Part shown: positions 1 to 64,000 of the stretch, piece by piece | Numbering within the stretch: the stretch's first letter is position 1 | Layout: each line of letters starts with the position of its first letter | Notes under the pieces: model-generated | What the model was told of the DNA's origin: nothing | The model's input: the letters and a program-made list of their open reading frames with translations, nothing else | Databases searched by the model: none | NCBI GenBank assembly: GCA_001002765.1 | Contig: LCMS01000005.1 | Location: 2,562 to 66,561 of the forward strand | Source of the DNA: Candidatus Uhrbacteria bacterium GW2011_GWE2_46_68 | Lineage (GTDB): Bacteria; Patescibacteriota; Patescibacteriia; UBA9934; GWF2-40-263 | Direction of reading: 5' to 3' | DNA length: 64,000 nt | Position numbers and translations under genes: made by a program

Positions 1-897
1 AAAACACAAAGAACCCAAGAAAAAAGAAATAGATTTGAAGGAAGCCATCGAATATGCCGAAGCGCATTATCATCTCAAAGAGCAATATGATTCCCAAGTC
101 GAGTTTCTTGAGGACGTGGGGATTTTAGAAAGCGGAGCCATCCCAGGCATAGATGGTAACACCTATCCCATTCCCACTTTGGAACAAATCGCCATGCGTC
201 TGTTTGAACGCCGTGAGACTCTCCACACCAAACACGATCAAGGCTTTACTAAACTCCTCCTTGTTCCCTTTAGGATCACCCATCCTTTGATCTTAATACT
301 GATCATCCTCTCTTTGCATGGGAAGACTATCAAGGAGGAGATATGGGGGATTTCCCAAACCTTGTCTATTATCCACAGTCTTTTGATCTGAAAGAGCATC
401 AAGGAAAGACAAAAATACAGATTCTTAAAGCCAACGAGCGGTTCCCCGGTTGGACTGTTCATCTTCTCCAGCCCTCTGACCCAACAGATTCACATTCTCT
501 AGGTTTTGCTTCTATTCCTCGAAAAGGAGAAGGAACAACCCACGGAAAAAGAATTCCTCGTCCTTCTTTGGAAGTAAATAAAACTCTTAATGAACATCTT
601 TCTACTCTCCAGAAATCCAAAGATGATCCAGACTCTCCTTACTTTCAGGAATTCGGATTAACTCCTGAAGATTGGATTTTGGCTTTTATGATCCATCTTA
701 AGGAAACAGAACAACCCATGGATGATTGGACAAACGGCAGGGAAAGCATGACAGGTCTCATTGGATCTTTTTTTCAATCTGTTGTTTTTGTACCTTGTGC
801 ATCTTGGTATAAAGAGGGTCTTCAGGTGGATTTGCGTATAAATGGTTCTCGTGGCCGGGATAAACGCATTGGTGTGCGATCTTCGGTGATTATTTGA
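1..897 (+). pseudogene. Frameshifted, window-truncated copy of the ~440-aa paralogous family (see 58418..59740). ORFs 35..391 and 343..897 are in different frames and together align to one family member; a ~60-bp deletion after the conserved GFTKLLLVPF segment causes the shift.
   Basis: Translation of 35..391 matches the central family segment (YAEAHYHLKEQYDSQVEFLEDVGILESGAIPGIDGNTYPIPTLEQIAMRLFERRETLHTKHDQGFTKLLLVPF). Translation of 343..897 matches the C-terminal half (NLVYYPQSF, GWTVHLLQPSDP, SPYFQEFGLTPEDWILAFMIHL, RSSVII). Frame switch and stop seen directly in the sequence. Confidence 0.55.
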
Positions 898-1013
898 TTT
901 TTTTATTTTTGGTGAGTTTTTTTCAATAAAATCAACTGTGGCTGATTGACGTTTGCCAAAGGGATATGTTATCTTAGCCGCGCTGATTTTTAATTTTTCC
1001 TTGATTTTTTGGT

Positions 1014-1439
1014 ATGCCAACCGTTCAACAACTTATTCGAAAACCTCGTAAGCGTACAAAGGTGAAGAGCAAATCACCAGCCTTGCAATATTCGATGGAC
1101 ACACTTCATCGCAAGCGTACGATTTTGAAAAAAGGAAGCTCTTTTAAGCGTGGGGTGTGTGTGAAAGTGACCACCATGACACCAAAGAAGCCAAACTCTG
1201 CGATCCGCAAGATTGCTCGTGTACGTTTAAGTAACGGAACCGAGGTGACGGCATATATCCCAGGGGAGGGGCATAATCTTCAAGAACACTCCATCGTGAT
1301 GATTCGCGGTGGGCGTGTAAAGGATTTGCCTGGTGTGCGCTATCACATTGTTCGAGGCGTCTATGATACACAAGGGATTGATGCCCGTCGTCGCAGTCGC
1401 TCTCTTTACGGTTCCAAACGTCCTAAAGTTAAAAAATAA
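1014..1439 (+). CDS. rpsL: 30S ribosomal protein S12
   Basis: 141 aa; [20 protein letters not shown] motifs; carries a ~16-aa insertion ([19 protein letters not shown]) relative to E. coli S12. Confidence 0.95.
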
Positions 1440-1510
1440 TTTTTTTATAAATTGCTCGGTGGGAAGTACCTCGCACACGCAGGGAAGAAACTCATCGGCA
1501 CCAATACTTT

Positions 1511-1978
1511 ATGCGTGGAAAACAGGCTCCCAAGCGCGTAATCGCGCCAGATCCAAAGTTTGGCAATTTGTTTATTGCCAAATTTATTAATTACATCATG
1601 GTGGATGGAAAGAAATCGATAGCACAGCGCATCGTGTACGATGCCATTGATTTTATCAGCGAACGAACAAAACAGGATGCCATAGAGATCTTTGATCGAG
1701 CCATCAAAAATACCACTCCTTCTTTGGAGGTGAAAAGTCGTCGTGTGGGCGGTGCGAACTATCAAGTTCCTATGCCTGTGCGAGGAGAGCGTCGAGTTAT
1801 GCTTTCTTATCGTTGGCTTATTGCGGCCGCTCGCGCACGAAAAGGGAGGACTATGGCCGATCGATTGGCCAATGAACTTATTGCTGCAGCCAACAATGAA
1901 GGCGAAGCTATCAAAAAGAAGTTAGACGTGCAGCGTATGGCAGAAGCCAATCGTGCTTTTGCTCATTTTGCGCGTTAA
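1511..1978 (+). CDS. rpsG: 30S ribosomal protein S7
   Basis: 155 aa; typical S7 sequence; follows rpsL. Confidence 0.95.
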   Translation: MRGKQAPKRVIAPDPKFGNLFIAKFINYIMVDGKKSIAQRIVYDAIDFISERTKQDAIEIFDRAIKNTTPSLEVKSRRVGGANYQVPMPVRGERRVMLSYRWLIAAARARKGRTMADRLANELIAAANNEGEAIKKKLDVQRMAEANRAFAHFAR

Positions 1979-1987
1979 TCATTTTTT

Positions 1988-4075
1988 ATGTCACGCGAGT
2001 ATTCATTAGAAAAAACGCGCAATTTTGGAATTATTGCGCATATTGATGCGGGAAAAACAACCGTATCCGAACGCGTTCTTTTTTACACGGGGAAGAAACA
2101 TAAGATAGGTGAAGTGCATGAAGGAGAAGCGACCATGGATTGGATGGAGCAGGAGCAGGAACGTGGAATCACTATTACCGCTGCCGCTACGACATGTTTT
2201 TGGAAGGGGCATCGTATGAACTTGATTGATACTCCAGGACACATTGACTTCACAGTGGAAGTGAAACGTTCATTACGCGTGCTTGATGGTGCTGTTGTCA
2301 TTTTTGACGGTGTAGCGGGTGTAGAACCACAATCCGAGACAAACTGGCGCTACGCAGATGATTACCAAGTTCCTCGCATTTGTTTTATCAACAAGTTAGA
2401 CCGCACAGGGGCAGATTTTTTTAAGGATGTGGAATCCATTCATCGTCGTCTGACAAAAAATGCCTATCCCACACAACTTCCCATTGGGACCGAGAGTAAT
2501 TTCGTTGGTATTATTGATCTTATTGCACAGCGCGCGTTTATTTATAAAGACGAACTTGGTCGCGAGATCGAAGAGACTGATATCCCCGAAGAATATCGTG
2601 TGAAAGCAAAAGAATATCGAGATAAATTAATAGAAGCTATAGCGACAGCTGACGAATCTCTCATGGAGAAATATTTGGCCGGAGATGAATTGAGCTTGGA
2701 AGAATTGAAGCGTGGTTTGCGTAAGGCTGTGATTGCTGTGGATATTGTTCCTATCATGTGTGGATCAGCTTTGAAAAATAAAGGAGTACAGATGTTACTT
2801 GATGCAGTTGTAGATTATCTCCCAAATCCTTTAGATGTCCCTCCTCTCAAGTGTTCTGACCCTGAAGATTCTTCCATTTCTTTAGAGCGCAAAGCAGACG
2901 ACAATGAACCTTTTACCGCTTTGGCTTTTAAGATCGCTGCAGATCCTTATGTAGGGAAGCTCGTGTTTTTTCGCATTTATTCCGGGACATTGAAGGCAGG
3001 GTCTTATGTGCTTAATAGCACAACGGGCAATAGGGAGCGTGTTGGACGTATTGTACGTATGCACGCCAATAGCCGTGAGGAGGTCGAGGAAGTCTATGCG
3101 GGAGAAATAGCTGCGGCTGTGGGGTTAAAAGATACATTTACTGGTCATTCATTATGTGACCCTGATCATCCCGTTTTGCTTGAAGCCATTGTGTTTCCTG
3201 AACCAGTTATCTCTATTGCCATTGAACCAAAGACAAAGGCGGATCAAGAAAAAATGGGCGTCGCCTTGCAAAAACTTGCCGAAGAAGATCCTACATTCCG
3301 TGTTCGCACAGACGAGGAGACAAACCAGGTGATTATTTCAGGAATGGGAGAACTTCATTTGGATGTCATTGTCGATCGTATGCGTCGCGAGTTTAATGTG
3401 GAAGCAAATGTTGGTCAGCCACAGGTTTCTTATCGCGAGACGATTCTCGGTTCCGCAGAAGGAGAAGGGAAGTATATCCGTCAGACAGGTGGTCGTGGAC
3501 AATATGGTCATTGTTCTGTGAAGGTAGAAAAATTAGAAACAGGAAAAGGGTTTGAATTTGTTGAGGCTATCAAGGGCGGTGTGATCCCGAGAGAATATTT
3601 CAATCCAATCGAAAAAGGTATTCGTGAAGCAGCAGATCGCGGTGTGCTCGCTGGATATCCCATTTTGGACATAAAAGTAACGTTGATCGATGGAAGTTAT
3701 CACGAGGTGGATTCTTCTGAGGCAGCATTTAAGATTGCGGGTTCCATGGCTTTTCAAGATGCTGCCAAGAAGGCAAAACTCGTTTTGCTCGAGCCCATGA
3801 TGAAGGTGGACGTTGTTACTCCAGAGGATTTTATGGGTACGGTTGTGGGTGATTTAAATGCAAAGCGCGGGCAAATACAAGAGATGACCGATCGATCCGG
3901 CTCTAAAGCGATTGTGGCATTTGTTCCTCTTGCTGAAATGTTCGGATATGCAACACAACTTCGATCCATTACCCAGGGGCGTGCCAGTTATTCCATGGAA
4001 TTTGATCATTATGAACCTGTGCCTTCGAATGTTTCCAAAGCGATTATCGAGGCAAGAGGCGGCAAGAATTCATAG
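1988..4075 (+). CDS. fusA: Elongation factor G
   Basis: 695 aa; [10 protein letters not shown]1 motif, DTPGHIDF; canonical str operon position. Confidence 0.95.
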
Positions 4076-4097
4076 AAAAAACTGAGAGGTCGACCTC

Positions 4098-4652
4098 TCA
4101 GTTTTCTTTTTGTGGAACTTGATAAAGATAGATATCTCCTTCTTTTTGTTGTGGAATCCAATCAGGTAGACAGAACCCATTGGATACAATTCGTGCGCTT
4201 GGTTTCGCCTCCTTTAATATCTTTTCTTTTAGAAGTTTCATGGAAAGAGGAAGTTGGTAGAGAAAAATCACATCACAATTTTTTAAATCAGCTTTCCAAA
4301 ATGAACGACAGTAGATGGTAAGGCGGTTTTCTAATTTTTTCTTTTTCGCCATCCATCGCGAAAGGGAGACAAGTCCTCGGTGAATTTCGTATCCTTCCGC
4401 CTTTTTTGCACCAGCTTGAAGTGCGGCAAGAAGGATGCGTCCATCCCCAGATCCAAGATCAATGACATGATCTTGAGGAGTGATATGAGCAATTCTGATC
4501 ATTTGTTCTACGCGTTGCCAGTTAGTGGGAACAAAGGGACCACCTTTCAGAAAGATGGGGATAAGCATGGAAATAAACCACCAAGAAGCAAAAAGGCTAA
4601 GGAGTAGAACAAAAAATAAGAGGAAAATAGCCAGAAAAGAAATGATTTCCAT
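4098..4652 (-). CDS. Class I SAM-dependent methyltransferase with N-terminal transmembrane helix (start uncertain; ORF extends to 4676)
   Basis: VIDLGSGDGRILL glycine-rich SAM motif; hydrophobic N-terminus; lies antisense between fusA and tuf. Confidence 0.55.
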   Translation of the reverse strand: MEIISFLAIFLLFFVLLLSLFASWWFISMLIPIFLKGGPFVPTNWQRVEQMIRIAHITPQDHVIDLGSGDGRILLAALQAGAKKAEGYEIHRGLVSLSRWMAKKKKLENRLTIYCRSFWKADLKNCDVIFLYQLPLSMKLLKEKILKEAKPSARIVSNGFCLPDWIPQQKEGDIYLYQVPQKEN

Positions 4653-4726
4653 AAGAATGTAAAAATAGTATAACAAATTTTTTTATTTCTTGTGTGAAAC
4701 GAATTGTGATTGTGAATGAATTTTCC

Positions 4727-4754
4727 TTGACATAGGGGAATGCTTCGATAAAAT
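4727..4754 (+). promoter_or_regulatory. Putative sigma70-type promoter (TTGACA-16nt-TAAAAT) about 10 nt upstream of the 4764 ATG; the mRNA may be nearly leaderless.
   Basis: Direct sequence inspection of -35 and -10 hexamers and spacing. Confidence 0.3.
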
Positions 4755-4763
4755 GCGACTGTT

Positions 4764-5195
4764 ATGAATAGTTATATGAAAAAAATTTTTGAAATGATCC
4801 GAAAGACAGGAGATCGAGTCATTTTGGTTGATTTTAATAGTGAAGAAGCTTTTGTCTTGATGCCATTTGCCGATTATGAAGGACTTTTACAGGATTTAAA
4901 GATTCCAAAACAAAGCCTTATTTCCAAACAAGTGTTCGAACCAAGACAAGACGAGAAAGGAAGAAACGATATTTGGGAATCTATGAGGGAGGCTGGAAGT
5001 TCGTCAGAAACATGGGATTTATCACAAATGTCTCCTGCTGAGCTTGAGGAACTGGAGCGTCAATACCAAATGTTTTCACAAGCAAAGTCAAAAGATGAGG
5101 AGGACACAAAAAAAACAAAAGAACCCAGTATTTCTAATGAAAAAGATGTAGGAGACGGTGGGGAAGAACAGTTTTATCTTGAACCTATTGAATGA
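4764..5195 (+). CDS. Hypothetical acidic protein (143 aa)
   Basis: Intact ORF between fusA and tuf; charged, E/D/K-rich; no recognisable motif. Confidence 0.45.
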   Translation: MNSYMKKIFEMIRKTGDRVILVDFNSEEAFVLMPFADYEGLLQDLKIPKQSLISKQVFEPRQDEKGRNDIWESMREAGSSSETWDLSQMSPAELEELERQYQMFSQAKSKDEEDTKKTKEPSISNEKDVGDGGEEQFYLEPIE

Positions 5196-5217
5196 AAAAG
5201 GGGTGTGGGCGGAAACC

Positions 5218-5246
5218 TTGCAAGTTTATTGGGCTTTTGTTATACT
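5218..5246 (+). promoter_or_regulatory. Putative promoter for tuf (TTGCAA-17nt-TATACT)
   Basis: Hexamers and spacing read directly from sequence. Confidence 0.3.
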
Positions 5247-5316
5247 TTCCGGCATCAATTCAACAACAATAATTTTTATCTAAAATAAGAGCTAAAGAGG
5301 CTCTTTTGCTAAAAAT

Positions 5317-6510
5317 ATGGCTGAAGTTTTCGCGCGCACCAAACCGCACGTTAACGTGGGCACCATAGGCCACGTTGACCACGGAAAAACCACACTCACC
5401 GCTGCCATTCTTTCCACTTTGAATTCAAAGGGGATGAGTGCTCAGAAAAAGGGTGTTGACGATCTCGACAAAGCTCCAGAGTCAAAAGCACGTGGAATCA
5501 CGATAGCGACGGCTCATTGTGAGTATGAATCAGAAAAGCGCCATTATGCACACGTGGACTGTCCAGGACATGCTGATTACATTAAGAACATGATTACGGG
5601 TGCAGCTCAAATGGATGGTGCTATTTTGGTGGTTTCTGCTGCTGACGGTCCCATGCCTCAAACACGTGAGCACATTTTATTGGCTCACCAAGTAGGAGTT
5701 CCTACTATTGTGGTGTTTTTAAATAAAGTTGATCAAGTGGATGATCCTGAACTTATTGATTTGGTTGAAGAAGAAGTACGAGATTTGCTCAAAAAATATG
5801 AATATGACGGAGATAATACCCCCATCATTCGTGGTTCGGCATTAAAAGCATTGGAAAATCCAACAGATGAAGAGGCAACAAAACCTATCATGGAATTAGT
5901 GAAAAAGTTGGATGAGTATATTCCTGAGCCAAAGCGTGAGATGGACAAACCACTTCTTATGCCTATCGAGGATGTATTTTCCATCGAAGGACGAGGAACT
6001 GTGGTTACTGGTCGAATTGAACGTGGAGTCGTTAAAATTAACGGTGAAGTTGAAATTGTTGGTATTAAAGAGGAATCCCGAAAAACGATTGTTACTGGAA
6101 TTGAGATGTTTAACAAGAGTTTGAGTGAAGGACAAGCAGGGGATAACGCTGGAGTGTTATTGCGCGGCATTCGTAAGGAAGAAGTTGAGCGAGGAATGGT
6201 TTTGGCAGCCCCTGGCTCCATCACTCCTCATACTGAGTTTGAAGCAGAAGTCTACGCTCTTACCAAGGAAGAAGGCGGTCGTCATAAGCCATTTTTTAAA
6301 GGGTATAAGCCACAATTTTATATTCGTACAACAGATGTAACCGGAGAGGTAACTTTGCCAGAAGGTACCGAAATGGTGATGCCCGGTGATAGTGTGAAAC
6401 TCACGATCAAACTCATTCAGCCTGTCGCTTTGGAAGAAAAAATGTCTTTTGCTATTCGCGAAGGTGGTAAAACAGTAGGAGCTGGAGTGGTAACGAAAAT
6501 TATAAAGTAA
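5317..6510 (+). CDS. tuf: Elongation factor Tu
   Basis: 397 aa; [22 protein letters not shown] motifs. Confidence 0.97.
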
Positions 6511-6523
6511 GCAATAATAAAAG

Positions 6524-6555
6524 GAGGGGTTTTTAACCCCTCTTTGAGTTCTTTT
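6524..6555 (+). terminator. Stem-loop (GAGGGG-TTTTTAA-CCCCTC) followed by a T-rich tract between tuf and rpsJ; intrinsic terminator or attenuator
   Basis: Inverted repeat plus downstream TTTGAGTTCTTTT seen in sequence. Confidence 0.45.
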
Positions 6556-6562
6556 AAGACGT

Positions 6563-6889
6563 GTGACTACAACGAAAACAGAAGAAAAATTACATATCCG
6601 CATCAAGATCAGAGCACATGATCATAAGATTATCGATCAAGCGACTCAGACGATTTTGAAAACCGTGGAACGCTCTGGTGCAAAGATATTAGGACCAGTT
6701 CCCCTTCCAACGGAAAAGCGAAAATATACGGTGAACCGTTCCACCTTTGTTCATAAAGATTCTCGTGAACAATATGAAATACGAGTTCACAAGAGATTAA
6801 TTGACATTGTTGAACCTACAGAAAAGACAATTGATGCTCTATCAAGTCTTAATTTACCGGCAGGAGTAGACGTTGAAATCAAAACATAA
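6563..6889 (+). CDS. rpsJ: 30S ribosomal protein S10 (GTG start)
   Basis: 108 aa; typical S10 sequence ([14 protein letters not shown]...). Confidence 0.92.
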
Positions 6890-6893
6890 TTTT

Positions 6894-6946
6894 TTTTCAC
6901 CACCTATTTTTTCATGAAGAAGAGATGGAAAAATAGGTGGTGAAAA
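6894..6946 (+). promoter_or_regulatory. Perfect 18-bp-stem hairpin (TTTTCACCACCTATTTTT...AAAAATAGGTGGTGAAAA) immediately after rpsJ, at the start of a ~300-nt untranslated spacer that precedes rplC
   Basis: Inverted repeat seen directly; a second hairpin (TTTGCTTT-AAAAACAC-AAAGCAAA, about 7107-7131) with a T-run follows. Confidence 0.5.
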
Positions 6947-7186
6947 ATGGCATTTACGAAACGTGGAAGAAAGATCATGTCTCAAGTTTTTTAAGGAAAA
7001 CCTTCCAAAGATTTCAAAAATGCTGATAGGGAGCGTAAGAATTCTTTACACAAACATTTCCTTCAAAGAAAGAAGAGCAGATAATACTTTGAAGGCTAGA
7101 GGGTTTTGCTTTAAAAACACAAAGCAAATCCTTCTGGTTTTTTCTTTTTGTCAAGCATGTTCCCCAGAGGAACCAATACAAAATAT

Positions 7187-7813
7187 ATGCCTGTTTTTAT
7201 AGGAAAAAAGATAGAAATGACACAACATTTTCAAGAGAATGGTTCGGTTATTCCGGTAACTTTGCTGTCTGCAAAACCAAATGTGGTAACTTTTGTTAAG
7301 AAAAATGAGGCAGAAGATTTTATAGATGTGCAATTAGGCATCGAAGAGACAACTTATTTGAAGAAGCCACAAGCAGGGCATTTAAAAGGTCTTCCTCAGG
7401 TATCCATTTTACGTCAGTTCCGTGTTACTCATTTTGATCAAGAACGTGGAAATATTGTAGAAGCATCACAATTTCAGCCAGGAATGAAAATTGATGTTAT
7501 TGGGATATCAAAGGGGCGTGGTTTTGCTGGAGTTATGAAACGCCATCATTTTGCTGGACAACCAGCAAGTCATGGGCAAAAAGATCAAATGCGCATGCCG
7601 GGGTCTATCGCATCTCAACGCCAAGGACCTGTGGTCAAAGGACAACGTATGGCTGGTCATATGGGAACACAACAAGTCACAGTAAAGAATCTAGAAATTG
7701 TTTTTGTAAATGTAGAGAAGCAAGTCATTGCTGTGAAAGGAGCTGTTCCAGGCGCACGGGGAAGTGTTGTCGTTCTTAAAACACGAGAAGGGAAAAATGT
7801 ATGGCAAAAGTAA
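7187..7813 (+). CDS. rplC: 50S ribosomal protein L3 (ATG at 7187 preferred over the TTG at 7148)
   Basis: MPVFIGKKIEMTQ matches the conserved L3 N-terminus. Confidence 0.92.
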   Translation: MPVFIGKKIEMTQHFQENGSVIPVTLLSAKPNVVTFVKKNEAEDFIDVQLGIEETTYLKKPQAGHLKGLPQVSILRQFRVTHFDQERGNIVEASQFQPGMKIDVIGISKGRGFAGVMKRHHFAGQPASHGQKDQMRMPGSIASQRQGPVVKGQRMAGHMGTQQVTVKNLEIVFVNVEKQVIAVKGAVPGARGSVVVLKTREGKNVWQK

Positions 7814-8430
7814 CCGTTTTTCATCTCAACAGTGATCAAAAAAGTTCCGTCGAATTGGATAAGAATTTTTTTGATGTCAAAATAAACAAAGCTTTAATTC
7901 ATGAAGCAGTTGTTTACCAACAAGCAAAAAATCGTGTAGCGATTGCTCATACGAAAGACCGTGGAGAAGTGGCGGGAAGCGGTAAGAAACCGTGGAATCA
8001 GAAGGGAACAGGCCGTGCAAGGCACGGTTCACGACGCTCACCAATTTGGGTGGGTGGAGGAATTACGTTTGGCCCAACGAATGAAAGAAATTTTGCTGTT
8101 CGTATGAATAAAGCTTCTCGACGACAAGCATTAGGGATGGTTTTGACAGATAAAGTTTCTCAAAATCTTTTCATTATTATTGATTCATTTGAACACATGG
8201 GATCAAAGACAAAAGATGCAGTAAAGACATTGGAACAATTACCTTGTTTTGGAAAAAAGACGCTGGTTGTTTTAGATTCATCACAGGCAGCAATTGCTAA
8301 AACCATGCGAAATTTACCCTTGATTAAAACCATTCCTGTTCAGGCAATAAATATTGTAGATCTTTTGTCTAAAGAATTTGTGGTTATGGATACGGCAACC
8401 TTGCAAGCATTTACACATCTGCATAAATAA
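7801..8430 (+). CDS. rplD: 50S ribosomal protein L4
   Basis: 209 aa; typical L4; operon order. Confidence 0.93.
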   Translation: MAKVTVFHLNSDQKSSVELDKNFFDVKINKALIHEAVVYQQAKNRVAIAHTKDRGEVAGSGKKPWNQKGTGRARHGSRRSPIWVGGGITFGPTNERNFAVRMNKASRRQALGMVLTDKVSQNLFIIIDSFEHMGSKTKDAVKTLEQLPCFGKKTLVVLDSSQAAIAKTMRNLPLIKTIPVQAINIVDLLSKEFVVMDTATLQAFTHLHK

Positions 8431-8435
8431 AGGTT

Positions 8436-8840
8436 ATGGGTTTACTCAAACGAACTTTTACAAAAAAGCAAAAAGACGACGAAACAAAAGAAGATGAAAA
8501 AAAGGAAAAAGTTTCTGATGTAGTCGTTGGGAAAAAAGGAAAAAGAGGTTTTAGTATAGAAGCAGGAAACATTATTTTGCGTCCACTTGTCTCTGAAAAA
8601 GCTTCCATTCTTTCCTCTCTTAGTAAATATGTATTTGTAGTCCATGAAAATTCCACTCGTCTACAGGTAAGATCTTCCATCCGGAGCATGTACGGGGTAA
8701 CACCTGTTAGTGTGCGCATTCAAAATCAAAAAGGAAAATCTGTTCATGTTGGACGCCGACAAGGAAATAGGAAAAATTGGAAAAAAGCCATTGTGACTCT
8801 CCCCAAAGGAAAAACTATTAATGTATACGAAGGGGTATAA
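8436..8840 (+). CDS. rplW: 50S ribosomal protein L23 with a ~40-aa Lys/Glu/Asp-rich N-terminal extension
   Basis: The C-terminal ~95 aa align to L23 (LVSEKAS ... WKKAIVTL); an in-frame TTG before RPLVSEKAS would give a canonical-length protein. Confidence 0.85.
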   Translation: MGLLKRTFTKKQKDDETKEDEKKEKVSDVVVGKKGKRGFSIEAGNIILRPLVSEKASILSSLSKYVFVVHENSTRLQVRSSIRSMYGVTPVSVRIQNQKGKSVHVGRRQGNRKNWKKAIVTLPKGKTINVYEGV

Positions 8841-8852
8841 GAATGATGAGAT

Positions 8853-9707
8853 ATGTCAGTAAAACACTATAGACCTACAAGCGCGGGAAGACGCATCTCA
8901 AGTGTAGATACGTTTAGTGATATTACGAATGAAAAACCATTCAAGAAGCTTACGATTACTCGAAAGCAACATGCAGGACGCACAAACAGTGGAAAAATCT
9001 CTGTCCGTCATCAAGGGGGAGGGGCACGACGTCGCTTGCGTCTCGTAGATTTTTTACAAAACAAATACGATATCCCAGGAAAGATAGTGACCGTAGAATA
9101 TGATCCTAATCGTGGAGCAAGAATTGCCCTTCTTCAATTTCTTGATGGGGAAAAACGTTACGTTCTTGCCATAGATGGGATGAAAATTGGTGACATGATT
9201 ATATCTTCTTTGCAAAAAGGTGATGCACGTGTCGGGAATCGTTTTCCTTTGGAGATGATTCCAGTTGGTATGGAGGTTTGTAATGTGGAACTTACTCCAG
9301 GGAAAGGCGGACAGTGTGTACGAGGGGCAGGAGCTTCAGCGCAACTGATGGCGGTAGAAGGTTCATTTGCCGTTATTCGTCTTCCTTCAGGAGAGACACG
9401 TATGGTTCCAAAACAGTGCATGGCAACCATTGGAAAAGTTTCAAATGCAGATCATAGATTGATTCGGTGGGGGAAAGCGGGACGTATGCGCCATCGCGGT
9501 ATTCGTCCTACAGTTCGAGGGAAAGCCATGAATCCAGTCGATCATCCACACGGTGGTGGAGAAGGACGCAACTCAATCGGTTTGAAACATCCAAAGACGC
9601 CTTCTGGTAAACCAGCTTTTGGTGTAAAGACTCGTGGAAAAAAATCAACAGATAGTCGTATTCTGCAACGACGTCGTTCAGGACGCTTCGTTGGAGGAAG
9701 TAAATAA
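8853..9707 (+). CDS. rplB: 50S ribosomal protein L2
   Basis: 284 aa; VDHPHGGGEG motif. Confidence 0.96.
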   Translation: MSVKHYRPTSAGRRISSVDTFSDITNEKPFKKLTITRKQHAGRTNSGKISVRHQGGGARRRLRLVDFLQNKYDIPGKIVTVEYDPNRGARIALLQFLDGEKRYVLAIDGMKIGDMIISSLQKGDARVGNRFPLEMIPVGMEVCNVELTPGKGGQCVRGAGASAQLMAVEGSFAVIRLPSGETRMVPKQCMATIGKVSNADHRLIRWGKAGRMRHRGIRPTVRGKAMNPVDHPHGGGEGRNSIGLKHPKTPSGKPAFGVKTRGKKSTDSRILQRRRSGRFVGGSK

Positions 9708-9716
9708 GATAAAAGT

Positions 9717-10010
9717 ATGGCACGAAGTTTAAAAAAAGGACCTTACGTACACCCCAAGCTTTTAAAAAAGATTGGGAAATTAAAAGTGGGTGACCGAACG
9801 ATCATCAAGACATGGGCAAGAAGCTCCACGATTACACCGGAGATGGTGGGATTTACTTTCGGCGTTCACAATGGAAAGGATTTTATTCAAGTACGTGTGA
9901 TAGAAAATATGGTTGGACACAAGCTAGGCGAGTTTTCTCCTACGCGTAAATTTGTACGTCATGGAGGAAAATTGCAGAAGGAGGCAGAACAACAACCTGC
10001 TACTACGTAA
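9717..10010 (+). CDS. rpsS: 30S ribosomal protein S19
   Basis: 97 aa; [12 protein letters not shown]-terminus. Confidence 0.95.
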
Positions 10011-10022
10011 ACATGATATCGT

Positions 10023-10406
10023 ATGGAAGTCCAAGCAAAAGCTCGTTATCTACGAACATCCCCAAGAAAGATTCGTTATGTCATCGATGTAATTCGAGGC
10101 ATGCAAGTTGAGAAAGCTCAACAACAGCTTTCTTTTTCCAAAAAACAGGCGGCAGGATTAGTTTTAAAGTTATTAAATTCTGCTATCGCAAACGCAAGAC
10201 ATAATTTTCACATTGAAGATACTACGAGCTTATATATTAAACATATTACAGCAGACGGGGGTCCTATTTTGCATAGGTGGCGGGCACGGGCTTTTGGACG
10301 ATCCGCTCCTATTCGGAAGCGCACAACACACATAACGATTCTTTTAGACACTCGGGATACAGAGACTAAAATTAAAAAAGCATCTACTAAAAAAGTAAAA
10401 GCATAA
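10023..10406 (+). CDS. rplV: 50S ribosomal protein L22
   Basis: 127 aa; MEVQAKARYLRTSPRK. Confidence 0.93.
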   Translation: MEVQAKARYLRTSPRKIRYVIDVIRGMQVEKAQQQLSFSKKQAAGLVLKLLNSAIANARHNFHIEDTTSLYIKHITADGGPILHRWRARAFGRSAPIRKRTTHITILLDTRDTETKIKKASTKKVKA

Positions 10407-10448
10407 AAAGAAAAGTAGTTTTTTGAAGTTTTATTACGACAAGTTTTT

Positions 10449-11111
10449 ATGGGACATAAAGTCAATCCTAAAGCATTCCGAATTGGTGTTACCCGTGGTT
10501 GGGAAAGTGTTTGGTTTTCAAAAAATAATTATAGGACGTTTTTACAAGAAGACATTCAAATTCGAGAATACCTTCAAAAGAAATTAAAAGAAGCTTTGGT
10601 GGAACGTATAGAAGTAGAGCGATCAAGACAAGATATAAAAATCTGGGTTCATACTGCAAAACCAGGTGTGGTGATTGGGCGTGCAGGCTCAGGCATTGAA
10701 GAATTGACAAAGGAAATAAGAAACAGATTTTATCGCGGCAAAAAAGTTAGTATTCAAATGAATGTAAAAGAAGTCACACAACCAGGATTGTCTGCTCAGA
10801 TTGTTGCCCAACAAATGGCTTTTGACATTGAAAAGCGTATGCCATTTCGTCGCGTAATGAAAACAACAATCGAGCGCGTGTTAAAATCTCGTGCAGAAGG
10901 AATAAAAGTTACAATGTCAGGACGTCTGAATGGTGCAGAAATAGCACGTACAGAAACGATTGCAACAGGAAAAATTCCTTTGCAAAATCTTCGCGCAGAT
11001 ATTGATTACGCTCATGTGATGGCCCTGACTATTTATGGGGCGGTTGGAGTGAGAGTATGGATTAATCGTGGAGAAATTTTTGAAAAAACTCGTCAAGCGA
11101 GTCAAGAATAA
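10449..11111 (+). CDS. rpsC: 30S ribosomal protein S3
   Basis: 220 aa; MGHKVNPKAFRIG KH-domain N-terminus. Confidence 0.95.
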   Translation: MGHKVNPKAFRIGVTRGWESVWFSKNNYRTFLQEDIQIREYLQKKLKEALVERIEVERSRQDIKIWVHTAKPGVVIGRAGSGIEELTKEIRNRFYRGKKVSIQMNVKEVTQPGLSAQIVAQQMAFDIEKRMPFRRVMKTTIERVLKSRAEGIKVTMSGRLNGAEIARTETIATGKIPLQNLRADIDYAHVMALTIYGAVGVRVWINRGEIFEKTRQASQE

Positions 11112-11123
11112 AAGGAAGGTTTT

Positions 11124-11543
11124 ATGTTAATGCCGAAAAAAGTAAAACATCGTAAATGGCACAAAGGCCGTGCACGCAATAAGCGCATTGCTACACGAAC
11201 GACGACGATAGCTTTTGGTTCTTATGCGTTAAAAGCTCTTACAGGCGCGTGGGTCACTTCACGTCAGTTAGAAGCTGCGCGACGAGCCATGACTCGATCT
11301 GTAAAACGTGGTGGGAAAATATGGATCCGTGTTTTTCCTGACAAGCCTATTACAACAAAAGGTTCAGAAATGCCAATGGGAAAAGGTAAGGGCGCTGTAG
11401 ATCATTACGTTGTAATCGTAAAACCAGGAACGGTTTTGTTTGAAATGGATGGTATTGATGAGTCAAAAGCGCGGGAGGCTCTTTTATTGGCGGCTCATAA
11501 GTTGCCAGTAAAAGCTAAAATAGTGACGCGAGAAGTGCGTTAA
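11124..11543 (+). CDS. rplP: 50S ribosomal protein L16
   Basis: 139 aa; [11 protein letters not shown]. Confidence 0.95.
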
Positions 11544-11548
11544 AGTAT

Positions 11549-11743
11549 ATGAGTAAAAAAGAAATGCAGACAATGGATGTGGTGCAGTTACAGAAAGAAA
11601 TCCAAGATCGCCAAGCACAAAAAATGGATTTCCGTTTTCAAATTTCCTCTCATCAGTTATCTCGCGTGAGGCAGGTTCGTAAAGTCCGAAAAGAGATTGC
11701 TCAATTAAAGACCCTTTTAAGACAAAAGACTTTAGAGAAGTAA
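11549..11743 (+). CDS. rpmC: 50S ribosomal protein L29
   Basis: 64 aa; operon position and coiled-coil composition. Confidence 0.85.
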
Positions 11744-11744
11744 T

Positions 11745-12002
11745 ATGTCCAAGTCTTCCACAAAACAACATCAACTCCAACGAAAGTTCACAGGGAAGGT
11801 TGTATCTGCAAAATCACAAAAGACCATTGTCGTACAGGTTGATCGTACACTGACACACCCTCTGTATGGGAAACAGTATGTCCGCAGTCTTCGTTATAAA
11901 GTTCATGATGAAAAAGGTCAGTATCACGAAGGGGATTTGGTGACGTTTAAAGAATGTCGACCTTTATCAAAAGATAAGCGATGGCGCGTTTTATACGCCT
12001 AA
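11745..12002 (+). CDS. rpsQ: 30S ribosomal protein S17
   Basis: 85 aa; [18 protein letters not shown]. Confidence 0.93.
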
Positions 12003-12011
12003 AAAGGTTTT

Positions 12012-12383
12012 ATGGTACAACACCGAACAATGATTCATGTTGCTGATAACACGGGAGCAAAAAAATTACAGGTGATCCGTATTCATGGAGGATATCGCAA
12101 ACATTACGCAATTTTAGGTGATATTGTCACTGCAGTTGTTAAAGAAGCCGTTCCACATAGTGCAACAAAGAAAAGTGATATCGTAAAGGCAGTTATGGTG
12201 CGTACGAAAAAAGAATCACGAAGAAAAGACGGAACGTATATTCGATTTGATGAAAATGCAGCTGTTATCATTGATTCAAAAACAAAAGAACCAAAAGGGA
12301 CGCGTATTTTTGGCCCTGTTCCACGAGAGTTGCGAGGAAAAGGGTTTACAAAAATTATTTCTTTAGCACCTGAGGTTTTGTAA
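12012..12383 (+). CDS. rplN: 50S ribosomal protein L14
   Basis: 123 aa; [12 protein letters not shown]. Confidence 0.96.
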
Positions 12384-12394
12384 TCCACCATCGT

Positions 12395-12721
12395 ATGAAG
12401 ATTAAAATAGGTGATCATGTACGTGTCACAACCGGAAAAAACAAAGGAAAGGACGGGAAGGTTCAACAAGTTTTCCCCCCCTCACAACGTCTTATTGTGG
12501 AGGGTGTGAACAAGACGATCAAGCATCTTCGTAAACAACGTGGAGGCCAAAGAGGTCAAAAGATAGAATATTTTGCCCCCATTCATCTTTCAAATGTCCG
12601 TTTGATTTCACCAAAATCTGGCGTGGAAGGACGTGTGGGTTTTAAAAAGATTCACACGGAAGGTTTAGTGAAAAAGGTTCGTCAGATTTGTAAAAAAGGA
12701 ACACGTGAAGATATCGAATAA
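12395..12721 (+). CDS. rplX: 50S ribosomal protein L24
   Basis: 108 aa; KIKIGDHVRVTTGKNKGK KOW motif. Confidence 0.93.
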   Translation: MKIKIGDHVRVTTGKNKGKDGKVQQVFPPSQRLIVEGVNKTIKHLRKQRGGQRGQKIEYFAPIHLSNVRLISPKSGVEGRVGFKKIHTEGLVKKVRQICKKGTREDIE

Positions 12722-12725
12722 ATGT

Positions 12726-13265
12726 ATGTCATTTAAAGATTATTACAAAAAAGAAGTGGTTCCGAAATTACAGAAAGATTTTGATTATAAAAATATTCAC
12801 GCTGTCCCTACTATAAAGTACGTCACAGTGAATATTGGCCTTGGGGCAGGATTGAAAGACGCCAAATTTTTAGAAACAACAGAAAAAACGCTACGTCGTA
12901 TTACTGGGCAAAAACCAGTACAAACAAAGGCACGAAAGTCCATTTCAGGTTTTAAAATTCGTGGAGGAATGATAGTAGGAGGGAAGGTGACATTGCACGG
13001 GTTGCGTATGTGGGATTTTTTAGAAAAATTAATAAAAGTCACTTGTCCGCGTGTTCGTGATTTTCAAGGCCTTTCTGTGAGAAGTTTTGATGGCCAAGGG
13101 AATTATTCCATAGGTTTTAAAGAGCATATCGCTTTTCCTGAGATTCGAAGTGACGAAATCGAATTAATTCATGGATTACAAGTCACGGTCGGAACAAGTG
13201 CAAAAACCAATAAAGAAGCCGAAGCCCTTTTGCGGCATCTCGGATTTCCTTTGAAGCAAGTTTAA
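12726..13265 (+). CDS. rplE: 50S ribosomal protein L5 (ATG at 12726 preferred; the ORF opens at 12705)
   Basis: [15 protein letters not shown] matches the L5 N-terminus. Confidence 0.93.
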
Positions 13266-13272
13266 CGAACCT

Positions 13273-13458
13273 ATGGCTACAGAAAATCAAAAAGCAAAGT
13301 CTCGGATTTTTCGAAAATATGCAACACGACATGTTAATCGCTGTTGGCGTTGTGGACGTAATCACGGATTTATGAGAGATTTCGGATTATGTCGCATTTG
13401 TTTCCGTGAACTAGCTAATCGGGGAGAAATTCCCGGTGTTAGAAAATCAAGTTGGTAA
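13273..13458 (+). CDS. rpsN: 30S ribosomal protein S14 type Z (zinc-binding)
   Basis: 61 aa; CxxC...CxxC (CWRCGRNHG...CRIC). Confidence 0.93.
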
Positions 13459-13469
13459 TTAGAATTATT

Positions 13470-13865
13470 ATGATGACGGATCCTTTATCAGACATGCTCG
13501 CGCGTATTCGCAATGCATTGGATGCGCAAAAAATAACTGTAGCCGTACCTTACTCACGACTAAAATTTGGTGTGGCAAAAATTTTAGAAAAAGAAGGCTA
13601 TATTCAAAAGGCGGAAAAGTCTTCTGAATGGAAACATCCGACAATACAGATAACACTTTCCTACGAAGAAAATCATCAACCGGTGATCACACATTTGCGT
13701 CGTGTGAGCAAACCAGGCCATCGTGTATATGCGAAATCAACCGAGATGCCAAGAGTATTAACTGATTATGGTATTGCCATTCTTTCAACTTCCAATGGAC
13801 TGATGACAAATAAAGAGGCTCGGGTTCGTCGATTGGGAGGAGAGATAATTTGTGAAGTCGCCTAA
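13470..13865 (+). CDS. rpsH: 30S ribosomal protein S8
   Basis: MMTDPLSDMLARIRNA conserved N-terminus; upstream TTG at 13452 is a possible alternative start. Confidence 0.93.
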   Translation: MMTDPLSDMLARIRNALDAQKITVAVPYSRLKFGVAKILEKEGYIQKAEKSSEWKHPTIQITLSYEENHQPVITHLRRVSKPGHRVYAKSTEMPRVLTDYGIAILSTSNGLMTNKEARVRRLGGEIICEVA

Positions 13866-13877
13866 TTGTTTTGAAGT

Positions 13878-14438
13878 ATGTCACGCATTGGAAAGAAAAT
13901 CATTTTTATTCCTTCTGGAGTAAACATCACTCTTCCTGAAGATGGAGAGGTGACCGTTCAAGGGCCAAAAGGGGAGCTCAAGAATACCTTCCATTCTTGC
14001 ATCGTTTTTTCCTTTGAGGAAAAAGATGGGAAAAAAGGGATTACAACACATATCCTTCATGAAGATGATTTAAATGAACGGGCACAATGGGGAACGGCAC
14101 GCGCAATATTAGCAAATATGATAAAAGGAGTTACCGAAGGATTTGAGAGAAAGTTGGAGATAAATGGAGTCGGATATCGCGCTCAAGTATTAGAGAAAAA
14201 TATTGTTTTAAACGTAGGTTTTTCTCATCCGGTCCCTTTCGCTCTTCCAAAAGGAATTGAAGCTTCGGTTGAGGGAAATATTATCACTCTTCGTGGCATT
14301 GAAGCTCAACTCATTGGTGAAACCGCGGCACGTATCCGTAATATTCGCAAACCAGAACCCTATAAAGGAAAGGGAATAAAATATGTAGAAGAAGTCATTC
14401 GCCGTAAGGCTGGAAAAGCCGCAAAGGCGGGTGAATAA
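13878..14438 (+). CDS. rplF: 50S ribosomal protein L6
   Basis: 186 aa; [12 protein letters not shown]. Confidence 0.94.
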
Positions 14439-14442
14439 TCGT

Positions 14443-14805
14443 ATGGCGTATACTACGAAACAGAAGAAATTACATCAAACAATTCGTGCACGAAGAGTTC
14501 GTGCTCGTGTGAAGGGCACAACTGAACGCCCTCGTTTAACAGTAAAAAGAAGTTTGAAGCACATTTACGTACAAGTAATTGATGACACATTAAGAAAAAC
14601 GATCGTTTCCGCTTCAGATAAAGATTTTTCACAAATAAAAGGGAAACTTCCTACGGAAATTGCACGAGAGGTAGGAAAAATTATTGCTGAACGCGCAAAG
14701 AGTTTTGGGATACAATCGGTTGTTTTTGATCGAGGACCTTATTTATATCACGGACGTGTTGCCGCGATTGCTGAAGGAGCACGCGAGGCAGGATTAACGA
14801 TTTAA
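14443..14805 (+). CDS. rplR: 50S ribosomal protein L18 (ATG at 14443; GTG at 14431 is a possible alternative)
   Basis: [20 protein letters not shown] conserved L18 core. Confidence 0.92.
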
Positions 14806-14809
14806 TTAT

Positions 14810-15406
14810 ATGGAAGGACAAGGGAAAAATCAGAGCCCAAAAAAACAGTTTGGAAATGGACATGGAGGAAGACCACAACGTTCTGGCCGTCGAGGATCAC
14901 AAAAAGATCGTCCAGAGGCGAAAGAATTTGAACAAAAAATTCTAGATCTTTCTCGTGTGACACGTGTGACGGCAGGTGGAAAGCGTATGTCTTTTCGTTG
15001 TGCTCTTGTCATTGGTGATCGTAAGGGACGAGTGGGTTTTGGGATCGCAAAAGGTGGAGACGTTCAGGTTGCTATCGAGAAAGCATTTCGTCAGGCAAAA
15101 AAGTGTATCTTGCAAGTCCCGATTGTCAATGAAACTCTGCCCCATATGATTCGTATGAAGTATGGTTCTGCTTGTATTTTACTCAAACCAGCGCCTCGTG
15201 GAACAGGATTAAAGGCGGGAGGAGCTGTACGAGTTTTGTTGGAGCTGGGAGGGGTGGCAAATGCTGTGTCGAAAATTACCAATTCAAAAAATAAAGTGAA
15301 TATTGCAAAGGCGACAATCAATGCTCTCCGATCTTTGCAAGGAAAAGAAAGAAAACGACCTGTTGATCAAAAAGGAGCGGAACAAGATGCTTCAAAAACG
15401 AATTAA
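14810..15406 (+). CDS. rpsE: 30S ribosomal protein S5
   Basis: 198 aa; dsRBD plus S5 C-terminal domain. Confidence 0.95.
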   Translation: MEGQGKNQSPKKQFGNGHGGRPQRSGRRGSQKDRPEAKEFEQKILDLSRVTRVTAGGKRMSFRCALVIGDRKGRVGFGIAKGGDVQVAIEKAFRQAKKCILQVPIVNETLPHMIRMKYGSACILLKPAPRGTGLKAGGAVRVLLELGGVANAVSKITNSKNKVNIAKATINALRSLQGKERKRPVDQKGAEQDASKTN

Positions 15407-15412
15407 ACACGT

Positions 15413-15853
15413 ATGGCTTTATCTTTACATACCCTTCATCCAAAAAATGGATCTCGTAAATCTTCCGTGCGTATTGGACGTGGGCTTTCAAAAAAAGGAA
15501 CCTATTCCGGTCGCGGAGCAAAAGGTCAACGTTCTCGTTCCGGTGGAAAATCAGGTCTTCGTCTGAAGGGTCTGCGTGTGGTGATGCTCGGGACACCAAA
15601 ACAACGTGGATTCACCTCCCTTGCCCAACCTTTTCAAGTAGTGAATGTCGGGTCTTTATCAAAAGTTTTTATTGAAGGACAGATGGTGACCCCACGGACA
15701 TTAAAAGAAAAACAACTGATCTCTTCCCCCTCACGTCCTGTGAAGATTTTAGGAAAGGGCGAGATTACGATAAAAGTAATTGTGAAAGAGTGTCGTTTCT
15801 CCGCTGAAGCAAAGGCAAAAATAGAAAAAGCGGGCGGAACGGTTACTCCATAA
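15413..15853 (+). CDS. rplO: 50S ribosomal protein L15
   Basis: 146 aa; Gly/Arg-rich N-terminus; follows rpsE directly with no L30 gene. Confidence 0.93.
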   Translation: MALSLHTLHPKNGSRKSSVRIGRGLSKKGTYSGRGAKGQRSRSGGKSGLRLKGLRVVMLGTPKQRGFTSLAQPFQVVNVGSLSKVFIEGQMVTPRTLKEKQLISSPSRPVKILGKGEITIKVIVKECRFSAEAKAKIEKAGGTVTP

Positions 15854-15857
15854 TCGT

Positions 15858-17129
15858 ATGTCAACACTTCGACGTCTTTGGAGTATTCGGGACGTGCGGA
15901 ATAGTCTTCTTTTTGTTTTTGCTATTTTGGTTTTTTTTCGCATTGCTGCGCACATCCCTGTTCCAGGTATCGATTCCTCAGCCATGAGTTCTTTATTTAG
16001 CAACAATGCTTTTTTGGGATTATTGAATGTTTTTTCAGGTGGAACTTTGGAAAGTTTTTCTGTGGTCGCGTTGGGAGTGGCGCCTTATATCACCGCTTCC
16101 ATCATTTTTCAATTACTTGCCATGATTTTACCTCGTCTTGAGGAGATGCAAAAAGAAGAATCAGGACGACAAAAGATCAATCAATACACGCGGTATCTCA
16201 CTGTTCCTCTCGCTCTCATGCAGGCCTATAGCATGCTGCTTCTTTTACAGCGTCAAACAGGAGCATCGCTTTGGAGTGATAACAGTCTTTTTACGATTGT
16301 GTTGGCGATGATCAGCATGATGGCCGGCACCGTTTTTCTCATGTGGATGGGTGAACTCATTTCTGAAAGAAAAGTAGGAAATGGAACATCGATCATTATC
16401 TTTGCTGGAATTATTGCAGGACTCCCAGGATTTTTACGACAAGTTTTTGCCGTATACGATTACTCTCAACTCGTTACCCTTATCCTTTTTCTTCTCGTGA
16501 CGATCGTAACGATTGTGGGTGTTGTTATCATGAACGAAGCACAGCGTCACGTGCCCGTGCAATATGCACGTCAAGTGCGTGGATCCCGTTTGGCAGGGGG
16601 TGTAAGTTCACATATTCCTCTTCGATTGAATATGGGTGGAGTGATCCCAATCATTTTTGCCATTTCTTTTATTTTGATCCCCACCACATTTGCTCAATTC
16701 TTTGTGAACGCTCGTACAGAGTGGTTGCAGACTGTAGCCATCTGGCTTACCCAAGTTTTTCAGAACCAACTCGTCTATGGCGTCACCTATTTTATCCTTG
16801 TTTTCGCTTTTTCTTATTTCTATACAGCGGTTATTTTTCATCCAGATCGCATGGCCGAGAATTTGCAAAAACACGGAGGATTTATTCCTGGTATTCGTCC
16901 GGGAAAAAATACAGCTGATTATCTTAAAGATGTGGCAAACCGTCTCTTACTTGCAGGAGCCACCTTTATTTCGGTTATCGCCGTTCTCCCTCTTGTCGTC
17001 CAACAATTTACAGGGACATCGAATATGGTGATTGGGGGAACGTCCGTTCTCATCGTTGTCTCCGTCGTTGTGGATTGTGTCAAACAAGTAGAATCCCAGC
17101 TGACCATGCACGAATACGAAATTTCCTAA
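15858..17129 (+). CDS. secY: Preprotein translocase subunit SecY
   Basis: 423 aa; 10 TM segments; conserved SecY motifs. Confidence 0.96.
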   Translation: MSTLRRLWSIRDVRNSLLFVFAILVFFRIAAHIPVPGIDSSAMSSLFSNNAFLGLLNVFSGGTLESFSVVALGVAPYITASIIFQLLAMILPRLEEMQKEESGRQKINQYTRYLTVPLALMQAYSMLLLLQRQTGASLWSDNSLFTIVLAMISMMAGTVFLMWMGELISERKVGNGTSIIIFAGIIAGLPGFLRQVFAVYDYSQLVTLILFLLVTIVTIVGVVIMNEAQRHVPVQYARQVRGSRLAGGVSSHIPLRLNMGGVIPIIFAISFILIPTTFAQFFVNARTEWLQTVAIWLTQVFQNQLVYGVTYFILVFAFSYFYTAVIFHPDRMAENLQKHGGFIPGIRPGKNTADYLKDVANRLLLAGATFISVIAVLPLVVQQFTGTSNMVIGGTSVLIVVSVVVDCVKQVESQLTMHEYEIS

Positions 17130-17200
17130 TTCGCTTCCGTTTCCAAAAAAAAGGTGGGATAATAAACCTACCTTTTTTCTTTTCTATGATTTTCTCTTCA

Positions 17201-17830
17201 ATGAAAATACTCTTTCTCGGGCCGCAAGGAAGCGGCAAGGGCACCCAAGCAAAACTTTTAGCTGCATCTCTTCGTCTCCCCATGTTTTCTATGGGACAAT
17301 TGCTTCGAGATGAAGTTGCTGCCAAAACCGATTTAGGCTCGCAGATCAACGAAATTTTATTATCAGGAGAACTGGTTCCTGCTTCGGTGACCGCGGAAGT
17401 ATTACAAATGCGTTTAGCGAAACCCGATGCGCAACAAGGGTATATTTTGGATGGATTTCCACGCAACGAAGAACAATATCAGTCGTTTACTTTTGAGCAA
17501 CCCACTCACGTATTTGTGATTATGATTCCAGAGGAGGAAACCTATCGTCGACTAGGAGATCGTCTTACCTGTTCAGTTTGCGGGTATGTCACAAGCACGA
17601 AGCTTGGTTTCAAAAAAGAAGACCCCTGCCCATTGCATGATGGGGGATTATTGATTCAACGAACGGATGATACTCCGGAGGCCATTACAAAACGTCTTGA
17701 GATTTATGAACAAGACACGCAACCTGTGATTCGATCCTATCGTCGTCAAGGAATTGTCTATGAAATTGACGGGGTTGGATCGGTTGAGGAAGTTCATCAG
17801 CGTATTTTAGATGCTCTCCGTACCTCATGA
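17201..17830 (+). CDS. adk: Adenylate kinase (start placed at MKILFLGPQGSGKGTQ; the ORF opens upstream at 17075, overlapping secY)
   Basis: P-loop GPQGSGKGTQ, zinc-lid CxxC...C, canonical position after secY. Confidence 0.9.
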   Translation: MKILFLGPQGSGKGTQAKLLAASLRLPMFSMGQLLRDEVAAKTDLGSQINEILLSGELVPASVTAEVLQMRLAKPDAQQGYILDGFPRNEEQYQSFTFEQPTHVFVIMIPEEETYRRLGDRLTCSVCGYVTSTKLGFKKEDPCPLHDGGLLIQRTDDTPEAITKRLEIYEQDTQPVIRSYRRQGIVYEIDGVGSVEEVHQRILDALRTS

Positions 17831-17836
17831 TTTTTT

Positions 17837-18613
17837 ATGGCTCTCATTAAAACAACAGAAGAAATAGATCGGATGCGTCGAGGAGGTTTTATTCTTTCAC
17901 AAACCATGAAGGAAGTGATTTCTATTGTTCAGCCTGGACTTTTTTTCAAAGATCTTGACATGGTTGCAAAAAATTTTTTGACAAAGATGGGGGCGACCCC
18001 TTCTTTTCAAGGATATCAATCTTCTCCCGAAGATATTCCATTTCCCAGCGCTCTTTGCGTTTCCATCAATGAAGAGGTGGTTCATGGTTTAGGGAATCGA
18101 GAGCGCAGACTTCAAGAGGGGGATGTTGTTGGATTGGATTTAGGATGTTGGTTTGAAGGGATGTGTACAGATATGGCCGTGACGGTCGGGGTCGGAAAAA
18201 TCAGTCATCAAGCCGAGCAATTGATACGCGTTACACAAGAGGCACTTTTTCACGGAGTGTCTGCTGCGCGTGCAGGCCAACAACTTTCTTGTATCAGTCA
18301 GGCTATCGAATCCGCTATTCGTCCTTATGGGTATGGTATTGTGGAAGCATTAGGCGGGCATGGAGTTGGACATGATGTTCATGAGCCTCCTTACATTCCC
18401 AATTTTACAAATCATCATTATAAAGATGTCACACTCACCACCGGAATGTGTCTCGCTTTAGAACCTATGGTGGGGCTTGGATCTTGTCATGTCCGCACAG
18501 CAGAAGACGGATGGGCTGTGTTAATGGAAGATTGCCAAATCAGTGCCCATGCAGAAGTGACGATCGTGATCCAAGAAGAGTATGCGGAAATTTTGACACC
18601 TTTTCCTCTATGA
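17837..18613 (+). CDS. map: Methionine aminopeptidase type I
   Basis: 258 aa; pita-bread fold motifs (VHGLGN..., HGVGHDVHE). Confidence 0.93.
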   Translation: MALIKTTEEIDRMRRGGFILSQTMKEVISIVQPGLFFKDLDMVAKNFLTKMGATPSFQGYQSSPEDIPFPSALCVSINEEVVHGLGNRERRLQEGDVVGLDLGCWFEGMCTDMAVTVGVGKISHQAEQLIRVTQEALFHGVSAARAGQQLSCISQAIESAIRPYGYGIVEALGGHGVGHDVHEPPYIPNFTNHHYKDVTLTTGMCLALEPMVGLGSCHVRTAEDGWAVLMEDCQISAHAEVTIVIQEEYAEILTPFPL

Positions 18614-19011
18614 GAGTTTTAGGGATTGATTACGGAGATAAAAAAATAGGACTGGCCTTTGGAGACACTGACGTTCGTGTGGCCGTTCCCTTAGATGTTA
18701 TTTCTAATCATGTTGAAGAAATTATATCTTGTCTTCAAAAAAAAATTGAAACGGAAAGTATTGATATGGTTGTGGTGGGTGTTCCCCTTTCTCAAGGGGG
18801 TCATCACGGAACCGAACAGTTAGAAAAAACAAAACGATTTATCACACGCTTGCGGGACGTTTTGACAATTCCCGTGTACGAAGAAGACGAATCTTTTACG
18901 ACAGCGGAAAGCATTCGTCTGCAGCGCGAGGAAGGAGCAGAAGCTGCCGAAGATGCCCTTGCCGCCATGCTTATCACTCAAGCATTTCTCAATCATTCTC
19001 AAGAGTCATGA
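18610..19011 (+). CDS. ruvX: Putative Holliday-junction resolvase / pre-16S rRNA nuclease YqgF (RuvX); ATG overlaps the map stop as ATGA
   Basis: MRVLGIDYGDKKIGLAFGD N-terminus typical of YqgF/RuvC-like RNase H fold; the longer ORF from 18448 is in a different frame from map and has no homology upstream of this Met. Confidence 0.8.
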   Translation: MRVLGIDYGDKKIGLAFGDTDVRVAVPLDVISNHVEEIISCLQKKIETESIDMVVVGVPLSQGGHHGTEQLEKTKRFITRLRDVLTIPVYEEDESFTTAESIRLQREEGAEAAEDALAAMLITQAFLNHSQES

Positions 19012-19778
19012 GTACTCTTTTTTCCACAACCGGCATCATTCTTTCTTGTCGGGATCATAAAGAAGTCGATCGTTGGTACGCCATGTACACGAAAGATTAT
19101 GGCAAGATAGAGTTTCTTGCCCGTGGGGGACAAAAAGTTTTAGCAAAACTTACACCTCATTTGGAAACACTTGGGGAAGTGCATACGCTTCTGGTCCAAG
19201 GAAGGCAATACCCAACACTCACCGGGGTGGAGCGCAAGCGAGCTTTTTTAGGAGCGCAATCCGATTATCAAAAAATGGTTCTCGCGCAAAACGCCATGAG
19301 TCTTATGGATATGGGGACGCGACCTCATGAAGCCGACCCCGTCCTTTATGACGTTCTTCACCAATGGCTTTCGTTTCTTGATACAGCCCCTTCTCTTTCA
19401 CCCGAACGTTCCGCTTATCTTTTGGGAAGTTTTTCTTTGAAACTTTTGGCGCTTTTGGGATATCGTCCCGAGCTGCATCAGTGTCTTCGTTGTCGACAAT
19501 CCGTTCGTCCAAAAGAATTTTATTGGCATGCGCTTAAGGGGGGAATCGTCTGTGTTTCTTGCAGGAAACAAGATTCTGATCAGTATTTTGCCGCGCGTCC
19601 CATGGAAGAAACCACTCTCAAACTCATTCGATTTGCCATGGGGGAGTCGTTTTCCGATCAATTACGCCCGCCGCTACCAGGGGAAACGCTTCTGGCATTC
19701 CATGAAGCGATAGAGGCTCTCATCATTTCTCATTTTCCCATTATCCCTGTCAATTCTCTCCGCGCTTCTTGTCAGTAA
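19008..19778 (+). CDS. recO: DNA repair protein RecO
   Basis: 256 aa; N-terminal OB region plus CLRC...CVSC zinc-finger spacing typical of RecO. Confidence 0.75.
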   Translation: MSTLFSTTGIILSCRDHKEVDRWYAMYTKDYGKIEFLARGGQKVLAKLTPHLETLGEVHTLLVQGRQYPTLTGVERKRAFLGAQSDYQKMVLAQNAMSLMDMGTRPHEADPVLYDVLHQWLSFLDTAPSLSPERSAYLLGSFSLKLLALLGYRPELHQCLRCRQSVRPKEFYWHALKGGIVCVSCRKQDSDQYFAARPMEETTLKLIRFAMGESFSDQLRPPLPGETLLAFHEAIEALIISHFPIIPVNSLRASCQ

Positions 19779-19785
19779 ACGAAAA

Positions 19786-19815
19786 AACCACCCTTTCATA
19801 TCAGGGTGGTTTGCG
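19786..19815. terminator. Bidirectional intrinsic terminator (A-run, ACCACCCT/AGGGTGGT stem, T-run) between convergent recO and the WD40 gene
   Basis: Inverted repeat flanked by A- and T-tracts, seen directly. Confidence 0.55.
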
Positions 19816-19828
19816 TTTACATTCCTCG

Positions 19829-20824
19829 CTAGATAAGCAAGGCTTCCTCTTCTTCACTGAGCGTTCCAAGTTGGCATTTTCCGAAATCCAGAATTCCAAA
19901 ACCAGGATAGTGTTCGCCGTGAGCCACTCCATACACGACCACGTATCTTCCATTTGGAGAGCAAACGATGCTGCTGATTTGAGAGAATTTTTGGATGCTT
20001 TTTATGATCTTGCGCGTGAGAAGATCTATCACACGAAGCACTTTTTGCGTTCCCACAAGGAGAAATCTTCCACAACTCGTAAAGGCAATTACCTGGATGG
20101 AAAAGTTACGATGAAGGCCTAATTTGATCGTGTGAGATTTTTTTTCTTTCAGATCCATGACCGTCAATTCCGCATCTCCGCTTTTGAAGGCAAGCGTCCG
20201 ACCGTTGGGAGAAAGGGCGATCGTTTCGGTGTCCCAATCATTTCTCGTAGCGCAAAGTTGTTTTTCTCTCCACCAATTCCAGATCAAGCGCTTGTTTACG
20301 GAAACAGTGCCATCTCCTTTGAAGCAAAGGAAGCTTTCACCATTTTGAGCCATCAATGTTCCTCTCACAATTCCGCGGTATCGTAGATGTGCGGATCGTT
20401 TTTTTTCCTTCATTGAAACGACCCGCATGGATCCGTATCGAGAAACAATGAGAATCGATGTTCCATCTGGAAAGAAGCCAAAAGAAGCAATGTGATATTC
20501 ATGTGATATTGTCTCGAAGCATTCCAAGCCGCTTTCATCCCTTATCGTGCAAAAGAACACATTATTTTCGATCGCCATGGCAATGATTTGTGGGTCCCTG
20601 GGAGAAAAGGCTATGCAGATAATTTCCTGTTGTATGGGATAAAGGAATCTTTCCACAAAATTTCCATCACCGATTTTACGAATATGGACAAAGTTGCGCT
20701 CACCAGCAGTTCTCTCAATACCCGCGAGATATTGTCCGTTGCAGGAAAAAATAGGTCCTCGAACACATTCGATATAAAGGGAAAGTGTGGGGTCTGGAAT
20801 GACAAGAGGCGGAACTCCAGTCAT
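19829..20824 (-). CDS. WD40 / PD40-like beta-propeller repeat protein (331 aa)
   Basis: Repeated FSPDG / SPNGR blade motifs; no signal peptide; start ATG is preceded by AGGAGGGTTC, identical to the next gene. Confidence 0.75.
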   Translation of the reverse strand: MTGVPPLVIPDPTLSLYIECVRGPIFSCNGQYLAGIERTAGERNFVHIRKIGDGNFVERFLYPIQQEIICIAFSPRDPQIIAMAIENNVFFCTIRDESGLECFETISHEYHIASFGFFPDGTSILIVSRYGSMRVVSMKEKKRSAHLRYRGIVRGTLMAQNGESFLCFKGDGTVSVNKRLIWNWWREKQLCATRNDWDTETIALSPNGRTLAFKSGDAELTVMDLKEKKSHTIKLGLHRNFSIQVIAFTSCGRFLLVGTQKVLRVIDLLTRKIIKSIQKFSQISSIVCSPNGRYVVVYGVAHGEHYPGFGILDFGKCQLGTLSEEEEALLI

Positions 20825-20845
20825 GAACCCTCCTTATGTTTGAAA

Positions 20846-20903
20846 GAACAAAACCTTTCGGTGCGTGGCCGAGTTGTTCGGCTGCGCGCAGAAAGGGGCG
20901 AGA
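20846..20903 (-). promoter_or_regulatory. Copy A of the conserved ~55-nt intergenic stem-loop element (outer stem CCTTTCTGC/GCACCGAAAGG, inner variable hairpin, then TTTTGTTCTTTC in gene sense); putative attenuator, processing site or 5'-UTR RNA motif
   Basis: Three near-identical copies at 20846-20903, 21957-22013 and 24714-24771, with compensatory changes in the inner hairpin. Confidence 0.6.
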
Positions 20904-20934
20904 GTTTCGTATCTCACCCACGTAAAGGACAGGT

Positions 20935-21903
20935 TCAAATATAGATGGCAGCTTCTTCGGGGGACAGTGATCCGAGATTGGGACCATCAAAATCAAAGAC
21001 ACTGAGTGTGCATTGGTCTTTCACTGAAGGATCGTTGTGTGTATTGACAACAAGCCTGCTCCAATCTTGAGAGAAGCAGAATGAACATACAGATTGTACA
21101 AATCCTTCTATCCTTCCCTTTTCCTGCCAAGTATCTGTACTCCAGAACCTCAATGAACAATCTGATGATCCAGATGCAATCAGTTTTCCATCCGGAGAAA
21201 ACGCGACTCCATACACAATTGATCCGTGTTCAATAGATGCACACTGCTGCGCTGTTTCCACATCCCAGATTTTTACTGTGGTATCCTCTGATCCCGACGC
21301 CATCAGGTTTCCATCCGGAGAAAACGCAACAGTGTGAATGCGACTCTTGTGTCCAGTCAGTCTTTGTTTTACTTGTCTTGTGTGTATATCAATAATTATG
21401 ACCATGTCATCCGAGTATCCTATTGCCACGAACTGTCCGTTTGGAGAAAACACAGCGGATTCGACAGACCTTCCTCTTTTTATTTCTCCAATGTCCAGTA
21501 CTAATTCTTCTGTTAGGACATTCCAGATATAGGTTTGATATCCATCACCCGAACAAAAGACGCACGTTCCATCAGGAGAAAAAGCAACAATGCGACAGAG
21601 GGCTATCCTCTGTCCAAGAAGTTGAGGATCTCTATGAGGATCATTCAAAGAAAAAATCTTCGGCAGCGATTGATTTTCCCCAACAATCAAGAGGTTCCCA
21701 TTAGGAGAAAGCGCAAATGCCTCGACGGGAATAGAGAATATTCTTTGGTGACAACAGACTCCCGTTTCCCCATGCCAAAAGCGCATGAACTGATTTTCCC
21801 CCATAGACACAATTCGACGTCCATTGTTGGAAATTCTTACGGTGCGGACATAAGACTCATGACCGACAAAAAGTCTTTTCTGTTTGGGAACAGCAAAACT
21901 CAT
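20935..21903 (-). CDS. WD40-repeat protein (about 322 aa from the ATG at 21903; a TTG at 21927 extends the ORF)
   Basis: Canonical WD40 signatures (GH...WD, TGHKSRIHTVAFSPDGNLMASGSEDTTVKIWDV); same AGGAGGGTTC-ATG context as the previous gene. Confidence 0.8.
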   Translation of the reverse strand: MSFAVPKQKRLFVGHESYVRTVRISNNGRRIVSMGENQFMRFWHGETGVCCHQRIFSIPVEAFALSPNGNLLIVGENQSLPKIFSLNDPHRDPQLLGQRIALCRIVAFSPDGTCVFCSGDGYQTYIWNVLTEELVLDIGEIKRGRSVESAVFSPNGQFVAIGYSDDMVIIIDIHTRQVKQRLTGHKSRIHTVAFSPDGNLMASGSEDTTVKIWDVETAQQCASIEHGSIVYGVAFSPDGKLIASGSSDCSLRFWSTDTWQEKGRIEGFVQSVCSFCFSQDWSRLVVNTHNDPSVKDQCTLSVFDFDGPNLGSLSPEEAAIYI

Positions 21904-21956
21904 GAACCCTCCTTCCCACTTCGCCAAGGCTACGTGGGATGTATGTTTTTTTGAAT

Positions 21957-22013
21957 GAACGAAACCTTTCGGTGCTCTGCCGAGATTTTCAGCAGTGCGC
22001 AGAAAGGGGCGAG
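21957..22013 (-). promoter_or_regulatory. Copy B of the conserved intergenic stem-loop element
   Basis: See copy A; the inner hairpin here is CTGA...TCGG, with a G-U wobble replacing the CCGA/TCGG pairing. Confidence 0.6.
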
Positions 22014-22034
22014 GACGTATTCCTCACCCTTGAT

Positions 22035-24674
22035 TTACATGAGACGCACCGGTCGTGCCGGAGGTGTCTTTGGAATCTTTTCTCCTCTCAATACTCGCTC
22101 ACAGTGAGTGGCAATCGTTTCGTATCCTTGCGGGAGCCAGCGGCGCGAACTCGTGTACTTGATGGCCGCAAGGGTCATCTTGGCGATCTGCTCTTGGGAA
22201 GCCGCAGGGAGGAAATCCCCAACCGCCTGATCGAAATCCGCTTCGCTCACAATCTCGCGCCCATCCTCAAGTGATCGCTGGGCCGCCAGTCGCACAATGA
22301 CCTCGATATCCGCACCAGACCATCCGTCTGTTGTTGCAGCCAATCTGCCGAAATCCGTTACGTCACTCTCATATCCATATCGCCGCAGCATCACAGGGAA
22401 CAAGTCACGACGCGTGGCATCATCGGGCATAAGAAGGGGGATACGTTCATCCGTACGTCCGGAGCGAATGAGTGCAGCGTCCAGTCGATCAGGCCGGTTA
22501 CTGCAGCTGATGACAAAGATCTTGCCGCGAATCTTTGGATCGGAAAGAAACTCCATCCATCCGCGACGCAGACGCGCCGATACACCGGAATCACCTTGAA
22601 ACGCATCACGTCCACTGTCTTCTTCATCCACTTCATCTCGCAAGACAACAATCGGAGCCAGGCTCCGCATAGCCGCAAACGTTTCTTCCATCTTACGCTC
22701 GGTTTCACCCACCCACATGGTGCGCACATTGCGAATCTTCACAAACAAGACGCCGCATTCGTGCGCGAACGCCTCGGCGATTGCGGTCTTTCCCGTTCCA
22801 GGGGGACCGATCAGGAGGCATCCCATGGGCACACGACGCGCATCACCGCTTTGAATCCAATCACGTACATGGGCAAAAAAGCTCTTGATGTGATCGAGTC
22901 CGGCGATTCCTTCAAATCCGTAAGCAGGATCCACAATGTCCATGAGATGACCATAGGTTCGCCGCAAGATTTTGATGCGGGCGGAGAGCACTTCTCCTGT
23001 TGTGACCACACGTTCGTCTGCTCGGGCAGACAAGAAAATTTCGAGCAGGTCTCGATAGCCGAGTCCTTGGCACAGTCGTGCGATTTCCTCAATGCCTTCT
23101 TTGGGCTTTGGGAATCGGGAAGGCACATCACCCTGTCGAGCCATTTCTTTCTCAAGTCGTTTGATCCATTGTTGCTTGGCAACAATATCCGCGTTCGACG
23201 GATTTTCGAATTGCTTTTCGAGTTCGGCGATTTCCATTTCGATATCCTTGCGTTCCTTTGCAAGTTGCTTGTCGAGAACGACGCGCAAAGCATCGCATTT
23301 CGCTACAGACTCATCATAAGCCTGCCTTGCACATACCACAGATTCAGACGGAGGGAAATTGCGAACATCGGTCTCAATCACTGAAATCTCATCGGCAAGT
23401 GTCTTTGCCTCATGTGATCCATAGGTCAAAACGGCTTGTGAAGTGGATTCTTTGCCACCGGGTTTTGCCGAAGCTCGCCGTGTCACTGATCTGTCCGCAT
23501 TCATCTTGATTCGAATCGGTTCTCCTTCCGTGCTCATAAATACTTCACCCGGGCGATCTGCGCGTTCCAGGGAAATTTCCCCGTTAGAGTAGATTTCCCA
23601 TACACGCATAGGTCGTCCAGCGTTGGTGGAGAGCCATCCGCCCTTTTTGATGGTTTTCCAGTTTTGCGGAGTGATGGCACCAAATTGCAGGGAAGGATCT
23701 TGATCACGCCTAACCTTCAAATCGAGCAATGCCTTTTGCGTTTCATTTGTTTCTCGTGCAATACGCAGGGCATCTTTGGCATTTTCCGCATGGAGTGTCA
23801 CAAAGAGTGCATGGGATTTGGCAAGCGCATCTTGCATCTGTGGATTTGCACCCAGATCCTGATCCATACGCGCGAGAATTTCGCGGCGTTTACCCATCTC
23901 AATTCGCAGTCGAGATTCTTCTTTGGAAATGAGAGCGGCATGTTCCAACTGCGACTGCCTGATTTGTTTTGCCAGATCATCACTTTCCGTAATACGCGCA
24001 AGAAACATCTTGCGTTCAGCCTCGGACGGCCGAGCGACACGGATGACCTTGAAGGGAGCATCGTGTCGACGCAGACGTTCATCAACTGCTTGGATTGCCG
24101 GAGTGCTCATGAGAATACGATGTCCGGCTGATCGAAACACAGGAGATCCCGCGAGTTGGATCAATGCCAAGCTGATCGTTGCCGATACACCCGCCATGGC
24201 ATTTCCCTCCGAGGATGGACAGAGCGCATCTGCATCCGGGAGGATCAATAGACAGGGGACAGGGGGCTTCTCTTGCGGGCATAGGGCGAGGACTTGTTGG
24301 AGAATCGGCAGGGCGGCTTGCGGGTTCCGCGGAAGATCCTGCTGCTGCATCATCTGCCTGCGTTGTTTGGCAATGGGATCGTTTACGTCCTGTTGTGTGC
24401 CTTGTGTTTTTTCAAAGATTTTTACGAATCGTTTGTGATCATCTTCACGCGGAAACGTGAAGCCACGTGCCACATCAAAGACCACGACCATTTCACCGTT
24501 TGCAAAAGCATCACAGACCACATCTTCCCAACGAAGCAAGACATCCATGTGCTCAAGTTCGGCCAGACACGGTCTGGGGAACCCATCACCCACAGAACCT
24601 ATACACAAAACAGCGGTTGCACCGCAGCGGAAACTCCGTTGTACGTCTTCAAGCCAGGACAGTGGAGTGTCCAT
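22035..24674 (-). CDS. Large AAA+ ATPase (880 aa from ATG 24674; the ORF opens at 24800): C-terminal classical AAA domain (CDC48/FtsH-like), N-terminal ~560-aa uncharacterised region with coiled coils
   Basis: Walker A GPPGTGKT; Walker B VVLRDEVDE; sensor-1/arginine-finger region SCSNRPDRLDAALIRSGRTDERI; start MDTPLSWL preceded by GAGG Shine-Dalgarno; coding sequence is GC-rich relative to the rest of the window. Confidence 0.8.
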   Translation of the reverse strand: MDTPLSWLEDVQRSFRCGATAVLCIGSVGDGFPRPCLAELEHMDVLLRWEDVVCDAFANGEMVVVFDVARGFTFPREDDHKRFVKIFEKTQGTQQDVNDPIAKQRRQMMQQQDLPRNPQAALPILQQVLALCPQEKPPVPCLLILPDADALCPSSEGNAMAGVSATISLALIQLAGSPVFRSAGHRILMSTPAIQAVDERLRRHDAPFKVIRVARPSEAERKMFLARITESDDLAKQIRQSQLEHAALISKEESRLRIEMGKRREILARMDQDLGANPQMQDALAKSHALFVTLHAENAKDALRIARETNETQKALLDLKVRRDQDPSLQFGAITPQNWKTIKKGGWLSTNAGRPMRVWEIYSNGEISLERADRPGEVFMSTEGEPIRIKMNADRSVTRRASAKPGGKESTSQAVLTYGSHEAKTLADEISVIETDVRNFPPSESVVCARQAYDESVAKCDALRVVLDKQLAKERKDIEMEIAELEKQFENPSNADIVAKQQWIKRLEKEMARQGDVPSRFPKPKEGIEEIARLCQGLGYRDLLEIFLSARADERVVTTGEVLSARIKILRRTYGHLMDIVDPAYGFEGIAGLDHIKSFFAHVRDWIQSGDARRVPMGCLLIGPPGTGKTAIAEAFAHECGVLFVKIRNVRTMWVGETERKMEETFAAMRSLAPIVVLRDEVDEEDSGRDAFQGDSGVSARLRRGWMEFLSDPKIRGKIFVISCSNRPDRLDAALIRSGRTDERIPLLMPDDATRRDLFPVMLRRYGYESDVTDFGRLAATTDGWSGADIEVIVRLAAQRSLEDGREIVSEADFDQAVGDFLPAASQEQIAKMTLAAIKYTSSRRWLPQGYETIATHCERVLRGEKIPKTPPARPVRLM

Positions 24675-24713
24675 GAAAGACCTCGAGGTTAGGTTGTTGA
24701 GAGGAGTTGTAAA

Positions 24714-24771
24714 GAACAAAACCTTTCGGTGCACTTCCGAGTTTCCTCGGCAGCGCGCAGAAAGGGCGATG
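24714..24771 (-). promoter_or_regulatory. Copy C of the conserved intergenic stem-loop element (inner hairpin CCGAG-GAAA-CTCGG)
   Basis: See copy A. Confidence 0.6.
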
Positions 24772-25404
24772 TTAGCGTGACATCGCCGTGTGACCATCAA
24801 GCCCCATCAGGTTCAAGATAGCCAACGCTTTTGAGTAATCCGTAACCCCGGTTATTTGGACAGCTCGATTTTCATGCATTCTGACCTCGAGATGAGAACC
24901 GGAAAGATCATCCATACAGTACCGGTCGGTCAAAAGGTGAATCCTTTGGTTACCCGATCCTCGCAGAGGAAGACCTTCAGTGTGGTGACGGATTTGGAAC
25001 GGACCGTCGATCAACACATCAATATGTTGGAGCAGATTTTGTGTTCCCCTTGATGCACGTCGTCCTTCCAGGCGTCTGCGTGTATATCCTGACCAAGCCA
25101 AGGTGGATAGACCAAGGATGTGAACAGCCTCGCAGAGTTCGGACAAGACAATCGCCTGATCAAACGGTTCACCGCCGGAAATGCTGATCCCTTCAATTCC
25201 GTATTCTTCTTTGGCCTTTCGGATTTTTTGCAACATTCGCCACAGAGCGATATCAGCTTTTGGATCTTGATCCAGGTAGAAGGGGGAGATGCATCCCGGG
25301 CAGCGAATCCTGCAGCCACGCACCCATAGGCAGGCCCGAAGGCCCGGTCCCATGGCACGCGTTGCCGGTTCGAAGTGCCCAAGATTGATCGTCTTTTTTC
25401 CCAT
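24772..25404 (-). CDS. nrdG: Anaerobic ribonucleotide reductase activating protein-like radical-SAM enzyme (NrdG family)
   Basis: GPGLRACLWVRGCRIRCPGC (CxxxCxxC), GISISGGEP, WSGYT, VLIDGPF, LRGSGNQ are collinear with E. coli NrdG motifs; no nrdD is visible in the window. Confidence 0.75.
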   Translation of the reverse strand: MGKKTINLGHFEPATRAMGPGLRACLWVRGCRIRCPGCISPFYLDQDPKADIALWRMLQKIRKAKEEYGIEGISISGGEPFDQAIVLSELCEAVHILGLSTLAWSGYTRRRLEGRRASRGTQNLLQHIDVLIDGPFQIRHHTEGLPLRGSGNQRIHLLTDRYCMDDLSGSHLEVRMHENRAVQITGVTDYSKALAILNLMGLDGHTAMSR

Positions 25405-25409
25405 GGCGT

Positions 25410-25625
25410 CTAGTTCTTTGCTCGGGCAGGAGCGTTTGGAATCGCCTGCGGGATTCCGGGGTCTTCGGAGCGTTCGTCCATCTCTTCGATGCCGGCGCCT
25501 AAAAGATCCAAGATGACCTTCATTCGTTCTGCGACTGCACGGCAGCCGGGACCAGGAGGGATGTCCACATCCACATTGCTTCGACCGCTTTTGGGATCAA
25601 TGATGACCGTGATGCGGCGGCTCAT
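25410..25625 (-). CDS. Small hypothetical protein (71 aa) with strong GGAGG Shine-Dalgarno; stop-start coupled to the upstream 172-aa ORF (TGA-n-ATG); ends 5 nt before nrdG
   Basis: ORF 25410..25664 trimmed to the internal Met with the best RBS; function unknown. Confidence 0.4.
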   Translation of the reverse strand: MSRRITVIIDPKSGRSNVDVDIPPGPGCRAVAERMKVILDLLGAGIEEMDERSEDPGIPQAIPNAPARAKN

Positions 25626-25626
25626 A

Positions 25627-26145
25627 TCAGACCTCCTCACGCAGATTGGTGGAGAGGATGACAAGGCCGTTACTGGTCGTTTGCTCGGTTGGCGTTCCGC
25701 CGATCAGTTGGAGCATGGCCTTGTACGCTTCGATTCGGTAGGCATCTTCCAATACCTTGGTCATTTGCTCGAGCTTGTGTGATCCTCTTTCCATTGCGTA
25801 TCCGTTCCAAAACAGAAGCAAAGTTGTTCCATCAAGCGCAACACCCAGTTGAACATCTCCTGATTGGAGCACACCTACACAAGTTCCATTGGGAGGGGCG
25901 CCACTTGCTGTCTGATAACTGGTGCTGTTGTCGTGGGAATCCTTGATTCTGCAGTTGTTGATCTTTGCTGCCGCTCGAGCGATGGCGCGCTTGGCCACTT
26001 CTTTTCGGATTGTCGACCAGTTGAGTCCTCGCAATTGACGTGCGAGCGCAGGGTCGGTCCTTTCAAGTTTCCTAAGTACATCATCCACACTGTCGCCTTG
26101 ATGCGAGAGCGTTTTTTGATGAAGTACATTCCAGTGTTGGCTCAT
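25627..26145 (-). CDS. Hypothetical protein (172 aa), first gene of the GC-rich minus-strand cluster; GGAGG RBS
   Basis: Intact ORF with protein-like composition; no recognisable motif. Confidence 0.45.
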   Translation of the reverse strand: MSQHWNVLHQKTLSHQGDSVDDVLRKLERTDPALARQLRGLNWSTIRKEVAKRAIARAAAKINNCRIKDSHDNSTSYQTASGAPPNGTCVGVLQSGDVQLGVALDGTTLLLFWNGYAMERGSHKLEQMTKVLEDAYRIEAYKAMLQLIGGTPTEQTTSNGLVILSTNLREEV

Positions 26146-26386
26146 AAGACCTCCATATGTGGGGGTTTGGGGGGTAAAGAACTGCGTTCCGCCTATGAGG
26201 GAGAACGCAATTTTTTATCAAAAAATAGCCAAAAAGTCAACGATTCTGCCTGTCTTTTGTGCCCTTTTAGACCTCATCAAAATGAACAAGAGAAAAATCG
26301 TTATTTTTCCCCAGTTTTTTGAGATTTTTCATTGCCCGTTCCCTTGGTTTGCGATACCATAAGAACGTTATTCTTTACGTATTTTT

Positions 26387-27685
26387 ATGCCCAAATCATC
26401 GGTTTCCACGATCGGATCCTTTCTTGGTCAGACTGTGACGCTTTCCGGTTGGGCATATAATTTTCGCTCAAGCGGAAAGATTTTTTTCTTGCAGTTTCGC
26501 GATGGTACTGGTCGCATCCAGGTAGTCTATTCCAAATCCCAGTTGTCGGAGGATCAATGGGCGGCTTTGGAATCGTTAAAAATGGAGTCCTCGGTTACGA
26601 TTACAGGAGTAGTTAAACAAGACGATCGTGCTCCATCTGGTTATGAAATTGATGGCGCGGCGTTTTCTATTATTCAACTTGCTCCGGACGATTATCCTAT
26701 TTCCAAGAAAGATCATGGACCTGATTTTCTTTTGGATCATCGCCATTTGTGGTTGCGCTCCGAACGCCAATGGGCCATTCAACGCGTGCGCGATACGATC
26801 ATTCACGCTACCTATGACTTCATGCGCGAGGAAGGATTTATAAAATTCGATTCCCCGATTTTGACACCCAATGCCTGTGAGGGAACCACCGAGCTTTTTG
26901 AAATGGATTATTTTGAAGAAGCAAAGGCGTACCTCTCTCAATCAGGACAGCTTTATTTGGAAGCGGGGATCATGAGCTTTGGTCGCGTGTTTGATTTTGG
27001 TCCTGTGTTTCGTGCCGAGAAATCCAAGACACGTCGTCATTTGACCGAGTTTTGGATGATGGATGCGGAGGCCGCATTTGTGGAGCACGAAGAAAACATG
27101 CAAACACAAGAAGCCTTAGTCGTTCGCATTGTTCAAGATGTGCTTGCAAAAAATCGCGGAGAGTTGGCTTTGTTGGAACGGGATGTTTCCGCTTTGGAAA
27201 AAATACAAGCCCCGTTTGTTCATCTCACCCACAAAGATGCTGTCGTGAGACTGCGTGAGCTTGGAAGTGATATTGGAGAACGTGATGATTTGGGTGCGGA
27301 CGACGAGACTTTGTTGACGAAGCTTTATGATCGTCCGATTTTTGTGGAAAAATATCCTTCCGAGGTGAAAGCGTTTTATATGAAGCGAGATCCTGTGGAA
27401 ACAGATCGCGTGCTTGGAAATGATCTTTTGGCTCCGGAAGGATATGGAGAAATCATCGGCGGCAGTCAGCGCGAGGATGATTATGAAATTTTAAAACAAC
27501 GCATTATAGATCACGGATTACCTTTGGAACCTTTTGCTTGGTATCTTGATTTGCGCAAATACGGATCCGTTCCTCATGCAGGATTTGGGTATGGACTTGA
27601 GCGCATTGTCGGATGGATTTGCGGGACCCAACATATTCGCGAGACCATTCCATTTCCTCGCCTTATCAATCGTTTGACACCTTAA
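26387..27685 (+). CDS. asnS: Asparaginyl-tRNA synthetase
   Basis: 432 aa; N-terminal OB fold; class II motifs FRAEKSKTRRHLTEFWMMDAEAAF characteristic of AsnRS. Confidence 0.8.
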   Translation: MPKSSVSTIGSFLGQTVTLSGWAYNFRSSGKIFFLQFRDGTGRIQVVYSKSQLSEDQWAALESLKMESSVTITGVVKQDDRAPSGYEIDGAAFSIIQLAPDDYPISKKDHGPDFLLDHRHLWLRSERQWAIQRVRDTIIHATYDFMREEGFIKFDSPILTPNACEGTTELFEMDYFEEAKAYLSQSGQLYLEAGIMSFGRVFDFGPVFRAEKSKTRRHLTEFWMMDAEAAFVEHEENMQTQEALVVRIVQDVLAKNRGELALLERDVSALEKIQAPFVHLTHKDAVVRLRELGSDIGERDDLGADDETLLTKLYDRPIFVEKYPSEVKAFYMKRDPVETDRVLGNDLLAPEGYGEIIGGSQREDDYEILKQRIIDHGLPLEPFAWYLDLRKYGSVPHAGFGYGLERIVGWICGTQHIRETIPFPRLINRLTP

Positions 27686-27695
27686 GCGTATTGTT

Positions 27696-29009
27696 ATGAA
27701 AGAACGTTTTTTTGTCCGTGAACTCCCGGAACACTTAGGTCAAGAAGTCGTGGTTGCCGGTTGGTTGCATCGTCTGCGGGATCTCAATAAATTCGGATTT
27801 GCTATTCTTCGAGATCGTACCGGACTTGTGCAAGTGGTTTTGGATTCGACACAACTCGAGCAACTTAAAGGATTGCAACTGGAGACTGTGCTTAAAATCA
27901 CCGGAACGGTTGTGAAAAAACAAAGTAAGGATCCGCAGGCAGAAGAGGTGGAAGTGCAGGCAAAGATCATGGAAGTACTGTCTCCTGTCACTGATGTGCT
28001 TCCCATTGAAATCAACAAAGATGATGTGGAGGCACAGTTGGATTCTATTTTGGATCATCGTGTGACTACGCTTCGTAATCTCAAACAGCGTGCGATTTTT
28101 CGTGTGCAAGCAGCGTTGGTTCATGGATATCGCGCGTATATGGAGCGCCAAGGATTTACCGAGATTTTTTTTCCTGTTTTGGCCGGAGCGGCGAGCGAAG
28201 GTGGAGCAGAATTTTTTAAAGTGGATTATTACGGGCGTGAAGCCATGCTGACTCAGTCCGCACAGCTTTATAAACAAATGATGGTGGGAGTGTATGAGGG
28301 AGTGTATGGGCTTTCGTATTCGTTTCGTGCGGAAAAATTCGCCACTTCGCGGCACCTGACCGAGTTTAATCAATTTGAGTTTGAAGTGGGATTTGTTGAT
28401 GGGATGGAAGATATTATGGCGTATGCGGAAGCTTCATTGCGCGAAATGTTGGCAACCGTGGAGCGTGAAAATACATCTGAGCTCAAACTTTTGAACGTGA
28501 CTCTTCCTCCTTTGGGCGAACATTTTCCATGTGTGCGATTAAAAGAAGCTTTGCAGTTTTATAAAGAGGGGACTGGGATTGATGAGACAAAAGAACCCGA
28601 TCTTTCCCCTGCAGCGGAAAAATGGTTGTCTACCGTATGGGCGCCGCACACACATGGATCCGGATTTGTTTTTGTAACGCATTACCCAACATCCAAACGC
28701 CCGTTTTACACGGCGGTTGATCCGCAAAATTCCGAGGAGACCTTGAGTTTTGATTTGATTGGATTTGGTAGTGAAATTATTTCCGGAGGTTTGCGTGTGC
28801 ATCGGTACGATGAACAAGTGGCGCGATTGAAAGCGAAAGGATTAAATCCGGCCGATTTTGAAGATTATCTGGCCATGCACAAATACGGTATTCCTCCTGA
28901 GGGGGGATTTGGCATGGGGCTTCAGCGTTTGACACAAAATATTTTGGGATTAGCCAATATCAAGGAGGCGACGATTTTTCCTCGCGATGTCCAGCGCCTG
29001 CGGCCGTAA
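27696..29009 (+). CDS. aspS: Aspartyl-tRNA synthetase, archaeal/short type
   Basis: 437 aa; QSAQLYKQ and FRAEKFATSRHLTEF motifs; class II core; lacks the bacterial-type insertion domain. Confidence 0.7.
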   Translation: MKERFFVRELPEHLGQEVVVAGWLHRLRDLNKFGFAILRDRTGLVQVVLDSTQLEQLKGLQLETVLKITGTVVKKQSKDPQAEEVEVQAKIMEVLSPVTDVLPIEINKDDVEAQLDSILDHRVTTLRNLKQRAIFRVQAALVHGYRAYMERQGFTEIFFPVLAGAASEGGAEFFKVDYYGREAMLTQSAQLYKQMMVGVYEGVYGLSYSFRAEKFATSRHLTEFNQFEFEVGFVDGMEDIMAYAEASLREMLATVERENTSELKLLNVTLPPLGEHFPCVRLKEALQFYKEGTGIDETKEPDLSPAAEKWLSTVWAPHTHGSGFVFVTHYPTSKRPFYTAVDPQNSEETLSFDLIGFGSEIISGGLRVHRYDEQVARLKAKGLNPADFEDYLAMHKYGIPPEGGFGMGLQRLTQNILGLANIKEATIFPRDVQRLRP

Positions 29010-29018
29010 AAAAGCATT

Positions 29019-29714
29019 ATGGCTTTTGAAGTGAAACTTCCACAGTATTCCGGGCCCCTTCATGCCCTTCTTGATTTGATTACTCAGGAAAAACTTCCCA
29101 TTACCGAGGTTTCTTTGGCACAAGTTGCCGATACGTATGTCGCCTATGTGCAAGCGCAATCCGTTTCTCCCGAGGAGCTTGCGGATTTTCTCCTGATCGC
29201 GGCCAAGTTGCTCTATCTCAAGTCCCGTACCATTCTTCCCGATCTCCCCTGCGAAGCGGAAGAAGACCCTGGCGATTTAGTACGACAGTTAAAGATGTAT
29301 GAAGCATTTATCATCGCGTCCAAGGCTTTGGAAAAAATTTACCAATCTTCTTTACGTTCATTTGAACACATACGCATCCCATCCGTTATAGCATCGGATT
29401 TTTTTCCTCCTCCTTCGGTCACCTCATCAACCTTTATCCACGTCTACCAGCGATTACAAAAACGATTGGAACCCTGGTTGCGTTTGCGACGCGCTTCTTT
29501 GGAACGTATTGTTTCCGTTAAAGAACGCATTACTCATCTTCAAAATTTGTTGAAAGAGCGCGCGCGATTTTCTTTTGGAGACATGATGAAAGGTGCGACA
29601 AAAACCGATGTGGTCGTGAGCTTCCTTGCACTTTTGGAAATGCTGCGAGAGAAAACCGTTCACGTCACGCAACAGGATCCTTTTTGTGACATTGTGATTA
29701 AACGTTCGTCATAA
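29019..29714 (+). CDS. scpA: Segregation and condensation protein A
   Basis: 231 aa; typical ScpA N-terminus (LHALLDLI...), followed by scpB. Confidence 0.8.
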   Translation: MAFEVKLPQYSGPLHALLDLITQEKLPITEVSLAQVADTYVAYVQAQSVSPEELADFLLIAAKLLYLKSRTILPDLPCEAEEDPGDLVRQLKMYEAFIIASKALEKIYQSSLRSFEHIRIPSVIASDFFPPPSVTSSTFIHVYQRLQKRLEPWLRLRRASLERIVSVKERITHLQNLLKERARFSFGDMMKGATKTDVVVSFLALLEMLREKTVHVTQQDPFCDIVIKRSS

Positions 29715-29716
29715 AT

Positions 29717-30253
29717 ATGCTCACACGTACGATTGAGGCTCTCTTGTTTGCATCAGGAAAACCCATTGCTTTGACCACTCTTTCTAAACTTCTTCATATT
29801 TCCGCAGGAGAAGTGCAAGAAGCGCTCAAACAATTAAGTGAAATGCGCAATATTGATGCTTCAGGCATTCACATTTTGATACACGATGGAAAAGCACAGT
29901 ACGTGACTCATCCGCAAGAAGGGGAGATTGTGCAATCATTTTTGAAAGAAGAAGTGAGTGGGGAATTGACCCAACCTTCTTTGGAAACACTCACCATCAT
30001 TGCGTATCGCGGGCCGATCACCAAACCGGAAATAGAGCAGATTCGTGGTGTGAATTGTAGTTTGATTTTACGCAATCTTTTGATACGCGGACTTATCGAA
30101 GAAAAAGAAGACAAACAACGCTTACAAAACACCTACACCATTTCTTTTGATTTTCTTCGACATTTGGGAGCGGATCGTGTAGAAGAGTTGCCACAATATT
30201 CTGATCTGCATACCGATGAGGTTGTCGGACAATTGATCCAAGAAACTTTTTAG
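29717..30253 (+). CDS. scpB: Segregation and condensation protein B
   Basis: 178 aa; twin winged-helix; IIAYRGPITKPEIEQIRGV. Confidence 0.8.
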   Translation: MLTRTIEALLFASGKPIALTTLSKLLHISAGEVQEALKQLSEMRNIDASGIHILIHDGKAQYVTHPQEGEIVQSFLKEEVSGELTQPSLETLTIIAYRGPITKPEIEQIRGVNCSLILRNLLIRGLIEEKEDKQRLQNTYTISFDFLRHLGADRVEELPQYSDLHTDEVVGQLIQETF

Positions 30254-30257
30254 CCTT

Positions 30258-31232
30258 ATGATTTTTCGTTTGATTGCCCAAGTGATGCTTTCCACTGTAT
30301 TTTTTCACCTTCTTCCCTATGATGGAGAAGTCGTGGAAAAGTTAGCGATCAATGCGAAAGATTTTGATCGCACCCTATTTGCTGTGGAAGAATCTTTAGG
30401 CGGAGACGAACCGCATTTACCCAAGGCTCTTTTTGTTCACAATCCTCCCACTCGTGTACATCCGACCAGTGTGGGAGTTATCACCACGGCTGTGAGCGCA
30501 TTTGTTTTGGATCGCGCAACACGGACACCTCTTTTTGAAAAAAATATTGATGAATCACGTTCGATCGGGAGCATCACCAAACTCATGACCGCCTATGTTT
30601 TTTTGGAAACAACTCCTAGTCTCGATGCTCTGGTCACGATCGACATAAAAGATGTGCGTCTGGGAGGAACGCAACATTTGACCGTGGGGGATCCTGTCAC
30701 GATCCGCGATCTTCTCAAAGCGAGTTTGGTGGGAAGTGATAATTCCGCCACGGCCGCACTTGCGCGACTTTCCGGCACGACCGAAGGAGATTTTGTCGCA
30801 CGGATGAATGAGGTGGCTGCGGAAATCGGCATGGAACGCACCACATTTGCGGACACGACCGGACTGTCACAAGACAACCGTTCCATTGTGTCTGATTTGG
30901 CGCTCATGCTCGATCATATTTTGCAAAATGAAACGATCCGCACCATCACTCAGCAACCTTTTGTGACGATTGCGAGTACTTCAGGTTCTCTCTATACCGT
31001 GGAAAGTACGGACGATCTTCTTCATTCTTTTTTAAATCAACCTCCCTACGCTATCGTAGGAGGGAAGACCGGGTATTTGCCCGAGGCGGGGTATTGCCTT
31101 GGGACGATTTTTTCCGAAGATGGGGGGCATGAGATTATTGTGGTGGTTTTGGGATCTGAGACCGATCAAAGTCGTTTTCAAGATGTGAAATCTTTGGCCG
31201 CGTGGACGTATAAAGTATACGACTGGTTATGA
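30258..31232 (+). CDS. Serine-type D-Ala-D-Ala carboxypeptidase (peptidase S11 / PBP5-like)
   Basis: SITK (SxxK), SDNS (SxN), KTGY (KTG) motifs in the correct order and spacing. Confidence 0.8.
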   Translation: MIFRLIAQVMLSTVFFHLLPYDGEVVEKLAINAKDFDRTLFAVEESLGGDEPHLPKALFVHNPPTRVHPTSVGVITTAVSAFVLDRATRTPLFEKNIDESRSIGSITKLMTAYVFLETTPSLDALVTIDIKDVRLGGTQHLTVGDPVTIRDLLKASLVGSDNSATAALARLSGTTEGDFVARMNEVAAEIGMERTTFADTTGLSQDNRSIVSDLALMLDHILQNETIRTITQQPFVTIASTSGSLYTVESTDDLLHSFLNQPPYAIVGGKTGYLPEAGYCLGTIFSEDGGHEIIVVVLGSETDQSRFQDVKSLAAWTYKVYDWL

Positions 31233-31738
31233 TAGACATTCTTCTTTCTTGGGTTTCGGGCATTGCTGTTTATTCGCCTGATATGGCCACAGCTTTGTTA
31301 GCTGCTTTGCCGGTGACGGAATTGCGTTTATCCATTCCTCTTGGCATGCAGATTTTTGATTTGTCCCTTTCCCGATCTTTTATCGTTTCTATTGTAGGGA
31401 ATGCAGTTCCTGTTTTTATTCTTTTGTATGCGGCACCCCTCTTTGTTTTTTTCCGCCGCCATTGCAGATGGTTTGAACTTTGGTATGTAAAGACGGTTTT
31501 ACGTCTGGAGGAAAAACATCGGGCTTCTTATCAGCGTTACGGAGCTATTTTTCTTTTCATTTTTACAGCGATCCCCTTGCCAGGATCAGGAGTGTGGAGC
31601 GCATGCCTATTGGCGATTATTTTTGACATGAAACGTCGTGCGGCAATGCCGGCTATTTTGGGAGGTATGATCGCAGCCGGGGTGATTGTTTCTTTGATGC
31701 TTGGAGGCGTTCTTAAAGGGTTTTCTTTTTTATTATGA
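31229..31738 (+). CDS. Small integral membrane protein (169 aa, 4 predicted TM)
   Basis: Hydrophobic segments; overlaps neighbouring genes by 4 nt, suggesting an operon. Confidence 0.5.
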   Translation: MIDILLSWVSGIAVYSPDMATALLAALPVTELRLSIPLGMQIFDLSLSRSFIVSIVGNAVPVFILLYAAPLFVFFRRHCRWFELWYVKTVLRLEEKHRASYQRYGAIFLFIFTAIPLPGSGVWSACLLAIIFDMKRRAAMPAILGGMIAAGVIVSLMLGGVLKGFSFLL

Positions 31739-32898
31739 AAATCGCGGTAGATGCCATAAATATTTGTGATGTACACGGAGGGGAAGGGGCAGGGATTGAA
31801 CACTACACTCGCTCCATCCTTGCGCATTTGATTTGTGCATATCCGGAAGTCACTTTTATCTTAGCTGTTCCTGATCCGTTTACATCAGAGGTTGCCAAGT
31901 CTTTTGTCCCCGGGGCAAAAAATGTACGTTATCTACGGCCGTTTTTTTCCAAGGTACCTTTCTTTTCTCGTCACATTTTTCTTCCCTTATTGTTGCGTTG
32001 TTATTCTTCAGTTTTGTTTTGTCCCTCGGGTCAGATTCCTTTTGGATGGCTGGGGAGATCGGTTATCACCGTTCACGATTTGACGATTTTGGAACATCCC
32101 GAGTGGTTTGCCGATGTGGGCTCACAAGATTTTTCCACACACGTCGTAGTACCGAGGAGTATAAAAAGAGCGGATACCATCCTTGCTGTCTCACAAGCAA
32201 CACAATGTCAAATCGAACGGTTGTTTCCTCTTGCAACAGAAAAGATACAAGTCGTGCATGAGGGTGTGTGCTTGCCTTCAAATATTTCAAAGTCGATTGA
32301 GACCTTTCCTTACGATCGCGAGTACGTGCTTTTTCTTGGAACTTTGGAACCGCGCAAAAATCTCGTGACAGCGATAAAAGCGTTCGATGCCTTTCTCACC
32401 AATCACCCAGAACAAGCGACACATATTCGTTTTATTTTGGCAGGGAAATTCGGATGGGGAGCGGAACCTATCGAAGAAGCAGCCAATCGTGTGAATGCCA
32501 AATGGCAATTTGTAGAACCTCAAGGTGTGGTGCAAGCGCTTGGTATGGTAAGCGAAGAGGAGAAGTGGCGATTACTTTCTTGTGCTTCCGTTTTTCTTTT
32601 TCCTTCTTTGTACGAAGGGTTTGGATTGCCGATTTTGGAAGCCATGAGTGTGGGTACACCCGTGATTGCAACGACACAAGGTGCGTTGTCTGAAATTGGA
32701 GGCGATGCGGTTTTGTCCGTGGATCCGATGGATCAAGAACAAATATCTTTTGCAATCGCGCAATGTTTACTTGTTCCCGAGGGGGCAGAAGAATTACGGA
32801 AAGCGGGAAAGGAACAAGTAAAAAAATTCACTTGGGAGCGGACGGCAAAAGAAACCATGGAAGCAATTCAAAAGGCGGCGATAAAAAAGAAAACATAA
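31735..32898 (+). CDS. Glycosyltransferase family 4 (GT-B fold)
   Basis: EGFGLPILEAMSVGTPVIAT (E-x7-E motif region) is typical of GT4. Confidence 0.8.
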   Translation: MKIAVDAINICDVHGGEGAGIEHYTRSILAHLICAYPEVTFILAVPDPFTSEVAKSFVPGAKNVRYLRPFFSKVPFFSRHIFLPLLLRCYSSVLFCPSGQIPFGWLGRSVITVHDLTILEHPEWFADVGSQDFSTHVVVPRSIKRADTILAVSQATQCQIERLFPLATEKIQVVHEGVCLPSNISKSIETFPYDREYVLFLGTLEPRKNLVTAIKAFDAFLTNHPEQATHIRFILAGKFGWGAEPIEEAANRVNAKWQFVEPQGVVQALGMVSEEEKWRLLSCASVFLFPSLYEGFGLPILEAMSVGTPVIATTQGALSEIGGDAVLSVDPMDQEQISFAIAQCLLVPEGAEELRKAGKEQVKKFTWERTAKETMEAIQKAAIKKKT

Positions 32899-32901
32899 AA
32901 G

Positions 32902-32926
32902 CGCTCCGAGGGGAGCGCTTTTTGGA
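32902..32926. terminator. Bidirectional terminator AGCGCTCC-GAGG-GGAGCGCT plus TTTTT
   Basis: Perfect 8-bp inverted repeat between convergent genes. Confidence 0.6.
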
Positions 32927-32927
32927 A

Positions 32928-33422
32928 TCAGAGTTTTGTTTGAAGATAAGCGATAATGACCATTTGTGCCAGGAGCGAATAATAGAGCGGTACATCTCCG
33001 CGTTTGCGGATAAGAAGATCATGAAAGAAAAAATGCAGGCGATAGTTCCAGCGCAATAGACGAGAATGAGTAAGATCATAGAGACCGACCAATAGATCGG
33101 GAAGAATAGCGCCCACAATTCCCCAGGTAAAGGTGCGCATGCTTTCGATGTCGCGTGTATTGGCAAGGAGCAAGACAAAGAAAATAGCCACACAAGCATC
33201 CACCATGAGAAAGGCGGCAATTTCTTTACGCTTCTTTTTTTTGACGCGAAAATTTTCGGATAGTCGATTATCTCCATGAGGGACAATATCAACAAGATAA
33301 TGCGTGGCAAATCCCAAGGCAAAGGCTAAGAGGGGATTTCCTGTCATTTTTGCCAGTACTGCACCGATAAAGGTGTGGGTCGTGAGAGTCATAACTAGTA
33401 GACAGTATACCGCGTTTTTCAT
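32928..33422 (-). CDS. Membrane protein, possible metal-dependent membrane hydrolase (YdjM-like)
   Basis: 164 aa; multiple TM segments; conserved His/Asp positions; weak assignment. Confidence 0.4.
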   Translation of the reverse strand: MKNAVYCLLVMTLTTHTFIGAVLAKMTGNPLLAFALGFATHYLVDIVPHGDNRLSENFRVKKKKRKEIAAFLMVDACVAIFFVLLLANTRDIESMRTFTWGIVGAILPDLLVGLYDLTHSRLLRWNYRLHFFFHDLLIRKRGDVPLYYSLLAQMVIIAYLQTKL

Positions 33423-33474
33423 AACGAAAAAACCCCGCCGTGTGCGAGGTTTATATGCCTAGGGCATAGTATTG

Positions 33475-35244
33475 TTACTTTTCTCCGGAGGAATCCTTTG
33501 CCAAAAAGGAGAGAAGATCAAAGTCGGTCATGGTGACCACAGAGTCTTGCGTTTGAGTGAACGAAATGAGGACTTGTTCACCTTCACGTGAGATCGCCAG
33601 CTCTGGTGAGACACTGACCGTTCCTGTGAAAATCGTTCGATCTTCATCATTCAATGTGAGATAGAAAACGGTTTCCCCGTTTACGACCACAGGGGAGATG
33701 CGATGGATCGTTCCCGTGGCGATTTGATCCTCGCCCGTTGGGCTTGGATCAATCACACTTCCACTGTCTTGAAGCATCTTGCGATACTCCGCAAGAGCCG
33801 CATGTTTATCCGCGCCCAAAGCGACCATGCCATTGGACCCGCGTACGATCGCAATCTTTTGAATGATGCCATCTTGTGAAAGCACCGGGACAACCCAAGC
33901 GAGTTCCCCATAAATGTTGTAGGGGATCGGTTCCACACCGCGATAGCCTCGGAAGTTTGAAACCGCGGCATTGACCGCACGAATGACTCCCTGTTCATCC
34001 GGACCAGAGGCAGAATAGTAGTGGGTGAATCCTGTGCGGGAATCCATGAGCGCGATGCCAACCAAGGATTGATCCGTGGATTGAACGCTCGTAAACCCGG
34101 TAAACCAGGTGGCATTCCCCTGCGCGTCCCAGACGAGTTGGACATCCTTTTTTCTCAATGCATCTGAAGTCGGAACATTGACATCAAGGTTGGCGCCAAA
34201 GGGCAAACCATTCCAAAATCCATGAACATATTTGCCCCACCAAGTGAGGCGAGAAATTGCCAAGGAACATGGTACTTCACGATCAACCCAGGCGGGTACA
34301 TCTTTTCCGATTTTTTCTTCTACCTTTCCGGTTTCCGGATCGACAAGAAGGATGCCGTCCACACGGTCTCCGCTCCAGAAGATGGTCGGAGTGTAGAGAG
34401 TGGCCGTGAACCATGGATGACCTCCGTCGTCAATCTCAAAGGTGAAATCCGTGACGCCGTGGAATTGGTATCCTTGGGAGTACACATGACGCTCAAGATC
34501 GTGGCCAAAGTATGCACTTTCCATATAGGCCATTTGCAGACCTTCCACAATCTTTCCCGGGTCAGTGGGATTTTCCGCTGAGATCATGATATAGGCCGGT
34601 GAGGTCTGTGCCTTGCGCCAGCGCCAGAAACCGGAGAATTCGAGAGGGGCGACCCAGACCAGCTCATCTTGATACTTCTGGATGGTGTAATCACCAATCT
34701 CATATCTGCTTCCAAGGGAATCTCTTGATTGACCAAGGATTTTGTTTCCCTTCCACTGCGCATATTCCAGAGGAACGGTGCGGATATGGGCGGGGTCAAT
34801 GGCTGAAAAACTATCGGTCCATGTGCTTGTGGTGTTGATGTGATCGCTTACAAATGCACGCATTTCCTCATGCCTGAACATACCAGAGCTTAGGCCAAAG
34901 GTGAGGGTCAATAGGGTGCAGAAGGAGAGCATGGTCGCGATCGCGGATCGACTTGTTCTGGTATAGGTATACTTGCTATATCCCACGCGATCGTTTTCAA
35001 TTGCGTCCAATATGGCGCAGAAGATGAAATTGAAAACCATTGCCAATGAGATCAAAAGGATCAGGAAAGGGCCTCCCAGGGTCCCAACAAAATTCATAGG
35101 GATGAGGAGAATGATGGTGGTCCACAGCAGGGTTTGACCCAAGGTGAGCAGCGCCCACTTTTTGGCAAAGCCGCGTTGACCCAGGTCAAAGGGGAGCGAA
35201 CCGATGATGCCGATGAGAAGACCCAGAAGAACAGTGTTTGTCAT
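33475..35244 (-). CDS. Large membrane-anchored protein (about 590 aa from MTNTVLLG; the ORF opens at 35316) with N-terminal multi-TM region and large extracytoplasmic domain
   Basis: Hydrophobic N-terminal helices; no recognisable catalytic motifs; putative promoter TTGACT-16nt-TATTCT at about 35350-35385. Confidence 0.5.
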   Translation of the reverse strand: MTNTVLLGLLIGIIGSLPFDLGQRGFAKKWALLTLGQTLLWTTIILLIPMNFVGTLGGPFLILLISLAMVFNFIFCAILDAIENDRVGYSKYTYTRTSRSAIATMLSFCTLLTLTFGLSSGMFRHEEMRAFVSDHINTTSTWTDSFSAIDPAHIRTVPLEYAQWKGNKILGQSRDSLGSRYEIGDYTIQKYQDELVWVAPLEFSGFWRWRKAQTSPAYIMISAENPTDPGKIVEGLQMAYMESAYFGHDLERHVYSQGYQFHGVTDFTFEIDDGGHPWFTATLYTPTIFWSGDRVDGILLVDPETGKVEEKIGKDVPAWVDREVPCSLAISRLTWWGKYVHGFWNGLPFGANLDVNVPTSDALRKKDVQLVWDAQGNATWFTGFTSVQSTDQSLVGIALMDSRTGFTHYYSASGPDEQGVIRAVNAAVSNFRGYRGVEPIPYNIYGELAWVVPVLSQDGIIQKIAIVRGSNGMVALGADKHAALAEYRKMLQDSGSVIDPSPTGEDQIATGTIHRISPVVVNGETVFYLTLNDEDRTIFTGTVSVSPELAISREGEQVLISFTQTQDSVVTMTDFDLLSFLAKDSSGEK

Positions 35245-35450
35245 GGTTTCCTCGCTTGGAAGAGCAGAAGGCCCTCTGGTTTTGATGAGGGTGTTGGAGG
35301 TGAAAAGAACCGCCATTCTCCCAGACAGGAGAAGACGTTCTAGAATAGCAAAAATGACGGGAAAGTCAACGATTTCGTGGCAGAATAGGCGTTTTTTATT
35401 GGGTTTCCTTGGCTGCTTTAGGAAAAACTGCTACCATAATTCTCACAAAT

Positions 35451-35537
35451 GCCGGGATGGCGGAATTGGTATACGCGTTGGACTCAAAATCCAATGATGG
35501 CAACGTCGTGAGGGTTCGACTCCCTCTCCCGGCACCA
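35451..35537 (+). tRNA. tRNA-Leu (anticodon CAA), long variable arm, CCA encoded
   Basis: Acceptor GCCGGGA/TCCCGGC, anticodon loop CTCAAAA, T-arm GGGTTCGACTCCC. Confidence 0.85.
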
Positions 35538-35765
35538 AAACTGACTTGTTTGGAAGTGATTGCTTCGACTGTTGTTGAAGCTATGAAGGGCAGGCCATTT
35601 GGCTTGTTATGCGGATAGTCGGAGTGAAGAATGTCCTACTGAAGTTTCCGTCATTAGCGTGGACGAAAGGGGGCTCTGAAATTGTTTCTCCCTCAGAGCT
35701 TTCCATTACGGTCTCATCAGAGCAGAAAAAATGAAGATGAAGTATAAGATCGGGAATCAAAAAAT

Positions 35766-35795
35766 ACCGGCATACGCTGGTATTTTTGTTTGAGA
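35766..35795. terminator. Hairpin AATACCGGC-ATAC-GCTGGTATT flanked by A/T runs; terminator for gpmI (minus)
   Basis: Seen directly in sequence. Confidence 0.5.
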
Positions 35796-35798
35796 TTT

Positions 35799-37379
35799 TT
35801 AGAGCAAGTGTGTTCCTGTCATCTCTGGAGGGAGAGGGAGACCTGCTAACGTGAGAAGGGTGGGAGCGACATCAGAGAGAATACCAACAGGAGGAATCAG
35901 GGACAAGTCGGTTTGTGCAAGATCAGGATTTGGTTTGCCATCATAGGCGTCACCCGCCACGATAAAGGGAACCGGATACATATTATGTTCTTTATCGATC
36001 GCACCAGTGATAGGGTTTACAAGTTCCTCCGCATTTCCGTGATCCGCCAAGATACAAGCCGTGCCATGTTGTTTGAGAATTTCAGGAATGATTTTTGAAA
36101 GACACAGATCCACGGCTTCCACAGCTTTGACGGTTGCAGACAGATTCCCCGTATGTCCCACCATATCAGGATTGGCATAGTTGATCGCGTAAAAATCATG
36201 AGATCCAAGTGCCAAAGATTTGAGGATATGAGCCGTGACTTCAAAAGCTGACATCTCCGGTTTTTGATCATAAGAAGGAACAGAAGGAGAGGGGACGAGG
36301 ATCCGTTCTTCTCCTGCAAAGGATTGTTCCACCATACCGTTTAAGAAAAACGTGACATGGGCGTATTTTTCGGTTTCCGCGATATGGAGTTGAGTTAATC
36401 CTTCCTCACTAAAAATTTTCGCCAGAGGATTTTGGATGATCTCCACAGGGAACAAGACATCCACGGGTAAATTTTTTTCATATTCCGTAAACGTGATCAT
36501 CTTGAGATTGGAAAATGTTTTTGTACGGACATGTTTGAATGAGGGGGTGGCCAGAGCTTGTGTGAGTTCGCGCGCGCGATCCGCTCGGAAGTTAAAAAAG
36601 AGAATCGTATCACCATCTTCCACCGTTGCCAGCGGTTGTCCTTCATGGTCCACGATCACCACAGGTTCCATTTCTTCGTCAAACACCTGTTGGGCATAAG
36701 AATTTTTAATAGCATCTACAGGGTCCCGAGAGGTGAGAGAAGATTGTCCAAGAACAATGGCATCATAAGCTTTTTGAATCCGATCCCAAGAACGGTTGCG
36801 ATCCATACCAAAAAACCGTCCACCCACGCTGGCCACCTCACCCGCTTTTATCTTTTTACAGGAGCCAAGAAGATCTTCCATAAACTGTGCACCAATATCT
36901 TTGGCCGTATCTCGACCATCAGTAAACGCATGGATAAAAGTTTGTTTACCGATTTTTTCTTTTCGACAAAATTCCAGAAGCGCAAGGAGATGTGATTGAG
37001 AAGCGTGCACGCCGCCGTTTCCGATAAGACCAATCAAGTGCAATTTTTTTCCTGACTCGCGCACACGTCTCGCCGCTTCCAAAAGGAGTGGCATCTCAAA
37101 AAGACTTTTGTCCGCAATGGCTTTATCGATGCGTGGCAAACTTTGATATCGCAAAATGCCGGACCCGATGGTCGTATGTCCTACCTCAGAGTTTCCCACT
37201 TCCCCTTGCGGCAGACCGACATTCATACCAGACGCTTGCAAAAGCATGGTGGGGTATCGTTTGAGCAAACTGTCAAAAAAAGGTTTATGCGCGACGGAGA
37301 TCGCATTCGTTGGGGAAGGAGGAGCGATCCCGAATCCATCCAAAATAATGAGTGCAAGAGGACGTTTGATCGAAGGCAT
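35799..37379 (-). CDS. gpmI: 2,3-bisphosphoglycerate-independent phosphoglycerate mutase
   Basis: 526 aa; ILDGFG N-terminus; iPGM family motifs. Confidence 0.9.
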   Translation of the reverse strand: MPSIKRPLALIILDGFGIAPPSPTNAISVAHKPFFDSLLKRYPTMLLQASGMNVGLPQGEVGNSEVGHTTIGSGILRYQSLPRIDKAIADKSLFEMPLLLEAARRVRESGKKLHLIGLIGNGGVHASQSHLLALLEFCRKEKIGKQTFIHAFTDGRDTAKDIGAQFMEDLLGSCKKIKAGEVASVGGRFFGMDRNRSWDRIQKAYDAIVLGQSSLTSRDPVDAIKNSYAQQVFDEEMEPVVIVDHEGQPLATVEDGDTILFFNFRADRARELTQALATPSFKHVRTKTFSNLKMITFTEYEKNLPVDVLFPVEIIQNPLAKIFSEEGLTQLHIAETEKYAHVTFFLNGMVEQSFAGEERILVPSPSVPSYDQKPEMSAFEVTAHILKSLALGSHDFYAINYANPDMVGHTGNLSATVKAVEAVDLCLSKIIPEILKQHGTACILADHGNAEELVNPITGAIDKEHNMYPVPFIVAGDAYDGKPNPDLAQTDLSLIPPVGILSDVAPTLLTLAGLPLPPEMTGTHLL

Positions 37380-37385
37380 AAAAAA

Positions 37386-37619
37386 TTAGCAGGAGGCCTC
37401 CTCCATTATTTCTTTTATTTTTTTCGTCAGTTCCACAAGACTCGTGTGTAGTTGTTTTTGTTTGTAAGGATCCTGTTCTTGCTCAAGCTTTACGATATCC
37501 ATGTTATAGTTGTAGATGAGTGGAGTGATAAGTGGAAGGAGACAAGCCTTTTTTTCCTGATCTGTGATTGCGTATTCCTCAAAGAACATTTCAATGGATT
37601 TTTGTGTAAGCGCGCTCAT
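37386..37619 (-). CDS. Small hypothetical protein (about 78 aa; longer ORF to 37772 overlaps xth)
   Basis: ORF only; coiled-coil-like charged sequence. Confidence 0.3.
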   Translation of the reverse strand: MSALTQKSIEMFFEEYAITDQEKKACLLPLITPLIYNYNMDIVKLEQEQDPYKQKQLHTSLVELTKKIKEIMEEASC

Positions 37620-37671
37620 AGAATTTTGTGACAATAGAGTAATATAATGACTATAGTATACCTTTGTTTTT

Positions 37672-38448
37672 ATGAAAAAACGAACCTTGATTTCGTGGAA
37701 TGTGAATGGATTGCGGGCCGTGGAAAAGAAGGGATTTTTGGATTGGCTTGAAGAAGATAAACCAAACATCATCTGTTTACAGGAGACGAAAGCACATCCC
37801 GATCAGCTTCCCGAGCATTTAAGGGTCGTGCCTGGTTATCAATCTCATTTTTGTGCAGCAGAACGTAGGGGGTACAGCGGAGTGGCGATCTATTCCAAAG
37901 ATCAACCCGCAAGCATTGTGTGTGGTATGGGAGAGAAAAAGTTTGATGAGGAAGGGCGTGTGTTAGTGGCGGATTATGAAGATTTTGTTTTGTATAATAT
38001 TTATTTTCCAAACGGGGGATCAGGGGCAGAACGCTTGACGTTTAAGATGGAATTTTATGAATGGTTTTTGCGTAAGATGCGCGCGGAGATCAAAAAAGGA
38101 AAAAAGATTGTGGTGTGTGGGGATGTGAATACGGCTCATCGTGAGATTGATATTGCACGACCCAAAGAGAACACAAAGACATCTGGATTTTTATCCGAGG
38201 AGCGAGCGTGGGTGGATCGGTTTTTGGAAGCCGGGTTTGTGGATACATTTCGTCTTAAACATGCAGATCGTACAGGGCAATATACCTGGTGGGACATGAA
38301 GAGTCGTGCACGTGAGCGCAATATCGGTTGGCGCATTGATTATTTTTTTGTAAGCGAAAATCTGAAGCGTTATCTTCAAGATGCTTTTATTCTGCAAGAT
38401 GTCATGGGATCGGATCATTGTCCTGTGGGGATTATTCTTGGGAGTTAA
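37672..38448 (+). CDS. xth: Exodeoxyribonuclease III (AP endonuclease)
   Basis: 258 aa; SWNVNG, QETK, GDHCPV motifs of the EEP family. Confidence 0.9.
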
Positions 38449-38459
38449 AAATATTTTTT

Positions 38460-39539
38460 ATGACAAAGAAAATCATATGGGTCGGAATGGCACTTGTTTC
38501 TGTAGTAGGTGTTGTTGTAACTGCGAAGTTTTTCTGGCCACAAGAGGAAGACATTGTCATCATAGATCAAAGAGAAGTTTTGGATTTTCCCATCATTGAT
38601 ACACATGCGCATTTGTATTGGAATTCGCAAGACCAAGATGGGTATAGAAGTGCTTATGAGAAAGCGCGGGAAATGACGGAAGCACAGGGTGCGGTTTTTA
38701 CAATTTTGACACCCCATCCTTTCGCTGAGTTCATGAGAGGGGCTTATGATTTTGAAATGTTAGAAGAGGTTGGAGAAAATGAATTTGGTTTTTGTGGAGG
38801 AGGCGGAAGTTTAAATGTGATGATTGATGCGACAGATCCGGAAGAGGTCAATCAAGAAATTCTCGATCGTTTTGCACAAAGGGCTCATGAGATTGCACAA
38901 AGCGGAGCGTTGGCGTTTGGTGAGATGTCCGCGCTTCATCTTTCTTTGGGGGATACGCATATTTTTTCCGTTACTAATCCTGACCATTCTCTCTTTCTCT
39001 TGCTTTCAGATATTGCCGCAGAAGAGGGGATTCCCATTGATATTCATATGGAAGCGGTCGATGAGGATCAACCCACACCCGATGCTCTTTTAGAAGCTTC
39101 TTTGAAAAATCCTTCTAGCCTTGAAGAAAACATTTCGGCCTTTGAGCGTTTATTGGATCATAACAAAGAGGCGAATATTATTTGGGCACATGCGGGATGG
39201 GATCATACGGGGGATCGTACTGTGGATTTGATGGCGCGATTTTTTGCAGATCACCCCAATTTGTTCATGAGTTTGAAGATCGCGGAAGATAGCTTGGCAT
39301 CTATGCAGCCTCTTGATGAAGAGGGGATTTTGAAAGAAGAATGGAAAACGTTGTTTACAAATTATGCAGATCGGTTTGTCATTGGGAGTGATCAATTTTT
39401 TGGGAGCAAGCAGACACAGGACAAGTGGTCTTCCCTTGTTGCTTTGTTAGAACAGTTACCCCAAGACGTTGCCAAAAAGATCGCTTATCAAAATGCTCTC
39501 GTGTTGTTTTCTTTGGATGAGAGTGTGGTGGACGAGTGA
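38460..39539 (+). CDS. Membrane-anchored amidohydrolase-superfamily metal-dependent hydrolase (start at MTKKIIW; the ORF opens at 38418)
   Basis: IDTHAHL metal-binding motif; TIM-barrel hydrolase pattern; N-terminal TM anchor. Confidence 0.6.
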   Translation: MTKKIIWVGMALVSVVGVVVTAKFFWPQEEDIVIIDQREVLDFPIIDTHAHLYWNSQDQDGYRSAYEKAREMTEAQGAVFTILTPHPFAEFMRGAYDFEMLEEVGENEFGFCGGGGSLNVMIDATDPEEVNQEILDRFAQRAHEIAQSGALAFGEMSALHLSLGDTHIFSVTNPDHSLFLLLSDIAAEEGIPIDIHMEAVDEDQPTPDALLEASLKNPSSLEENISAFERLLDHNKEANIIWAHAGWDHTGDRTVDLMARFFADHPNLFMSLKIAEDSLASMQPLDEEGILKEEWKTLFTNYADRFVIGSDQFFGSKQTQDKWSSLVALLEQLPQDVAKKIAYQNALVLFSLDESVVDE

Positions 39540-39675
39540 GAATCAGCGGTTATAAAAATCACACATCGAACCCCGGGAATCGAGGTCGTGGGTTTTATCC
39601 AAAACAAAAGTCCCCCTTCGCCAAGGCTCCGGGGGACATCCCACATAGCTCCAGCTTTGCTGGAGCGACGTGGGA

Positions 39676-39752
39676 TGGTAGCTGGGGTGGGGATCGAACC
39701 CACGACCTCGGGCTTATGAGTCCCACGCTCTAGCCAACTGAGCTACCCAGCT
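39676..39752 (-). tRNA. tRNA-Met (anticodon CAT)
   Basis: Reverse complement gives AGCTGGG acceptor, D-arm GCTC/GAGC, loop CTCATAA, T-arm GTGGG-TTCGATC-CCCAC, CCA; the anticodon stem has one non-WC pair by my reading. Confidence 0.75.
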
Positions 39753-39867
39753 ATGTTTCTTGCGGCAAAATCGTAACATGACGATTCTCTTTTGACAAGC
39801 GTTTTATTGATGTTTTCCTAACAAAAAAGCACGTCCACAGGTGTGAAGCGTGCCCGTTAAAACACCC

Positions 39868-40422
39868 TTATTCTTTGAGGAGACGCGCGTGCATTTCCTC
39901 TATGACGGCGTCCGTGAACTGGAGACAAATATAGGTTCCCGTACCCATGCAAACAAGCAGACTCAAGAGCAAGACGATCACCAAGGCATAGAGACTTCGG
40001 ATCCCAAAGAGCATCCATATTTTTTTGTGATCAATCGGCATGACAGGAAAAGGCTTTGACCCCTCGAATCGGTGATCAGAGGTTTTGATACGCATAGGGA
40101 CCTCGGCATCAATGCGAATCATGCCAACAGATTTTTTGTTCCACAGGAGAGGGAAGGTGTGGATTCCTTCATTGAAGCCCGCATCCTTTGTCCTGATTTC
40201 AAATATCAGTTCTTCTTCGCGATTTTCTTCTTTTTTGAGAAAGAAATGTCGTACAAAGATATCGCGGTGCCGTTGGATCTCTAGGCACGAACTTGTATGT
40301 ACGTCTCCGTCTGTGATAATGATTTTGCACTGCCATATGCGTCCAGACGCGGTTCTCACATCCGTGATCGTGGTGGGGGAAAGTTCTGTAGTGTTCCCGT
40401 AAAGGTCCAGAAAAAAAGCCAT
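39868..40422 (-). CDS. Hypothetical protein with C-terminal TM segment
   Basis: ORF only; start chosen at MAFFLDLYG; no recognisable motif. Confidence 0.4.
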   Translation of the reverse strand: MAFFLDLYGNTTELSPTTITDVRTASGRIWQCKIIITDGDVHTSSCLEIQRHRDIFVRHFFLKKEENREEELIFEIRTKDAGFNEGIHTFPLLWNKKSVGMIRIDAEVPMRIKTSDHRFEGSKPFPVMPIDHKKIWMLFGIRSLYALVIVLLLSLLVCMGTGTYICLQFTDAVIEEMHARLLKE

Positions 40423-40580
40423 GACGTCTCCTATAAAGAGCAAAGGGAATAACACTGTAAGCAGGGGGAGAGGTAGACGTCAAGGTCACCTCCTCCTTGC
40501 TTTCTCTTTTTTCTTATGTTATTTTTGCCTTGTTCTTTCAACATTCTGGTGTTTTACGCCCATTTTCTCCGAGGTGACCC

Positions 40581-41135
40581 ATGCTCGCCGCTCTTCTTCG
40601 TGGAACCAAGCACCGCCTTTTTTCTCTCCTTCACATCCCCTATGTTCTTCTTGTCTTCGAGGAAGGATCAAACGTCGTCGTGTATGACATGGAGAAGGGG
40701 AAACAAGCTTTGCATATTTTTGTGAAAGAAGGTCGTTTGAGTGTGGAAGAGATGTTGGCTCTTGAGGTGCAAATGGAAAAGGAGGGGATTTTCGATCGCG
40801 TGGAAGACGTCCTTGAACAGGTGAAGCGATTCCCCGCGCAAAGAGATATCCCTTCTGATTTTTCCCTCAAACCCTGTGCCGACTGTTCTTCGGTGAAGCA
40901 TATGCATCTTGTGGATGATGAGGGAGATCAATGTTCACCGGAGATTCACACATTTGAAGAATGTTTTGAAGCGATCTGTCGATTGGTTCACGACAACAAG
41001 TTGCATATGTACGATGCTGTTTGCATTCTTCAGATCGCTGCCGCGCAAGTGGGGCATTCCCTCAAGATCACGAGTCGTGAACGTCTGGCACCGCGCAACG
41101 GAGGAGTGATAAACGGCGGACTCGCCGAAGGATAA
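40581..41135 (+). CDS. Hypothetical protein (184 aa)
   Basis: ORF only; no recognisable motif. Confidence 0.4.
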   Translation: MLAALLRGTKHRLFSLLHIPYVLLVFEEGSNVVVYDMEKGKQALHIFVKEGRLSVEEMLALEVQMEKEGIFDRVEDVLEQVKRFPAQRDIPSDFSLKPCADCSSVKHMHLVDDEGDQCSPEIHTFEECFEAICRLVHDNKLHMYDAVCILQIAAAQVGHSLKITSRERLAPRNGGVINGGLAEG

Positions 41136-41232
41136 GAGAGACAACGAAGCAGCCGCACGCACGGCTGTTTTTCTTTTTGTAATCTGGCACCTTAGCGTTG
41201 ATTTTGATAAACTAGAAGCAGCAAATTTTTTT

Positions 41233-41736
41233 ATGGAACCAACAACCACTTTTCGCGCCCATTCCTACGGAGACACGCTTCTTCATTGGGAGATTGATGA
41301 ATATCCTCGACACACACGTTCTCGGTTGTGGTTTATTTTGGTGATTGGGGTCGGAACGGCTTTGTTGTTGTATGCATTTTTGACAGCGAATCTGACGTTT
41401 GCTGTGGTGCTTCTTATGATTGGAATCATTATGTTGATTTCCGTCGTAAAGGAACCAAGCCGTTTGGATATCATCATTACTAATACTGGATTGATTGTCG
41501 GGGACACCTATTATGATTATCCTGCCATTAAAGATTTTTCCGTGGTGTATGATCCGCCTGATGTGAAGTATTTGTATGTGGATTTTCGTTCGACCTGGCA
41601 ACCGCTTGTCTCCATTCCTTTGGAGGATGTTGATCCCAATCAAGTCCGCGCACATTTGCTTCCGTACTGTGCCGAGAATTTGGAACGTATGGAAGAAGGA
41701 TTGACAGACGTGCTGCGTCGGATGTATAAACTGTAA
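41233..41736 (+). CDS. Hypothetical membrane protein (167 aa, 2 TM)
   Basis: Hydrophobic helices; no recognisable motif. Confidence 0.45.
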   Translation: MEPTTTFRAHSYGDTLLHWEIDEYPRHTRSRLWFILVIGVGTALLLYAFLTANLTFAVVLLMIGIIMLISVVKEPSRLDIIITNTGLIVGDTYYDYPAIKDFSVVYDPPDVKYLYVDFRSTWQPLVSIPLEDVDPNQVRAHLLPYCAENLERMEEGLTDVLRRMYKL

Positions 41737-41741
41737 GTCTT

Positions 41742-41818
41742 GCGCTCGTAGCTCAGTTGGATAGAGCATCAGCTTGCGGAGCTGAGGGTCGTAGGTTCAA
41801 GTCCTACCGAGCGCACCA
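41742..41818 (+). tRNA. tRNA-Arg (anticodon GCG by my reading of loop TTGCGGA)
   Basis: GCGCTCG acceptor, GTAGCTCAGTTGGATAGAGC D-arm typical of tRNA-Arg, T-arm GTAGG-TTCAAGT-CCTAC, CCA encoded. Confidence 0.75.
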
Positions 41819-41909
41819 TTCTTCAATATCCCATTGATGGCTGTACGAAGTTTGAGAGTTCCACCCCCACATCTCTGCCCCAAGCGGAGATTTTTGTTTT
41901 TAGATGCAA

Positions 41910-41969
41910 GGGGTCAGGTCTTTACTTTTTACCCGCTATCTCACCATTCAAGATTCAAGACCTGACCCC
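41910..41969 (+). repeat. 13-bp perfect inverted repeat GGGGTCAGGTCTT ... AAGACCTGACCCC with a 34-nt loop, 30 nt upstream of recG
   Basis: Seen directly. Confidence 0.5.
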
Positions 41970-42001
41970 GATTCAAAACCGCGGTATCATAGCGTCATAC
42001 T

Positions 42002-44056
42002 ATGGCCGCACATCTTTCAGATTCGATCGCTTCTTTGCCGGGGATCGGAACCCAAGGAGTTCGTATTCTTAAAACACTAGGGGTCGTGAGCCTGCGAGAT
42101 TTATTGTATTACGTGCCGTTTCGCTATGATGATTTTTCCACGATCAAATCCATTGCTTCTCTTCGAGTAGGGGACACAGTAACCGTAGAGGGGACGATCA
42201 AAACCATCAATTCTCGACGTTCGTGGAAACGGAAAAAACTTTCCTTGACCGAGGCTACGATCGAAGACGCCACAGGCACCCTTTCCGTTCTCTGGTTTAA
42301 TCAACCGTATTTGGAGGAAACGTTGAAGCCTAAAACAAAGGTGGCGCTTGCAGGAACGGTTGAATATCGACAAGGACTTATCCTTGTGAACCCTCTTCAC
42401 GAACCCGCGGGTCAGCATATTCATACGGGACGTATTGTTCCCATCTACGGACTCACCAAAGGTTTAGCTATGCGGCGTTTGCGCTCGGCCATGGAAAAAG
42501 CTTTGCCAGCTGCGCGAGAGTTTGTTGAATGGTTGCCGCGCGATGTACAGACATCGGAATCTCTTCCGGGGTTATCCGAAGCCATGAAAGCGATTCATTT
42601 TCCAGATACGCGAGATACTTTGGATGCGGCGGTCGCGCGGCTCAAATTTGACGAAGTTTTTCTTCATCAACTTTTATTTGCTGATGTGAGGAGAGAACGT
42701 CGGCGCCTTAAAGCAAAAGTTTTTTCTTTTGACCAAGTAAAGGCCAAAGATTTTCTCACGCGTTTACCGTTTACGCTTACACTCGGTCAGAAGAAAGCAG
42801 CCTGGGATATTTTGCGGGATCTTTCTCAAATACATCCCATGAATCGTTTGCTCGAAGGAGATGTGGGGTCAGGAAAAACCGTGGTGGCTGCCATGGCGAT
42901 TGCGCAGATTTTGGAAAAAAGAGGAAAGGTCGCCTATTTAGCACCTACGGAAATTTTGGCTTTGCAGCAACATACAACGCTTTGTCGACTTTTGGGCGAA
43001 GATCACGTGGGGCTTCTCACCCACGCCTATTGCCGATTGGGGACCGTCGATTTTAAAAGAGATGATTTTGAAAAGCAAATAAAAAAACAAAAAGGGTGTT
43101 GTGTGGTCGGGACTCATGCGCTTTTGGGAGATCGTCTTCCTCTTCCGTTTTTTGATTTGATTGTGATTGATGAACAACATCGCTTTGGTGTGGCACAACG
43201 CCACGCACTTTTGGAGCGTCAAAAAGATCATGCCCCCCATCTTCTTTCCATGACAGCAACACCGATTCCTCGTTCTCTTGCTCTCACGATTTACGGTGAT
43301 CTCGATGTCTCTTGTCTTACGGAGATGCCCAAAGGTCGCAAGCCTATTGCCACAGCGATTGTTTTGCAAGATCAACAAGAAGGCATGTGGAAACATCTTC
43401 GCGGACAAATCGAGAATGGGGAGAGGATATTTATTGTGTGTCCCCTCATAGATCCCTCCGATCGCCTTGGCGTTCAATCGGTAGAAGAAACATCGGTGCG
43501 TCTTAAAGCCGAAGTGTTTAAGGGGCTCCCCATAGATGTGCTTCACGGCAAAATGAAATTCGATGAAAAAGAAAAGGTTATGGAAGCGTTTCGTCAAGGG
43601 AAAGTTCAAGTGTTGATTGCGACAACGGTGGTGGAGGTTGGTGTGGATATTCCTGAAGCCACAGTCATGGTAGTTCTTGGAGCTGAGCGATTCGGACTCG
43701 CCCAACTTCATCAGTTGCGCGGGCGCGTGGGGCGCGGAGAAAAACAATCGTATTGTTATCTGCTCCCCGACACGCTATCCGACCGCAGTCGTGCGCGGCT
43801 GGAGGCCATGGTCAAAACGAATAATGGGTTTGAACTTGCACAAAAAGATTTGGAACTGCGCGGCCCGGGGGATTTGTTTGGAAGTCAACAATCAGGATTT
43901 CCCGATTATCAATTTGCAACTTCGGCCGACGAAGATTTGATGCAAAAAGCTCGGCACTGGGCCGAGCGTTTGATGGAAGAAGATCCCACTCTTTCTACAT
44001 ATCCTTTGATGCGCCAGAAGATGAAGGATGCGTTTGAGATCGTCCATTTGGAATAA
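42002..44056 (+). CDS. recG: ATP-dependent DNA helicase RecG
   Basis: 684 aa; wedge/OB N-terminus, helicase motifs GDVGSGKT, DEQHRFG, C-terminal TRG-like region. Confidence 0.92.
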   Translation: MAAHLSDSIASLPGIGTQGVRILKTLGVVSLRDLLYYVPFRYDDFSTIKSIASLRVGDTVTVEGTIKTINSRRSWKRKKLSLTEATIEDATGTLSVLWFNQPYLEETLKPKTKVALAGTVEYRQGLILVNPLHEPAGQHIHTGRIVPIYGLTKGLAMRRLRSAMEKALPAAREFVEWLPRDVQTSESLPGLSEAMKAIHFPDTRDTLDAAVARLKFDEVFLHQLLFADVRRERRRLKAKVFSFDQVKAKDFLTRLPFTLTLGQKKAAWDILRDLSQIHPMNRLLEGDVGSGKTVVAAMAIAQILEKRGKVAYLAPTEILALQQHTTLCRLLGEDHVGLLTHAYCRLGTVDFKRDDFEKQIKKQKGCCVVGTHALLGDRLPLPFFDLIVIDEQHRFGVAQRHALLERQKDHAPHLLSMTATPIPRSLALTIYGDLDVSCLTEMPKGRKPIATAIVLQDQQEGMWKHLRGQIENGERIFIVCPLIDPSDRLGVQSVEETSVRLKAEVFKGLPIDVLHGKMKFDEKEKVMEAFRQGKVQVLIATTVVEVGVDIPEATVMVVLGAERFGLAQLHQLRGRVGRGEKQSYCYLLPDTLSDRSRARLEAMVKTNNGFELAQKDLELRGPGDLFGSQQSGFPDYQFATSADEDLMQKARHWAERLMEEDPTLSTYPLMRQKMKDAFEIVHLE

Positions 44057-45365
44057 GTCCCACATGACCCACAGCTCGTATTTCTAAACCGGTTGCAGCC
44101 GGTTGTTTTTTATCAGGAATAACGGCATGAGTTATTCCAAGACGTCGCGCCTCCTCCAGGCGGCGATCCAAAAGAGGAATAGAGCGAACTTCTCCTCCGA
44201 GCCCCACTTCTCCCAAATAAACCGTTGGGTATGCATCTGTTTGATTGGTCGCTGCCTGTAAGATTGCGGTACATATGGCAAGATCTACGGCCGGTTCTTC
44301 CAACATCAATCCGCCGATTACATTCACAAACACATCTTGTTCCCCAAGTTTGAGTCCGGTGCGTTTTGCCAAAATGGCGCAAAGCATTTGCAGGCGATTG
44401 AGATCAAAACCCGATGCGCGTCGCGTGGGGTTTCCATACGCACAAGGAGACACAAGCGCTTGTACTTCGACCAAAAAAATTCTCGACCCTTCGACTGTAG
44501 CCGTAATGACTGATCCTGGAATCGCACGACGCTCTTCCAAGAATCGTGCGGAAGGATTTTCAACAACAATCAATCCTGTCTGTGTCATCTCAAAAATACC
44601 GACCTCATCCGTGCTGCCAAAGCGATTTTTTCGTGCACGCAAAATACGATACGCATGAACCGGATCGCCCTCGAGATACAAAACCGTATCTACAATATGC
44701 TCGAGCGTTTTTGGTCCTGCAACCGATCCGTCTTTGGTCACTTGTCCGACCAACAAGATAGGGATATTGGATCGTTTTGATGTTGCTAACAAGAGCGATG
44801 TGGCATAACGCACCAACGTAGGTGATCCGGCTTGTCCCTCGAGATCTTGAGAATCAAGAGTTTGTACCGAATCGACAATAACCAAAGCAGGATGTTCTTT
44901 TTCAATCGTGGCGACTAAAGTTTCTACGGGAAAGTTTTCAAGAAACTGTATGTGCTCAAGTGATTTACTGATTCGCGTAAATCTTGCCGCAAGCTGTGAG
45001 GCCGATTCCTCGCCCGAGATATAGAGCACGGTGGATTTTTGATGTGCAATGATTCCCGCAATCATAGCGACAAGAGTGGATTTGCCGATTCCCGGTTCGC
45101 CCGAGATAAGTGTCAGACTTCCTTTCACGATTCCTCCACCAAACACACGATCTAATTCTTGTATATCCGTACCAATGCGTTCATGTTCATTTTGCGAGGC
45201 AATATCAAACAAGCGCGTGCTGGCGTGCGCTTGGGCTTTGGAGGCAGATCGCTTTGGAAGGGAAGGGGATGCATCTTCCTCAATCACCGTTCCCCAAGAC
45301 CCGCACGTTCCGCATCGTCCGGCCCATTTGGGAGATTGTGCATCACAATGTGTGCAGTGGAACAT
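43995..45365 (-). CDS. radA: DNA repair protein RadA/Sms
   Basis: 456 aa; N-terminal C4 zinc finger (CxxC...CxxC), RecA-like GEPGIGKST, C-terminal Lon-protease-like domain; the 3' end overlaps the recG 3' end by about 60 nt. Confidence 0.92.
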   Translation of the reverse strand: MFHCTHCDAQSPKWAGRCGTCGSWGTVIEEDASPSLPKRSASKAQAHASTRLFDIASQNEHERIGTDIQELDRVFGGGIVKGSLTLISGEPGIGKSTLVAMIAGIIAHQKSTVLYISGEESASQLAARFTRISKSLEHIQFLENFPVETLVATIEKEHPALVIVDSVQTLDSQDLEGQAGSPTLVRYATSLLLATSKRSNIPILLVGQVTKDGSVAGPKTLEHIVDTVLYLEGDPVHAYRILRARKNRFGSTDEVGIFEMTQTGLIVVENPSARFLEERRAIPGSVITATVEGSRIFLVEVQALVSPCAYGNPTRRASGFDLNRLQMLCAILAKRTGLKLGEQDVFVNVIGGLMLEEPAVDLAICTAILQAATNQTDAYPTVYLGEVGLGGEVRSIPLLDRRLEEARRLGITHAVIPDKKQPAATGLEIRAVGHVGLIPNGRSQTHPSSSGASKDM

Positions 45366-45368
45366 AAT

Positions 45369-46658
45369 TTAGTGACAGGAGGAAGACATAGAGGGTTGTT
45401 CAAAATGCCAGGGTTCGCTTGCAAGGACACAGAATCCTTCCGCTTTCATAGCATCAATGAGCGCTTTTTGACAAGGATTTTCAAAACAATCTTCCAAATC
45501 TTTCAAACATTCTTTTTGAATAATACATTGGGTGACAACACCGTTATTAATTTCCGCACCCCACATATCCACAGCACTACCGGTTGTATGCGGACAATTT
45601 TTAGGATCCATATCTTTGAGAGGGCAAGCGCTCGGCGAACCTTCTTTAGCATTGCAAGTCGTAGACCCGGGAGGATTGATACAATATTTTTTAATGAGTT
45701 CTATTTGTTTTTCCACAGATCGGTATCCTGAAGTAAGAATCATGCCATACCCTTGCGATTGCAAATCTTTTGCCGCCTCCTCGATATTTTTTACCATAGG
45801 ATCGCAAACCTGTACGTTATTTCCATTTATATTGGATCCGGAAGGTATACCAAATGAGGTACAAGTTGTTCCTGAAACGCTTTCCTCGCTTTCTCCATAA
45901 GGCATAAGAGCATCGGCCGTAACTTCTTCTAATTCTAAGGCGCGAAAGAGGGTCAGTTCGGGATTCACCAGTTTGAGAAGAGACACGGCTCCAAAGAGAA
46001 GGGCAAGGCCCCAGACGACTTTGCGGATTCCACTGGTCGCATTTTTTGTGCGGCCACTTGATCCTGCCAAAAGATACATCACTCCGTGATACATAACGAC
46101 GATAATCGCCACCACGGTCATGGTTCCCAGAAAATAGTTATAGAGCATTTGGAGATAGTCACCCAAGTAAGTGATTTTAAGCACACCATTTTCCGAAAGA
46201 ATGGGAGAGAACTCAAAGTCCGGATCAAGTTGAACCACCAGCTCCGGCGCTACAAATTCATAAGTGGTGGTCGTCGTGGTGGTTGTCGCTGCCGCTTCCG
46301 GTGAATCATCCGGTCTTGGATAACGATCACAGATGGTTTCAGCATAACTCGCCCCACCCTCCGCATGAGAGCATCTGGTTGGATTGGAAGACCCTAGCGT
46401 ATCGGTGTATATACAGGATTTGAATATTTGGTCTCCAATGGTATGAGGATTCGAACAAGAGTCTTCGCAGTAAACAATAGAGGCTAAATTCGTTGGCCAG
46501 CAATATTGACTTTCAGTATCTGTCCCAATATCCGTCCAATACCAACAAAAACAATTATACGTATCTGCAAAAGCAGGAGGAGCCCAGAGAGAAAAACAAA
46601 CCGCAAACAAACAAGGGAGAATCAGTTTATGGATTGATTGCCAAAATTTCCTCCACAT
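45369..46658 (-). CDS. Secreted/membrane cell-wall peptidase: N-terminal signal peptide, Cys-rich domain, poly-Thr linker, TM helices, C-terminal peptidase M15 (VanY-like D,D-carboxypeptidase) domain
   Basis: SGYRS, HTTGSAVD, EPWHFE are the three M15 motifs; TTTTTTTT linker; start MWRKFWQ chosen (the ORF opens at 46730). Confidence 0.7.
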   Translation of the reverse strand: MWRKFWQSIHKLILPCLFAVCFSLWAPPAFADTYNCFCWYWTDIGTDTESQYCWPTNLASIVYCEDSCSNPHTIGDQIFKSCIYTDTLGSSNPTRCSHAEGGASYAETICDRYPRPDDSPEAAATTTTTTTTYEFVAPELVVQLDPDFEFSPILSENGVLKITYLGDYLQMLYNYFLGTMTVVAIIVVMYHGVMYLLAGSSGRTKNATSGIRKVVWGLALLFGAVSLLKLVNPELTLFRALELEEVTADALMPYGESEESVSGTTCTSFGIPSGSNINGNNVQVCDPMVKNIEEAAKDLQSQGYGMILTSGYRSVEKQIELIKKYCINPPGSTTCNAKEGSPSACPLKDMDPKNCPHTTGSAVDMWGAEINNGVVTQCIIQKECLKDLEDCFENPCQKALIDAMKAEGFCVLASEPWHFEQPSMSSSCH

Positions 46659-47289
46659 ACGATAAAAGTTGATCGGTCGAAAGCGCACCGGTGTAAGAAG
46701 TGTTGTTGATAAATAAGGTCGGCGAGGCAAGGAGATTCAATGCCTGGCCTTCCTCGTAGTCACGCTCCACAATCGGGAACGTGTCTTGGGTTTCCATACA
46801 AGAGGTAAAACGATCCACGTCCAATGAAACCGTATGTGCCACGGTCAAAAGATCATCAGCACTATCCAGGGTTGTTTGTTGCGCGAAAAGTGCATCAGCA
46901 TATTCCCAAAACTTTCCTTGACGATCCGCACAATGTGCAGCCACAGCCGCTTGAGTCGCCACAGAGGAAGCCTCGTATTGCGGCATATCTTTCCATACAA
47001 ACCGGATATCTTGCGGATAGGTTTTCATGACCGCTAAAACAGACTCGGCGAGTTGTTTACACGGATAACAGGTAAAATCCGCAAACATGATAAGAGTGAC
47101 CGTTGCTTCTACCGATCCCAAAGAAGGGTTGATAATCGTCACTGTCGGTTTTGTGAGAGTATTGCCATGCTCCTCCTGCTCTTGCAAATAGGCATCCAAA
47201 TCAAGCGGGCGAGATTGCACGTACAAAATCGAGAGCACGATTATCGTGAGCAAACCAAAGGTGGAAAACGCAAGCCATGTATGGGGCAT
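46627..47289 (-). CDS. DsbA-family thiol:disulfide oxidoreductase, membrane-anchored
   Basis: Thioredoxin-fold CYPC (CxxC) motif; N-terminal TM. Confidence 0.75.
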   Translation of the reverse strand: MPHTWLAFSTFGLLTIIVLSILYVQSRPLDLDAYLQEQEEHGNTLTKPTVTIINPSLGSVEATVTLIMFADFTCYPCKQLAESVLAVMKTYPQDIRFVWKDMPQYEASSVATQAAVAAHCADRQGKFWEYADALFAQQTTLDSADDLLTVAHTVSLDVDRFTSCMETQDTFPIVERDYEEGQALNLLASPTLFINNTSYTGALSTDQLLSYVEEILAINP

Positions 47290-47290
47290 A

Positions 47291-48574
47291 TTATTGCAGA
47301 CGAATCATTTGTAAACGTCCGGATTGCGCATCGGTAAAATAGAGAAGAGAACCGTCGCTGCTTAAAGAAAGATGTTCCATCGTCACCTCCTCGTTTGGAA
47401 TGGCCACAAGAGAAGATTGCCCGGAGGAAAGATTTAAGCGATATAAATTATCAGGCTCATCGTCGTAGAGACCGGGTTGTAAACCCGCATTGGGAGGAAG
47501 GGAAGTGGGTACGCCGCAATACACAATATCCTCGGAAGCAAAGACACATTTTTCCACCCAGGTATTGATCCCTAAACTTTGACGATCCTCACCCATACTC
47601 GACGAAGTGGCGCTCACAGACCAAAGGAGCGGACGATAATCACTGTAAGATCCGGAGACCGAGTAGAGCAGTTGTCTTCCCGAAGGTGACCAAAGAGAAT
47701 CAAAATTCATTCCCTCCACAGTGAGACCTTCAAAGTTTTCGCTGTTGCGTCCAAGAGGGATGATGGTTTGGCGATCAAGGCCGGTTGTGAGTGTAGTGTC
47801 TGCATCCGCAAAGCCGATGATCTGGGCATTGGGAGAGATATTAAGATCCACACGGTTCTCGTTGTCTCCCAAAGCACGGACGGTTTCCATTTGTGTGCCA
47901 TCTGTTTTACTGATGACAATCCAACGATTATCAGGATCAAGTGCAATGCTTTTTGCCGCGATTTCATCGGTTGTGGGAGAAAAATCAAAGTCTTCCCAGT
48001 GCGAAGGAAGAGTGACTTGAGTTTGTGAGACAAAGTCGTAGATCACATTGGAATCATCTGGAAATTCAATAACGACTTTGTCGGCCGTATCATTCCAAAC
48101 GACCGAGGAAGCCTCTGGAAAAGTTTTGGAAGAAAGAGCGACCACATTTCCGTTTGCACCGATTGTATAAAAACGATCATCTTGAGGATTATAGAAACAA
48201 GCTTCTGCTCCGCAAGAAGTGGGGGAGAGAATGGAACCGGACGTGAGTTCGGTGACTTGGGTCACTCCTCCGCTCGCGACCTCATCGGCTTGTTCCAATT
48301 TTCCTTCTGTGGGAGGAACAAAGACAGAAGGAGCGCCCGTTTGCGCAGAGGGAAGATTACCGCCCAGCGTTGTCACTTCTTCTTCATCTGCGGTTGTTTC
48401 GTCTCCAAAGAACGGTTTGAAGAATAAAAAATAAATGGCAGCTGCAATCGCGATCACCGAAGCGACAAAGAGCGCGATCAAAGCCACACGTTTTGTGCGA
48501 AGAGTAAGCATAGATAAGGTTATTGTAGCGAGAGCAAGAGAAGAAAGCCAGGAGAGAGGAAAGAAAATTTTCAA
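47291..48574 (-). CDS. Membrane-anchored extracytoplasmic beta-propeller (PD40/TolB-like repeats) protein
   Basis: N-terminal TM; WSPSG and LSLSSDGSLLYF repeat motifs. Confidence 0.55.
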   Translation of the reverse strand: MKIFFPLSWLSSLALATITLSMLTLRTKRVALIALFVASVIAIAAAIYFLFFKPFFGDETTADEEEVTTLGGNLPSAQTGAPSVFVPPTEGKLEQADEVASGGVTQVTELTSGSILSPTSCGAEACFYNPQDDRFYTIGANGNVVALSSKTFPEASSVVWNDTADKVVIEFPDDSNVIYDFVSQTQVTLPSHWEDFDFSPTTDEIAAKSIALDPDNRWIVISKTDGTQMETVRALGDNENRVDLNISPNAQIIGFADADTTLTTGLDRQTIIPLGRNSENFEGLTVEGMNFDSLWSPSGRQLLYSVSGSYSDYRPLLWSVSATSSSMGEDRQSLGINTWVEKCVFASEDIVYCGVPTSLPPNAGLQPGLYDDEPDNLYRLNLSSGQSSLVAIPNEEVTMEHLSLSSDGSLLYFTDAQSGRLQMIRLQ

Positions 48575-48665
48575 TTTTTGATGAAAGAAAGGAAATATTT
48601 ATTTTGGATATTGCCGAGAGATTCTTCCATTCAAAATGAAATGGTGAACATGAGAAATTTTTTCA

Positions 48666-49451
48666 TCATTGAAAGACACTGATTCCCATACCGAGGAAGT
48701 CGACGAAGGCTGCAAGAGGATGATCCGTAAGAGCCATAGCTCCCGCGACGATAATGATAAGAGCGGCCGCAGCCGTAAGCACAAGGATAACAAGGATGAT
48801 ATCTGCGGCAATAATGCCCATATCCACATATTCGTTTGGAAGCGGAAGCGGTAAAGGATCCCAACTGGGCTCGGAAATAAACGGGTCTTTTCCTTTCATG
48901 ATGTATTTGCCGTAGAAGAGTTCCAAGTTGAGATAAGCAAAGCTAAAGGCAAAAAATATCCAGTCGATCAAAAAAGCCACTCCGGACGATCCGATGTTCA
49001 GCGCACTCGAAATAAAGTCCACAAGATAAATTGCTCCTCGCCGCGCGCCGGTTTCAGCTTTTTTCTTTATCTCTTTTTGCAGCTTGGTTTGTTTGCGTTT
49101 TTCTTCGTTTTGCTTTTCTTCCTTATCATCGGTAAGCAAGGTTTTGGCGATCGTTGAAGCAAATTGCATACGACGTCCTTCCTCGTTTGACGTTTCTTCT
49201 TCCGTTTCTTCGGGAAGTCCGTCAGGATACAAGGGAATGGGAGAATGCTCGGAAGGTTCGTAGGGAATGGTTGTCGGTTTATTCTCTATGATGTAGGGGG
49301 CGGATGACGGAACAGTCGGCAAGGCTTCCATTTTTGGTTTTGCAAAACGCAACTGCGCCGCAGCGAGAAGTTCGGCGTGTTTTTTTTGTCGATCACGCAG
49401 ATATTGCGAGCGACGATTTTGTTCCGTGGGGGAGGCTCCTCCTACAGCCAT
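48666..49451 (-). CDS. Hypothetical membrane protein with charged coiled-coil N-terminal half
   Basis: ORF plus TM prediction only. Confidence 0.4.
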   Translation of the reverse strand: MAVGGASPTEQNRRSQYLRDRQKKHAELLAAAQLRFAKPKMEALPTVPSSAPYIIENKPTTIPYEPSEHSPIPLYPDGLPEETEEETSNEEGRRMQFASTIAKTLLTDDKEEKQNEEKRKQTKLQKEIKKKAETGARRGAIYLVDFISSALNIGSSGVAFLIDWIFFAFSFAYLNLELFYGKYIMKGKDPFISEPSWDPLPLPLPNEYVDMGIIAADIILVILVLTAAAALIIIVAGAMALTDHPLAAFVDFLGMGISVFQ

Positions 49452-49460
49452 AGAAAATGA

Positions 49461-51935
49461 TTAAGATGATTTTGTCAGAACAATGGATCCGCGTGCAACT
49501 TTTGCTTTGAGATAAAGCGGACGGGGAGATTGCAAAGCCATTTCTGCGATCGGATATTCCACCTTGGTCTGTATGGCTTGTCGAATGGCACGTGCACCAC
49601 TTCCAGGATCACAGGTTTTGATGACGATGTCCACAATCCCTTTGTCCCACGTGAAGACAATATTTTGATCGGCCAAACGTTTTGTCAGTGCGTTGAGTTG
49701 CTGATTTGTAATGTGTTTGAGGGTGTCCGGAGTCAGGGGACGGAAAATACAGACATGATCAAGACGATTTAACAGTTCGGGTCGCAGGCGATCTTTGAGT
49801 TCTTGCTGCAGATCCTCGGCCAGCTTTGTTTCCGCACCGCGCGCATCGGATTGAAACCCCATGGATCCTTGTTCGAATCGTTCAAGCCCGATGTTTGAGG
49901 TGAGAATCACCAAGGCATGGCGAAAACTGACACTGCGTCCGGTGGCATCCATAAGCTCTCCTTCTTCCAAAATTTGTAAAAGAATATTTTGCACATCACG
50001 ATGCGCTTTCTCAATCTCATCAAAAAGCAAAACCGTATGTGGGCGTTGTTTGATGCGATCCGTAAGTGCGGCAGACTCACGATACCCCACATAACCGGCG
50101 GGAGATCCCATGAGTTTGGAAACCGTAAAGCCTTCGGCGTACTCGGACATGTCAAAACGCACGATGGCTTTGGGGTCTTGAAAATACTGGTGCGCGATCG
50201 CTTTGGCCATTTCCGTTTTTCCCACCCCCGAAGGGCCTAAAAAAAGAAAGGATGCCAAAGGGCGACGAGGATCTTGCAATCCCATTTTGGCGTGTTGAAG
50301 TGCGCCGGAGATGGTGGTGATTGCCTCGGATTGTCCCAAAATGATTTCACCAAGTCGTGCAGAAAGTGTGCGCGCATTCGTATCAGAACCCAAAAGATCA
50401 TCAAGAGGAATACGTGTCATGCGCGAGACCACACGGAAAATATCTTCTTTTGAGATTGTTCCCAGTCGTTCTTTTGAGAGCAAGGGTAATTTGGAAACAA
50501 GATCGGCCAAGTGGTCTTCTTCTTCTTTGAGCATGGTGGCATCTTCATAGCGTTCTTCAAGCACGGCTTGTTTTTTTGCTTTTTTTGCTTCCTGCCATTT
50601 TTGTTCCAATTGTCGGCGTTGTCGCAGGGCGGGAGAAGAAGGAGTTTGCAAATGTGCGCGTGCGGACGCCTCGTCCACAAGATCAATCGCCTTGTCGGGC
50701 TGATGTTTGTGAGGGAAGTAACGATCGGAAAGTGTGGCAGCTGTTTCGATCGCCTCTTGTGTAATGGTAATGCGATGAAATTCCTCATAAGACGGCGCAA
50801 TGCCTTTGAGGATTGCTTTCGTGCGCGCAAGATCAGGTTCTTCCACGCGAACGATTTGAAATCGGCGCTCAAGCGCATGATCGCTTTCAAAACTTTTTTT
50901 GTATTCCGCAGGTGTGGTGGCGCCAATGCAGCGCAATTCCCCGCGAGCCAGCGCAGGTTTCAAAATACTTGCCGCGTCCATAGATCCACTCGCCGACCCG
51001 GCACCCACAAGATTATGAATTTCATCAATAAAGACGATAACCTCGGGATGCACTTTGGCTTCTTCAATGATTTGCTTGAGTCTTGATTCAAACTCTCCCC
51101 GATACATAGTGCCGGCAACCACATGGGCAAGATCAAGGGTAACGACCCGTTTTCCCAAAAGAGTGTCCGGAGCTTTTGCTTGCACAATATGATTGGCAAG
51201 TCCTTCCACGATCGCGGTTTTTCCCACCCCGGCCTCTCCAAGGAGGAGAGGATTGTTTTTGGTGCGGCGACAGAGAATTTCCATGACGCGTTCGATTTCT
51301 TCTCCACGTCCGATGACCGGATCGAGTTGATGTTGTTTTGCTTTCTCCGTCAGATCACGTCCAAAATAATCCAGAGCCGGAGTTTGACTTTCGTCCCGGT
51401 CAAAAGAATCTTCTTCCAACAAGGTTTCTCCTTCCACAATTTCTTGGGGAATTTCACGAGCGAGTTTGGAAAAGCGAGAAGTGCTTTTCATCATCATGGA
51501 TAATTGGCGGCGCAGACGGGTGAGGTTTACTTGTTCTTTTTCAAAAAAAGTGAGGACGTCTTTTGGTTCGGTTTGAAGGAGACCGGAGAGCAAATGCTCG
51601 GTTCCTATATACGAGTGACCAAAGGTATGGGCAAGGAGAATGGCTTTTTCCATGGCACGTTTAGAATCGTCGGAAAGTTCGAGCAAATGATTTTCTTTGT
51701 GTGCGGAAGAAGCGCGGCGTGCAAGAGGTGAAGCGATCCATGTTTTGAGACGATCAGAAGGAAGGTTGGCTTTTTGGAGCATGTCCGAAGCCAAAGAACC
51801 TTTTTGCGCACTCAAAGCCCACAGGAGGTGTCGTGCTTCAATTTTTCTCTGTTGCGTTTCGATCACAAACTGCAAAACGTCGGAGAGGGCGTTTTTAAGA
51901 TGTGTGGAAAATTTATCAATGATGTCAGGAGTCAT
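49461..51935 (-). CDS. clpC: Clp/Hsp100 family AAA+ chaperone (ClpC-like, two nucleotide-binding domains, N-terminal Clp-N repeats)
   Basis: 824 aa; two Walker A/B sets ([16 protein letters not shown]), the conserved Clp/Hsp100 segment [15 protein letters not shown]; short middle region fits ClpC over ClpB. Confidence 0.88.
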
Positions 51936-51946
51936 AATATCAAAGG

Positions 51947-53239
51947 TTAAATCATCACCGACGAGCGCATGCCATTGTTCCCATCCTGACTACGAGGATC
52001 GTTCCCGCCGAGGAGAGTCTGATGATCGTTATGGAACCAATACGCTCTTGGCACATGAATGGGAGAAAGAAAAAAAGCTCCTATGAGGTAAGAGATGCTC
52101 TCCATGCCATTTGCAACGTTATCCAGTGGTTTTCCTGTTTCTATAAGATGAATCATAAAGGCTATGATCCAATCTTCAGGAGTAAGCCCTGTTTCACCAT
52201 GATAGGGGGAGTTTTCATCTTTTTTGGAAGATTGAAGGAAAGAAAGATACTCAATGGGAGATTGACCTGCTTCAAGAGAAGGTCGAGGGACGAGGTCTCC
52301 TTGGGGTATTCCTCGGCCTTCTCTGGGAATGGAAGCAAAGCCTTTGGGAGTTTCTATGTTTTGTTCATCTGGGTTTGAAGGTTGGAGAAGATGAACAGTC
52401 CAACCAGGAAAAGAATCTTGATTGTCTTCTTGTTCTTTGAGTATCTGTGCCTTTGTCTTCCCCCCATGACCTTTTGTTGTAAAAGACTGTGGATAATAGA
52501 CAAGATTTGGAGAATCCCCCACATCTGCTCCTTGATATCCTGACCATACCCAAAGAGGTTCGTGCGTATAAAGATAAAAGGAAGGATTATTCTTCTTATA
52601 ATCGATAAGAAACTGTTTGAATGTTTCTCGGAGGCTATCAAGGCTCATGCCAAAGGGAACAAGAAGAAGTTTGGTAAAGCCTTGGTCGTGTTTAGTCTCG
52701 AGAGTCTCACGACGTTCAAACAGACGCATGGCGATTTGTTCCAAGGTGGGGATGGGATAAATCTTTCCATCTATGCCCAAGATAACTCCTTCTTTGAGGA
52801 TGCCTACTTGTTCAAGAAGGGAGACTTGAGAAGTGTATTGCTCACGAAGATTGTAAAGACGTTCAGCTTCTTGAAAATATTCGGGGAGTTTTTCTTCTTT
52901 TGGTTCCCCATTCTTAAGTAGATATTCAAAGCGTTCGAGAAGGAGAGCGAGTCGTTCAAGATCTGGGATGGAGAGTTTACAGGTCGCCTCACGCAGGAGG
53001 TCGGGCTTGCCAAGAGATTCTCTGGAAATCTCATGAGCTTTTGTAAAATCAATGATCTCTTGTCGCAGAGTTTCAAAATGCGCGCGATATTGTTCGGGCA
53101 AAGAATCACGGACACTTGAAACAGAATCCATGACGGCTTCGTGGAGAGTAGCGGATAAAGGAGGTTCAGAAGACAGAGTCCCCCTTCGTCCCGCCGTTGG
53201 CGGGACTTCGGGCCGTTTGAGAAAATTACAAGGAAGCAT
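51947..53239 (-). CDS. Member of the ~440-aa paralogous family (copy 2); lacks the GRWTPAFAGVAGGKGLGTPG insertion; its start overlaps the htpX stop; 12 nt upstream of clpC
   Basis: Collinear with 58418..59740 (LHEAVMDSVSSVRDSLPEQYRAHFETLRQEIIDFTKAH ... GFTKLLLVPFGMSLD ... NLVYYPQSF ... GWTVHLLQPSNP ... SPYHGETGLTPEDWIIAFMIHL ... RSSVMI). Confidence 0.75.
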   Translation of the reverse strand: MLPCNFLKRPEVPPTAGRRGTLSSEPPLSATLHEAVMDSVSSVRDSLPEQYRAHFETLRQEIIDFTKAHEISRESLGKPDLLREATCKLSIPDLERLALLLERFEYLLKNGEPKEEKLPEYFQEAERLYNLREQYTSQVSLLEQVGILKEGVILGIDGKIYPIPTLEQIAMRLFERRETLETKHDQGFTKLLLVPFGMSLDSLRETFKQFLIDYKKNNPSFYLYTHEPLWVWSGYQGADVGDSPNLVYYPQSFTTKGHGGKTKAQILKEQEDNQDSFPGWTVHLLQPSNPDEQNIETPKGFASIPREGRGIPQGDLVPRPSLEAGQSPIEYLSFLQSSKKDENSPYHGETGLTPEDWIIAFMIHLIETGKPLDNVANGMESISYLIGAFFLSPIHVPRAYWFHNDHQTLLGGNDPRSQDGNNGMRSSVMI

Positions 53240-54116
53240 CCATATGACGCAGGCGTTCGATACGTTTTTCAATCGGAGGATGAGTGCTGAACAAATGTTC
53301 AAATCGTTTGGTCACAAAAGGATCAAAGGGATTGGCAAGAAACAGATGAGCGGTTGCATGATTGGCTTTTTGTAAAGGGCGATCTTGAGTGGCGATTTTT
53401 TCCAAGGCTTGTGCCAGACCCTCCGGGTAACGTGTGAGAAGAGCGGCGGAAGCATCGGCCAGATATTCTCGTTTGCGACTGATCGCCAGTTTAATGAGCT
53501 CGGCAATCAAAGGAGAGAGGAGCGCCAGGACAATCCCAATGAGAAAAATCCAAACCGCGTTTTGTCCCTCTTGCCGTCTTCCACCAAAAAGATTTCCACG
53601 CAAAAGAATATCGGATAAAAGAAGAATGGCGCCGACCATAACAACAACCAAGGTCATGAAACGAATATCATAATTTTTAATATGAGAAAGTTCATGAGCC
53701 AAAACTCCTTCGAGTTCTTGTTTATCAAGAAGTTTGAGAAGGCCGGTGGTGACGGCAATCGCCGCATGGGCAGGATCGCGACCTGTGGCAAAGGCATTTC
53801 CCGCTTCATCGGGAATGATATAGATCGCAGGAGTGGCAAGGCCGCTTCCAATCGCCAGATTTTCCACCAAGCGATACAGCTCGGGCGCATCGGATTTTTG
53901 AATGGGTTTTGCCCCTGATGTCATGAGTGCCACTTTGTCTCCACTAAAATAACCGATCAATACAAGAATCGTCGCAAGGAGAGCGGCAAGGATAATGCCT
54001 CCTTCCGGAGATTCAAAAGCCGCTCCGAGCACCCAGCCCAGAGCGACCAAAAGAGTGGTACAGATAATGATAAGCAACCAAGAATCTCGTTTGTTGCGGG
54101 CAATGTCGGCGTACAT
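53226..54116 (-). CDS. htpX: Zinc metalloprotease HtpX (peptidase M48)
   Basis: 296 aa; HELSHIKNYD HExxH motif; TM topology. Confidence 0.9.
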   Translation of the reverse strand: MYADIARNKRDSWLLIIICTTLLVALGWVLGAAFESPEGGIILAALLATILVLIGYFSGDKVALMTSGAKPIQKSDAPELYRLVENLAIGSGLATPAIYIIPDEAGNAFATGRDPAHAAIAVTTGLLKLLDKQELEGVLAHELSHIKNYDIRFMTLVVVMVGAILLLSDILLRGNLFGGRRQEGQNAVWIFLIGIVLALLSPLIAELIKLAISRKREYLADASAALLTRYPEGLAQALEKIATQDRPLQKANHATAHLFLANPFDPFVTKRFEHLFSTHPPIEKRIERLRHMDASL

Positions 54117-54119
54117 GCA

Positions 54120-54671
54120 CTAGAACGTTACCTTTGGCGTTTGCTCAGCCTCGGAGGGGGCATCAAAGAATTCCTTTTTTTGAAAACCAAATGGGCCGGC
54201 AATCACATTGTTTGGAAAAGATTGCAAAGCCGTGTTGTAATCACGCGTCATGCCATTATAGAAGCGGCGAGACGCTTGGATTTTATCTTCGGCATCAGTG
54301 AGTTCTTGTTGGAGGTGCAAAAAATTTCCTGCGGCTTGGAGGGAAGGATAATTTTCCGCAACCGCAAAAAGAGATTTCAAGGATTGGGTGAGCATGTTTT
54401 CCGCTTGTGCATGATCGGTCATGGTTTGCGCATTCATGGCTGCGCTGCGTGCTTGAGTGACCTTGGTAAAAACAGAATCTTCATGCATAGCGTACGCCTT
54501 CACAGACTGCACAAGATTGGGAATAAGGTCATAGCGGCGCTTGAGTTGCACTTCGATATCGGACCACGCTTCTTCCACACGATTCCGCAGACGAATGAAA
54601 CGATTGTATGTTACAATAAGCCAACCGCACAGGATCACAAGCACGATCACGATCGCATAGATAATTTCCAT
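54120..54671 (-). CDS. lemA: LemA family protein
   Basis: 183 aa; N-terminal TM; conserved LemA core (RRYDLIPNLV ... ENYPSLQA). Confidence 0.88.
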   Translation of the reverse strand: MEIIYAIVIVLVILCGWLIVTYNRFIRLRNRVEEAWSDIEVQLKRRYDLIPNLVQSVKAYAMHEDSVFTKVTQARSAAMNAQTMTDHAQAENMLTQSLKSLFAVAENYPSLQAAGNFLHLQQELTDAEDKIQASRRFYNGMTRDYNTALQSFPNNVIAGPFGFQKKEFFDAPSEAEQTPKVTF

Positions 54672-54744
54672 AAAATAACGAAGAAAATTAGAGATTTTTC
54701 ACCTAAAATGGTACGGGATTTTCCCTTGAGCGTCAATCAAAATT

Positions 54745-56103
54745 ATGCAAGTTTCCCATGCGATTTTTAAGGCCTATGATATTCGTGGATTGGTAGGAAG
54801 TGAGATCACTCCAGAGTTGGCATATCATTTGGGTCGCGCGTACGTCACTTTTTTACGTGAACAATATTCCGACGAATCTCTTTCTGTTGTGGCAGGCCAT
54901 GATATGCGTCCTTCTTCTTTGGAATTGCAATCCGAACTCATCCGCGGTTTTGTGGATGGAGGCGCGCATGTTTTGGATATTGGTCTTGTTTCCACACCGG
55001 TTTTTTATTTTAGTGTGGGACATTTGAAAGCTCATGGAGGAATCACCGTGACAGCTTCTCATAACCCCGTCACATACAATGGATTTAAGTGCGTGCGGGA
55101 CATGGCGATTCCTGTGGGAGGAGACAGTGGATTTGCTCGTATCATTGAGTTGATCGAGTCCGAAGTCTATACACAGGGGGAGGGGAGTGTAGAAAAAATT
55201 TCCAATATCACAACCGTAGCGGTGGAGGCGCATAAGGCATTTGCCGGGGAAGGGGAGATACGACCCATGAAAATTGTGGCTGATCCCGGAAACGGCATGG
55301 GAGCCCAATATCTGGATGCGCTTTTCTCTCTTTTGCCTGTGGACGTTGTGCGTTTGTATTGGGATTTGGATGGCGCGTTTCCCAATCATGAATCCAATCC
55401 TCTCAAAGAAGAAACACTTAAAGATCTTCAAGCAAAAGTTGTGGCGGAAAAAGCTGATCTCGGTATTGCCACCGATGGGGATGGGGATCGCATCTTTTTT
55501 GTGGATGAAACAGGGAAAACCGTGGAGCCGGCGATCATTCGAGGAATACTGTCTCAAGTAATGTTGCGGCGTTTTCCTGGCGCTACGATTTGTTATGACG
55601 TGCGTCCGGGAAAAATCACTGAGGATATGATTGTGGAGGCAGGGGGCAAACCTTCGCGCACACCAGTGGGTCACTCCCTTATCAAAGCTCAAATGCGTCG
55701 AGAAGGAGCGGTGTTTGGTGGAGAATCTTCCGGTCACTTTTATTATAACTTTCCAACCGGGACATATGATGGGCCTGTCACATCTATTGTGCAGATTTTG
55801 CAAGAGATCACGCGGGCAGGGAAACCGTTTTCACAAATTGTCGCGCCTTTGCATCGTTACGCACATTCCGGAGAAATAAATTATCATGTGGAGGAGAAGA
55901 TCACGGCACTCGATCGGCTCAAAGCACAGTATGGAGATGGTAAACAAGACACACTCGATGGTCTAACCGTCACTTACCCCACCTATTGGTTTAATGTGCG
56001 ATCTTCAAATACCGAATCTCTTTTGCGACTCAATCTTGAAGCTATAGATCGATCTACCATGGAGACTAAGCGCGACGAAGTCGCCGCCATCATTCAACAA
56101 TAA
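54745..56103 (+). CDS. Phosphoglucomutase/phosphomannomutase (alpha-D-phosphohexomutase family)
   Basis: 452 aa; active-site TASHNP; four-domain architecture. Confidence 0.85.
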   Translation: MQVSHAIFKAYDIRGLVGSEITPELAYHLGRAYVTFLREQYSDESLSVVAGHDMRPSSLELQSELIRGFVDGGAHVLDIGLVSTPVFYFSVGHLKAHGGITVTASHNPVTYNGFKCVRDMAIPVGGDSGFARIIELIESEVYTQGEGSVEKISNITTVAVEAHKAFAGEGEIRPMKIVADPGNGMGAQYLDALFSLLPVDVVRLYWDLDGAFPNHESNPLKEETLKDLQAKVVAEKADLGIATDGDGDRIFFVDETGKTVEPAIIRGILSQVMLRRFPGATICYDVRPGKITEDMIVEAGGKPSRTPVGHSLIKAQMRREGAVFGGESSGHFYYNFPTGTYDGPVTSIVQILQEITRAGKPFSQIVAPLHRYAHSGEINYHVEEKITALDRLKAQYGDGKQDTLDGLTVTYPTYWFNVRSSNTESLLRLNLEAIDRSTMETKRDEVAAIIQQ

Positions 56104-56110
56104 TAATCGT

Positions 56111-57331
56111 ATGCCCATCATCACTGACCAAGAAAGAATCCATCATCTTTTAACACGAGGGGTGGAACACGTCTATCCTTCACGAGAGTTTTTGGAGGCA
56201 CGACTCAAAGAAGGAAAGCCGCTCACGCTTTACCTCGGCATTGATCCCACAGGACCCAATCTGCATATGGGGCATGCAATCGTGCTTCGCAAGATGCGCG
56301 AGTTTCAAGAGCTTGGGCACAAACTCATTTTGCTCATAGGGGATTTTACCGGCATGATCGGAGACCCTACGGATAAATCCGCTACGCGTGTACGATTGAC
56401 GCGGGAACAAGTTTTGGAAAACGCGAAAAATTATCAAGCGCAAGCATCCAAGCTTATTCTTCTTGAAGGAGAAAATGCCGCTGAGGTGAAATATAACAGC
56501 ACATGGCTTGGACAAATGACTTTTACTGATGTTGTAGAATTGGCTTCTCATTTTACTGTACAGCAATTACTCGAGCGCGATATGTTTCAAAAGCGTATGG
56601 AAGAGGGGCGCCCCATTCATTTGCATGAGTTCCTCTATCCCACTATGCAAGGCTATGACTGTGTAGCTATGAATGTGGACGGGGAAATCGGCGGAAATGA
56701 TCAGACGTTTAATATGCTCGCCGGTCGGGATTTGATGAAAGATTTGAAAGGACGGGAAAAGTTTGTGGTGACGATGAAATTACTCGTGGATCCAACCGGT
56801 AAAAAAATGGGCAAGAGCGAGGGAAACATGATTTGTCTTTGCGATAGTGCGGACGACATGTTTGGGAAGGTTATGAGTTGGACCGATGGCATGATTGTTC
56901 CCGGGTTTGAGCTCTGCACTTTTGAAACAGATAAGGAAATCCAGTCGATTGCCGTTCAACTTAAAGAAGGCATCAATCCGCGTGATCTTAAAGCGCAATT
57001 GGGACGCAAGGTCGCGGAGATTTATCACGGGGCAGAGGCGGCGCAAGCGGCATCTGATTGTTTTGACCAACTGTTTCGCGAGCACCAATCTCCCCGGGAG
57101 ATGCCGATCTTTGTCATCAATGGAGAGATGAATATCGTAGATCTTTTGGTGGCAAGCAAATCCGTTTCGTCAAAAACCGAAGCGCGCAGGCTTATTGATG
57201 GCAAAGGCATCAAGGTGGGGGATCGTGTGGTGGAAACATACGAGGAAACGGTCAACCCCACCAAAGAAGGAGTCATTCTTCAAAAAGGCAAACGTCATTT
57301 TGTCAAAATAGTTTTAACCCAAACCACATGA
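56111..57331 (+). CDS. tyrS: Tyrosyl-tRNA synthetase
   Basis: 406 aa; HMGH (HIGH), KMGKS (KMSKS), C-terminal S4 domain. Confidence 0.88.
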   Translation: MPIITDQERIHHLLTRGVEHVYPSREFLEARLKEGKPLTLYLGIDPTGPNLHMGHAIVLRKMREFQELGHKLILLIGDFTGMIGDPTDKSATRVRLTREQVLENAKNYQAQASKLILLEGENAAEVKYNSTWLGQMTFTDVVELASHFTVQQLLERDMFQKRMEEGRPIHLHEFLYPTMQGYDCVAMNVDGEIGGNDQTFNMLAGRDLMKDLKGREKFVVTMKLLVDPTGKKMGKSEGNMICLCDSADDMFGKVMSWTDGMIVPGFELCTFETDKEIQSIAVQLKEGINPRDLKAQLGRKVAEIYHGAEAAQAASDCFDQLFREHQSPREMPIFVINGEMNIVDLLVASKSVSSKTEARRLIDGKGIKVGDRVVETYEETVNPTKEGVILQKGKRHFVKIVLTQTT

Positions 57332-58416
57332 TTTGGACCATCATTCTTTTTATTGCGCTTCTTTCCCTTTTGGTTTTTGTCCATGAGCTCGGTCATTTTT
57401 GCGTAGCAAGACGCATGGGCATGAAGGTGGAGGAATTCGGATTTGGATTTCCTCCTCGGCTGTTTGGTATTCGTCCAAAACCTGAAGGAACGATTTACTC
57501 CATTAACTGTATTCCGATCGGCGGGTTTGTGCGCATTAAAGGGGAAGGAGGAGGAGAGACACAAGAGCCGGATAGTTTTGCTTCCAAAGCCGTGTGGAAA
57601 CGTTTTCTTGTTTTAGTGGCCGGTGTTGCCATGAACATCGCCCTTGCCGCGTTTTTGTTTATCATGGGATTTACTTTTGGGATTCCTTCCGTGATCACAG
57701 ATGATGTTCCTGCCTCGGCGCATATCATAGATGAGAAGATTCAGGTTTATTCCGTTTTATCTCAAAGTCCGGCCGAGATGGCAGGGATGGTACCAGGGGA
57801 CATTTTAATTTCGGTTGACGGTCAGGTTTTCGCCGAGTCCGAGGAGGTGCGCAATTATATTCAAACTCATGGAGACGAGGGGATTTTGATGACATGGAAG
57901 CAGACAAGCGGAGAGATAAAAACCGTAGCTATAACCGCAGCTGATCTTACTGAAATGGATTTTCATGGACTGGGAGTGGGGTTTGTGAAAACCGGTCTTG
58001 TTTCCTATCCTATTCATAAAGCGATTGTTCAAGGAATGGTTGCGACGGCAGCGTTAACATGGGATATCACAAAAGCGTTTGGGCAGATCATTAAAGATGT
58101 GGTGATTCATCAAAAAGTGGAAGCCGAACTTTCTGGACCTGTGGGGATTGCGGTGATGACCGGAGAGGTGGCGCAGATGGGATGGACATATTTGATTCAT
58201 TTTGCGGCCGTGCTTTCTTTGAATCTTGCCGTTATCAATATTTTGCCTTTCCCCGCGCTTGATGGAGGGCATGTAGTTTTTCTTTTGGTTGAAAAAATAC
58301 GTCGTAAGCCTGTGGGAGAATCCCTTCGTTCGCTCGCGAATAATCTCGGGTTTGCTTTTTTGATTATTCTTGCGGTCATCGTGACCTATCGTGATGTGAT
58401 CAACTTCGGAGCGTGA
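57328..58416 (+). CDS. rseP: RIP zinc metalloprotease RseP (site-2 protease, M50) with PDZ domain
   Basis: HELGHF, PDZ segment, LNLAVINILPFPALDGGHV motif. Confidence 0.88.
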   Translation: MIWTIILFIALLSLLVFVHELGHFCVARRMGMKVEEFGFGFPPRLFGIRPKPEGTIYSINCIPIGGFVRIKGEGGGETQEPDSFASKAVWKRFLVLVAGVAMNIALAAFLFIMGFTFGIPSVITDDVPASAHIIDEKIQVYSVLSQSPAEMAGMVPGDILISVDGQVFAESEEVRNYIQTHGDEGILMTWKQTSGEIKTVAITAADLTEMDFHGLGVGFVKTGLVSYPIHKAIVQGMVATAALTWDITKAFGQIIKDVVIHQKVEAELSGPVGIAVMTGEVAQMGWTYLIHFAAVLSLNLAVINILPFPALDGGHVVFLLVEKIRRKPVGESLRSLANNLGFAFLIILAVIVTYRDVINFGA

Positions 58417-58417
58417 T

Positions 58418-59740
58418 ATGTCTCTTTTTCGATCAAGTTTGGAATCCATCCCCTCTGCCACCCCCACGGAGGTGGGGGTCCAGCGCACTTCAGCAAATCT
58501 CCACGAAGCCATCATGGATTCGGTTTCAAGTGTTCGTGATTCTTTGCCCGAACAATATCGCGCACATTTTGAAACTTTGCGACAAGAGATTATTGATTTT
58601 ACAAAAGCTCATGGGATTTCCAGAGAATCTCTTGGCAAGCCCGACCTTCTGCGCGAGGCGACCAGCAAACTTTCCACTTCAGATCTTGAACGACTCGCTC
58701 TCCTTCTTGAGCGTTTTGAATATCTGCTTAAGAATGGGGAACCAAAAGAAGAAAAACTCCCCGAATATTTTCAAGAAGCTGAGCGTCTTTACAATCTTCG
58801 TGAGCAATACACTTCTCAAGTTTCCTTTCTTGAACAGTCTGGCATTCTCAAAGAAGGAGCTATCTTAGGCATAGATGGAAAGATTTATCCCATCCCCACC
58901 TTGGAACAAATCGCCATGCGTCTCTTTGAACGCCGTGAGACTCTCGAGACTAAACACGACCAAGGCTTTACCAAACTTCTTCTTGTTCCCTTTGGCATGA
59001 GCCTTGATAGCCTCCGAGAAACCCTCAAACAATTTCTCATCAAACATAAAGAGTTCCACTCCTCTTTTGATCTTAATGATCACCAACCTCTCTTGGCATG
59101 GTCAGAATATTACGGAGCAGACATAGGGAATTCTCCAAAGCTTGTTTATTATCCACAGTCTTTTACAAAAAAAGGTCATGGGGGGAAGACCAAGATGGAG
59201 ATACTTAAGGAACAAGCCAAAGGACGATGGACCCCTGCCTTTGCAGGGGTGGCAGGAGAGAAGGGATTGAGAACCCCCGGTTGGACGGTTCATCTTCTCC
59301 AACCTTCTAATCCTTCCAATCCACATTCCCCAGGCTTTGCTCCCATTCCCAGACAAGGCCAAGGAACACCCCAAGGAGACCTCATCCTTCGTCATCCTCT
59401 TGAAGCAAACAAAACCCCTATTGAATATCTTTCCATTCTTCAAAAAGCTCAAGAGGATGAAGACTCTCCCTATCATGGTGAAACAGGTATGACTCCCGAA
59501 GATTGGATCATGGCCTTTATGATTCACCTCACAGAAACAGGAAAACCTTTGGATAACTGGGAAAACGGGGGAGAAAGCAGGTCTTATCTTACAGGAGCTT
59601 TTTTTTCTTTCTCCATCTCCATCCTTGTGCCGGGCGCGGGCTGGAGCTGTGACAGTCGTCAGGTTCGCCTCGGATTGGGCGGTCATCGCTCTTCGCTGCA
59701 CGCCATGTTCAATGGAGTGCGGTCTTCGGTGGTGGTTTAA
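58418..59740 (+). CDS. Paralogous family protein, copy 3 (440 aa), function unknown
   Basis: Reference member; shares 50-80% identity blocks with copies at 1-897, 51947-53239, 60936-62252, 62265-63599. Confidence 0.8.
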   Translation: MSLFRSSLESIPSATPTEVGVQRTSANLHEAIMDSVSSVRDSLPEQYRAHFETLRQEIIDFTKAHGISRESLGKPDLLREATSKLSTSDLERLALLLERFEYLLKNGEPKEEKLPEYFQEAERLYNLREQYTSQVSFLEQSGILKEGAILGIDGKIYPIPTLEQIAMRLFERRETLETKHDQGFTKLLLVPFGMSLDSLRETLKQFLIKHKEFHSSFDLNDHQPLLAWSEYYGADIGNSPKLVYYPQSFTKKGHGGKTKMEILKEQAKGRWTPAFAGVAGEKGLRTPGWTVHLLQPSNPSNPHSPGFAPIPRQGQGTPQGDLILRHPLEANKTPIEYLSILQKAQEDEDSPYHGETGMTPEDWIMAFMIHLTETGKPLDNWENGGESRSYLTGAFFSFSISILVPGAGWSCDSRQVRLGLGGHRSSLHAMFNGVRSSVVV

Positions 59741-59841
59741 AACTACTCATTACCAAATCCTCGGATTGTCGATCAATATAAAACTCGCTAGACTGAAGGA
59801 GGTTTAGGAGATCATATTTTCATCAATAGAATCGATTATGT

Positions 59842-60897
59842 ATGCAAGAAACATTCACACAACTCATTGAACAATGCAAAGACGCGCTCAAAGCGGTGAG
59901 AGATCGGGCGGCATTGGAAGCGGTCGAGATAAAATTTTTAGGTCGTAAGGGTGAACTAGCTTCTCTTATGAAGCAACTTGCAACTCTTTCGGACGAAGAA
60001 AAGAAAATCGCCGGCAAAGTCGCCAATGAGACAAAAGAAAAAATAGAGCAGATGATCGCAAAGGCAAAAGAGAAAATCGCGCGTGAAGAAGAAAAGACGC
60101 GTGCCGATCGGGAATGGGTCGATGTGACCGCTCCGGGAGTGTTTCCCAATGAAGGGCATCTTCATCCTATAAGCCAAGCGATTCAGGAGATCACCGATGT
60201 GTTTGCACAAATCGGTTTTGTTTCCGTGCGCGCGCCCGAGATTGATTGGGACTGGTATGTGTTCGAGTCTCTCAATATGCCACCCGATCATCCTGCCCGC
60301 GATGATTGGGAAACGTTTTTTATCGCAGAGACCAAAGGACAAAAGGCGCGTGGAGAAAAAGGACGTTTAGTGCTGACTCCGCATACATCCAATGCCCAAG
60401 TGCGCGAAATGGAAAAAGGGAAGTTACCGATCCGCATGATCAATATCAATCGTACATATCGCCGACAATCCGATCCTTCCCATACTCCCATGTTCCATCA
60501 GTTTGAGGGATTGGTGATTGATGAAGGGATCACGATCGCGCATCTTAAAGGCGTGCTCGATTATTTTGCAAAATCTTTTTTTGGACCCGATCGTCAGATT
60601 CGTTTGCGTCCACATCATTTTCGATTCACCGAGCCGAGTTTTGAAGTGGATATTTCTTGCGGGGCGTGTGGAGGGAAAGGAGCGTGCCGCATCTGTAAAG
60701 CTGGGTGGTTGGAGCTTGGAGGAGCAGGGATGGTACACCCCAATGTGCTCAAGGCCGGGGGATTAGATCCGGAAAAAGTGTCCGGCTTTGCGTTTGGATG
60801 GGGAGTGGAGCGGACCTTGGTTATGAAAGAGGGAACAAAGATCGATGACATCCGCATTTTGTACAAGAACGACTTACGATTTATCAAACAGTTCTAA
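59842..60897 (+). CDS. pheS: Phenylalanyl-tRNA synthetase alpha subunit
   Basis: 351 aa; class II motifs (FRFTEPSFEVD, GWLELGGAGMVHP, FGWGVERT). Confidence 0.9.
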   Translation: MQETFTQLIEQCKDALKAVRDRAALEAVEIKFLGRKGELASLMKQLATLSDEEKKIAGKVANETKEKIEQMIAKAKEKIAREEEKTRADREWVDVTAPGVFPNEGHLHPISQAIQEITDVFAQIGFVSVRAPEIDWDWYVFESLNMPPDHPARDDWETFFIAETKGQKARGEKGRLVLTPHTSNAQVREMEKGKLPIRMININRTYRRQSDPSHTPMFHQFEGLVIDEGITIAHLKGVLDYFAKSFFGPDRQIRLRPHHFRFTEPSFEVDISCGACGGKGACRICKAGWLELGGAGMVHPNVLKAGGLDPEKVSGFAFGWGVERTLVMKEGTKIDDIRILYKNDLRFIKQF

Positions 60898-60935
60898 TAT
60901 CGATGAGAGGATTTTAGATACCATACTGTATTTTT

Positions 60936-62252
60936 ATGTCTCTTTTTCGACCAAGTTTAGAATCCTCTCCGTCTGCCACCCCTGCAGAAGCAGGGGCCCA
61001 GCGCACTTCAGCAAATCTCCACGAAGCCATCATGGATTCGGTTTCAAGTGTCCGTGATTCTTTGCCTGAACAATATCGCGTACATTTTGAAACTTTGCGA
61101 CAAGAGATTATTGATTTTACAAAAGCTCACGGGATTTCCAAAGACGCACTTTCCAATCCCAGCCTCCTTCGCGAGGTGACCTGTAAACTCTCCACTTCAG
61201 ACCTTGAACGACTCGCTCTCCTTCTTGAACGCTTTGAATATCTACTTAAGAATGGGGAACCGAAAAAAGAAGACTATACCGAAACCCTTGAGTATGCCGA
61301 AGAGTTTTATCATCTTCGTGAGCAATACACTTCTCAATTCAACCTTCTTAAAGAAGCGGGAATACTTAAAGAAGGAGTCATCCTAGGTATAGACGGTAAC
61401 ACCTATCCCATTCCCACCTTGGAACAAATCGCTTCTCGTCTCTTTGAACGCCGTGAGACTCTCGAGACTAAACACGACCAAGGCTTTACCAAACTTCTTC
61501 TTGTTCCCTTTGGCATGAGCCTTGATACTCTCCGAAAAACCCTCAAACAATTCCTTCTCAAGTACAAAAAAGATAATCCCTCCTTTGATCTCGATACCGA
61601 TGATCCTGTCTATGCATGGTCAAGCTATCAAGGAGCAGACATTGGGGATTCTCCAAACCTTGTTTATCACCCCAAGTCTTTTGACAAGGATGGACATGGA
61701 GGAAAGACAAAGACGCAGATACTCAAAGAACAAATAGAAGGACGATGGACCCCTGCCTTTGCAGGGGTGGCAGGAGGGAAGGGATTGGGAACCCCAGGTT
61801 GGACGGTTCACCTTCTCCAGCCTTCTGATCCTTCCAATTCACATTCCCTGGGCTTTGCTTCCATTCCCCGTGAAGGCCAAGGAACATCTCAAGGAGACGA
61901 GAACCCCCGCCCACCTTTTGAGGCAGGTAAAACCCCCAATGAATATCTTTCCATTCTTCAAAATGCTCAAAGCGATAAAGACTCTCCCTATCATGGTGAA
62001 ACAGGCATGACTCCCGAAGATTGGATCACAGCTTTTATGATTCATCTTTCGGAAACAGGAAAACCTCTTGATGATGTATGGAACCCCACAAACAAAGAAA
62101 GCATCTCTTACCTCACAGGAGCTTTTTTTCAATCCTGCATCGATGTGCCTTGCGTGTCTTGGCGCCGTGGTTCTCGTCTGGCTGACCTCTACGGGTCTGG
62201 TCCTCATGCTCGGGGTGAGAACTTTGGTTTGCTGTCTTCGGTGGTGGTTTAA
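60936..62252 (+). CDS. Paralogous family protein, copy 4 (438 aa)
   Basis: See copy 3; the first ~95 nt are identical to copy 5. Confidence 0.8.
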   Translation: MSLFRPSLESSPSATPAEAGAQRTSANLHEAIMDSVSSVRDSLPEQYRVHFETLRQEIIDFTKAHGISKDALSNPSLLREVTCKLSTSDLERLALLLERFEYLLKNGEPKKEDYTETLEYAEEFYHLREQYTSQFNLLKEAGILKEGVILGIDGNTYPIPTLEQIASRLFERRETLETKHDQGFTKLLLVPFGMSLDTLRKTLKQFLLKYKKDNPSFDLDTDDPVYAWSSYQGADIGDSPNLVYHPKSFDKDGHGGKTKTQILKEQIEGRWTPAFAGVAGGKGLGTPGWTVHLLQPSDPSNSHSLGFASIPREGQGTSQGDENPRPPFEAGKTPNEYLSILQNAQSDKDSPYHGETGMTPEDWITAFMIHLSETGKPLDDVWNPTNKESISYLTGAFFQSCIDVPCVSWRRGSRLADLYGSGPHARGENFGLLSSVVV

Positions 62253-62264
62253 CCTTTGATGTCT

Positions 62265-63599
62265 ATGTCTCTTTTTCGACCAAGTTTAGAATCCTCTCCG
62301 TCTGCCACCCCTGCAGAAGCAGGGGCCCAGCGCACTTCAGCAAATCTCCACGAAGCCATGATGGATTCGGTTTCAAGCGTTCGTGATTCTTTGCCTGAAC
62401 AATATCACGCACACTTTGAAACTCTGCGACAAGAGATTATTGATTTCACAAAAGTTCATGGGATTCCAAAAGAATCCCTTACCAAGCCCGACCTTCTGCG
62501 CGAGGTGACCTGCAAACTCTCCACTTCAGACCTTGAACGACTCGCCATTCTTCTCGAACGCTTTGAATATCTGCTTAAGAATGGGGAACCAAAGAAAGAA
62601 GAGATAGACCCTGCCAAAGCCATTGAGTATGTAGAGGAGCATTATCATCTTCGTAAACAATACGATTTTCAAGTAGAGCTTCTTGAGGAAGTAGGCATCC
62701 TCAAAGAAGGAGCGATCACGGGTATAAATGGTCATGATTATCCCGTTCCAACCCTCGAACAAATTGCCGTCCGTCTCTTTGAACGCCGCGAAGAACTTTC
62801 CACTAAACACGACCAAGGCTTTACCAAACTCCTCCTTGTTCCCTTTGGTATGAGCCTTGATACTCTCCAAGAAACCATCAAACAATTCCTTCTTAAGTAC
62901 AAGAAGGATCACCCATCTTTTGATCTCAATACCGATAACCCCCTCTGGGCATGGTCAAGCTATCAAGGAGCAGACACGGGGGATTCTCCAAACCTTGTCT
63001 ATTATCCACAGTCTTTTGATGAAAAGGATCATCAAGGAAAGACCAAGATGGAGATACTCAAAGAACAAACAGAAGGACGATGGACCCCTGCCTTTGCAGG
63101 GGTGGCAGGAGGGAAGGGATTGGGAACCCCAGGTTGGACCATTCATCTTCTCCAACCATCAAACCCGAACGAACAAGACATTGAAACTCCAAAAGGCTTT
63201 GCTCCCATTCCCCGACAAGGTAAAGGAAAACCACATCCCTCCCTTCGCGAAGGGAGGGACCGCCCTCCTCTTGAAGCAGGACAATCTTCCAATGAATATC
63301 TTTCCATTCTTCAAAAAGCTCAAGGTGATAAAGACTCTCCCTATTATGGTGAAACAGGCATGACTCCTGAAGACTGGATCATAGCCTTTATGATTCATCT
63401 TTCTGAAACAGGGAAGCCATTAGACAACTATGCAGATGGCACAGAAAGCATCCCCTACTTCACAGGATCTTTTTTCTCTTCCTCCACCTTTGTGCCTTTC
63501 GCGTATTGGCGCCGTGGCGATCGGCGGGTTTACTTCGGCGGGAGTGATCCTCGTGGTCGGGATGTGAACATTGGGGTGCGGTCTTCGGTGGTGGTTTAG
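62265..63599 (+). CDS. Paralogous family protein, copy 5 (start at the homologous MSLFRP; the ORF opens at 62256 with TTG)
   Basis: See copy 3. Confidence 0.8.
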   Translation: MSLFRPSLESSPSATPAEAGAQRTSANLHEAMMDSVSSVRDSLPEQYHAHFETLRQEIIDFTKVHGIPKESLTKPDLLREVTCKLSTSDLERLAILLERFEYLLKNGEPKKEEIDPAKAIEYVEEHYHLRKQYDFQVELLEEVGILKEGAITGINGHDYPVPTLEQIAVRLFERREELSTKHDQGFTKLLLVPFGMSLDTLQETIKQFLLKYKKDHPSFDLNTDNPLWAWSSYQGADTGDSPNLVYYPQSFDEKDHQGKTKMEILKEQTEGRWTPAFAGVAGGKGLGTPGWTIHLLQPSNPNEQDIETPKGFAPIPRQGKGKPHPSLREGRDRPPLEAGQSSNEYLSILQKAQGDKDSPYYGETGMTPEDWIIAFMIHLSETGKPLDNYADGTESIPYFTGSFFSSSTFVPFAYWRRGDRRVYFGGSDPRGRDVNIGVRSSVVV

Positions 63600-63758
63600 T
63601 CCTTGTCCTTTAATCTTTGTCCTTTTTTTATTCTTTATCTTTATCCTTCATCGTATAGTGTCTGGCTGTCATATGTGTGATGACTGATCACACATCAGGA
63701 AAAGATTTTTATCAGCGAATAGTCACCCGATTCAAGTCGGGCTGCCGAGCAATACCAA

Positions 63759-63822
63759 CCATCTTTCCCGCCTAAGGCGACGACGACGCAGCGTCGTCGT
63801 CGCGGCGCGATGGTTGGTATGA
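63759..63822. repeat. Nested perfect palindrome: outer ATACCAACCATC/GATGGTTGGTAT and inner CGACGACGACGC/GCGTCGTCGTCG
   Basis: Seen directly; lies in a ~400-nt non-coding stretch after copy 5. Confidence 0.6.
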
Positions 63823-63942
63823 AGCTTCAAGAACCACCACGAATCAAAAACGTCTCCCCAAAGCGAATGGGTAAACGTGTCTATGGACACATATTGTAAG
63901 GTTGCGACTTTACAAGACTACGGAAAGACGTTTTTGAAACAA

Positions 63943-64000
63943 TTCTCCACCAATGTGCCTTACGCGTATTGGAACCGTGACAATCGGCAGGTTAACTTCA
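63943..64000 (+). pseudogene. C-terminal remnant of a further family copy (FSTNVPYAYWNRDNRQVNF ~ FVPFAYWRRGDRRVYF), with no upstream body; truncated by the window end
   Basis: Translated similarity to the C-termini of copies 3-5; preceded by unrelated sequence. Confidence 0.35.

Follow-up and report, generated by a model that had tools for sequence, protein, structure and literature searches.

A two-hairpin structured element recurs between the genes of a radical-SAM/AAA ATPase/WD40 cluster in Uhrbacteria

To our knowledge, gene regulation in bacteria of the Candidate Phyla Radiation (CPR), which are not growable in pure culture, is almost entirely uncharted. In a stretch of 64,000 nucleotides from Candidatus Uhrbacteria bacterium GW2011_GWE2_46_68, referred to in the following as the window, a similar palindromic sequence occupies consecutive spacers of a single operon, which raises the question of what this sequence is and what it does there. 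An initial sequence-only reading had described it as a structured element of about 55 nt in three copies, with covariation in an inner hairpin, and had considered a role as a terminator or attenuator. Our analysis confirms the element and shows strong conservation as well as a tie to a single rare gene cluster; the element is a well-supported structured RNA motif which is absent from Rfam.

The operon and its three elements

The operon lies on the minus strand and encodes six proteins, in which family profile searches detect no known RNA-binding domain. Its first gene (25627-26145) encodes a 172-aa protein that has no match in Pfam, NCBIfam or PADLOC and no sequence match in the PDB, and whose AlphaFold2 model has no PDB fold match; its six homologs are all Uhrbacteria-like. 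The second (25410-25625) encodes a 71-aa protein without a family match, which is kept as a 71-aa gene in our sequences L026 and L033-L038. These are followed by a radical-SAM activase-like gene (24772-25404, 210 aa; NrdG/PflA-like, Fer4_12 domain, Pfam PF13353 at 1.5e-27), which matches NCBIfam NrdG at 1.1e-24, under the curated cutoff, and by a gene for an AAA+ ATPase (22035-24674, 879 aa) with a C-terminal classic AAA domain (PF00004, 6.3e-28) and only four full-length homologs. The last two genes encode β-propellers: WD40-1 (20935-21903, 322 aa; PF00400, 1.3e-37) and the divergent WD40-2 (19829-20824, 331 aa), which has weak β-propeller matches. A plain intrinsic terminator (AAACCACCC...GGGUGGUUU, then UUUCGUUU; 19775-19812, minus strand), unrelated in sequence to the element, closes the operon. 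At the other end, reading of the sequence points to a candidate sigma-70-type promoter (TTGACT, 17 nt, TAAAAA; 26212-26240, minus strand), which our promoter scanner missed, as it demands a T at position 6 and TAAAAA has none there. The scanner returned no minus-strand promoter-like site in 19500-26500, and hence none in the three spacers.

There are exactly three matches to the pattern CCTTTCTGCGC-N(15-30)-GCACCGAAAGG in the window, always on the minus strand (20854-20896, 21965-22007 and 24722-24765), and none in 100 dinucleotide-preserving shuffles, for an expectation of 0. Searches with single arms, tolerating two to three mismatches, return the same three sites, and with a covariance model no sense-strand copy beyond these is detected in the 64 kb. 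The earlier description of three copies in consecutive spacers, folding as proposed and occurring nowhere else in the window, is borne out. The element is longer than described, however: a second hairpin (HP1) abuts the 5' side of the one first seen (HP2), which brings the length to about 88 nt, and consequently the copy that had been placed as ending at 24771 starts further upstream.

This copy, A (24706-24793, minus strand), lies in the radical-SAM/AAA spacer and consists of HP1 (24787-24765, GGCGAUG...CAUCGCC), HP2 (24765-24722) and a U-rich tail (24721-24706). It extends into the final codons of the radical-SAM gene, whose UAA stop codon sits within the HP1 loop. Copy B (21949-22034, minus strand) occupies the AAA/WD40-1 spacer, with HP1 at 22028-22008 (GGUGAGGAA/GUCCUCGCC), HP2 at 22007-21965 and the tail at 21964-21949, and copy C (20838-20924, minus strand) the WD40-1/WD40-2 spacer, with HP1 at 20918-20897 (GGUGAGA/UCUCGCC), HP2 at 20896-20854 and the tail at 20853-20838. 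All three match the pattern and score 72.7 (A), 79.3 (B) and 70.5 bits (C) with the covariance model; their folding energies range from -21.3 to -27.2 kcal/mol and their z-scores relative to shuffled sequences from -3.2 to -3.9, with copy A at -27.2 kcal/mol and -3.9. Just 5' of the WD40-1 Shine-Dalgarno sequence, copy B is accompanied by an optional third hairpin, HP3 (CCCAC-GUAGCCUUGGCGAAG-GUGGG; 21915-21938, minus strand), and all three hairpins are present in both its minimum-free-energy and centroid folds. HP3 belongs to a separate family of small hairpins, whose members are not restricted to the cluster and are also seen tandemly arrayed and at an unrelated tRNA terminator.

The complete element thus comprises about 88-90 nt, in which two abutting hairpins are followed by a U-rich tail (UUUUGUUCUUU). 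HP1 is a covarying stem of 7-9 bp, and HP2, which starts immediately after it without a spacer, has about 19 bp with two to three mismatches. From its base, HP2 consists of the 6-bp stem CCUUUC/GAAAGG, a U·C mismatch, a G-C pair, a C·A mismatch and two G-C pairs, above which a variable position leads into a covarying apex of 7 bp. The inner stems read CCGAG/CUCGG (copy A), CUGCUGA/UCGGCAG, which includes one U·G (copy B), and GCCGA/UCGGC (copy C). The outer flanks, proposed earlier to pair, do form a stem in each copy, but an imperfect one: the C·A mismatch is invariant and the U/C·C mismatch near-invariant, and, as read from the alignment, the irregularities are mismatches and not bulges. For HP2 of the window copies, the folding energy lies between -20 and -25 kcal/mol, and the sequence after it reads UUUUGUUCUUU, UUUCGUUCAUU or UUUUGUUCUUU. 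HP1 can stack on HP2 to yield a helix of about 28 bp. The stop codon of the preceding gene lies 6-22 nt upstream of HP1, or within its loop, and the shortest distance from HP2 to the next start codon is 28-31 nt, a gap that includes the next Shine-Dalgarno sequence.

Conservation and confinement to one cluster

Together with 23 copies from eight related Uhrbacteria metagenome contigs, the three window copies make up a set of 26 distinct copies, whose home is a cluster that combines a radical-SAM gene and an AAA ATPase gene with WD40 gene arrays. All 26 have retained the U-rich tail and lie in gene sense between co-directional genes. The covariation proposed for the inner hairpin could not be established from the window copies alone, and it emerged with the 23 additional ones. 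In a hand-registered alignment, 95.4% of the cells at paired positions are paired, compared to 34-46% with slid partners, and the covariation score of 0.241, versus 0.113, is reached by 0 of 500 shuffles. Eight pairs have changed on both sides, on a modest number of independent substitution events (roughly ten), because many of the copies are paralogs on few contigs from few samples. RNAalifold, run on an unbiased MAFFT alignment, likewise recovers both HP1 and HP2.

Sequence conservation is most evident at orthologous junctions. Lineages whose AAA proteins share 59-64% identity have orthologous AAA genes in which four-fold degenerate sites, at 36-46% identity, have reached saturation. Compared at the corresponding junctions of these lineages, the basal (outer) arms of HP2 are identical at 20-22 of 22 positions and the HP1 stems at 12-17 of 18 (16-17 at four of the five junctions compared), and the loops and inner stem have diverged with their pairing kept. 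Judged from these alignments, conservation greatly exceeds the neutral background, and the primary sequence of the stems is conserved far beyond the needs of a terminator or a protective hairpin, which hints at a trans-acting factor.

Outside the cluster, the covariance model detects no copy in ~198 kb (the 64 kb window and ~135 kb of related contigs). The number of matches in a genome-collection scan equals the chance expectation, a viral scan yields 0, and scans of public collections return chance matches or contigs of the same cluster and nothing else. Across these sequences, the element thus does not behave as a common genome-wide REP-like repeat, which would have refuted the sequence-only reading. 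An imperfect palindrome in many near-identical copies might still be a selfish REP- or MITE-like mini-repeat that colonized the spacers of this cluster without a function for the host, all the more as these genomes contain small, mobile-looking hairpins in the HP3 arrays and in the HP2 apex. Yet besides this confinement, its position relative to stop and start codons is fixed, and orthologous junctions are occupied by copies with junction-specific HP1 stems, which indicates vertical retention under selection and not recent spread. We thus regard a selfish origin as very improbable.

The number of units in the cluster is far from constant. The window contains two WD40 genes, L026 three and L023 at least nine, with at least ten elements in series within one array; in one strain, the radical-SAM and AAA genes are separated by an additional WD40 unit. 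In L029/L030, a second array lies between the NAD-metabolism genes NAPRT and NadE, with the element at both ends (after NAPRT and before NadE), on contigs from which the head genes of the cluster are absent. The repeat breaks metagenome assemblies at precisely the element junctions, and public data therefore contain the cluster in systematically fragmented form.

Such variability, together with the boundaries of the NAPRT-NadE array, raises the possibility that the element acts at the DNA level, as a homology block or cassette boundary for the duplication, deletion and movement of WD40 genes, with the hairpin being incidental or formed in single-stranded DNA. Two further observations are in line with this: copies within a locus are more alike than copies from different loci, which points to concerted evolution, and the antisense strand folds equally well. 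HP2 is on average even slightly more stable there, because the invariant C·A mismatch becomes a G·U pair. Folding energy hence does not favor the sense strand, and the strand assignment rests on the U-tail, the co-orientation with genes in 26 of 26 copies, and HP1. It is these features, a single orientation in gene sense with a U-tail in all copies, that a recombination handle leaves unaccounted for; plain homology blocks would also not need the compensatory changes and G·U wobbles that keep the hairpin. Furthermore, the genes called in L026 and L033-L038 over a distance of 10 kb are housekeeping genes and include no recombinase or integrase, and attC cores (RYYYAAC / GTTRRRY) are absent on reading of the sequence. 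As recombination is an expected by-product of any repeat and requires no dedicated function, we consider this explanation improbable.

Possible functions of the element

Among known RNA families, the element has no counterpart. A cmscan search against 4227 Rfam families gave nothing at the gathering score, and at E <= 10 over 19500-26500 it gave two unrelated chance matches, with no PyrR, ANTAR target, RAT or ribozyme family among them. A location between tandem genes, conserved non-Watson-Crick nucleotides and a variable apical domain are features known from some ribozyme classes, and the element could accordingly be imagined as a novel small ribozyme whose self-cleavage divides the polycistronic RNA into messages of one gene each. 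However, its fold consists of two simple stacked hairpins, in which the alignment supports no pseudoknot or multi-helix junction, and its conserved bases lie mostly within regular helices, so that we deem a ribozyme extremely unlikely.

The anatomy of the element is closer to that of an intrinsic terminator, in agreement with this part of the earlier proposal: a stable, G+C-containing stem-loop is immediately followed by a U-rich tract, in gene sense and 6-22 nt past the stop codon. Genuine terminators in the window, at 19787, 32900, 33432 and 39610, share this grammar of hairpin and U-tail, and copies A and C rank among the window's most stable sites of this kind. The other part of the proposal, a self-contained attenuator, finds no support, and neither does a ligand switch: in contexts of 60-120 nt, there is no conserved competing or antiterminator fold, and HP1 and HP2 dominate the local folds.

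If the element terminates transcription, it is unlikely to do so strongly. None of the element spacers contains a promoter-like site, including those of the L023 array, and downstream genes must therefore be read through; with at least ten elements in series in L023, any termination has to be weak, or else the distal genes would be silent. Furthermore, intrinsic terminator stems are typically compact and quickly folding, with 5-14 bp and without large inserts. The HP2 apex carries multi-hairpin inserts of 73-101 nt in L022, L032, L034, L035 and L037, which should slow the folding of a terminator, and the base of HP2 is kept where the apex holds them. Serial copies without promoters, apical inserts and excess conservation of the stem all argue against an efficient plain terminator.

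We therefore propose, with moderate confidence, that the element acts as an RNA module specific to this cluster, an intercistronic 'punctuation' that forms and protects 3' ends on the sense transcript. HP2 and the U-tract would generate a 3' end for the upstream cistron, through either weak (leaky) intrinsic termination or a cut by an endonuclease within the U-rich, single-stranded tail, and the stacked HP1-HP2 helix would then shield this end from exonucleases. An RNase processing site, which the sequence-only reading had named as an alternative, thus continues to be a fully viable reading. This would give each cistron of a long polycistronic transcript a stable end and could grade expression along the operon. 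The near-invariant base of HP2 and its mismatches suggest that the element is tuned to be partly active, that a host factor (nuclease or other protein) recognizes it, or both.

A rival explanation, which we consider doubtful, is that a dedicated RNA-binding protein reads the HP2 base and its mismatches and in this way governs read-through (antitermination), stability or translation simultaneously at every junction. This would explain why the basal arms and the invariant C·A are kept across lineages with saturated synonymous sites, why the base but not the apex is protected from large inserts, and why an identical module is found at every junction irrespective of the flanking genes, including NAPRT and NadE in L029/L030; likewise, ten or more serial copies would need efficient read-through. 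Possible candidates within the cluster are the 172-aa or the 71-aa protein, the N-terminal region of the AAA protein and a WD40 propeller. Yet the searches described above revealed no candidate RNA-binding protein, the two small proteins have no family matches (nor the larger one a PDB match), no antiterminator structure is seen, PyrR, ANTAR-target and RAT families do not match, and the L029/L030 array adjoins NAD-metabolism genes in contigs without the cluster head genes. Overall, it seems rather unlikely that a dedicated factor recognizes the element, be it a nuclease that processes the RNA or a protein for antitermination or stability, and that this factor, possibly encoded in the cluster, punctuates and co-regulates the expandable WD40 array.

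As a 3'-end former or processing site, the element would show how CPR organisms set protein ratios from long arrays of paralogs. If it is read by a specific factor, the two would form a new regulatory pair, and the element would exemplify a new protein-dependent class of cis-regulatory RNA, linked to a previously undescribed radical-SAM/AAA ATPase/WD40 system.

Comparison with known systems

Several known systems share individual features with the element. In the pyr operon of Bacillus subtilis, three PyrR attenuators repeat a structured element in consecutive spacers, with a hairpin directly followed by a U-tract in gene sense, and downstream genes that rely on read-through. Unlike these attenuators, the element has no antiterminator fold, no PyrR or other Rfam match and no identifiable regulator gene, but a stem of about 19 bp with conserved mismatches, in some cases an apical insert of 73-101 nt, and ten or more serial copies. 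The ANTAR sites of the eut operon offer a further analogy for factor-dependent control. Integron attC sites are likewise imperfect palindromes between successive cassettes in a co-oriented array of variable length. They differ in their R''/R' core sites (RYYYAAC ... GTTRRRY), their extrahelical bases and their nearby integrase (intI), none of which the element has, and in that attC cassettes carry unrelated genes, whereas the genes flanking the element are functionally related paralogs.

The REP/BIME sequence between malE and malF in Escherichia coli is also an imperfect palindromic intercistronic hairpin; like it, the element could shield the message upstream of it and make expression differ between genes, and in both cases the repeats promote recombination. 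REPs, however, are dispersed in hundreds of copies throughout the genome and linked to RAYT transposases, whereas the element is found in one gene cluster only and has a U-rich tail, an abutting second hairpin and junction-specific, vertically conserved variants.

Lastly, the RNase III sites of phage T7 are hairpins with irregular stems that span about two helical turns and contain conserved internal mismatches; they occupy many junctions of a polycistronic RNA and leave a protective 3' hairpin after cleavage. They are not defined by a following U-tract, show no sequence similarity to the element and belong to a phage, whereas the element resides in a CPR bacterium and gave no match in the viral scan. 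In its dimensions, the element corresponds to an RNase III site, with 19 bp and internal mismatches in HP2 and about 28 bp when HP1 stacks on it.

Three copies of a two-hairpin element in one operon

A six-gene operon in the window has just three sizeable spacers, and each carries one copy of an element that comprises a 5′ hairpin (HP1), a 3′ hairpin (HP2) and a U-rich tail. The operon, which lies on the minus strand, encodes a 172-aa protein (26145-25627) and a 71-aa protein (25625-25410), both without assigned function, an NrdG/PflA-like radical-SAM activase (25404-24772), a AAA+ ATPase (24674-22035) and two WD40 proteins, WD40-1 (21903-20935) and WD40-2 (20824-19829). Copy A follows the radical-SAM gene, copy B the AAA gene and copy C the WD40-1 gene; WD40-2 is followed by a plain terminator (19812-19775, minus strand).

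A pattern search for CCTTTCTGCGC-N(15-30)-GCACCGAAAGG returned exactly three matches in the window, all on the minus strand (24722-24765, copy A; 21965-22007, copy B; 20854-20896, copy C), and none in dinucleotide-preserving shuffles. Searches with single arms, allowing 2-3 mismatches, recovered the same three sites and no others, and a covariance model added no sense-strand copy. Each copy folds into the hairpin described in the sequence-only reading (-21.3 to -27.2 kcal/mol, z -3.2 to -3.9). That reading's claims of three copies in consecutive spacers, of a shared fold and of absence from the rest of the 64 kb are thus borne out, and its length estimate of ~55 nt has to be revised, to ~88 nt, following an alignment of 26 distinct copies from the window and eight related Uhrbacteria contigs. 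The element is a real feature, and its structure is well supported.

Several properties of the surrounding genes may be recorded here. The NrdG-like activase has no obvious glycyl-radical partner, and the long N-terminal part of the ATPase (879 aa) shows a weak resemblance to a degenerate Rix7/NVL D1 domain. PADLOC defence models yielded only a generic AAA (IetA/TRIP13-like) and one repeat match, and no defence system. Directly upstream lie two neighboring paralogous genes (26387-27685 and 27696-29009, plus strand) for class-II aminoacyl-tRNA synthetases of the Asn/Asp type, both tRNA-synt_2 with an anticodon-binding domain; the pair is kept in related loci. The operon's 5′ leader (~26208-26184, minus strand) contains a hairpin as well, GCGUUCUCCC...GGCGGAACGC, with AGUUCUUUACCCCCC after it; this hairpin is unrelated to the element, and the leader in the related contig L026 is different.

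Architecture and conservation

In the alignment of the 26 copies, HP1 is a hairpin of 7-9 bp that directly abuts HP2, the hairpin seen by the sequence-only reading. Its arms are GGCGAUG/CAUCGCC in copy A, GGUGAGGAA/GUCCUCGCC in copy B, GGUGAGA/UCUCGCC in copy C and GGCAAGAYG/CRUYUUGCC at WD40-WD40 junctions outside the window. In HP2, the invariant 6-bp base (CCUUUC/GAAAGG) is topped by a U·C mismatch, which in some copies is C·C and in one is a C-G pair. Next come one G-C pair, a C·A mismatch that is invariant, a further two G-C pairs, an A·A or G-C position and finally a 7-bp apical stem that differs among copies; the tail reads UUUUGYUCWUU. The stop codon of the upstream gene ends 6-22 nt 5′ of HP1, or falls within its loop at the radical-SAM junction, and the next start codon follows HP2 after 28-31 nt in 15 of the 26 copies. 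Several strains have a multi-hairpin insert of 73-101 nt in place of the HP2 apex, with the base retained (L022 981-1104; L034 8036-8159; L035 from 4345; L037 from 3930; L032 ~1368-1506, minus strand). These inserts consist of two or three C-run/G-run hairpins, such as CCCCUCC..GGAGGGG, GGUUGCCG..CGGCAACC and CUCCCCCUUU..AGGGGGAG, and the same insert occurs in several copies within one strain.

The distance to the start codon is longer where a third hairpin, HP3, is inserted. In the window, HP3 (21938-21915, minus strand) reads CCCAC-GUAGCCUUGGCGAAG-GUGGG, contains a symmetric GUA/GAA internal loop below an apex of GCC-UU-GGC and sits immediately 5′ of the ribosome-binding site of WD40-1. Hairpins of this type also occur at 39637-39599 (minus strand) and in L022 (85-204, 3974-4089) and L040 (60-150); related strains carry 3-4 tandem repeats with a period of 31-34 nt. 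Since a near-identical hairpin, with UUUUGUUUU behind it, forms the terminator downstream of the tRNA gene at 39679-39752, HP3 belongs to a separate small-hairpin family that is not specific to the cluster.

Both main hairpins are predicted by RNAalifold on a plain MAFFT alignment, with no manual intervention. In the alignment used for pairing counts, which was hand-registered to the structure with loops padded with N, 95.4% of the pair cells are paired, compared with 34-46% when the partners are slid. The sequence-only reading had proposed covariation in the hairpin, and we find changes on both sides at eight pairs, five in HP1 and three in the HP2 apex. Such changes affect 39 cells, against 12.0 ± 2.8 in shuffles, and the covariation score is 0.241 versus 0.113 (0 of 500 shuffles reach 0.241), figures that reflect an estimated ten or so independent events, because many copies are paralogs from few contigs. 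Between orthologous junctions, 20-22 of 22 positions in the HP2 outer arms are identical, as are 12-17 of 18 in the HP1 stems (16-17 at all but one of the five compared junctions); the loops and inner stem have diverged (5-12 of 16), with pairing kept. As four-fold degenerate sites in the orthologous AAA genes are only 36-46% identical, this sequence comparison puts the conservation of the element far above neutral.

Folding energy failed as a guide to the strand on which the element acts, sense and antisense being about equally stable: the sense strand gives the more stable HP1 in 17 of the 26 copies, and the antisense strand a slightly more stable HP2, because the invariant C·A becomes G·U there. 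Action in single-stranded DNA is still formally conceivable; the U-rich tail on the 3′ side, the co-orientation of all 26 copies with their flanking genes and recurrent sense-strand G·U pairs at seven stem positions argue for a sense RNA.

Distribution in related loci

The operon (19829-26145, minus strand) is very rare in public data. Among 5.8 billion proteins, no more than four are full-length relatives of the AAA protein, and a homolog search gave six for the 172-aa protein. We examined the contigs of these relatives and also scanned public collections with the two conserved arms. In the genome collection, CCTTTCTGC-N(17-35)-GCACCGAAAGG had 21 single matches in unrelated phyla, the source species not among them, which we take as noise, since ~20 are expected by chance (our own arithmetic: 596 Gb on 2 strands with 19 gap lengths, divided by 4^20). 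The viral collection gave no match to the arms, and the metagenome collection six contigs, all with the same kind of WD40 array.

In the related contigs, the element is present in every spacer that separates co-directional cluster genes: three copies in the syntenic L026 (59% AAA identity), ten in L023 (64%), where the AAA gene is embedded in a run of at least nine WD40-like genes, five in L030, two in L031 and one each in L029, L032 and L022/L028. All copies score 69-98 bits with a covariance model that was built from them, and this model found no further sense-strand match in 198 kb (the window and 15 related loci). The array of L029/L030 (L029 1-2400, minus strand, and L030 4456-6543), a second WD40 array, is flanked by genes for nicotinate phosphoribosyltransferase and glutamine-dependent NAD synthetase, beside other NAD-salvage genes, with an element at both outer junctions; hence the element marks junctions as such and is not bound to the 5′ or 3′ UTR of one gene family.

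As expected of repeats, which break assemblies, many metagenome contigs start or end within the element, usually in the arms of HP2 (the ends of L025, L028, L033, L036, L038, L039 and L040), and the only two matches to WD40-2 are at contig ends broken within it. The element thereby fragments metagenome assemblies of the cluster. In the arrays compared (L023 1-12973; L030 1-4500; L026 12682-14786; the window), the number of WD40-like genes ranges from two in the window to at least nine in L023, the paralogs share conserved termini next to the element (N-terminal MTEV..P.IPEP, C-terminal PEEA..Y-I/V-stop), and in one strain an additional WD40 unit separates the radical-SAM gene from the AAA gene, which together suggests that the arrays expand and contract via recombination between element copies.

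Proposed function and relation to known systems

The sequence-only reading had considered an intrinsic terminator or attenuator. In its favor, the hairpin and U-tract follow the grammar of genuine terminators in the window (e.g. at 19787, 32900, 33432 and 39610), and copies A and C are among the window's most stable sites of this kind. Strong termination is disfavored. A candidate sigma-70-like promoter upstream of the first gene (TTGACT-17 nt-TAAAAA, 26240-26212, minus strand) was read by eye, and a scanner detected no such site inside the spacers of the window or of L023, so that downstream genes depend on read-through; because L023 has at least ten elements one after another, each can be no more than a weak or suppressed terminator. 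Nor is there a built-in switch, since HP1 and HP2 dominate the local folds and no conserved antiterminator or alternative fold was found in the local context of the copies; L030_2 and L026C, two copies from related contigs, have non-conserved long-range competitors, in 120-nt context only. A small alternative hairpin reported by the scanner in L023 (UUCGG-CCGAGCA-CCGAA) was dismissed because it cannot form in the L026 copies, as was a pseudoknot in which GAAC of the HP1 loop would pair with GUUC of the tail, since the two showed no co-variation on a reading of the alignment alone.

From the terminator grammar, the lack of a competitor fold, the need for read-through and the serial copies, we therefore favor an element that forms and protects RNA 3′ ends. 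It could be a leaky terminator and also, or instead, be cleaved within its single-stranded U-rich tail, with the HP1-HP2 stack guarding the upstream message and the HP2 mismatches possibly tuning activity. Such a 3′-end function is plausible, if unproven. Moreover, that the HP2 base is so strongly conserved in sequence and that apical inserts are tolerated points to some factor that would recognize the element. The cluster's small proteins gave no family matches; for the 172-aa protein, neither a PDB sequence search nor an AlphaFold2 model (pLDDT 76.5; fold matches at E ≤ 0.001) found a PDB relative, and the PDB sequence search with the AAA N-terminal region gave nothing useful.

The element is a solid candidate for a new RNA motif, from a group of bacteria that is poorly understood, and its significance hinges on whether a dedicated factor reads it. 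Rfam searches gave nothing relevant, whether the whole window was scanned at gathering thresholds or 19500-26500 at E ≤ 10, and we found no relevant paper on Uhrbacteria WD40 proteins, intrinsic terminators of the Candidate Phyla Radiation or conserved intercistronic hairpins. No Rfam model matches it, and it differs from attenuators in having no antiterminator fold, from REP elements in not being dispersed and from integron attC sites in having neither attC cores nor an integrase; the element, which we regard as lineage-restricted, belongs to no defined family tested. In its working, it is likest to intra-operon terminators or attenuators, intercistronic REP stabilizers or the RNase III sites of T7.

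What the first reader, a model, noticed from the sequence alone, without database searches (positions are those of the whole stretch)
24772..26145. Orphan NrdG-type glycyl-radical activase with two small upstream partners
The 210-aa protein is collinear with E. coli NrdG. It has the cluster-binding CxxxCxxC, the GGEP SAM-binding site, and the WSGY and VLIDGPF blocks, plus a ~50-aa C-terminal extension. No class III RNR catalytic subunit with a glycyl-radical RxxGY motif lies nearby. The two small proteins directly upstream (172 aa and 71 aa, the latter with a strong GGAGG RBS) are the only candidate partners. In an obligately fermentative CPR-like organism, an NrdG without NrdD would be notable. 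It could be activating a different, possibly novel, glycyl-radical protein.
Basis: partly seen in the sequence, partly recalled or inferred. Interest (0 to 1): 0.55.

Follow-up and report, generated by a model that had tools for sequence, protein, structure and literature searches.

The report
Radical-SAM enzyme partnered with AAA+ ATPase
The "orphan NrdG" is not a ribonucleotide-reductase activase but the radical-SAM subunit of a conserved six-gene operon, which belongs to a widespread gene cassette that no searched paper describes and whose function is unknown.

Summary
Three tightly packed minus-strand genes (172 aa, 71 aa, 210 aa) are real and conserved. The 210-aa protein is an NrdG/PFL-activase-like radical-SAM enzyme with a roughly 55-residue C-terminal extension. 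The window holds no nrdD.

The interpretation needs correcting in three ways.
- **Operon extent:** the operon continues downstream into an 879-aa AAA+ ATPase and two WD40 proteins, then a terminator-like hairpin.
- **The small proteins:** they are divergent DUF1257 (Ycf35) and DUF2997 homologues (HHalign about 90% plus conserved gene order). They are not glycyl-radical or GrcA-like proteins.
- **The enzyme's clade:** it lies outside the NrdD-linked NrdG clade. Its relatives sit beside AAA+ ATPases of three different clades that share a related, degenerate N-terminal AAA-like domain, often with DUF1257 and DUF2997.

Within each Uhrbacteria-type locus, the WD40 paralogues share a locus-specific C-terminal tail although their bodies have diverged.

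My best model is a protein-directed radical-SAM enzyme coupled to an AAA+ unfoldase that handles tail-tagged clients. It may serve in stress response or biological conflict. The substrate and chemistry are inferred, not shown. PADLOC and the searched literature contain no description of the cassette.

The parts
25627..26145 (-). 172-aa protein. It is a divergent DUF1257 (Ycf35)-like protein with a roughly 35-residue helical insertion after the N-terminal MS[RQ]H[WY] strand.
   Evidence: The ORF is. The family has 56 representatives. HHalign of the 53-sequence family against the DUF1257 set gives 91% probability and E 1e-6 over residues 52-170. No single member reaches Pfam DUF1257. The AF2 model has pLDDT 78 and no PDB fold match. 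It holds the same position as DUF1257 in related cassettes.
25410..25625 (-). 71-aa protein. It is a divergent DUF2997-like protein with a single conserved Cys (C28). A GGAGG ribosome-binding site lies at 25636..25632.
   Evidence: The sequence is. HHalign of 10 Uhrbacteria-type sequences against the DUF2997 set gives 89.8% probability and E 1.8e-6, with the conserved Cys aligned. The DUF2997 set is validated by Pfam PF11211 at 1.3e-14 and by the annotated phage DUF2997 at 2e-11.
24772..25404 (-). 210-aa radical-SAM enzyme. It is NrdG/PFL-AE-like (Fer4_12) and has a roughly 55-residue C-terminal extension.
   Evidence: Pfam and NCBIfam results are: TIGR02491 scores 87.1 bits against a cutoff of 126.1. 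The AF2 model has pLDDT 88, and its best PDB fold match is PFL-AE 3CB8 at E 2.9e-7. It falls outside the NrdD-linked clade.
22035..24674 (-). 879-aa AAA+ ATPase. It has a degenerate D1-like N-domain (about residues 5-238), a long coiled-coil-rich middle region, and an active classic-clade AAA domain. The active domain carries Walker A GPPGTGKT, pore loop MWVG and Walker B DEVDEE.
   Evidence: Pfam AAA scores 7e-28 and AAA_lid_3 also matches. The N-domain is homologous to the N-domains of the Clp-like AAA partners of related radical-SAM genes (HHalign 97.8%, E 1.2e-12), while the control against active AAA domains gives 3%. It weakly matches the Rix7 AAA domain. It matches phrog_8638 at 9e-41. 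The motifs were read from the translation.
20935..21903 (-). WD40 beta-propeller protein 1 (322 aa). Its C-terminal tail is ...LGSLSPEEAAIYI.
   Evidence: Pfam WD40 scores 1.7e-37. The tail is shared with paralogue 2: 58% identity over the last 12 residues against 18% in the body.
19829..20824 (-). WD40 beta-propeller protein 2 (331 aa). Its C-terminal tail is ...LGTLSEEEEALLI.
   Evidence: Pfam beta-propeller families match.
19785..19812 (-). Terminator-like hairpin with a 10-bp stem and a T-run. It probably marks the end of the six-gene transcription unit.
   Evidence: It lies 17 nt downstream of the stop codon of WD40 gene 2.

Best explanation
**What it is (shown).** The 210-aa protein is not a class III RNR activase. 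It is the radical-SAM subunit of a six-gene operon: DUF1257-like (172 aa), DUF2997-like (71 aa), the NrdG-like radical-SAM enzyme, an AAA+ ATPase, and two WD40 proteins. This operon is a Patescibacteria-specific version of a widespread cassette.

In that cassette, a long-form NrdG-like radical-SAM enzyme sits beside an AAA+ ATPase that carries a characteristic degenerate N-terminal AAA-like domain. DUF1257 and DUF2997 are often present too.

**How it probably works (inferred).**
1. The enzyme keeps the [4Fe-4S]/SAM site and the fold of glycyl-radical-enzyme activases. It therefore most likely cleaves SAM reductively and abstracts a hydrogen atom from a residue of a protein substrate.
2. The AAA+ protein has an intact Walker A, Walker B and an aromatic pore loop. 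I take it to be a polypeptide-threading motor that either is the substrate or presents it.
3. The WD40 proteins share a locus-specific C-terminal tail. I take them to be clients or adaptors recognised through that tail.
4. DUF1257 and DUF2997 form a small-subunit pair that belongs to the AAA module rather than to the radical-SAM enzyme.

**Possible role (inferred).** The patchy, mobile and modular distribution points to a stress-response or biological-conflict role. The identity of the modified residue and the outcome of the modification are unknown.
For: **Operon.**
- A terminator-like hairpin follows the last WD40 gene.
- The same trio, with AAA and WD40 genes, occurs in different chromosomal contexts in other Uhrbacteria.
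- One genome carries two copies.

**Not NrdG.**
- The score falls below the TIGR02491 cutoff.
- In an NJ tree of 198 sequences, the NrdD-adjacent ones form a clade of 44 that contains no AAA- or DUF-linked member.
- 93 of the 154 sequences outside that clade are linked to AAA or DUF genes.
- The C-terminal extension has a median of 55-62 residues in the linked groups, against 20 in the NrdD-adjacent group.

**Small proteins.** HHalign gives 91% and 89.8% to DUF1257 and DUF2997, and gene order is conserved.

**Shared AAA N-domain.** It is found across three AAA clades.

**Activase-like fold.** The best PDB fold match is PFL-AE 3CB8, and PFL-AE is the only PDB sequence hit.

**Tails.** WD40 bodies are 16-46% identical, while the last 12 residues are 33-75% identical, with locus-specific tails. 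In the canonical cassette, the AAA and the HhH membrane protein both end in GRx[ILV]D[FY].

**Mobility and modularity.**
- Cassettes occur in viral contigs and phages.
- One type has helicase, DUF4145 and RNase III neighbours.
- GC is 52-53% in the locus against about 45% in the flanks.
Against: - No substrate is identified. No invariant Gly or other residue is shared by all candidate partners.
- The link between the Uhrbacteria small proteins and DUF1257/DUF2997 rests on profile-profile scores of about 90% plus synteny. Profile-to-sequence searches fail.
- 52 of the 154 sequences outside the NrdD clade have no AAA gene nearby. Many of these are on short contigs, and several are in cyanobacteria.
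- The shared C-terminal tail motif also occurs in phage AAA cassettes that lack the radical-SAM gene. The tails therefore say nothing direct about the radical-SAM step.
- No PADLOC model matches.
- The cassette sits at the same chromosomal site in a relative whose enzyme is only 47% identical. That looks more like vertical inheritance than a typical defence island.
- The whole genome could not be searched for nrdD.
Confidence: 0.6

Rival explanations
1. It is a genuine NrdG whose NrdD partner lies elsewhere in the genome, so the neighbouring genes are irrelevant.
For: The best family match is NrdG (TIGR02491 1.1e-24, phrog_626 1.3e-23). The match is collinear with E. coli-type NrdG. The rest of the genome could not be searched.
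Against: The score of 87 bits is below the equivalog cutoff of 126. The sequence lies outside the NrdD-adjacent clade. It carries the 55-residue extension typical of the AAA-linked group. It is strictly syntenic with the 172-aa and 71-aa genes in all 9 or more related loci, and none of those has nrdD within 7-10 kb.
Confidence: 0.05
2. The enzyme installs a glycyl radical on one of the two small upstream proteins, which would then be a new, small glycyl-radical protein comparable to GrcA.
For: The trio is tightly coupled in translation and always conserved together in Patescibacteria. G91 and G101 are nearly invariant in the 172-aa family. The enzyme's fold and closest relatives are glycyl-radical activases.
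Against: The Gly aligned with G101 is replaced in many DUF1257 proteins of radical-SAM-linked cassettes, for example 'IEIAF' in L094. The 71-aa family has no conserved Gly, only a Cys. The RVxG[FWY]-like 'WNGYA' is not conserved. DUF1257 and DUF2997 occur without a radical-SAM gene in phage RHph_I4 and in the cyanobacterial fed7 cluster (PMC4284462). The model has no similarity to any GRE fold.
Confidence: 0.1
3. The enzyme acts on a nucleotide or nucleic acid, as QueE or viperin do. It would make a modified base or nucleotide as the effector of a conflict system, with the AAA+ protein as sensor or regulator.
For: QueE is the second-best structural match (E 2.6e-4). There are weak QueE and viperin family hits. 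The canonical cassette encodes a membrane protein with a ComEA-type HhH DNA-binding domain right next to the radical-SAM gene. One cassette type is flanked by an SF1 helicase, DUF4145 and RNase III.
Against: Sequence and fold are clearly closer to protein-directed activases: NrdG at 1e-24 against QueE at 6e-3, and PFL-AE is the only PDB sequence hit. The N-terminal GPGxR loop of activases is invariant. Its role in peptide binding is recalled from the PFL-AE literature and was not tested here. The Uhrbacteria version has no HhH protein.
Confidence: 0.15
4. The radical-SAM-like protein is mainly a redox, Fe-S or SAM-sensing regulatory subunit of the AAA+/DUF1257/DUF2997 module. It would be functionally comparable to the ferredoxin Fed7 found next to ycf35 and DUF2997 in cyanobacteria, and would have no protein-modifying chemistry.
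For: DUF2997-DUF1257 pairs are found next to either a [4Fe-4S] ferredoxin (PMC4284462) or this [4Fe-4S] radical-SAM protein. The AAA-DUF1257-DUF2997 module exists without the radical-SAM gene.
Against: All catalytic signatures for SAM binding and cleavage are invariant across the family: CxxxCxxC, GGEP and GSxNQ. That argues for retained catalysis.
Confidence: 0.1

Closest known systems
NrdG, the activase of class III (anaerobic) ribonucleotide reductase (TIGR02491 / NF008335)
   Same: It has the same Fer4_12 radical-SAM core: CxxxCxxC, GGEP, WSGY, LIDGPF and GSxNQ. It is collinear over about 140 residues and NrdG is the best-scoring named family.
   Different: It scores below the equivalog cutoff. 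It has an extra 55-residue C-terminal subdomain. It has no adjacent NrdD and lies outside the NrdD-linked clade. Its partners are AAA+, DUF1257 and DUF2997 genes instead.
Pyruvate formate-lyase activating enzyme (PflA; PDB 3CB8/3C8F)
   Same: It is the best structural match (E 2.9e-7, 140 columns) and the only PDB sequence hit for the family profile (7e-11).
   Different: Identity is only about 20%. No PFL-like glycyl-radical enzyme is nearby, and the C-terminal region differs.
AAA - DUF1257 (Ycf35) - DUF2997 cassettes of bacteria and phages, and the cyanobacterial DUF2997-ycf35-fed7 cluster
   Same: The gene families and order match. The canonical form AAA(about 545 aa)-DUF1257-DUF2997 occurs in about 45 retrieved loci and in Rhizobium phage RHph_I4 as annotated. 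The ycf35/DUF2997/fed7 cluster is described in PMC4284462. ycf35 and ycf46 are each retained mainly in marine and lost in freshwater red-algal plastids (PMC5940233).
   Different: The Uhrbacteria proteins are too diverged for Pfam to detect them. The AAA is 879 aa with a long insert. WD40 genes replace the HhH membrane protein. The equation of the canonical AAA with Ycf46 is recalled from memory and was not tested here. None of these cassettes has a known function.
Shared C-terminal docking tails of proteasome activators, for example the GQYL tail of both Mpa and PafE/Bpa in mycobacteria (recalled from memory)
   Same: Different proteins of one system end in the same short C-terminal peptide. 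In the canonical cassette, the AAA and the HhH protein share a tail. In the Uhrbacteria cassette, all WD40 paralogues share one.
   Different: No proteasome-like partner is present and the receptor for the tails is unknown. This is an analogy only.
MoxR-vWA-beta-propeller ternary NTPase conflict systems (recalled from memory; Pfam bpMoxR PF20030)
   Same: An AAA+ ATPase is encoded together with one or several diverging beta-propeller proteins.
   Different: The AAA is of the classic clade, not MoxR. There is no vWA protein, and those systems do not include a radical-SAM enzyme, DUF1257 or DUF2997.
GrcA/YfiD spare-part glycyl-radical protein
   Same: It is a small protein encoded near an activase-like gene.
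   Different: There is no RVxG[FWY] motif, no sequence match and no fold match.

Membership tests
NrdG (class III RNR activase) | Radical-SAM CxxxCxxC cluster motif and SAM-binding GGEP motif | tested here: met
   C31/C35/C38 and G77-G78-E79-P80 are present and invariant or nearly so in the family.
NrdG (class III RNR activase) | Score at or above the curated equivalog cutoff (TIGR02491 126.1 bits; NF008335 199 bits) | tested here: not met
   The scores are 87.1 and 53.1 bits.
NrdG (class III RNR activase) | Genomic partnership with NrdD | tested here: not met
   No NrdD is found in the 64-kb window at E<=10, nor within 7-10 kb in 9 related loci. The whole genome could not be searched with these tools.
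NrdG (class III RNR activase) | Phylogenetic placement with NrdD-linked sequences | tested here: not met
   In the NJ tree, the NrdD-adjacent clade of 44 contains no AAA-linked, DUF-linked or Uhrbacteria-type sequence.
Glycyl-radical-enzyme activases (PflA/NrdG-type) in the broad sense | Activase-type fold and N-terminal GxGxR loop | tested here: met
   The best PDB fold match is PFL-AE 3CB8. G19-P20-G21-x-R23 is invariant.
Glycyl-radical-enzyme activases (PflA/NrdG-type) in the broad sense | A cognate protein with a C-terminal glycyl-radical motif (RVxG[FWY]) and generation of a glycyl radical | tested here: inconclusive
   No such motif is conserved in the 172-aa, 71-aa, AAA or WD40 proteins. 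Radical formation itself cannot be tested in silico.
DUF1257 (PF06868, Ycf35) | Match to the Pfam model | tested here: not met
   None of the 53 family members matches, even at E<=1.
DUF1257 (PF06868, Ycf35) | Profile-profile homology and equivalent gene position | tested here: met
   HHalign gives 91% (79% against a stricter core set) over residues 52-170. The reference set hits the annotated phage DUF1257 at 1.4e-8. The gene lies directly upstream of the DUF2997-like gene, as in other cassettes.
DUF2997 (PF11211) | Match to the Pfam model | tested here: not met
   There is no Pfam hit for the 71-aa protein.
DUF2997 (PF11211) | Profile-profile homology including the single conserved Cys; size of about 65-75 aa | tested here: met
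   HHalign gives 89.8% and E 1.8e-6, with the Cys aligned. Members of the reference set hit PF11211 at 1.3e-14.
GrcA-like spare-part / glycyl-radical domain | Gly_radical domain or RVxGY motif | tested here: not met
   There are no Pfam or NCBIfam hits. The motif is not conserved. There is no fold match.
Known anti-phage defence systems (PADLOC-DB v2) | Match of the system's proteins to PADLOC models beyond generic AAA similarity | tested here: not met
   Only generic AAA hits (IetA, TRIP13) and a marginal pVip hit appear. Nothing matches the 172-aa, 71-aa, DUF1257, DUF2997 or HhH proteins.

The most novel reading that the evidence does not exclude
The long-form NrdG-like enzymes define a new kind of radical-SAM/AAA+ machine. 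In it, an activase-type enzyme installs a radical or another radical-derived modification on a non-GRE protein. That protein could be the degenerate D1-like N-domain of the partner AAA+ ATPase, a tail-tagged client, or the Cys of DUF2997. The modification would be coupled to ATP-driven unfolding. This would be a protein-radical chemistry outside the classical glycyl-radical-enzyme barrel. It would also give the first biochemical handle on the Ycf35/DUF2997 (and possibly Ycf46) genes of cyanobacteria, plastids and phages.
Probability: 0.2. Interest if true: 0.85.

Novelty: new variant of a known kind. Interest (0 to 1): 0.62.

Why it matters
Glycyl-radical activases are thought of as dedicated partners of a handful of large glycyl-radical enzymes. 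Here a sizeable clade of NrdG-like enzymes never sits beside NrdD. It occurs in CPR bacteria, cyanobacteria, Bacillota, Bacteroidota, Planctomycetota, actinomycetes, some archaea and viral contigs.

Instead, this clade is wired to AAA+ ATPases of three different clades that share one N-terminal domain. It is also wired to DUF1257 (Ycf35) and DUF2997, two families that have stayed functionally blank since the first cyanobacterial and plastid genomes.

Automated annotation calls these genes 'anaerobic ribonucleoside-triphosphate reductase activating protein'. That is misleading for metabolic reconstruction of CPR organisms. If the enzyme does modify a protein that is handled by the AAA+ motor, it would be a new type of radical-SAM protein chemistry and a route into the function of Ycf35-type genes. 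If it is a conflict system, it adds a radical-SAM/AAA+ architecture that current defence catalogues lack.

Tried and rejected
1. **'WNGYA' as a glycyl-radical motif in the 172-aa protein.** Rejected. It reads WNVYA in close homologues and is absent in L007 and L010.

2. **Direct family searches of the two small proteins.** Pfam, NCBIfam, PADLOC and PHROGs gave nothing. The word-indexed homologue search found only close relatives. The exhaustive search was needed to build a usable profile.

3. **Iterative HMM search from the Uhrbacteria 71-aa family.** It did not reach DUF2997 at E 1e-3. Only profile-profile comparison did.

5. **First comparison of AAA N-domains.** It failed because of poor domain extraction and a contaminating genuine ClpB. 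It was redone with cleaned sets. The canonical N-domain against the Uhrbacteria N-domain remains undetectable directly and is linked only through the Clp-like set.

6. **A conserved Gly ('xDxxxG[FL]') in the AAA N-domain as a universal radical site.** It is present in three N-domain families but absent in the CbbX-like one, so it is not universal.

7. **The coiled-coil partner (CC7) of the CbbX-type cassettes as a hidden DUF1257 or DUF2997.** HHalign gives 7% or less.

8. **The GRx[ILV]D[FY] tail as the radical-SAM substrate.** This is weakened, because similar tails occur in phage AAA cassettes that lack the radical-SAM gene.

9. **Literature.** No paper in the library links DUF1257, DUF2997, Ycf46 or Fer4_12 to a radical-SAM/AAA+ system.
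Full report
**1. Source and observation**

The window comes from a Candidatus Uhrbacteria (Patescibacteria/CPR) genome. The 210-aa protein is encoded identically on GCA_001002565.1 contig LCMG01000003.1 and on 20 other contigs.

- 172 aa at 26145..25627;
- 71 aa at 25625..25410, with a GGAGG at 25636..25632;
- 210 aa at 25404..24772, separated from its neighbours by gaps of 1 and 5 nt.

The 210-aa protein has C31-x3-C35-x2-C38, SGGEP, WSGY and VLIDGPF. It matches Pfam Fer4_12 at 1.5e-27. It matches E. coli-type NrdG (NF008335) collinearly, residues 18-158 to model positions 13-153 of 154. An NrdD profile finds nothing in the 64-kb window even at E<=10.

**2. The operon is larger than described**

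Two further sets of genes lie directly downstream on the same strand:
- An 879-aa AAA+ ATPase (24674..22035) matches Pfam AAA at 7e-28 plus AAA_lid_3.
- Two WD40 beta-propeller genes follow (21903..20935 and 20824..19829).

A 10-bp-stem terminator-like hairpin with a T-run lies 17 nt after the last WD40 stop codon.

The AAA domain has Walker A GPPGTGKT, an aromatic pore loop (MWVG) and Walker B DEVDEE, all read from the translation. That is what a substrate-threading classic-clade AAA looks like, although the interpretation rests on general knowledge of AAA+ proteins.

The locus has 52-53% GC, against about 45% in the flanks.

**3. Conservation in Patescibacteria**

Radical-SAM homologues at 41-52% identity occur in many Uhrbacteria and Patescibacteria assemblies. 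In every locus I fetched, a protein of about 175 aa and one of about 70 aa precede the radical-SAM gene. In most, an AAA+ ATPase of 577-912 aa and one to five WD40 genes follow.

| Locus | Notable feature |
|---|---|
| L007, L010 | Different chromosomal neighbourhoods |
| L092 | Trio on a metagenome contig, cut just after the radical-SAM gene |
| L252 | AAA gene split into a 306-aa N-domain protein and a 577-aa AAA protein |
| L253 | Same asnS/scpAB neighbourhood as the window, at 47% radical-SAM identity |
| L254 | Four proteins share one C-terminal tail |
| L255 | Trio without an AAA gene within 8 kb |

One genome, GCA_026395055.1, carries two copies (L007 and L252). The exhaustive profile search found 56 representatives of the 172-aa family at the 50% clustering level. 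These are real, selected genes.

**4. What the small proteins are**

No library recognises them directly. The lead came from an Acidobacteria locus (L009). There, a radical-SAM homologue lies in a gene block with DUF1257, DUF2997 and AAA genes.

From 251 loci retrieved with the radical-SAM alignment, I built DUF1257 and DUF2997 profiles. These profiles are genuine:
- A member hits Pfam PF11211 at 1.3e-14.
- They hit the independently annotated DUF1257 and DUF2997 proteins of Rhizobium phage RHph_I4 at 1.4e-8 and 2e-11.

The profile-profile comparisons gave the following results:
- The 53-sequence family of the 172-aa protein against DUF1257 gives 91% probability and E 1e-6 over residues 52-170. 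A stricter core set gives 79%.
- Ten Uhrbacteria-type 71-aa proteins against DUF2997 give 89.8% and E 1.8e-6, with the single conserved Cys aligned.

Together with the identical gene position, I accept remote homology with about 0.8 confidence. Profile-to-sequence searches do not bridge the gap.

The 172-aa model (pLDDT 78) is an alpha/beta protein with no significant PDB neighbour.

The glycyl-radical idea does not hold up:
- 'WNGYA' is not conserved.
- The 71-aa family has no conserved Gly.
- The Gly that is nearly invariant in the 172-aa family (G101, 'QLGV') is replaced in many cassette-linked DUF1257 proteins.
- DUF1257 and DUF2997 also exist without any radical-SAM gene, in phage RHph_I4 and in the cyanobacterial DUF2997-ycf35-fed7 cluster (PMC4284462).

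**5. What the radical-SAM enzyme is**

It scores 87.1 bits on TIGR02491, where the cutoff is 126.1.

I built a neighbour-joining tree of 198 non-identical homologues and labelled each by its gene neighbourhood.
- The NrdD-adjacent sequences form one clade of 44: 25 adjacent to NrdD and 19 with no call, mostly on viral contigs. That clade contains no AAA- or DUF-linked sequence.
- Of the 154 sequences outside it, 93 are next to AAA+, DUF1257 or DUF2997 genes.

The number of residues after the GSxNQ motif has a median of 20 in the NrdD-adjacent group. It is 55-62 in the linked groups and 57 in the window protein.

The AF2 model (pLDDT 88) is most similar to PFL-activating enzyme (3CB8, E 2.9e-7), followed by QueE. 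The family profile hits only PFL-AE among PDB sequences. The CxxxCxxC, GPGxR, GGEP, LIDG and GSxNQ motifs are invariant or nearly so.

The enzyme therefore works like a glycyl-radical-enzyme activase at the level of cofactor and fold, but it fails the membership tests for NrdG.

**6. The wider cassette**

The long-form enzymes occur in at least four architectures:
- **(a) Canonical:** AAA (about 545 aa) - DUF1257 - DUF2997 - X - rSAM, or X - rSAM - AAA - DUF1257 - DUF2997. About 45 loci, including viral contigs.
- **(b) CbbX-like:** rSAM - coiled-coil protein - multi-domain CbbX/SpoVK-like AAA.
- **(c) Clp-like:** a ClpB-D2-like AAA_2 protein directly upstream of rSAM. In some viral contigs an SF1 helicase, a DUF4145 protein and an RNase III-like gene are also present.
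- **(d) Uhrbacteria type:** the form found in this window.

X is a membrane protein with a ComEA-type HHH_3 domain.

The N-terminal domain of the Uhrbacteria AAA (about residues 5-238) is homologous to the N-domains of the other partner ATPases:
- 97.8% and E 1.2e-12 against the Clp-like partners.
- 88.8% against the CbbX-like partners.
- 97.9% between the Clp-like and CbbX-like N-domains.
- 89.7% between the canonical and Clp-like N-domains.
- 2-15% in controls against active AAA domains.

The N-domain weakly resembles an AAA domain (Rix7, E 0.002) and lacks a Walker A motif, so it is best described as a degenerate D1-like domain.

The constant partner of this radical-SAM clade is therefore an AAA+ ATPase that carries this particular N-domain. 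DUF1257 and DUF2997 are frequent but not universal. The AAA-DUF1257-DUF2997 module also occurs alone in phages.

**7. Shared C-terminal tails**

In the canonical cassette, the AAA ends in ...RGGR[TAS][ILV]D[FV]. The otherwise unrelated protein X ends in ...GRx[ILV]D[FYIL].

In the Uhrbacteria type, the WD40 paralogues of one locus share a tail that differs between loci:
- ...EEAxxI in the window;
- ...DLPV in L007;
- ...LDEAFV in L253;
- ...WADASFG in L254, where a 370-aa protein without a WD40 annotation carries it too.

Body identity is 16-46%, while identity over the last 12 residues is 33-75%. This is the signature of a selected, co-evolving address tag.

Similar tails occur in phage cassettes that lack the radical-SAM gene: Corndog gp96 ends ...RVLDL, gp95 contains SGRAIDF, and the RHph_I4 AAA ends ...MSLDS. 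I therefore assign tail recognition to the AAA module, not to the radical-SAM enzyme.

**8. Mechanism**

Shown:
- gene content and conservation;
- the separate clade;
- an intact radical-SAM site;
- intact ATPase motifs;
- the shared N-domain;
- the shared tails.

Inferred:
- The enzyme abstracts a hydrogen atom from a protein substrate.
- The AAA+ motor is the substrate or presents it.
- The WD40 proteins are tail-tagged clients or adaptors.
- DUF1257 and DUF2997 are small subunits of the AAA module.

The biological role is open. Some features suggest a conflict or stress system:
- patchy distribution;
- presence in phages and satellites;
- several copies per genome;
- variable accessory genes;
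- deviant GC.

Other features argue against a simple defence island:
- no PADLOC match;
- conservation at one chromosomal site between distant relatives;
- plastid and cyanobacterial Ycf35 relatives.

**9. Novelty**

Full-text searches found no description of this association. DUF2997 and DUF1257 appear in only five papers, and none assigns a function.

I rate the finding as a new variant of a known kind: an activase-type radical-SAM enzyme in a new, conserved context. Interest is 0.62. The most novel reading is a new protein-radical/AAA+ machine, at a probability of about 0.2.

**10. Limits**

- The genome outside the window could not be searched for nrdD.
- Locus retrieval was capped at the best 80 per collection, so the association frequencies are sample-based.
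- ORF calling in the fetched loci was my own simple caller.
- The tree is a BLOSUM-distance NJ tree without support values.
- The homology of the small proteins is remote.
- Several comparisons to known systems are recalled from memory and are marked as such: the Mpa/PafE tails, the MoxR ternary systems, the name Ycf46, and the role of the GxGxR loop.

Noticed in passing
window 26387-27685 and 27696-29009 (+): Two tandem class II aminoacyl-tRNA synthetase paralogues (432 and 437 aa), both with tRNA_anti-codon and tRNA-synt_2 domains (AsnS/AspS-type). They are transcribed divergently from the cassette. The same pair flanks the cassette in a distant relative (L253).
   Followed up: partly
window 22000-26000: GC content is 52-53% across the AAA, radical-SAM and small-protein genes. 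The flanks are at about 45%, and the ribosomal-protein region is at about 40%.
   Followed up: partly
L009 (Acidobacteria, GCA_016178945.1) 1-14582: A dense block holds three AAA proteins, one of them fused to a Ser/Thr kinase domain, plus two FGE-sulfatase-domain proteins, DUF1257, DUF2997 and the radical-SAM gene. A Terminase_6N gene follows shortly after, separated by one small (76-aa) gene. This may be a prophage edge or a phage-borne system.
   Followed up: no
L187, L191, L205 (IMG/VR viral contigs), about 1-9000: A conserved block reads SF1 helicase (AAA_11/AAA_12) - DUF4145 protein - 362-aa protein - Clp-like AAA - radical-SAM - RNase III-like protein. It looks like a conflict-system operon.
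   Followed up: partly
L021, L037, L038, L042, L067, L073 (and L083, where the second gene is further away) (Nostocales and other cyanobacteria): A separate subgroup of NrdG-like proteins lacks the GSxNQ motif. In most of these loci a second radical-SAM protein of about 265-350 aa lies directly upstream, and no AAA gene is nearby. Its function is unknown.
   Followed up: no
L256 (Mycobacterium phage Corndog) gp96-gp93: Corndog gp96 is a full-length relative of the canonical cassette AAA. The next gene, gp95, contains SGRAIDF and ends in ...GYALDFEEVV, which echoes the GRxxDF tails of the bacterial cassettes. No DUF1257 or DUF2997 was detectable in gp95-gp93.
   Followed up: partly
L252 8650-11391 (GCA_026395055.1): In the second cassette copy of this genome, the AAA gene is split into a separate 306-aa N-domain protein and a 577-aa AAA protein. 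This shows that the N-domain is an autonomous unit.
   Followed up: partly
L010, L092, L252-L254; alignment A4: Many Uhrbacteria-type DUF2997-like and DUF1257-like proteins end in Gly-rich tails (...GGGT, ...GGGS, ...KGG, ...GGAR), reminiscent of diglycine ends. The two window proteins do not (...ARAKN, ...LREEV).
   Followed up: no
L257 (Streptococcus satellite phage Javan368) 4971-6548: The closest phage-collection relative of the canonical AAA (35% identity, 91% coverage) is encoded on a 14-kb phage satellite next to uncharacterised genes.
   Followed up: no

Follow-up and report, generated by a model that had tools for sequence, protein, structure and literature searches.

The window analysed here is a stretch of 64,000 nt from Candidatus Uhrbacteria bacterium GW2011_GWE2_46_68 (contig LCMS01000005.1). 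It contains five copies of a gene coding for a hypothetical protein of about 440 aa, which belongs to a multi-copy family of Uhrbacteria:

2-897, plus strand: family copy 1, truncated at the window edge, with a frameshift and an internal deletion; probably a pseudogene
51947-53239, minus strand: family copy 2, with a degenerate N-terminal leader
58418-59740, plus strand: family copy 3, a hypothetical protein of 440 aa
60936-62252, plus strand: family copy 4, 438 aa
62265-63599, plus strand: family copy 5, starting at the ATG that gives MSLFRPS (the ORF list has a TTG at 62256)

Copies 3 and 4 share 73% identity, and copy 2 has an in-frame ATG at 53239, with a 14-nt overlap with the htpX stop codon (53226-53228). 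Searches of the family against Pfam, NCBIfam, PADLOC, and PDB, with a single sequence and with a profile, gave no match. There are 304 homologues, and all of the named ones are from Candidatus Uhrbacteria. The genome-contig search gave only 5 distant homologues (38-44% identity), which are without hotspot hairpins, so the relatives compared here were drawn from the metagenome scan. The family has three variable linkers, called hotspots, at residues ~10-25, ~272-277, and ~320-328. In an AF2 model of copy 4 that is poor as a whole (mean pLDDT 48.6), the three hotspots fall within segments of pLDDT below 50, and the linkers holding the elements described below appear poorly structured. Hotspot 2 of copy 1 holds no insert.

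A preliminary description of this DNA had reported GC-rich hairpins within copies 2 to 5, and they are present where it placed them. The stems of copies 4 and 5 were confirmed exactly, the stem of copy 3 is in fact 8 bp long, and the copy 2 hairpin, which is also present, had been mis-parsed as 7+4+6. More hairpins in the same genes, at hotspots 2 and 3, had been overlooked. The window holds 28 perfect stems of 7 bp that include 5 or more G/C, compared with 3.1 ± 2.0 in shuffles, and the hairpins, folded in isolation, reach -15.4 to -20.3 kcal/mol (z -2.1 to -3.8). The hairpins of the window belong to the following elements:

53171-53211, minus strand: element B, 3' part, in copy 2, with 100% identity to the B of locus L009; GC hairpin GTCCCGCC-AAC-GGCGGGAC at 53188-53206
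58454-58495, plus strand: element A, sense, in copy 3; cmsearch 66.6 bits, fold -18.4 kcal/mol; hairpin ACCCCCAC-GGAG-GTGGGGGT at 58460-58479; encodes SATPTEVGVQRTSA
59215-59256, minus strand: element A, inverted, in hotspot 2 of copy 3, from a model match and the alignment; all 42 positions spanned by the N-terminal-only model (E 6.6e-5); hairpin ACCCCTGC-CTTT-GCAGGGGT at 59231-59250; encodes GRWTPAFAGVAG
60972-61013, plus strand: element A, sense, in copy 4; cmsearch 61.4 bits; hairpin CCCCTGC-AGAA-GCAGGGG at 60979-60996
61735-61774, minus strand: element A, inverted, in hotspot 2 of copy 4, from a model match and the alignment; hairpin at 61749-61768
62301-62342, plus strand: element A, sense, in copy 5; cmsearch 61.4 bits; hairpin as in copy 4, at 62308-62325
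63068-63109, minus strand: element A, inverted, in hotspot 2 of copy 5, from a model match and the alignment; hairpin at 63084-63103
63236-63259, no strand assigned: element D, the perfect 24-nt palindrome TCCCTCCCTTCGCGAAGGGAGGGA, in hotspot 3 of copy 5; encodes PSLREGRD within a 3-aa insertion

The peptides encoded at the N-terminal hairpins differ, as had been claimed (SATPAEAGAQ, SATPTEVGVQ, and PPTAGRRGTL). The stems of copy 3 and of copies 4 and 5 stand in the same register and differ at two pairs, each changed on both sides. One C-G pair is replaced by T-A, with both bases at synonymous third positions, and one A-T pair by G-C, which bears out the compensatory changes proposed earlier. 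The hairpin of copy 2 had been taken for the same structure with an unrelated sequence at the equivalent position. The position is not equivalent, and the hairpin is not a diverged version of the A stem but the GC hairpin of another element, B, whose insertion point lies ~24 nt upstream of that of A. No T run, the mark of an intrinsic terminator, follows any of the stems, and they lie within ORFs. The copy 2 hairpin, 20 nt past the htpX stop codon, was considered as an intrinsic terminator and rejected, since it has no T run, is 100% identical to coding B elsewhere, and has the in-frame ATG at 53239 upstream. An Rfam 15 search returned tRNAs only, apart from one miRNA-model match (31.9 bits vs a gathering score of 87) that was dismissed as chance.

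The hairpin of copies 3 to 5 is the core of a repeat of ~42-50 nt, element A. A covariance model that was trained on 29 N-terminal copies alone was searched against 644 kb and gave 94 matches, all of them in family genes (two partial, at contig ends), on the plus strand at N-termini and on the minus strand at hotspot 2. The inverted A lies ~760 nt downstream of the N-terminal A of the same gene in copies 3 to 5, and in copy 4 the N-terminal A matches the reverse complement of hotspot 2 at 41/50 nt. At hotspot 2 of copy 3, a 19-aa segment (GRWTPAFAGVAGEKGLRTP) stands in place of a shorter one, and in the protein alignment this copy is 13-17 aa longer there than copies 1 and 2. Element A is nested with other palindromes elsewhere. 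Its DNA is read as SATPAEAGVQRTSE, RHPRGGGDPASS, GRWTPASAGVAG, or RPLPPQGLQG by frame and orientation, and four of its six open frames are in use; for the short elements, being open in all frames is no more than base composition predicts.

Covariation of the A stem was also confirmed in more family members. Among 29 homologous N-termini, 90.9% of the cells were paired compared with 38-52% in slid controls, and pairs 12-21 and 13-20 alternate UA/CG and GC/AU. Many A copies have decayed to 4-5 bp. Both the covarying pairs and the reading of one DNA element in several frames and orientations agree with the earlier claim that conservation acts on the nucleic acid and not on the peptide. It is thus extremely unlikely that the stems arise as a side effect of codon composition in a conserved peptide rich in Pro, Ala, and Gly. 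Codons CCN (Pro) and GGN (Gly) are complementary, and P, A, and G abound in the encoded peptides, but the DNA is conserved while the peptide is not, and the frame-shifted copies, with the element in four frames/orientations, contradict this explanation. The covariation of synonymous third positions and the low pairing in slid registers also argue against it. Mismatches on the mRNA strand were G.U vs A.C in ratios of 26:14 and 4:2, a weak excess in small, non-independent counts, and this is the direction expected under RNA-level selection.

Element B, of 69 nt, is the source of the hairpin in copy 2, where its 5' A/T-rich hairpin is gone through deletions. A and B lie in tandem at locus L023. 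The 18 near-identical B copies differ by 2.0%, compared with 23% in the adjacent 240 nt of coding DNA and 40% at third positions. The near-invariance of B could mean function instead of recent spread.

Palindromes of the D type also occur in murC and, in other members of the family, at the N-terminus, and 7-8 distinct perfect variants of D exist, with transversion double changes among them. Sequences that are otherwise identical can differ in whether they hold units of 27-36 nt. The 33-nt element C1 (L029 vs L027) and the 36-nt element C2 (L058 vs L070) were cleanly gained or lost between identical flanks, and they share one insertion point, GGAGGCGG^GGATCC, within the 3' arm of A. The composite element H ends in inverted repeats (CGGCAACC.CCCTC ... 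GAGGGGTGGTTGCCG). At locus L039, murC (identified by PDB 9ir5, E 3e-85) carries a 25-aa in-frame composite insert that is absent from six orthologues and lies between two blocks aligning to 9ir5. Over 61 nt and in reverse orientation, the insert DNA matches an element of a family N-terminus at 95% identity, and a near-identical murC allele (L081) is without only the 27-nt D palindrome. Clean filled/empty pairs at the C, D, and murC junctions gave no convincing target-site duplications; only fuzzy direct repeats were seen, such as TCTGCC/TCAGCA, together with a TGGAAAGRAG microhomology in murC. The native murC sequence TGGAAAGGAG is similar to the terminus of the inserted element.

The preliminary description had named family members without a hairpin as evidence against its own view, and such members are common. 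Among 100 complete metagenome N-termini, 22 have none (best perfect stem at most 5 bp), while the others carry A (28), B (18), A with C (8), D (7), E (6), G (4), or mixed modules (7). At least 8 hairpin modules make up the mosaic seen in the hairpin-bearing N-termini. Perfect GC-rich hairpins number 146 in 173 kb of family genes, where they are confined to the three hotspots and include two internal sites ~800-1000 nt into the gene. A further 110 occur in 471 kb elsewhere, most of them terminator-like or at unannotated family-gene edges. About 560 kb of other DNA holds ~7 element sites, namely murC, the DUF559-MiaA linker ORF (L034), and ~5 intergenic copies. In ~88 kb of extra non-family DNA around family genes, there was no new non-family insertion except the murC allele, and viral contigs scanned for exact patterns of B, D, and A gave no match. 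Under free transposition the skew to family genes is odd, and gene conversion among paralogues or a function specific to the family could lie behind it.

The type of module hardly depends on the sequence next to it, the modules at N-termini and at hotspot 2 combine freely, and the distance matrices of N-terminal segments correlate at only r 0.2-0.4. Such a mosaic family would fit hairpins that act as DNA signals promoting recombination or cassette exchange among paralogues, leading to a variable protein family, and a recombination hot spot had been suggested earlier. However, the distance matrices of the hotspot 2 flanks correlate at r=0.75. Two neighbouring control segments within the C-terminal half give the same value, so breakpoints are not in excess at this hotspot. 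Elements are also found in single-copy murC. We consider a role as recombination signals very improbable.

The view taken earlier was that the hairpin is an mRNA structure selected for translational or mRNA-stability control of the family genes. The stems covary, paired synonymous sites included, the hairpins are stable, the mRNA strand has a slight G.U excess, and B-like hairpins sometimes lie in a 5' leader beside a GGAGG motif (L021), all of which this view would explain. However, base-pair covariation is also expected from DNA-level palindrome maintenance. Against mRNA control stand the hairpin-less N-termini and the decayed A copies, as well as the presence, insertion point, and orientation of the elements, which are not fixed among homologues. 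The same element also occurs at internal sites, in murC, and in intergenic DNA. The stems start at ~+34 in copy 2 (if the ATG at 53239 is used) and at ~+43 in copies 3 to 5, which is beyond the footprint of an initiating ribosome. As a whole, the 123-nt 5' regions fold with no unusual degree of structure (z 0.1 to -0.6), and Rfam had no matching family. An RNA regulatory role is not supported by these results and selection for it is improbable, although individual copies may have one. Covarying stems in coding sequence can stem from DNA palindrome biology, which is a warning for comparative RNA-structure prediction.

The hairpins are probably the cores of short GC-rich palindromic repeats (27-75 nt; A, B, C, D, G, and H) that are selfish or mobile and lie in frame in coding genes. 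The identity of the repeats over sites, orientations, and frames, their presence or absence between identical flanks, the covariation of their arms, and the in-frame insertion in murC are all observed. Selfish or mobile behaviour is suggested by the occurrence of the same element at varied sites, in both orientations and varied frames, nested, in intergenic DNA, and in unrelated housekeeping genes. Most elements sit in the three variable linkers of the one ~440-aa multi-copy family of the Uhrbacteria lineage. Insertions would survive only where they keep the frame and bring no stop codon, and they would add a Pro/Gly/Ala/Ser/Arg-rich peptide where no fold is confidently predicted. The two palindrome arms may be homogenised or co-selected, and hairpin potential would persist because copying and maintenance at the DNA level act on the palindrome as a unit, not because of a host mRNA need. 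The elements may spread through a hairpin-recognising Y1/RAYT-type transposase, or through replication template switching and gene conversion among paralogues. A scan of 20 ORFs of the window detected no transposase domain.

Template-switch (quasipalindrome) mutations are documented to create and maintain hairpins (PMC8794818, PMC5453318, PMC8604942), and they account for compensatory-looking multi-base changes and perfect arms without RNA selection. The palindromes might accordingly have arisen and been perfected locally, by quasipalindrome correction and inverted duplication, and have spread only by gene conversion among paralogues, with no transposition at all. The D palindromes, which are perfect yet differ by compensated transversions, the hierarchical, nested structures, the inverted A copy within the same gene, the lack of target-site duplications, and the strong family bias are consistent with this, and the likeness of native murC to the end of the inserted element suggests microhomology. 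However, template switching is a mutational mechanism and not an element family, and alone it leaves near-identical copies at unrelated loci unexplained. The element shared by murC and a family gene, with copies also in intergenic DNA and in the DUF559-MiaA linker, calls for a degree of non-homologous transfer from one locus to another. That two distinct C variants occur at one identical point in A also speaks against this explanation, which we regard as unlikely.

Read as selfish or mobile repeats, the elements are similar to the Rickettsia palindromic elements (RPEs) of ~100-150 bp (Ogata et al., 2000, 2002), as these are summarised in PMC10969869 and PMC6649704. In those summaries, as in Uhrbacteria, an extra translated peptide lies at tolerated positions with no evident host benefit, and older copies decay. 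The palindromes are likewise present in many copies (the A model matches, the near-identical B copies, and recurrent D, C, G, and H) and in frame in unrelated ORFs (family genes, murC, and the DUF559-MiaA linker ORF). Unlike RPEs, the Uhrbacteria units are 27-75 nt in a CPR bacterium, are GC-rich near-perfect hairpins in a ~46% GC genome, are nested, with one unit used in several frames and both orientations, and lie overwhelmingly at three hotspots of one paralogous family. An RPE-analogous system in a streamlined CPR genome would make the phenomenon broader than thought; it has much shorter, nested units here, several usable frames, and recent gain or loss even in murC.

The elements also resemble REP elements and their RAYTs (PMC3733652) in being multi-copy GC-rich palindromes of 20-40 nt. 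In contrast to the extragenic REPs, they are mostly intragenic and in frame, and their consensus sequences have no conserved terminal GTAG or CGTC tag: none was seen in A or B, GTAG occurs only in the loop or arm of some C copies, and CGTC only in one D variant. A gene for a RAYT-like Y1 transposase lies on a related contig (L086, 2431-3309; Pfam Y1_Tnp 57.4 bits; NCBIfam REP_Tyr_transpos 72.3 bits, below the cut-off of 80). It has no elements in its upstream flank and overlaps the following gene on its 3' side. For a comparison with MITEs, the composite element H shows terminal inverted repeats, and no convincing target-site duplication was seen at the C, D, and murC junctions. We tentatively propose that Uhrbacteria may carry active, undescribed, ultra-short (27-75 nt), nested GC-rich coding palindromes that insert seamlessly in frame even in essential genes such as murC. 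They might be moved by a RAYT-like Y1 transposase or by transposase-free template switching/microhomology, with one paralogous family as the main reservoir, and might drive linker evolution in a minimal genome. The system offers a tractable case for how short palindromes spread, by Y1/RAYT enzymes or by replication template switching, and for how they create new protein linker sequence.

The coding palindromes of Nematomorpha mitochondria (PMC6649704) are a further parallel, as they are hairpin repeats in coding sequence that are gained and lost between relatives, and their arms stay perfect, for which template switching has been proposed as the mechanism. The Uhrbacteria elements differ in lying in a bacterial chromosome, in their much shorter units, and in a distribution centred on one family. 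Other GC-rich hairpin elements of organelles are the GC clusters of yeast mitochondria and the double-hairpin elements of Allomyces.

The window holds five copies of a gene coding for a hypothetical protein of ~440 aa. A total of 304 homologues of this protein were found, and those that carry a name all belong to Candidatus Uhrbacteria (CPR lineage). Searches of Pfam, NCBIfam, PADLOC, and PDB with the protein gave no match. The copies are as follows.

2-897, family copy 1, cut by the window edge and frameshifted
51947-53239, minus strand, family copy 2
58418-59740, family copy 3
60936-62252, family copy 4
62265-63599, family copy 5

Several GC-rich hairpins and palindromes lie within these copies, and the last two entries listed here are absent from the preliminary description.

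60979-60996 and 62308-62325, hairpin CCCCTGC-AGAA-GCAGGGG, copies 4 and 5
58460-58479, hairpin ACCCCCAC-GGAG-GTGGGGGT, copy 3
53188-53206, minus strand, hairpin GTCCCGCC-AAC-GGCGGGAC, copy 2
59231-59250, 61749-61768, and 63084-63103, hairpin ACCCCTGC-CTTT-GCAGGGGT, inside copies 3, 4, and 5
63236-63259, 24-nt perfect palindrome, copy 5

The hairpins near the gene starts exist and are not random: the window contains 28 perfect 7-bp stems with at least 5 G/C, versus 3.1 ± 2.0 in shuffled sequences. The 7-mer arms of the internal hairpin are those of the N-terminal hairpin of copies 4 and 5, and the internal hairpins of copies 3-5, together with the 24-nt palindrome, all lie in segments missing from copies 1 and 2. 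Folded in isolation, the hairpins reach -15.4 to -20.3 kcal/mol (z -2.1 to -3.8); the structure of the whole 123-nt 5' regions is not unusual (z 0.1 to -0.6). The proposed roles in translational control and mRNA stability were not supported. An intrinsic terminator was ruled out because the T run is missing, and no match for the hairpins or elements was found in Rfam.

Metagenomes were scanned with the conserved block directly 3' of the variable N-terminus as anchor. This yielded 75 loci (L-numbers), which together with the window comprise 644 kb and 121 family N-termini, 107 of them unique. The segment between MSLFRPS.ES and LHEAIMDS proved to be a mosaic of modules, short GC-rich palindromic DNA elements, rather than a conserved region with a conserved hairpin. 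The census of the 100 complete unique N-termini is given below.

Modules in 100 complete unique family N-termini
No module: 22/100, best perfect stem at most 5 bp, e.g., MSLTRPSPEFVPSTTLHEA
Module A (PAEAGAQRTSEI): 28/100
Module B (VFTKSENCPSEVPPTAGRRGTLS): 18/100
A with C nested inside: 8/100
Module D (DPSRRDGRDES): 7/100
Module E (RHPRGGGDPASS): 6/100
Module G: 4/100
H alone or combinations: 7/100

With 22 of the 100 N-termini lacking a hairpin, the census gave the outcome that the preliminary description itself had named as refuting its reading. Nor is the hairpin of copy 2 equivalent to that of copies 3-5; it is the GC hairpin of a different element, B, at a different site. The insertion point of B lies upstream of that of A, and at one locus (L023) the two elements, B and A, stand in tandem. 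Copy 2 shows 100% identity to B of L009 from CCGAAG onward, and deletions have removed from copy 2 the A/T-rich hairpin that B has further upstream. The N-terminal leader of copy 2 is a degenerate family leader, 21 nt shorter, plus element B. Its ATG at 53239, the sole in-frame ATG that places the hairpin within the coding sequence, overlaps the 3' end and stop of htpX by 14 nt (53226-53239). In L021 (~5830-5880), and likewise in L018, a family gene has a B-like hairpin in its 5' leader. The sequence flanking this hairpin 3' in L021, CGAAGGAGGG, is Shine-Dalgarno-like, lies 13 nt before an ATG, and pairs in part with an ACCCT further upstream; this hairpin could sequester the ribosome-binding site in that one context.

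The same DNA recurs in more than one frame and orientation. Module E corresponds to the DNA of module A with the frame shifted by one base (CATCCCCGCGGAGGCGGGGATCCAGCG), and module F (RPLPPQGLQG) together with the internal GRWTPA[FS]AGVAG segment is the reverse complement of A. In copy 4, the internal element, once reverse-complemented, is identical to the N-terminal one at 41/50 positions, flanks included. A covariance model built from 29 N-terminal A copies only (42 nt, 8 bp) and run over the 644 kb gave 94 matches, all within family genes, with plus-strand matches at the N-termini and full-length minus-strand matches ~760 nt downstream (59215-59256, 61735-61774, and 63068-63109 in the window). 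Where matches extend to 75-78 nt, C is nested in the 3' arm of the A copy. The A consensus is open in all six frames, which is not beyond the expectation from base composition.

In the 173 kb of family genes, 146 perfect GC-rich hairpins were found, confined to three places (hotspots 1, 2, and 3; residues ~10-25, ~272-277, and ~320-328 of copy 4). The remaining 471 kb contain 110, mostly terminator-like or at unannotated edges of family genes. Hotspots 1 and 2 share A and A+C, which are oppositely oriented at the two, as well as G; hotspots 1 and 3 share D. With a pLDDT of 48.6, the AF2 model of copy 4 is of poor overall quality, and the hotspots fall in its lowest-confidence segments (1-26 and 229-338). 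At hotspot 2, a Pro/Thr-rich segment (KTNYKLPTLTPTQ...) replaces the palindrome in L058 (~6663), L027, L060, L068, L072, and L077, and in L058 it has grown into a (PT)n run. Copy 1 has hotspot 2 without an insert and, besides its frameshift, an internal deletion of ~20 codons (LLLVPF...DHPSFDL); it is probably a pseudogene.

Compensatory changes were evident in the stems. Of the stem cells in the 29 N-terminal A copies, 90.9% were paired, versus 38-52% when the 3' partners were slid, and the covariation score was reached by 0/500 shuffles. Pair 12-21 is UA (n=21), CG (n=7), or UG (n=1), and pair 13-20 is GC (n=22), AU (n=5), or GU (n=2); the arm variants TGC/GCA, CGC/GCG, and CAC/GTG all occur at hotspot 2 as well. 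In the window, the stem of copy 3 is in register with that of copies 4 and 5, and two double changes separate them; one of these, C-G to T-A, couples two third codon positions, in a Pro codon on one side and a Val/Ala codon on the other. Element D comprises 7-8 distinct perfect palindromes of 24-26 nt with compensated differences, including transversions, and only three imperfect copies were found. On the mRNA strand G.T mismatches exceed A.C (26:14 at the N-terminus, 4:2 at hotspot 2), although these are small counts of non-independent events. The predicted peptides of the elements include SATPAEAGAQR and WTPAFAGVAGGK. An origin of the stems in codon composition fails because the peptide varies by frame while the DNA stays the same. 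The earlier view that selection or maintenance acts on the nucleic acid and not on the peptide is upheld.

Comparison of loci gave evidence of recent gain or loss of single units and of mobility. L029 and L027 have 170 nt of identical flank and differ solely by a 33-nt C1 unit, and L058 and L070 differ solely by a 36-nt C2 unit. C2 shares the insertion point of C1 in the 3' arm of A (GGAGGCGG^GGATCC), despite the different frame of A there. The 18 B copies differ from each other by 2.0%, versus 23% in the 240 nt of host gene next to them (40% at third positions). The corresponding values are 8.8% versus 23% for D and 18.8% versus 20.4% for A, which looks old and decaying. Module type is nearly independent of the similarity of the neighbouring sequence (0.216 versus 0.231), and N-terminal and hotspot-2 modules assort freely. 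The proposed role as a recombination hot spot was not supported either. Hotspot 2 shows no recombination breakpoint: the distance matrices of its flanks correlate at r=0.75, equal to two adjacent control segments of the C-terminal half. Adjacent segments of the N-terminal half give r 0.2-0.4 versus 0.75 in the C-terminal half, implying frequent recombination among paralogues. The N-terminal half is strongly mosaic at residues 35-190 (copy 4 numbering; family genes of the window and L006-L080).

Elements were found in unrelated genes as well. The L039 ORF 9555-10988 is murC (PDB 9ir5, E 3e-85), and its residues 250-284 are unaligned to the structure. It carries a 25-aa in-frame palindromic insert, EDVSPATTPHPSSRERRDRPSLERS, at ~10343-10417, which is lacking in six murC orthologues (one at 84% identity). 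The insert DNA has 95% identity over 61 nt, reversed, to an element in the family N-terminus of L036. A second murC allele (L081, 3001-4407) is identical to that of L039 at 1383/1404 aligned nt. The only part it lacks is the 27-nt D palindrome nested in the insert, a sign that this unit was gained or lost very recently in an essential gene. B-like or C-like hairpins were seen at a handful of intergenic sites, and ~88 kb of additional non-family DNA contained no new case. In L034 (34-1395), one 453-aa ORF joins a DUF559-like endonuclease domain to MiaA, with an H-type element (394-466) as linker; this may be a gene fusion made by an element with an open reading frame.

Taken together, the elements are most likely short palindromic repeats, kept and spread at the DNA level, whose in-frame copies would be tolerated in protein parts that appear poorly structured. 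They share this trait with the Rickettsia palindromic elements (PMC10969869, PMC6649704), from which the Uhrbacteria units differ in being much shorter, GC-rich, and nested. No account of such elements in Patescibacteria/CPR turned up in a search of the literature. We infer two candidate routes of spread. The first would be a hairpin-recognising Y1/RAYT-type transposase. A RAYT-like gene (L086, 2431-3309; Pfam Y1_Tnp, 57 bits; NCBIfam REP_Tyr_transpos, 72 bits, below the cut-off of 80) adjoins a tRNA gene on a related contig that also holds three family genes in tandem; its flanks contain no palindromic elements, and a Y1/RAYT-type domain was found in none of the 20 window ORFs scanned. The second would be replication template switching combined with gene conversion among the many paralogues. 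Template switching perfects hairpin arms and mimics compensatory substitution (PMC8794818, PMC5453318, PMC8604942). The elements show a strong family bias, target-site duplications are absent, and the murC junction has microhomology, all of which speak for this second route. The near-identical copies in unrelated genes and the insertion point shared by the two C variants argue for real inter-locus transfer.

Several further features were observed. Downstream of copy 5, the stretch 63681-63822 contains an MTDHTSGKDFYQRIV-type leader, which precedes family genes at other loci, followed by a long imperfect palindrome (63752-63822; DNA fold -32 kcal/mol, z -6.3). GTCCAGC-CTTTG/CAAAG-GCTGGAC hairpins lie directly 3' of two tRNA genes in L056 (6608-6626 and 6747-6765), with a similar hairpin in L015 (4446); they bear no relation to the coding elements. 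The region 19829-29009 of the window codes for two adjacent WD40 beta-propeller proteins, a 921-aa AAA ATPase in a higher-GC region (52-53%), and two adjacent class II (D/K/N-type) aminoacyl-tRNA synthetase paralogues.
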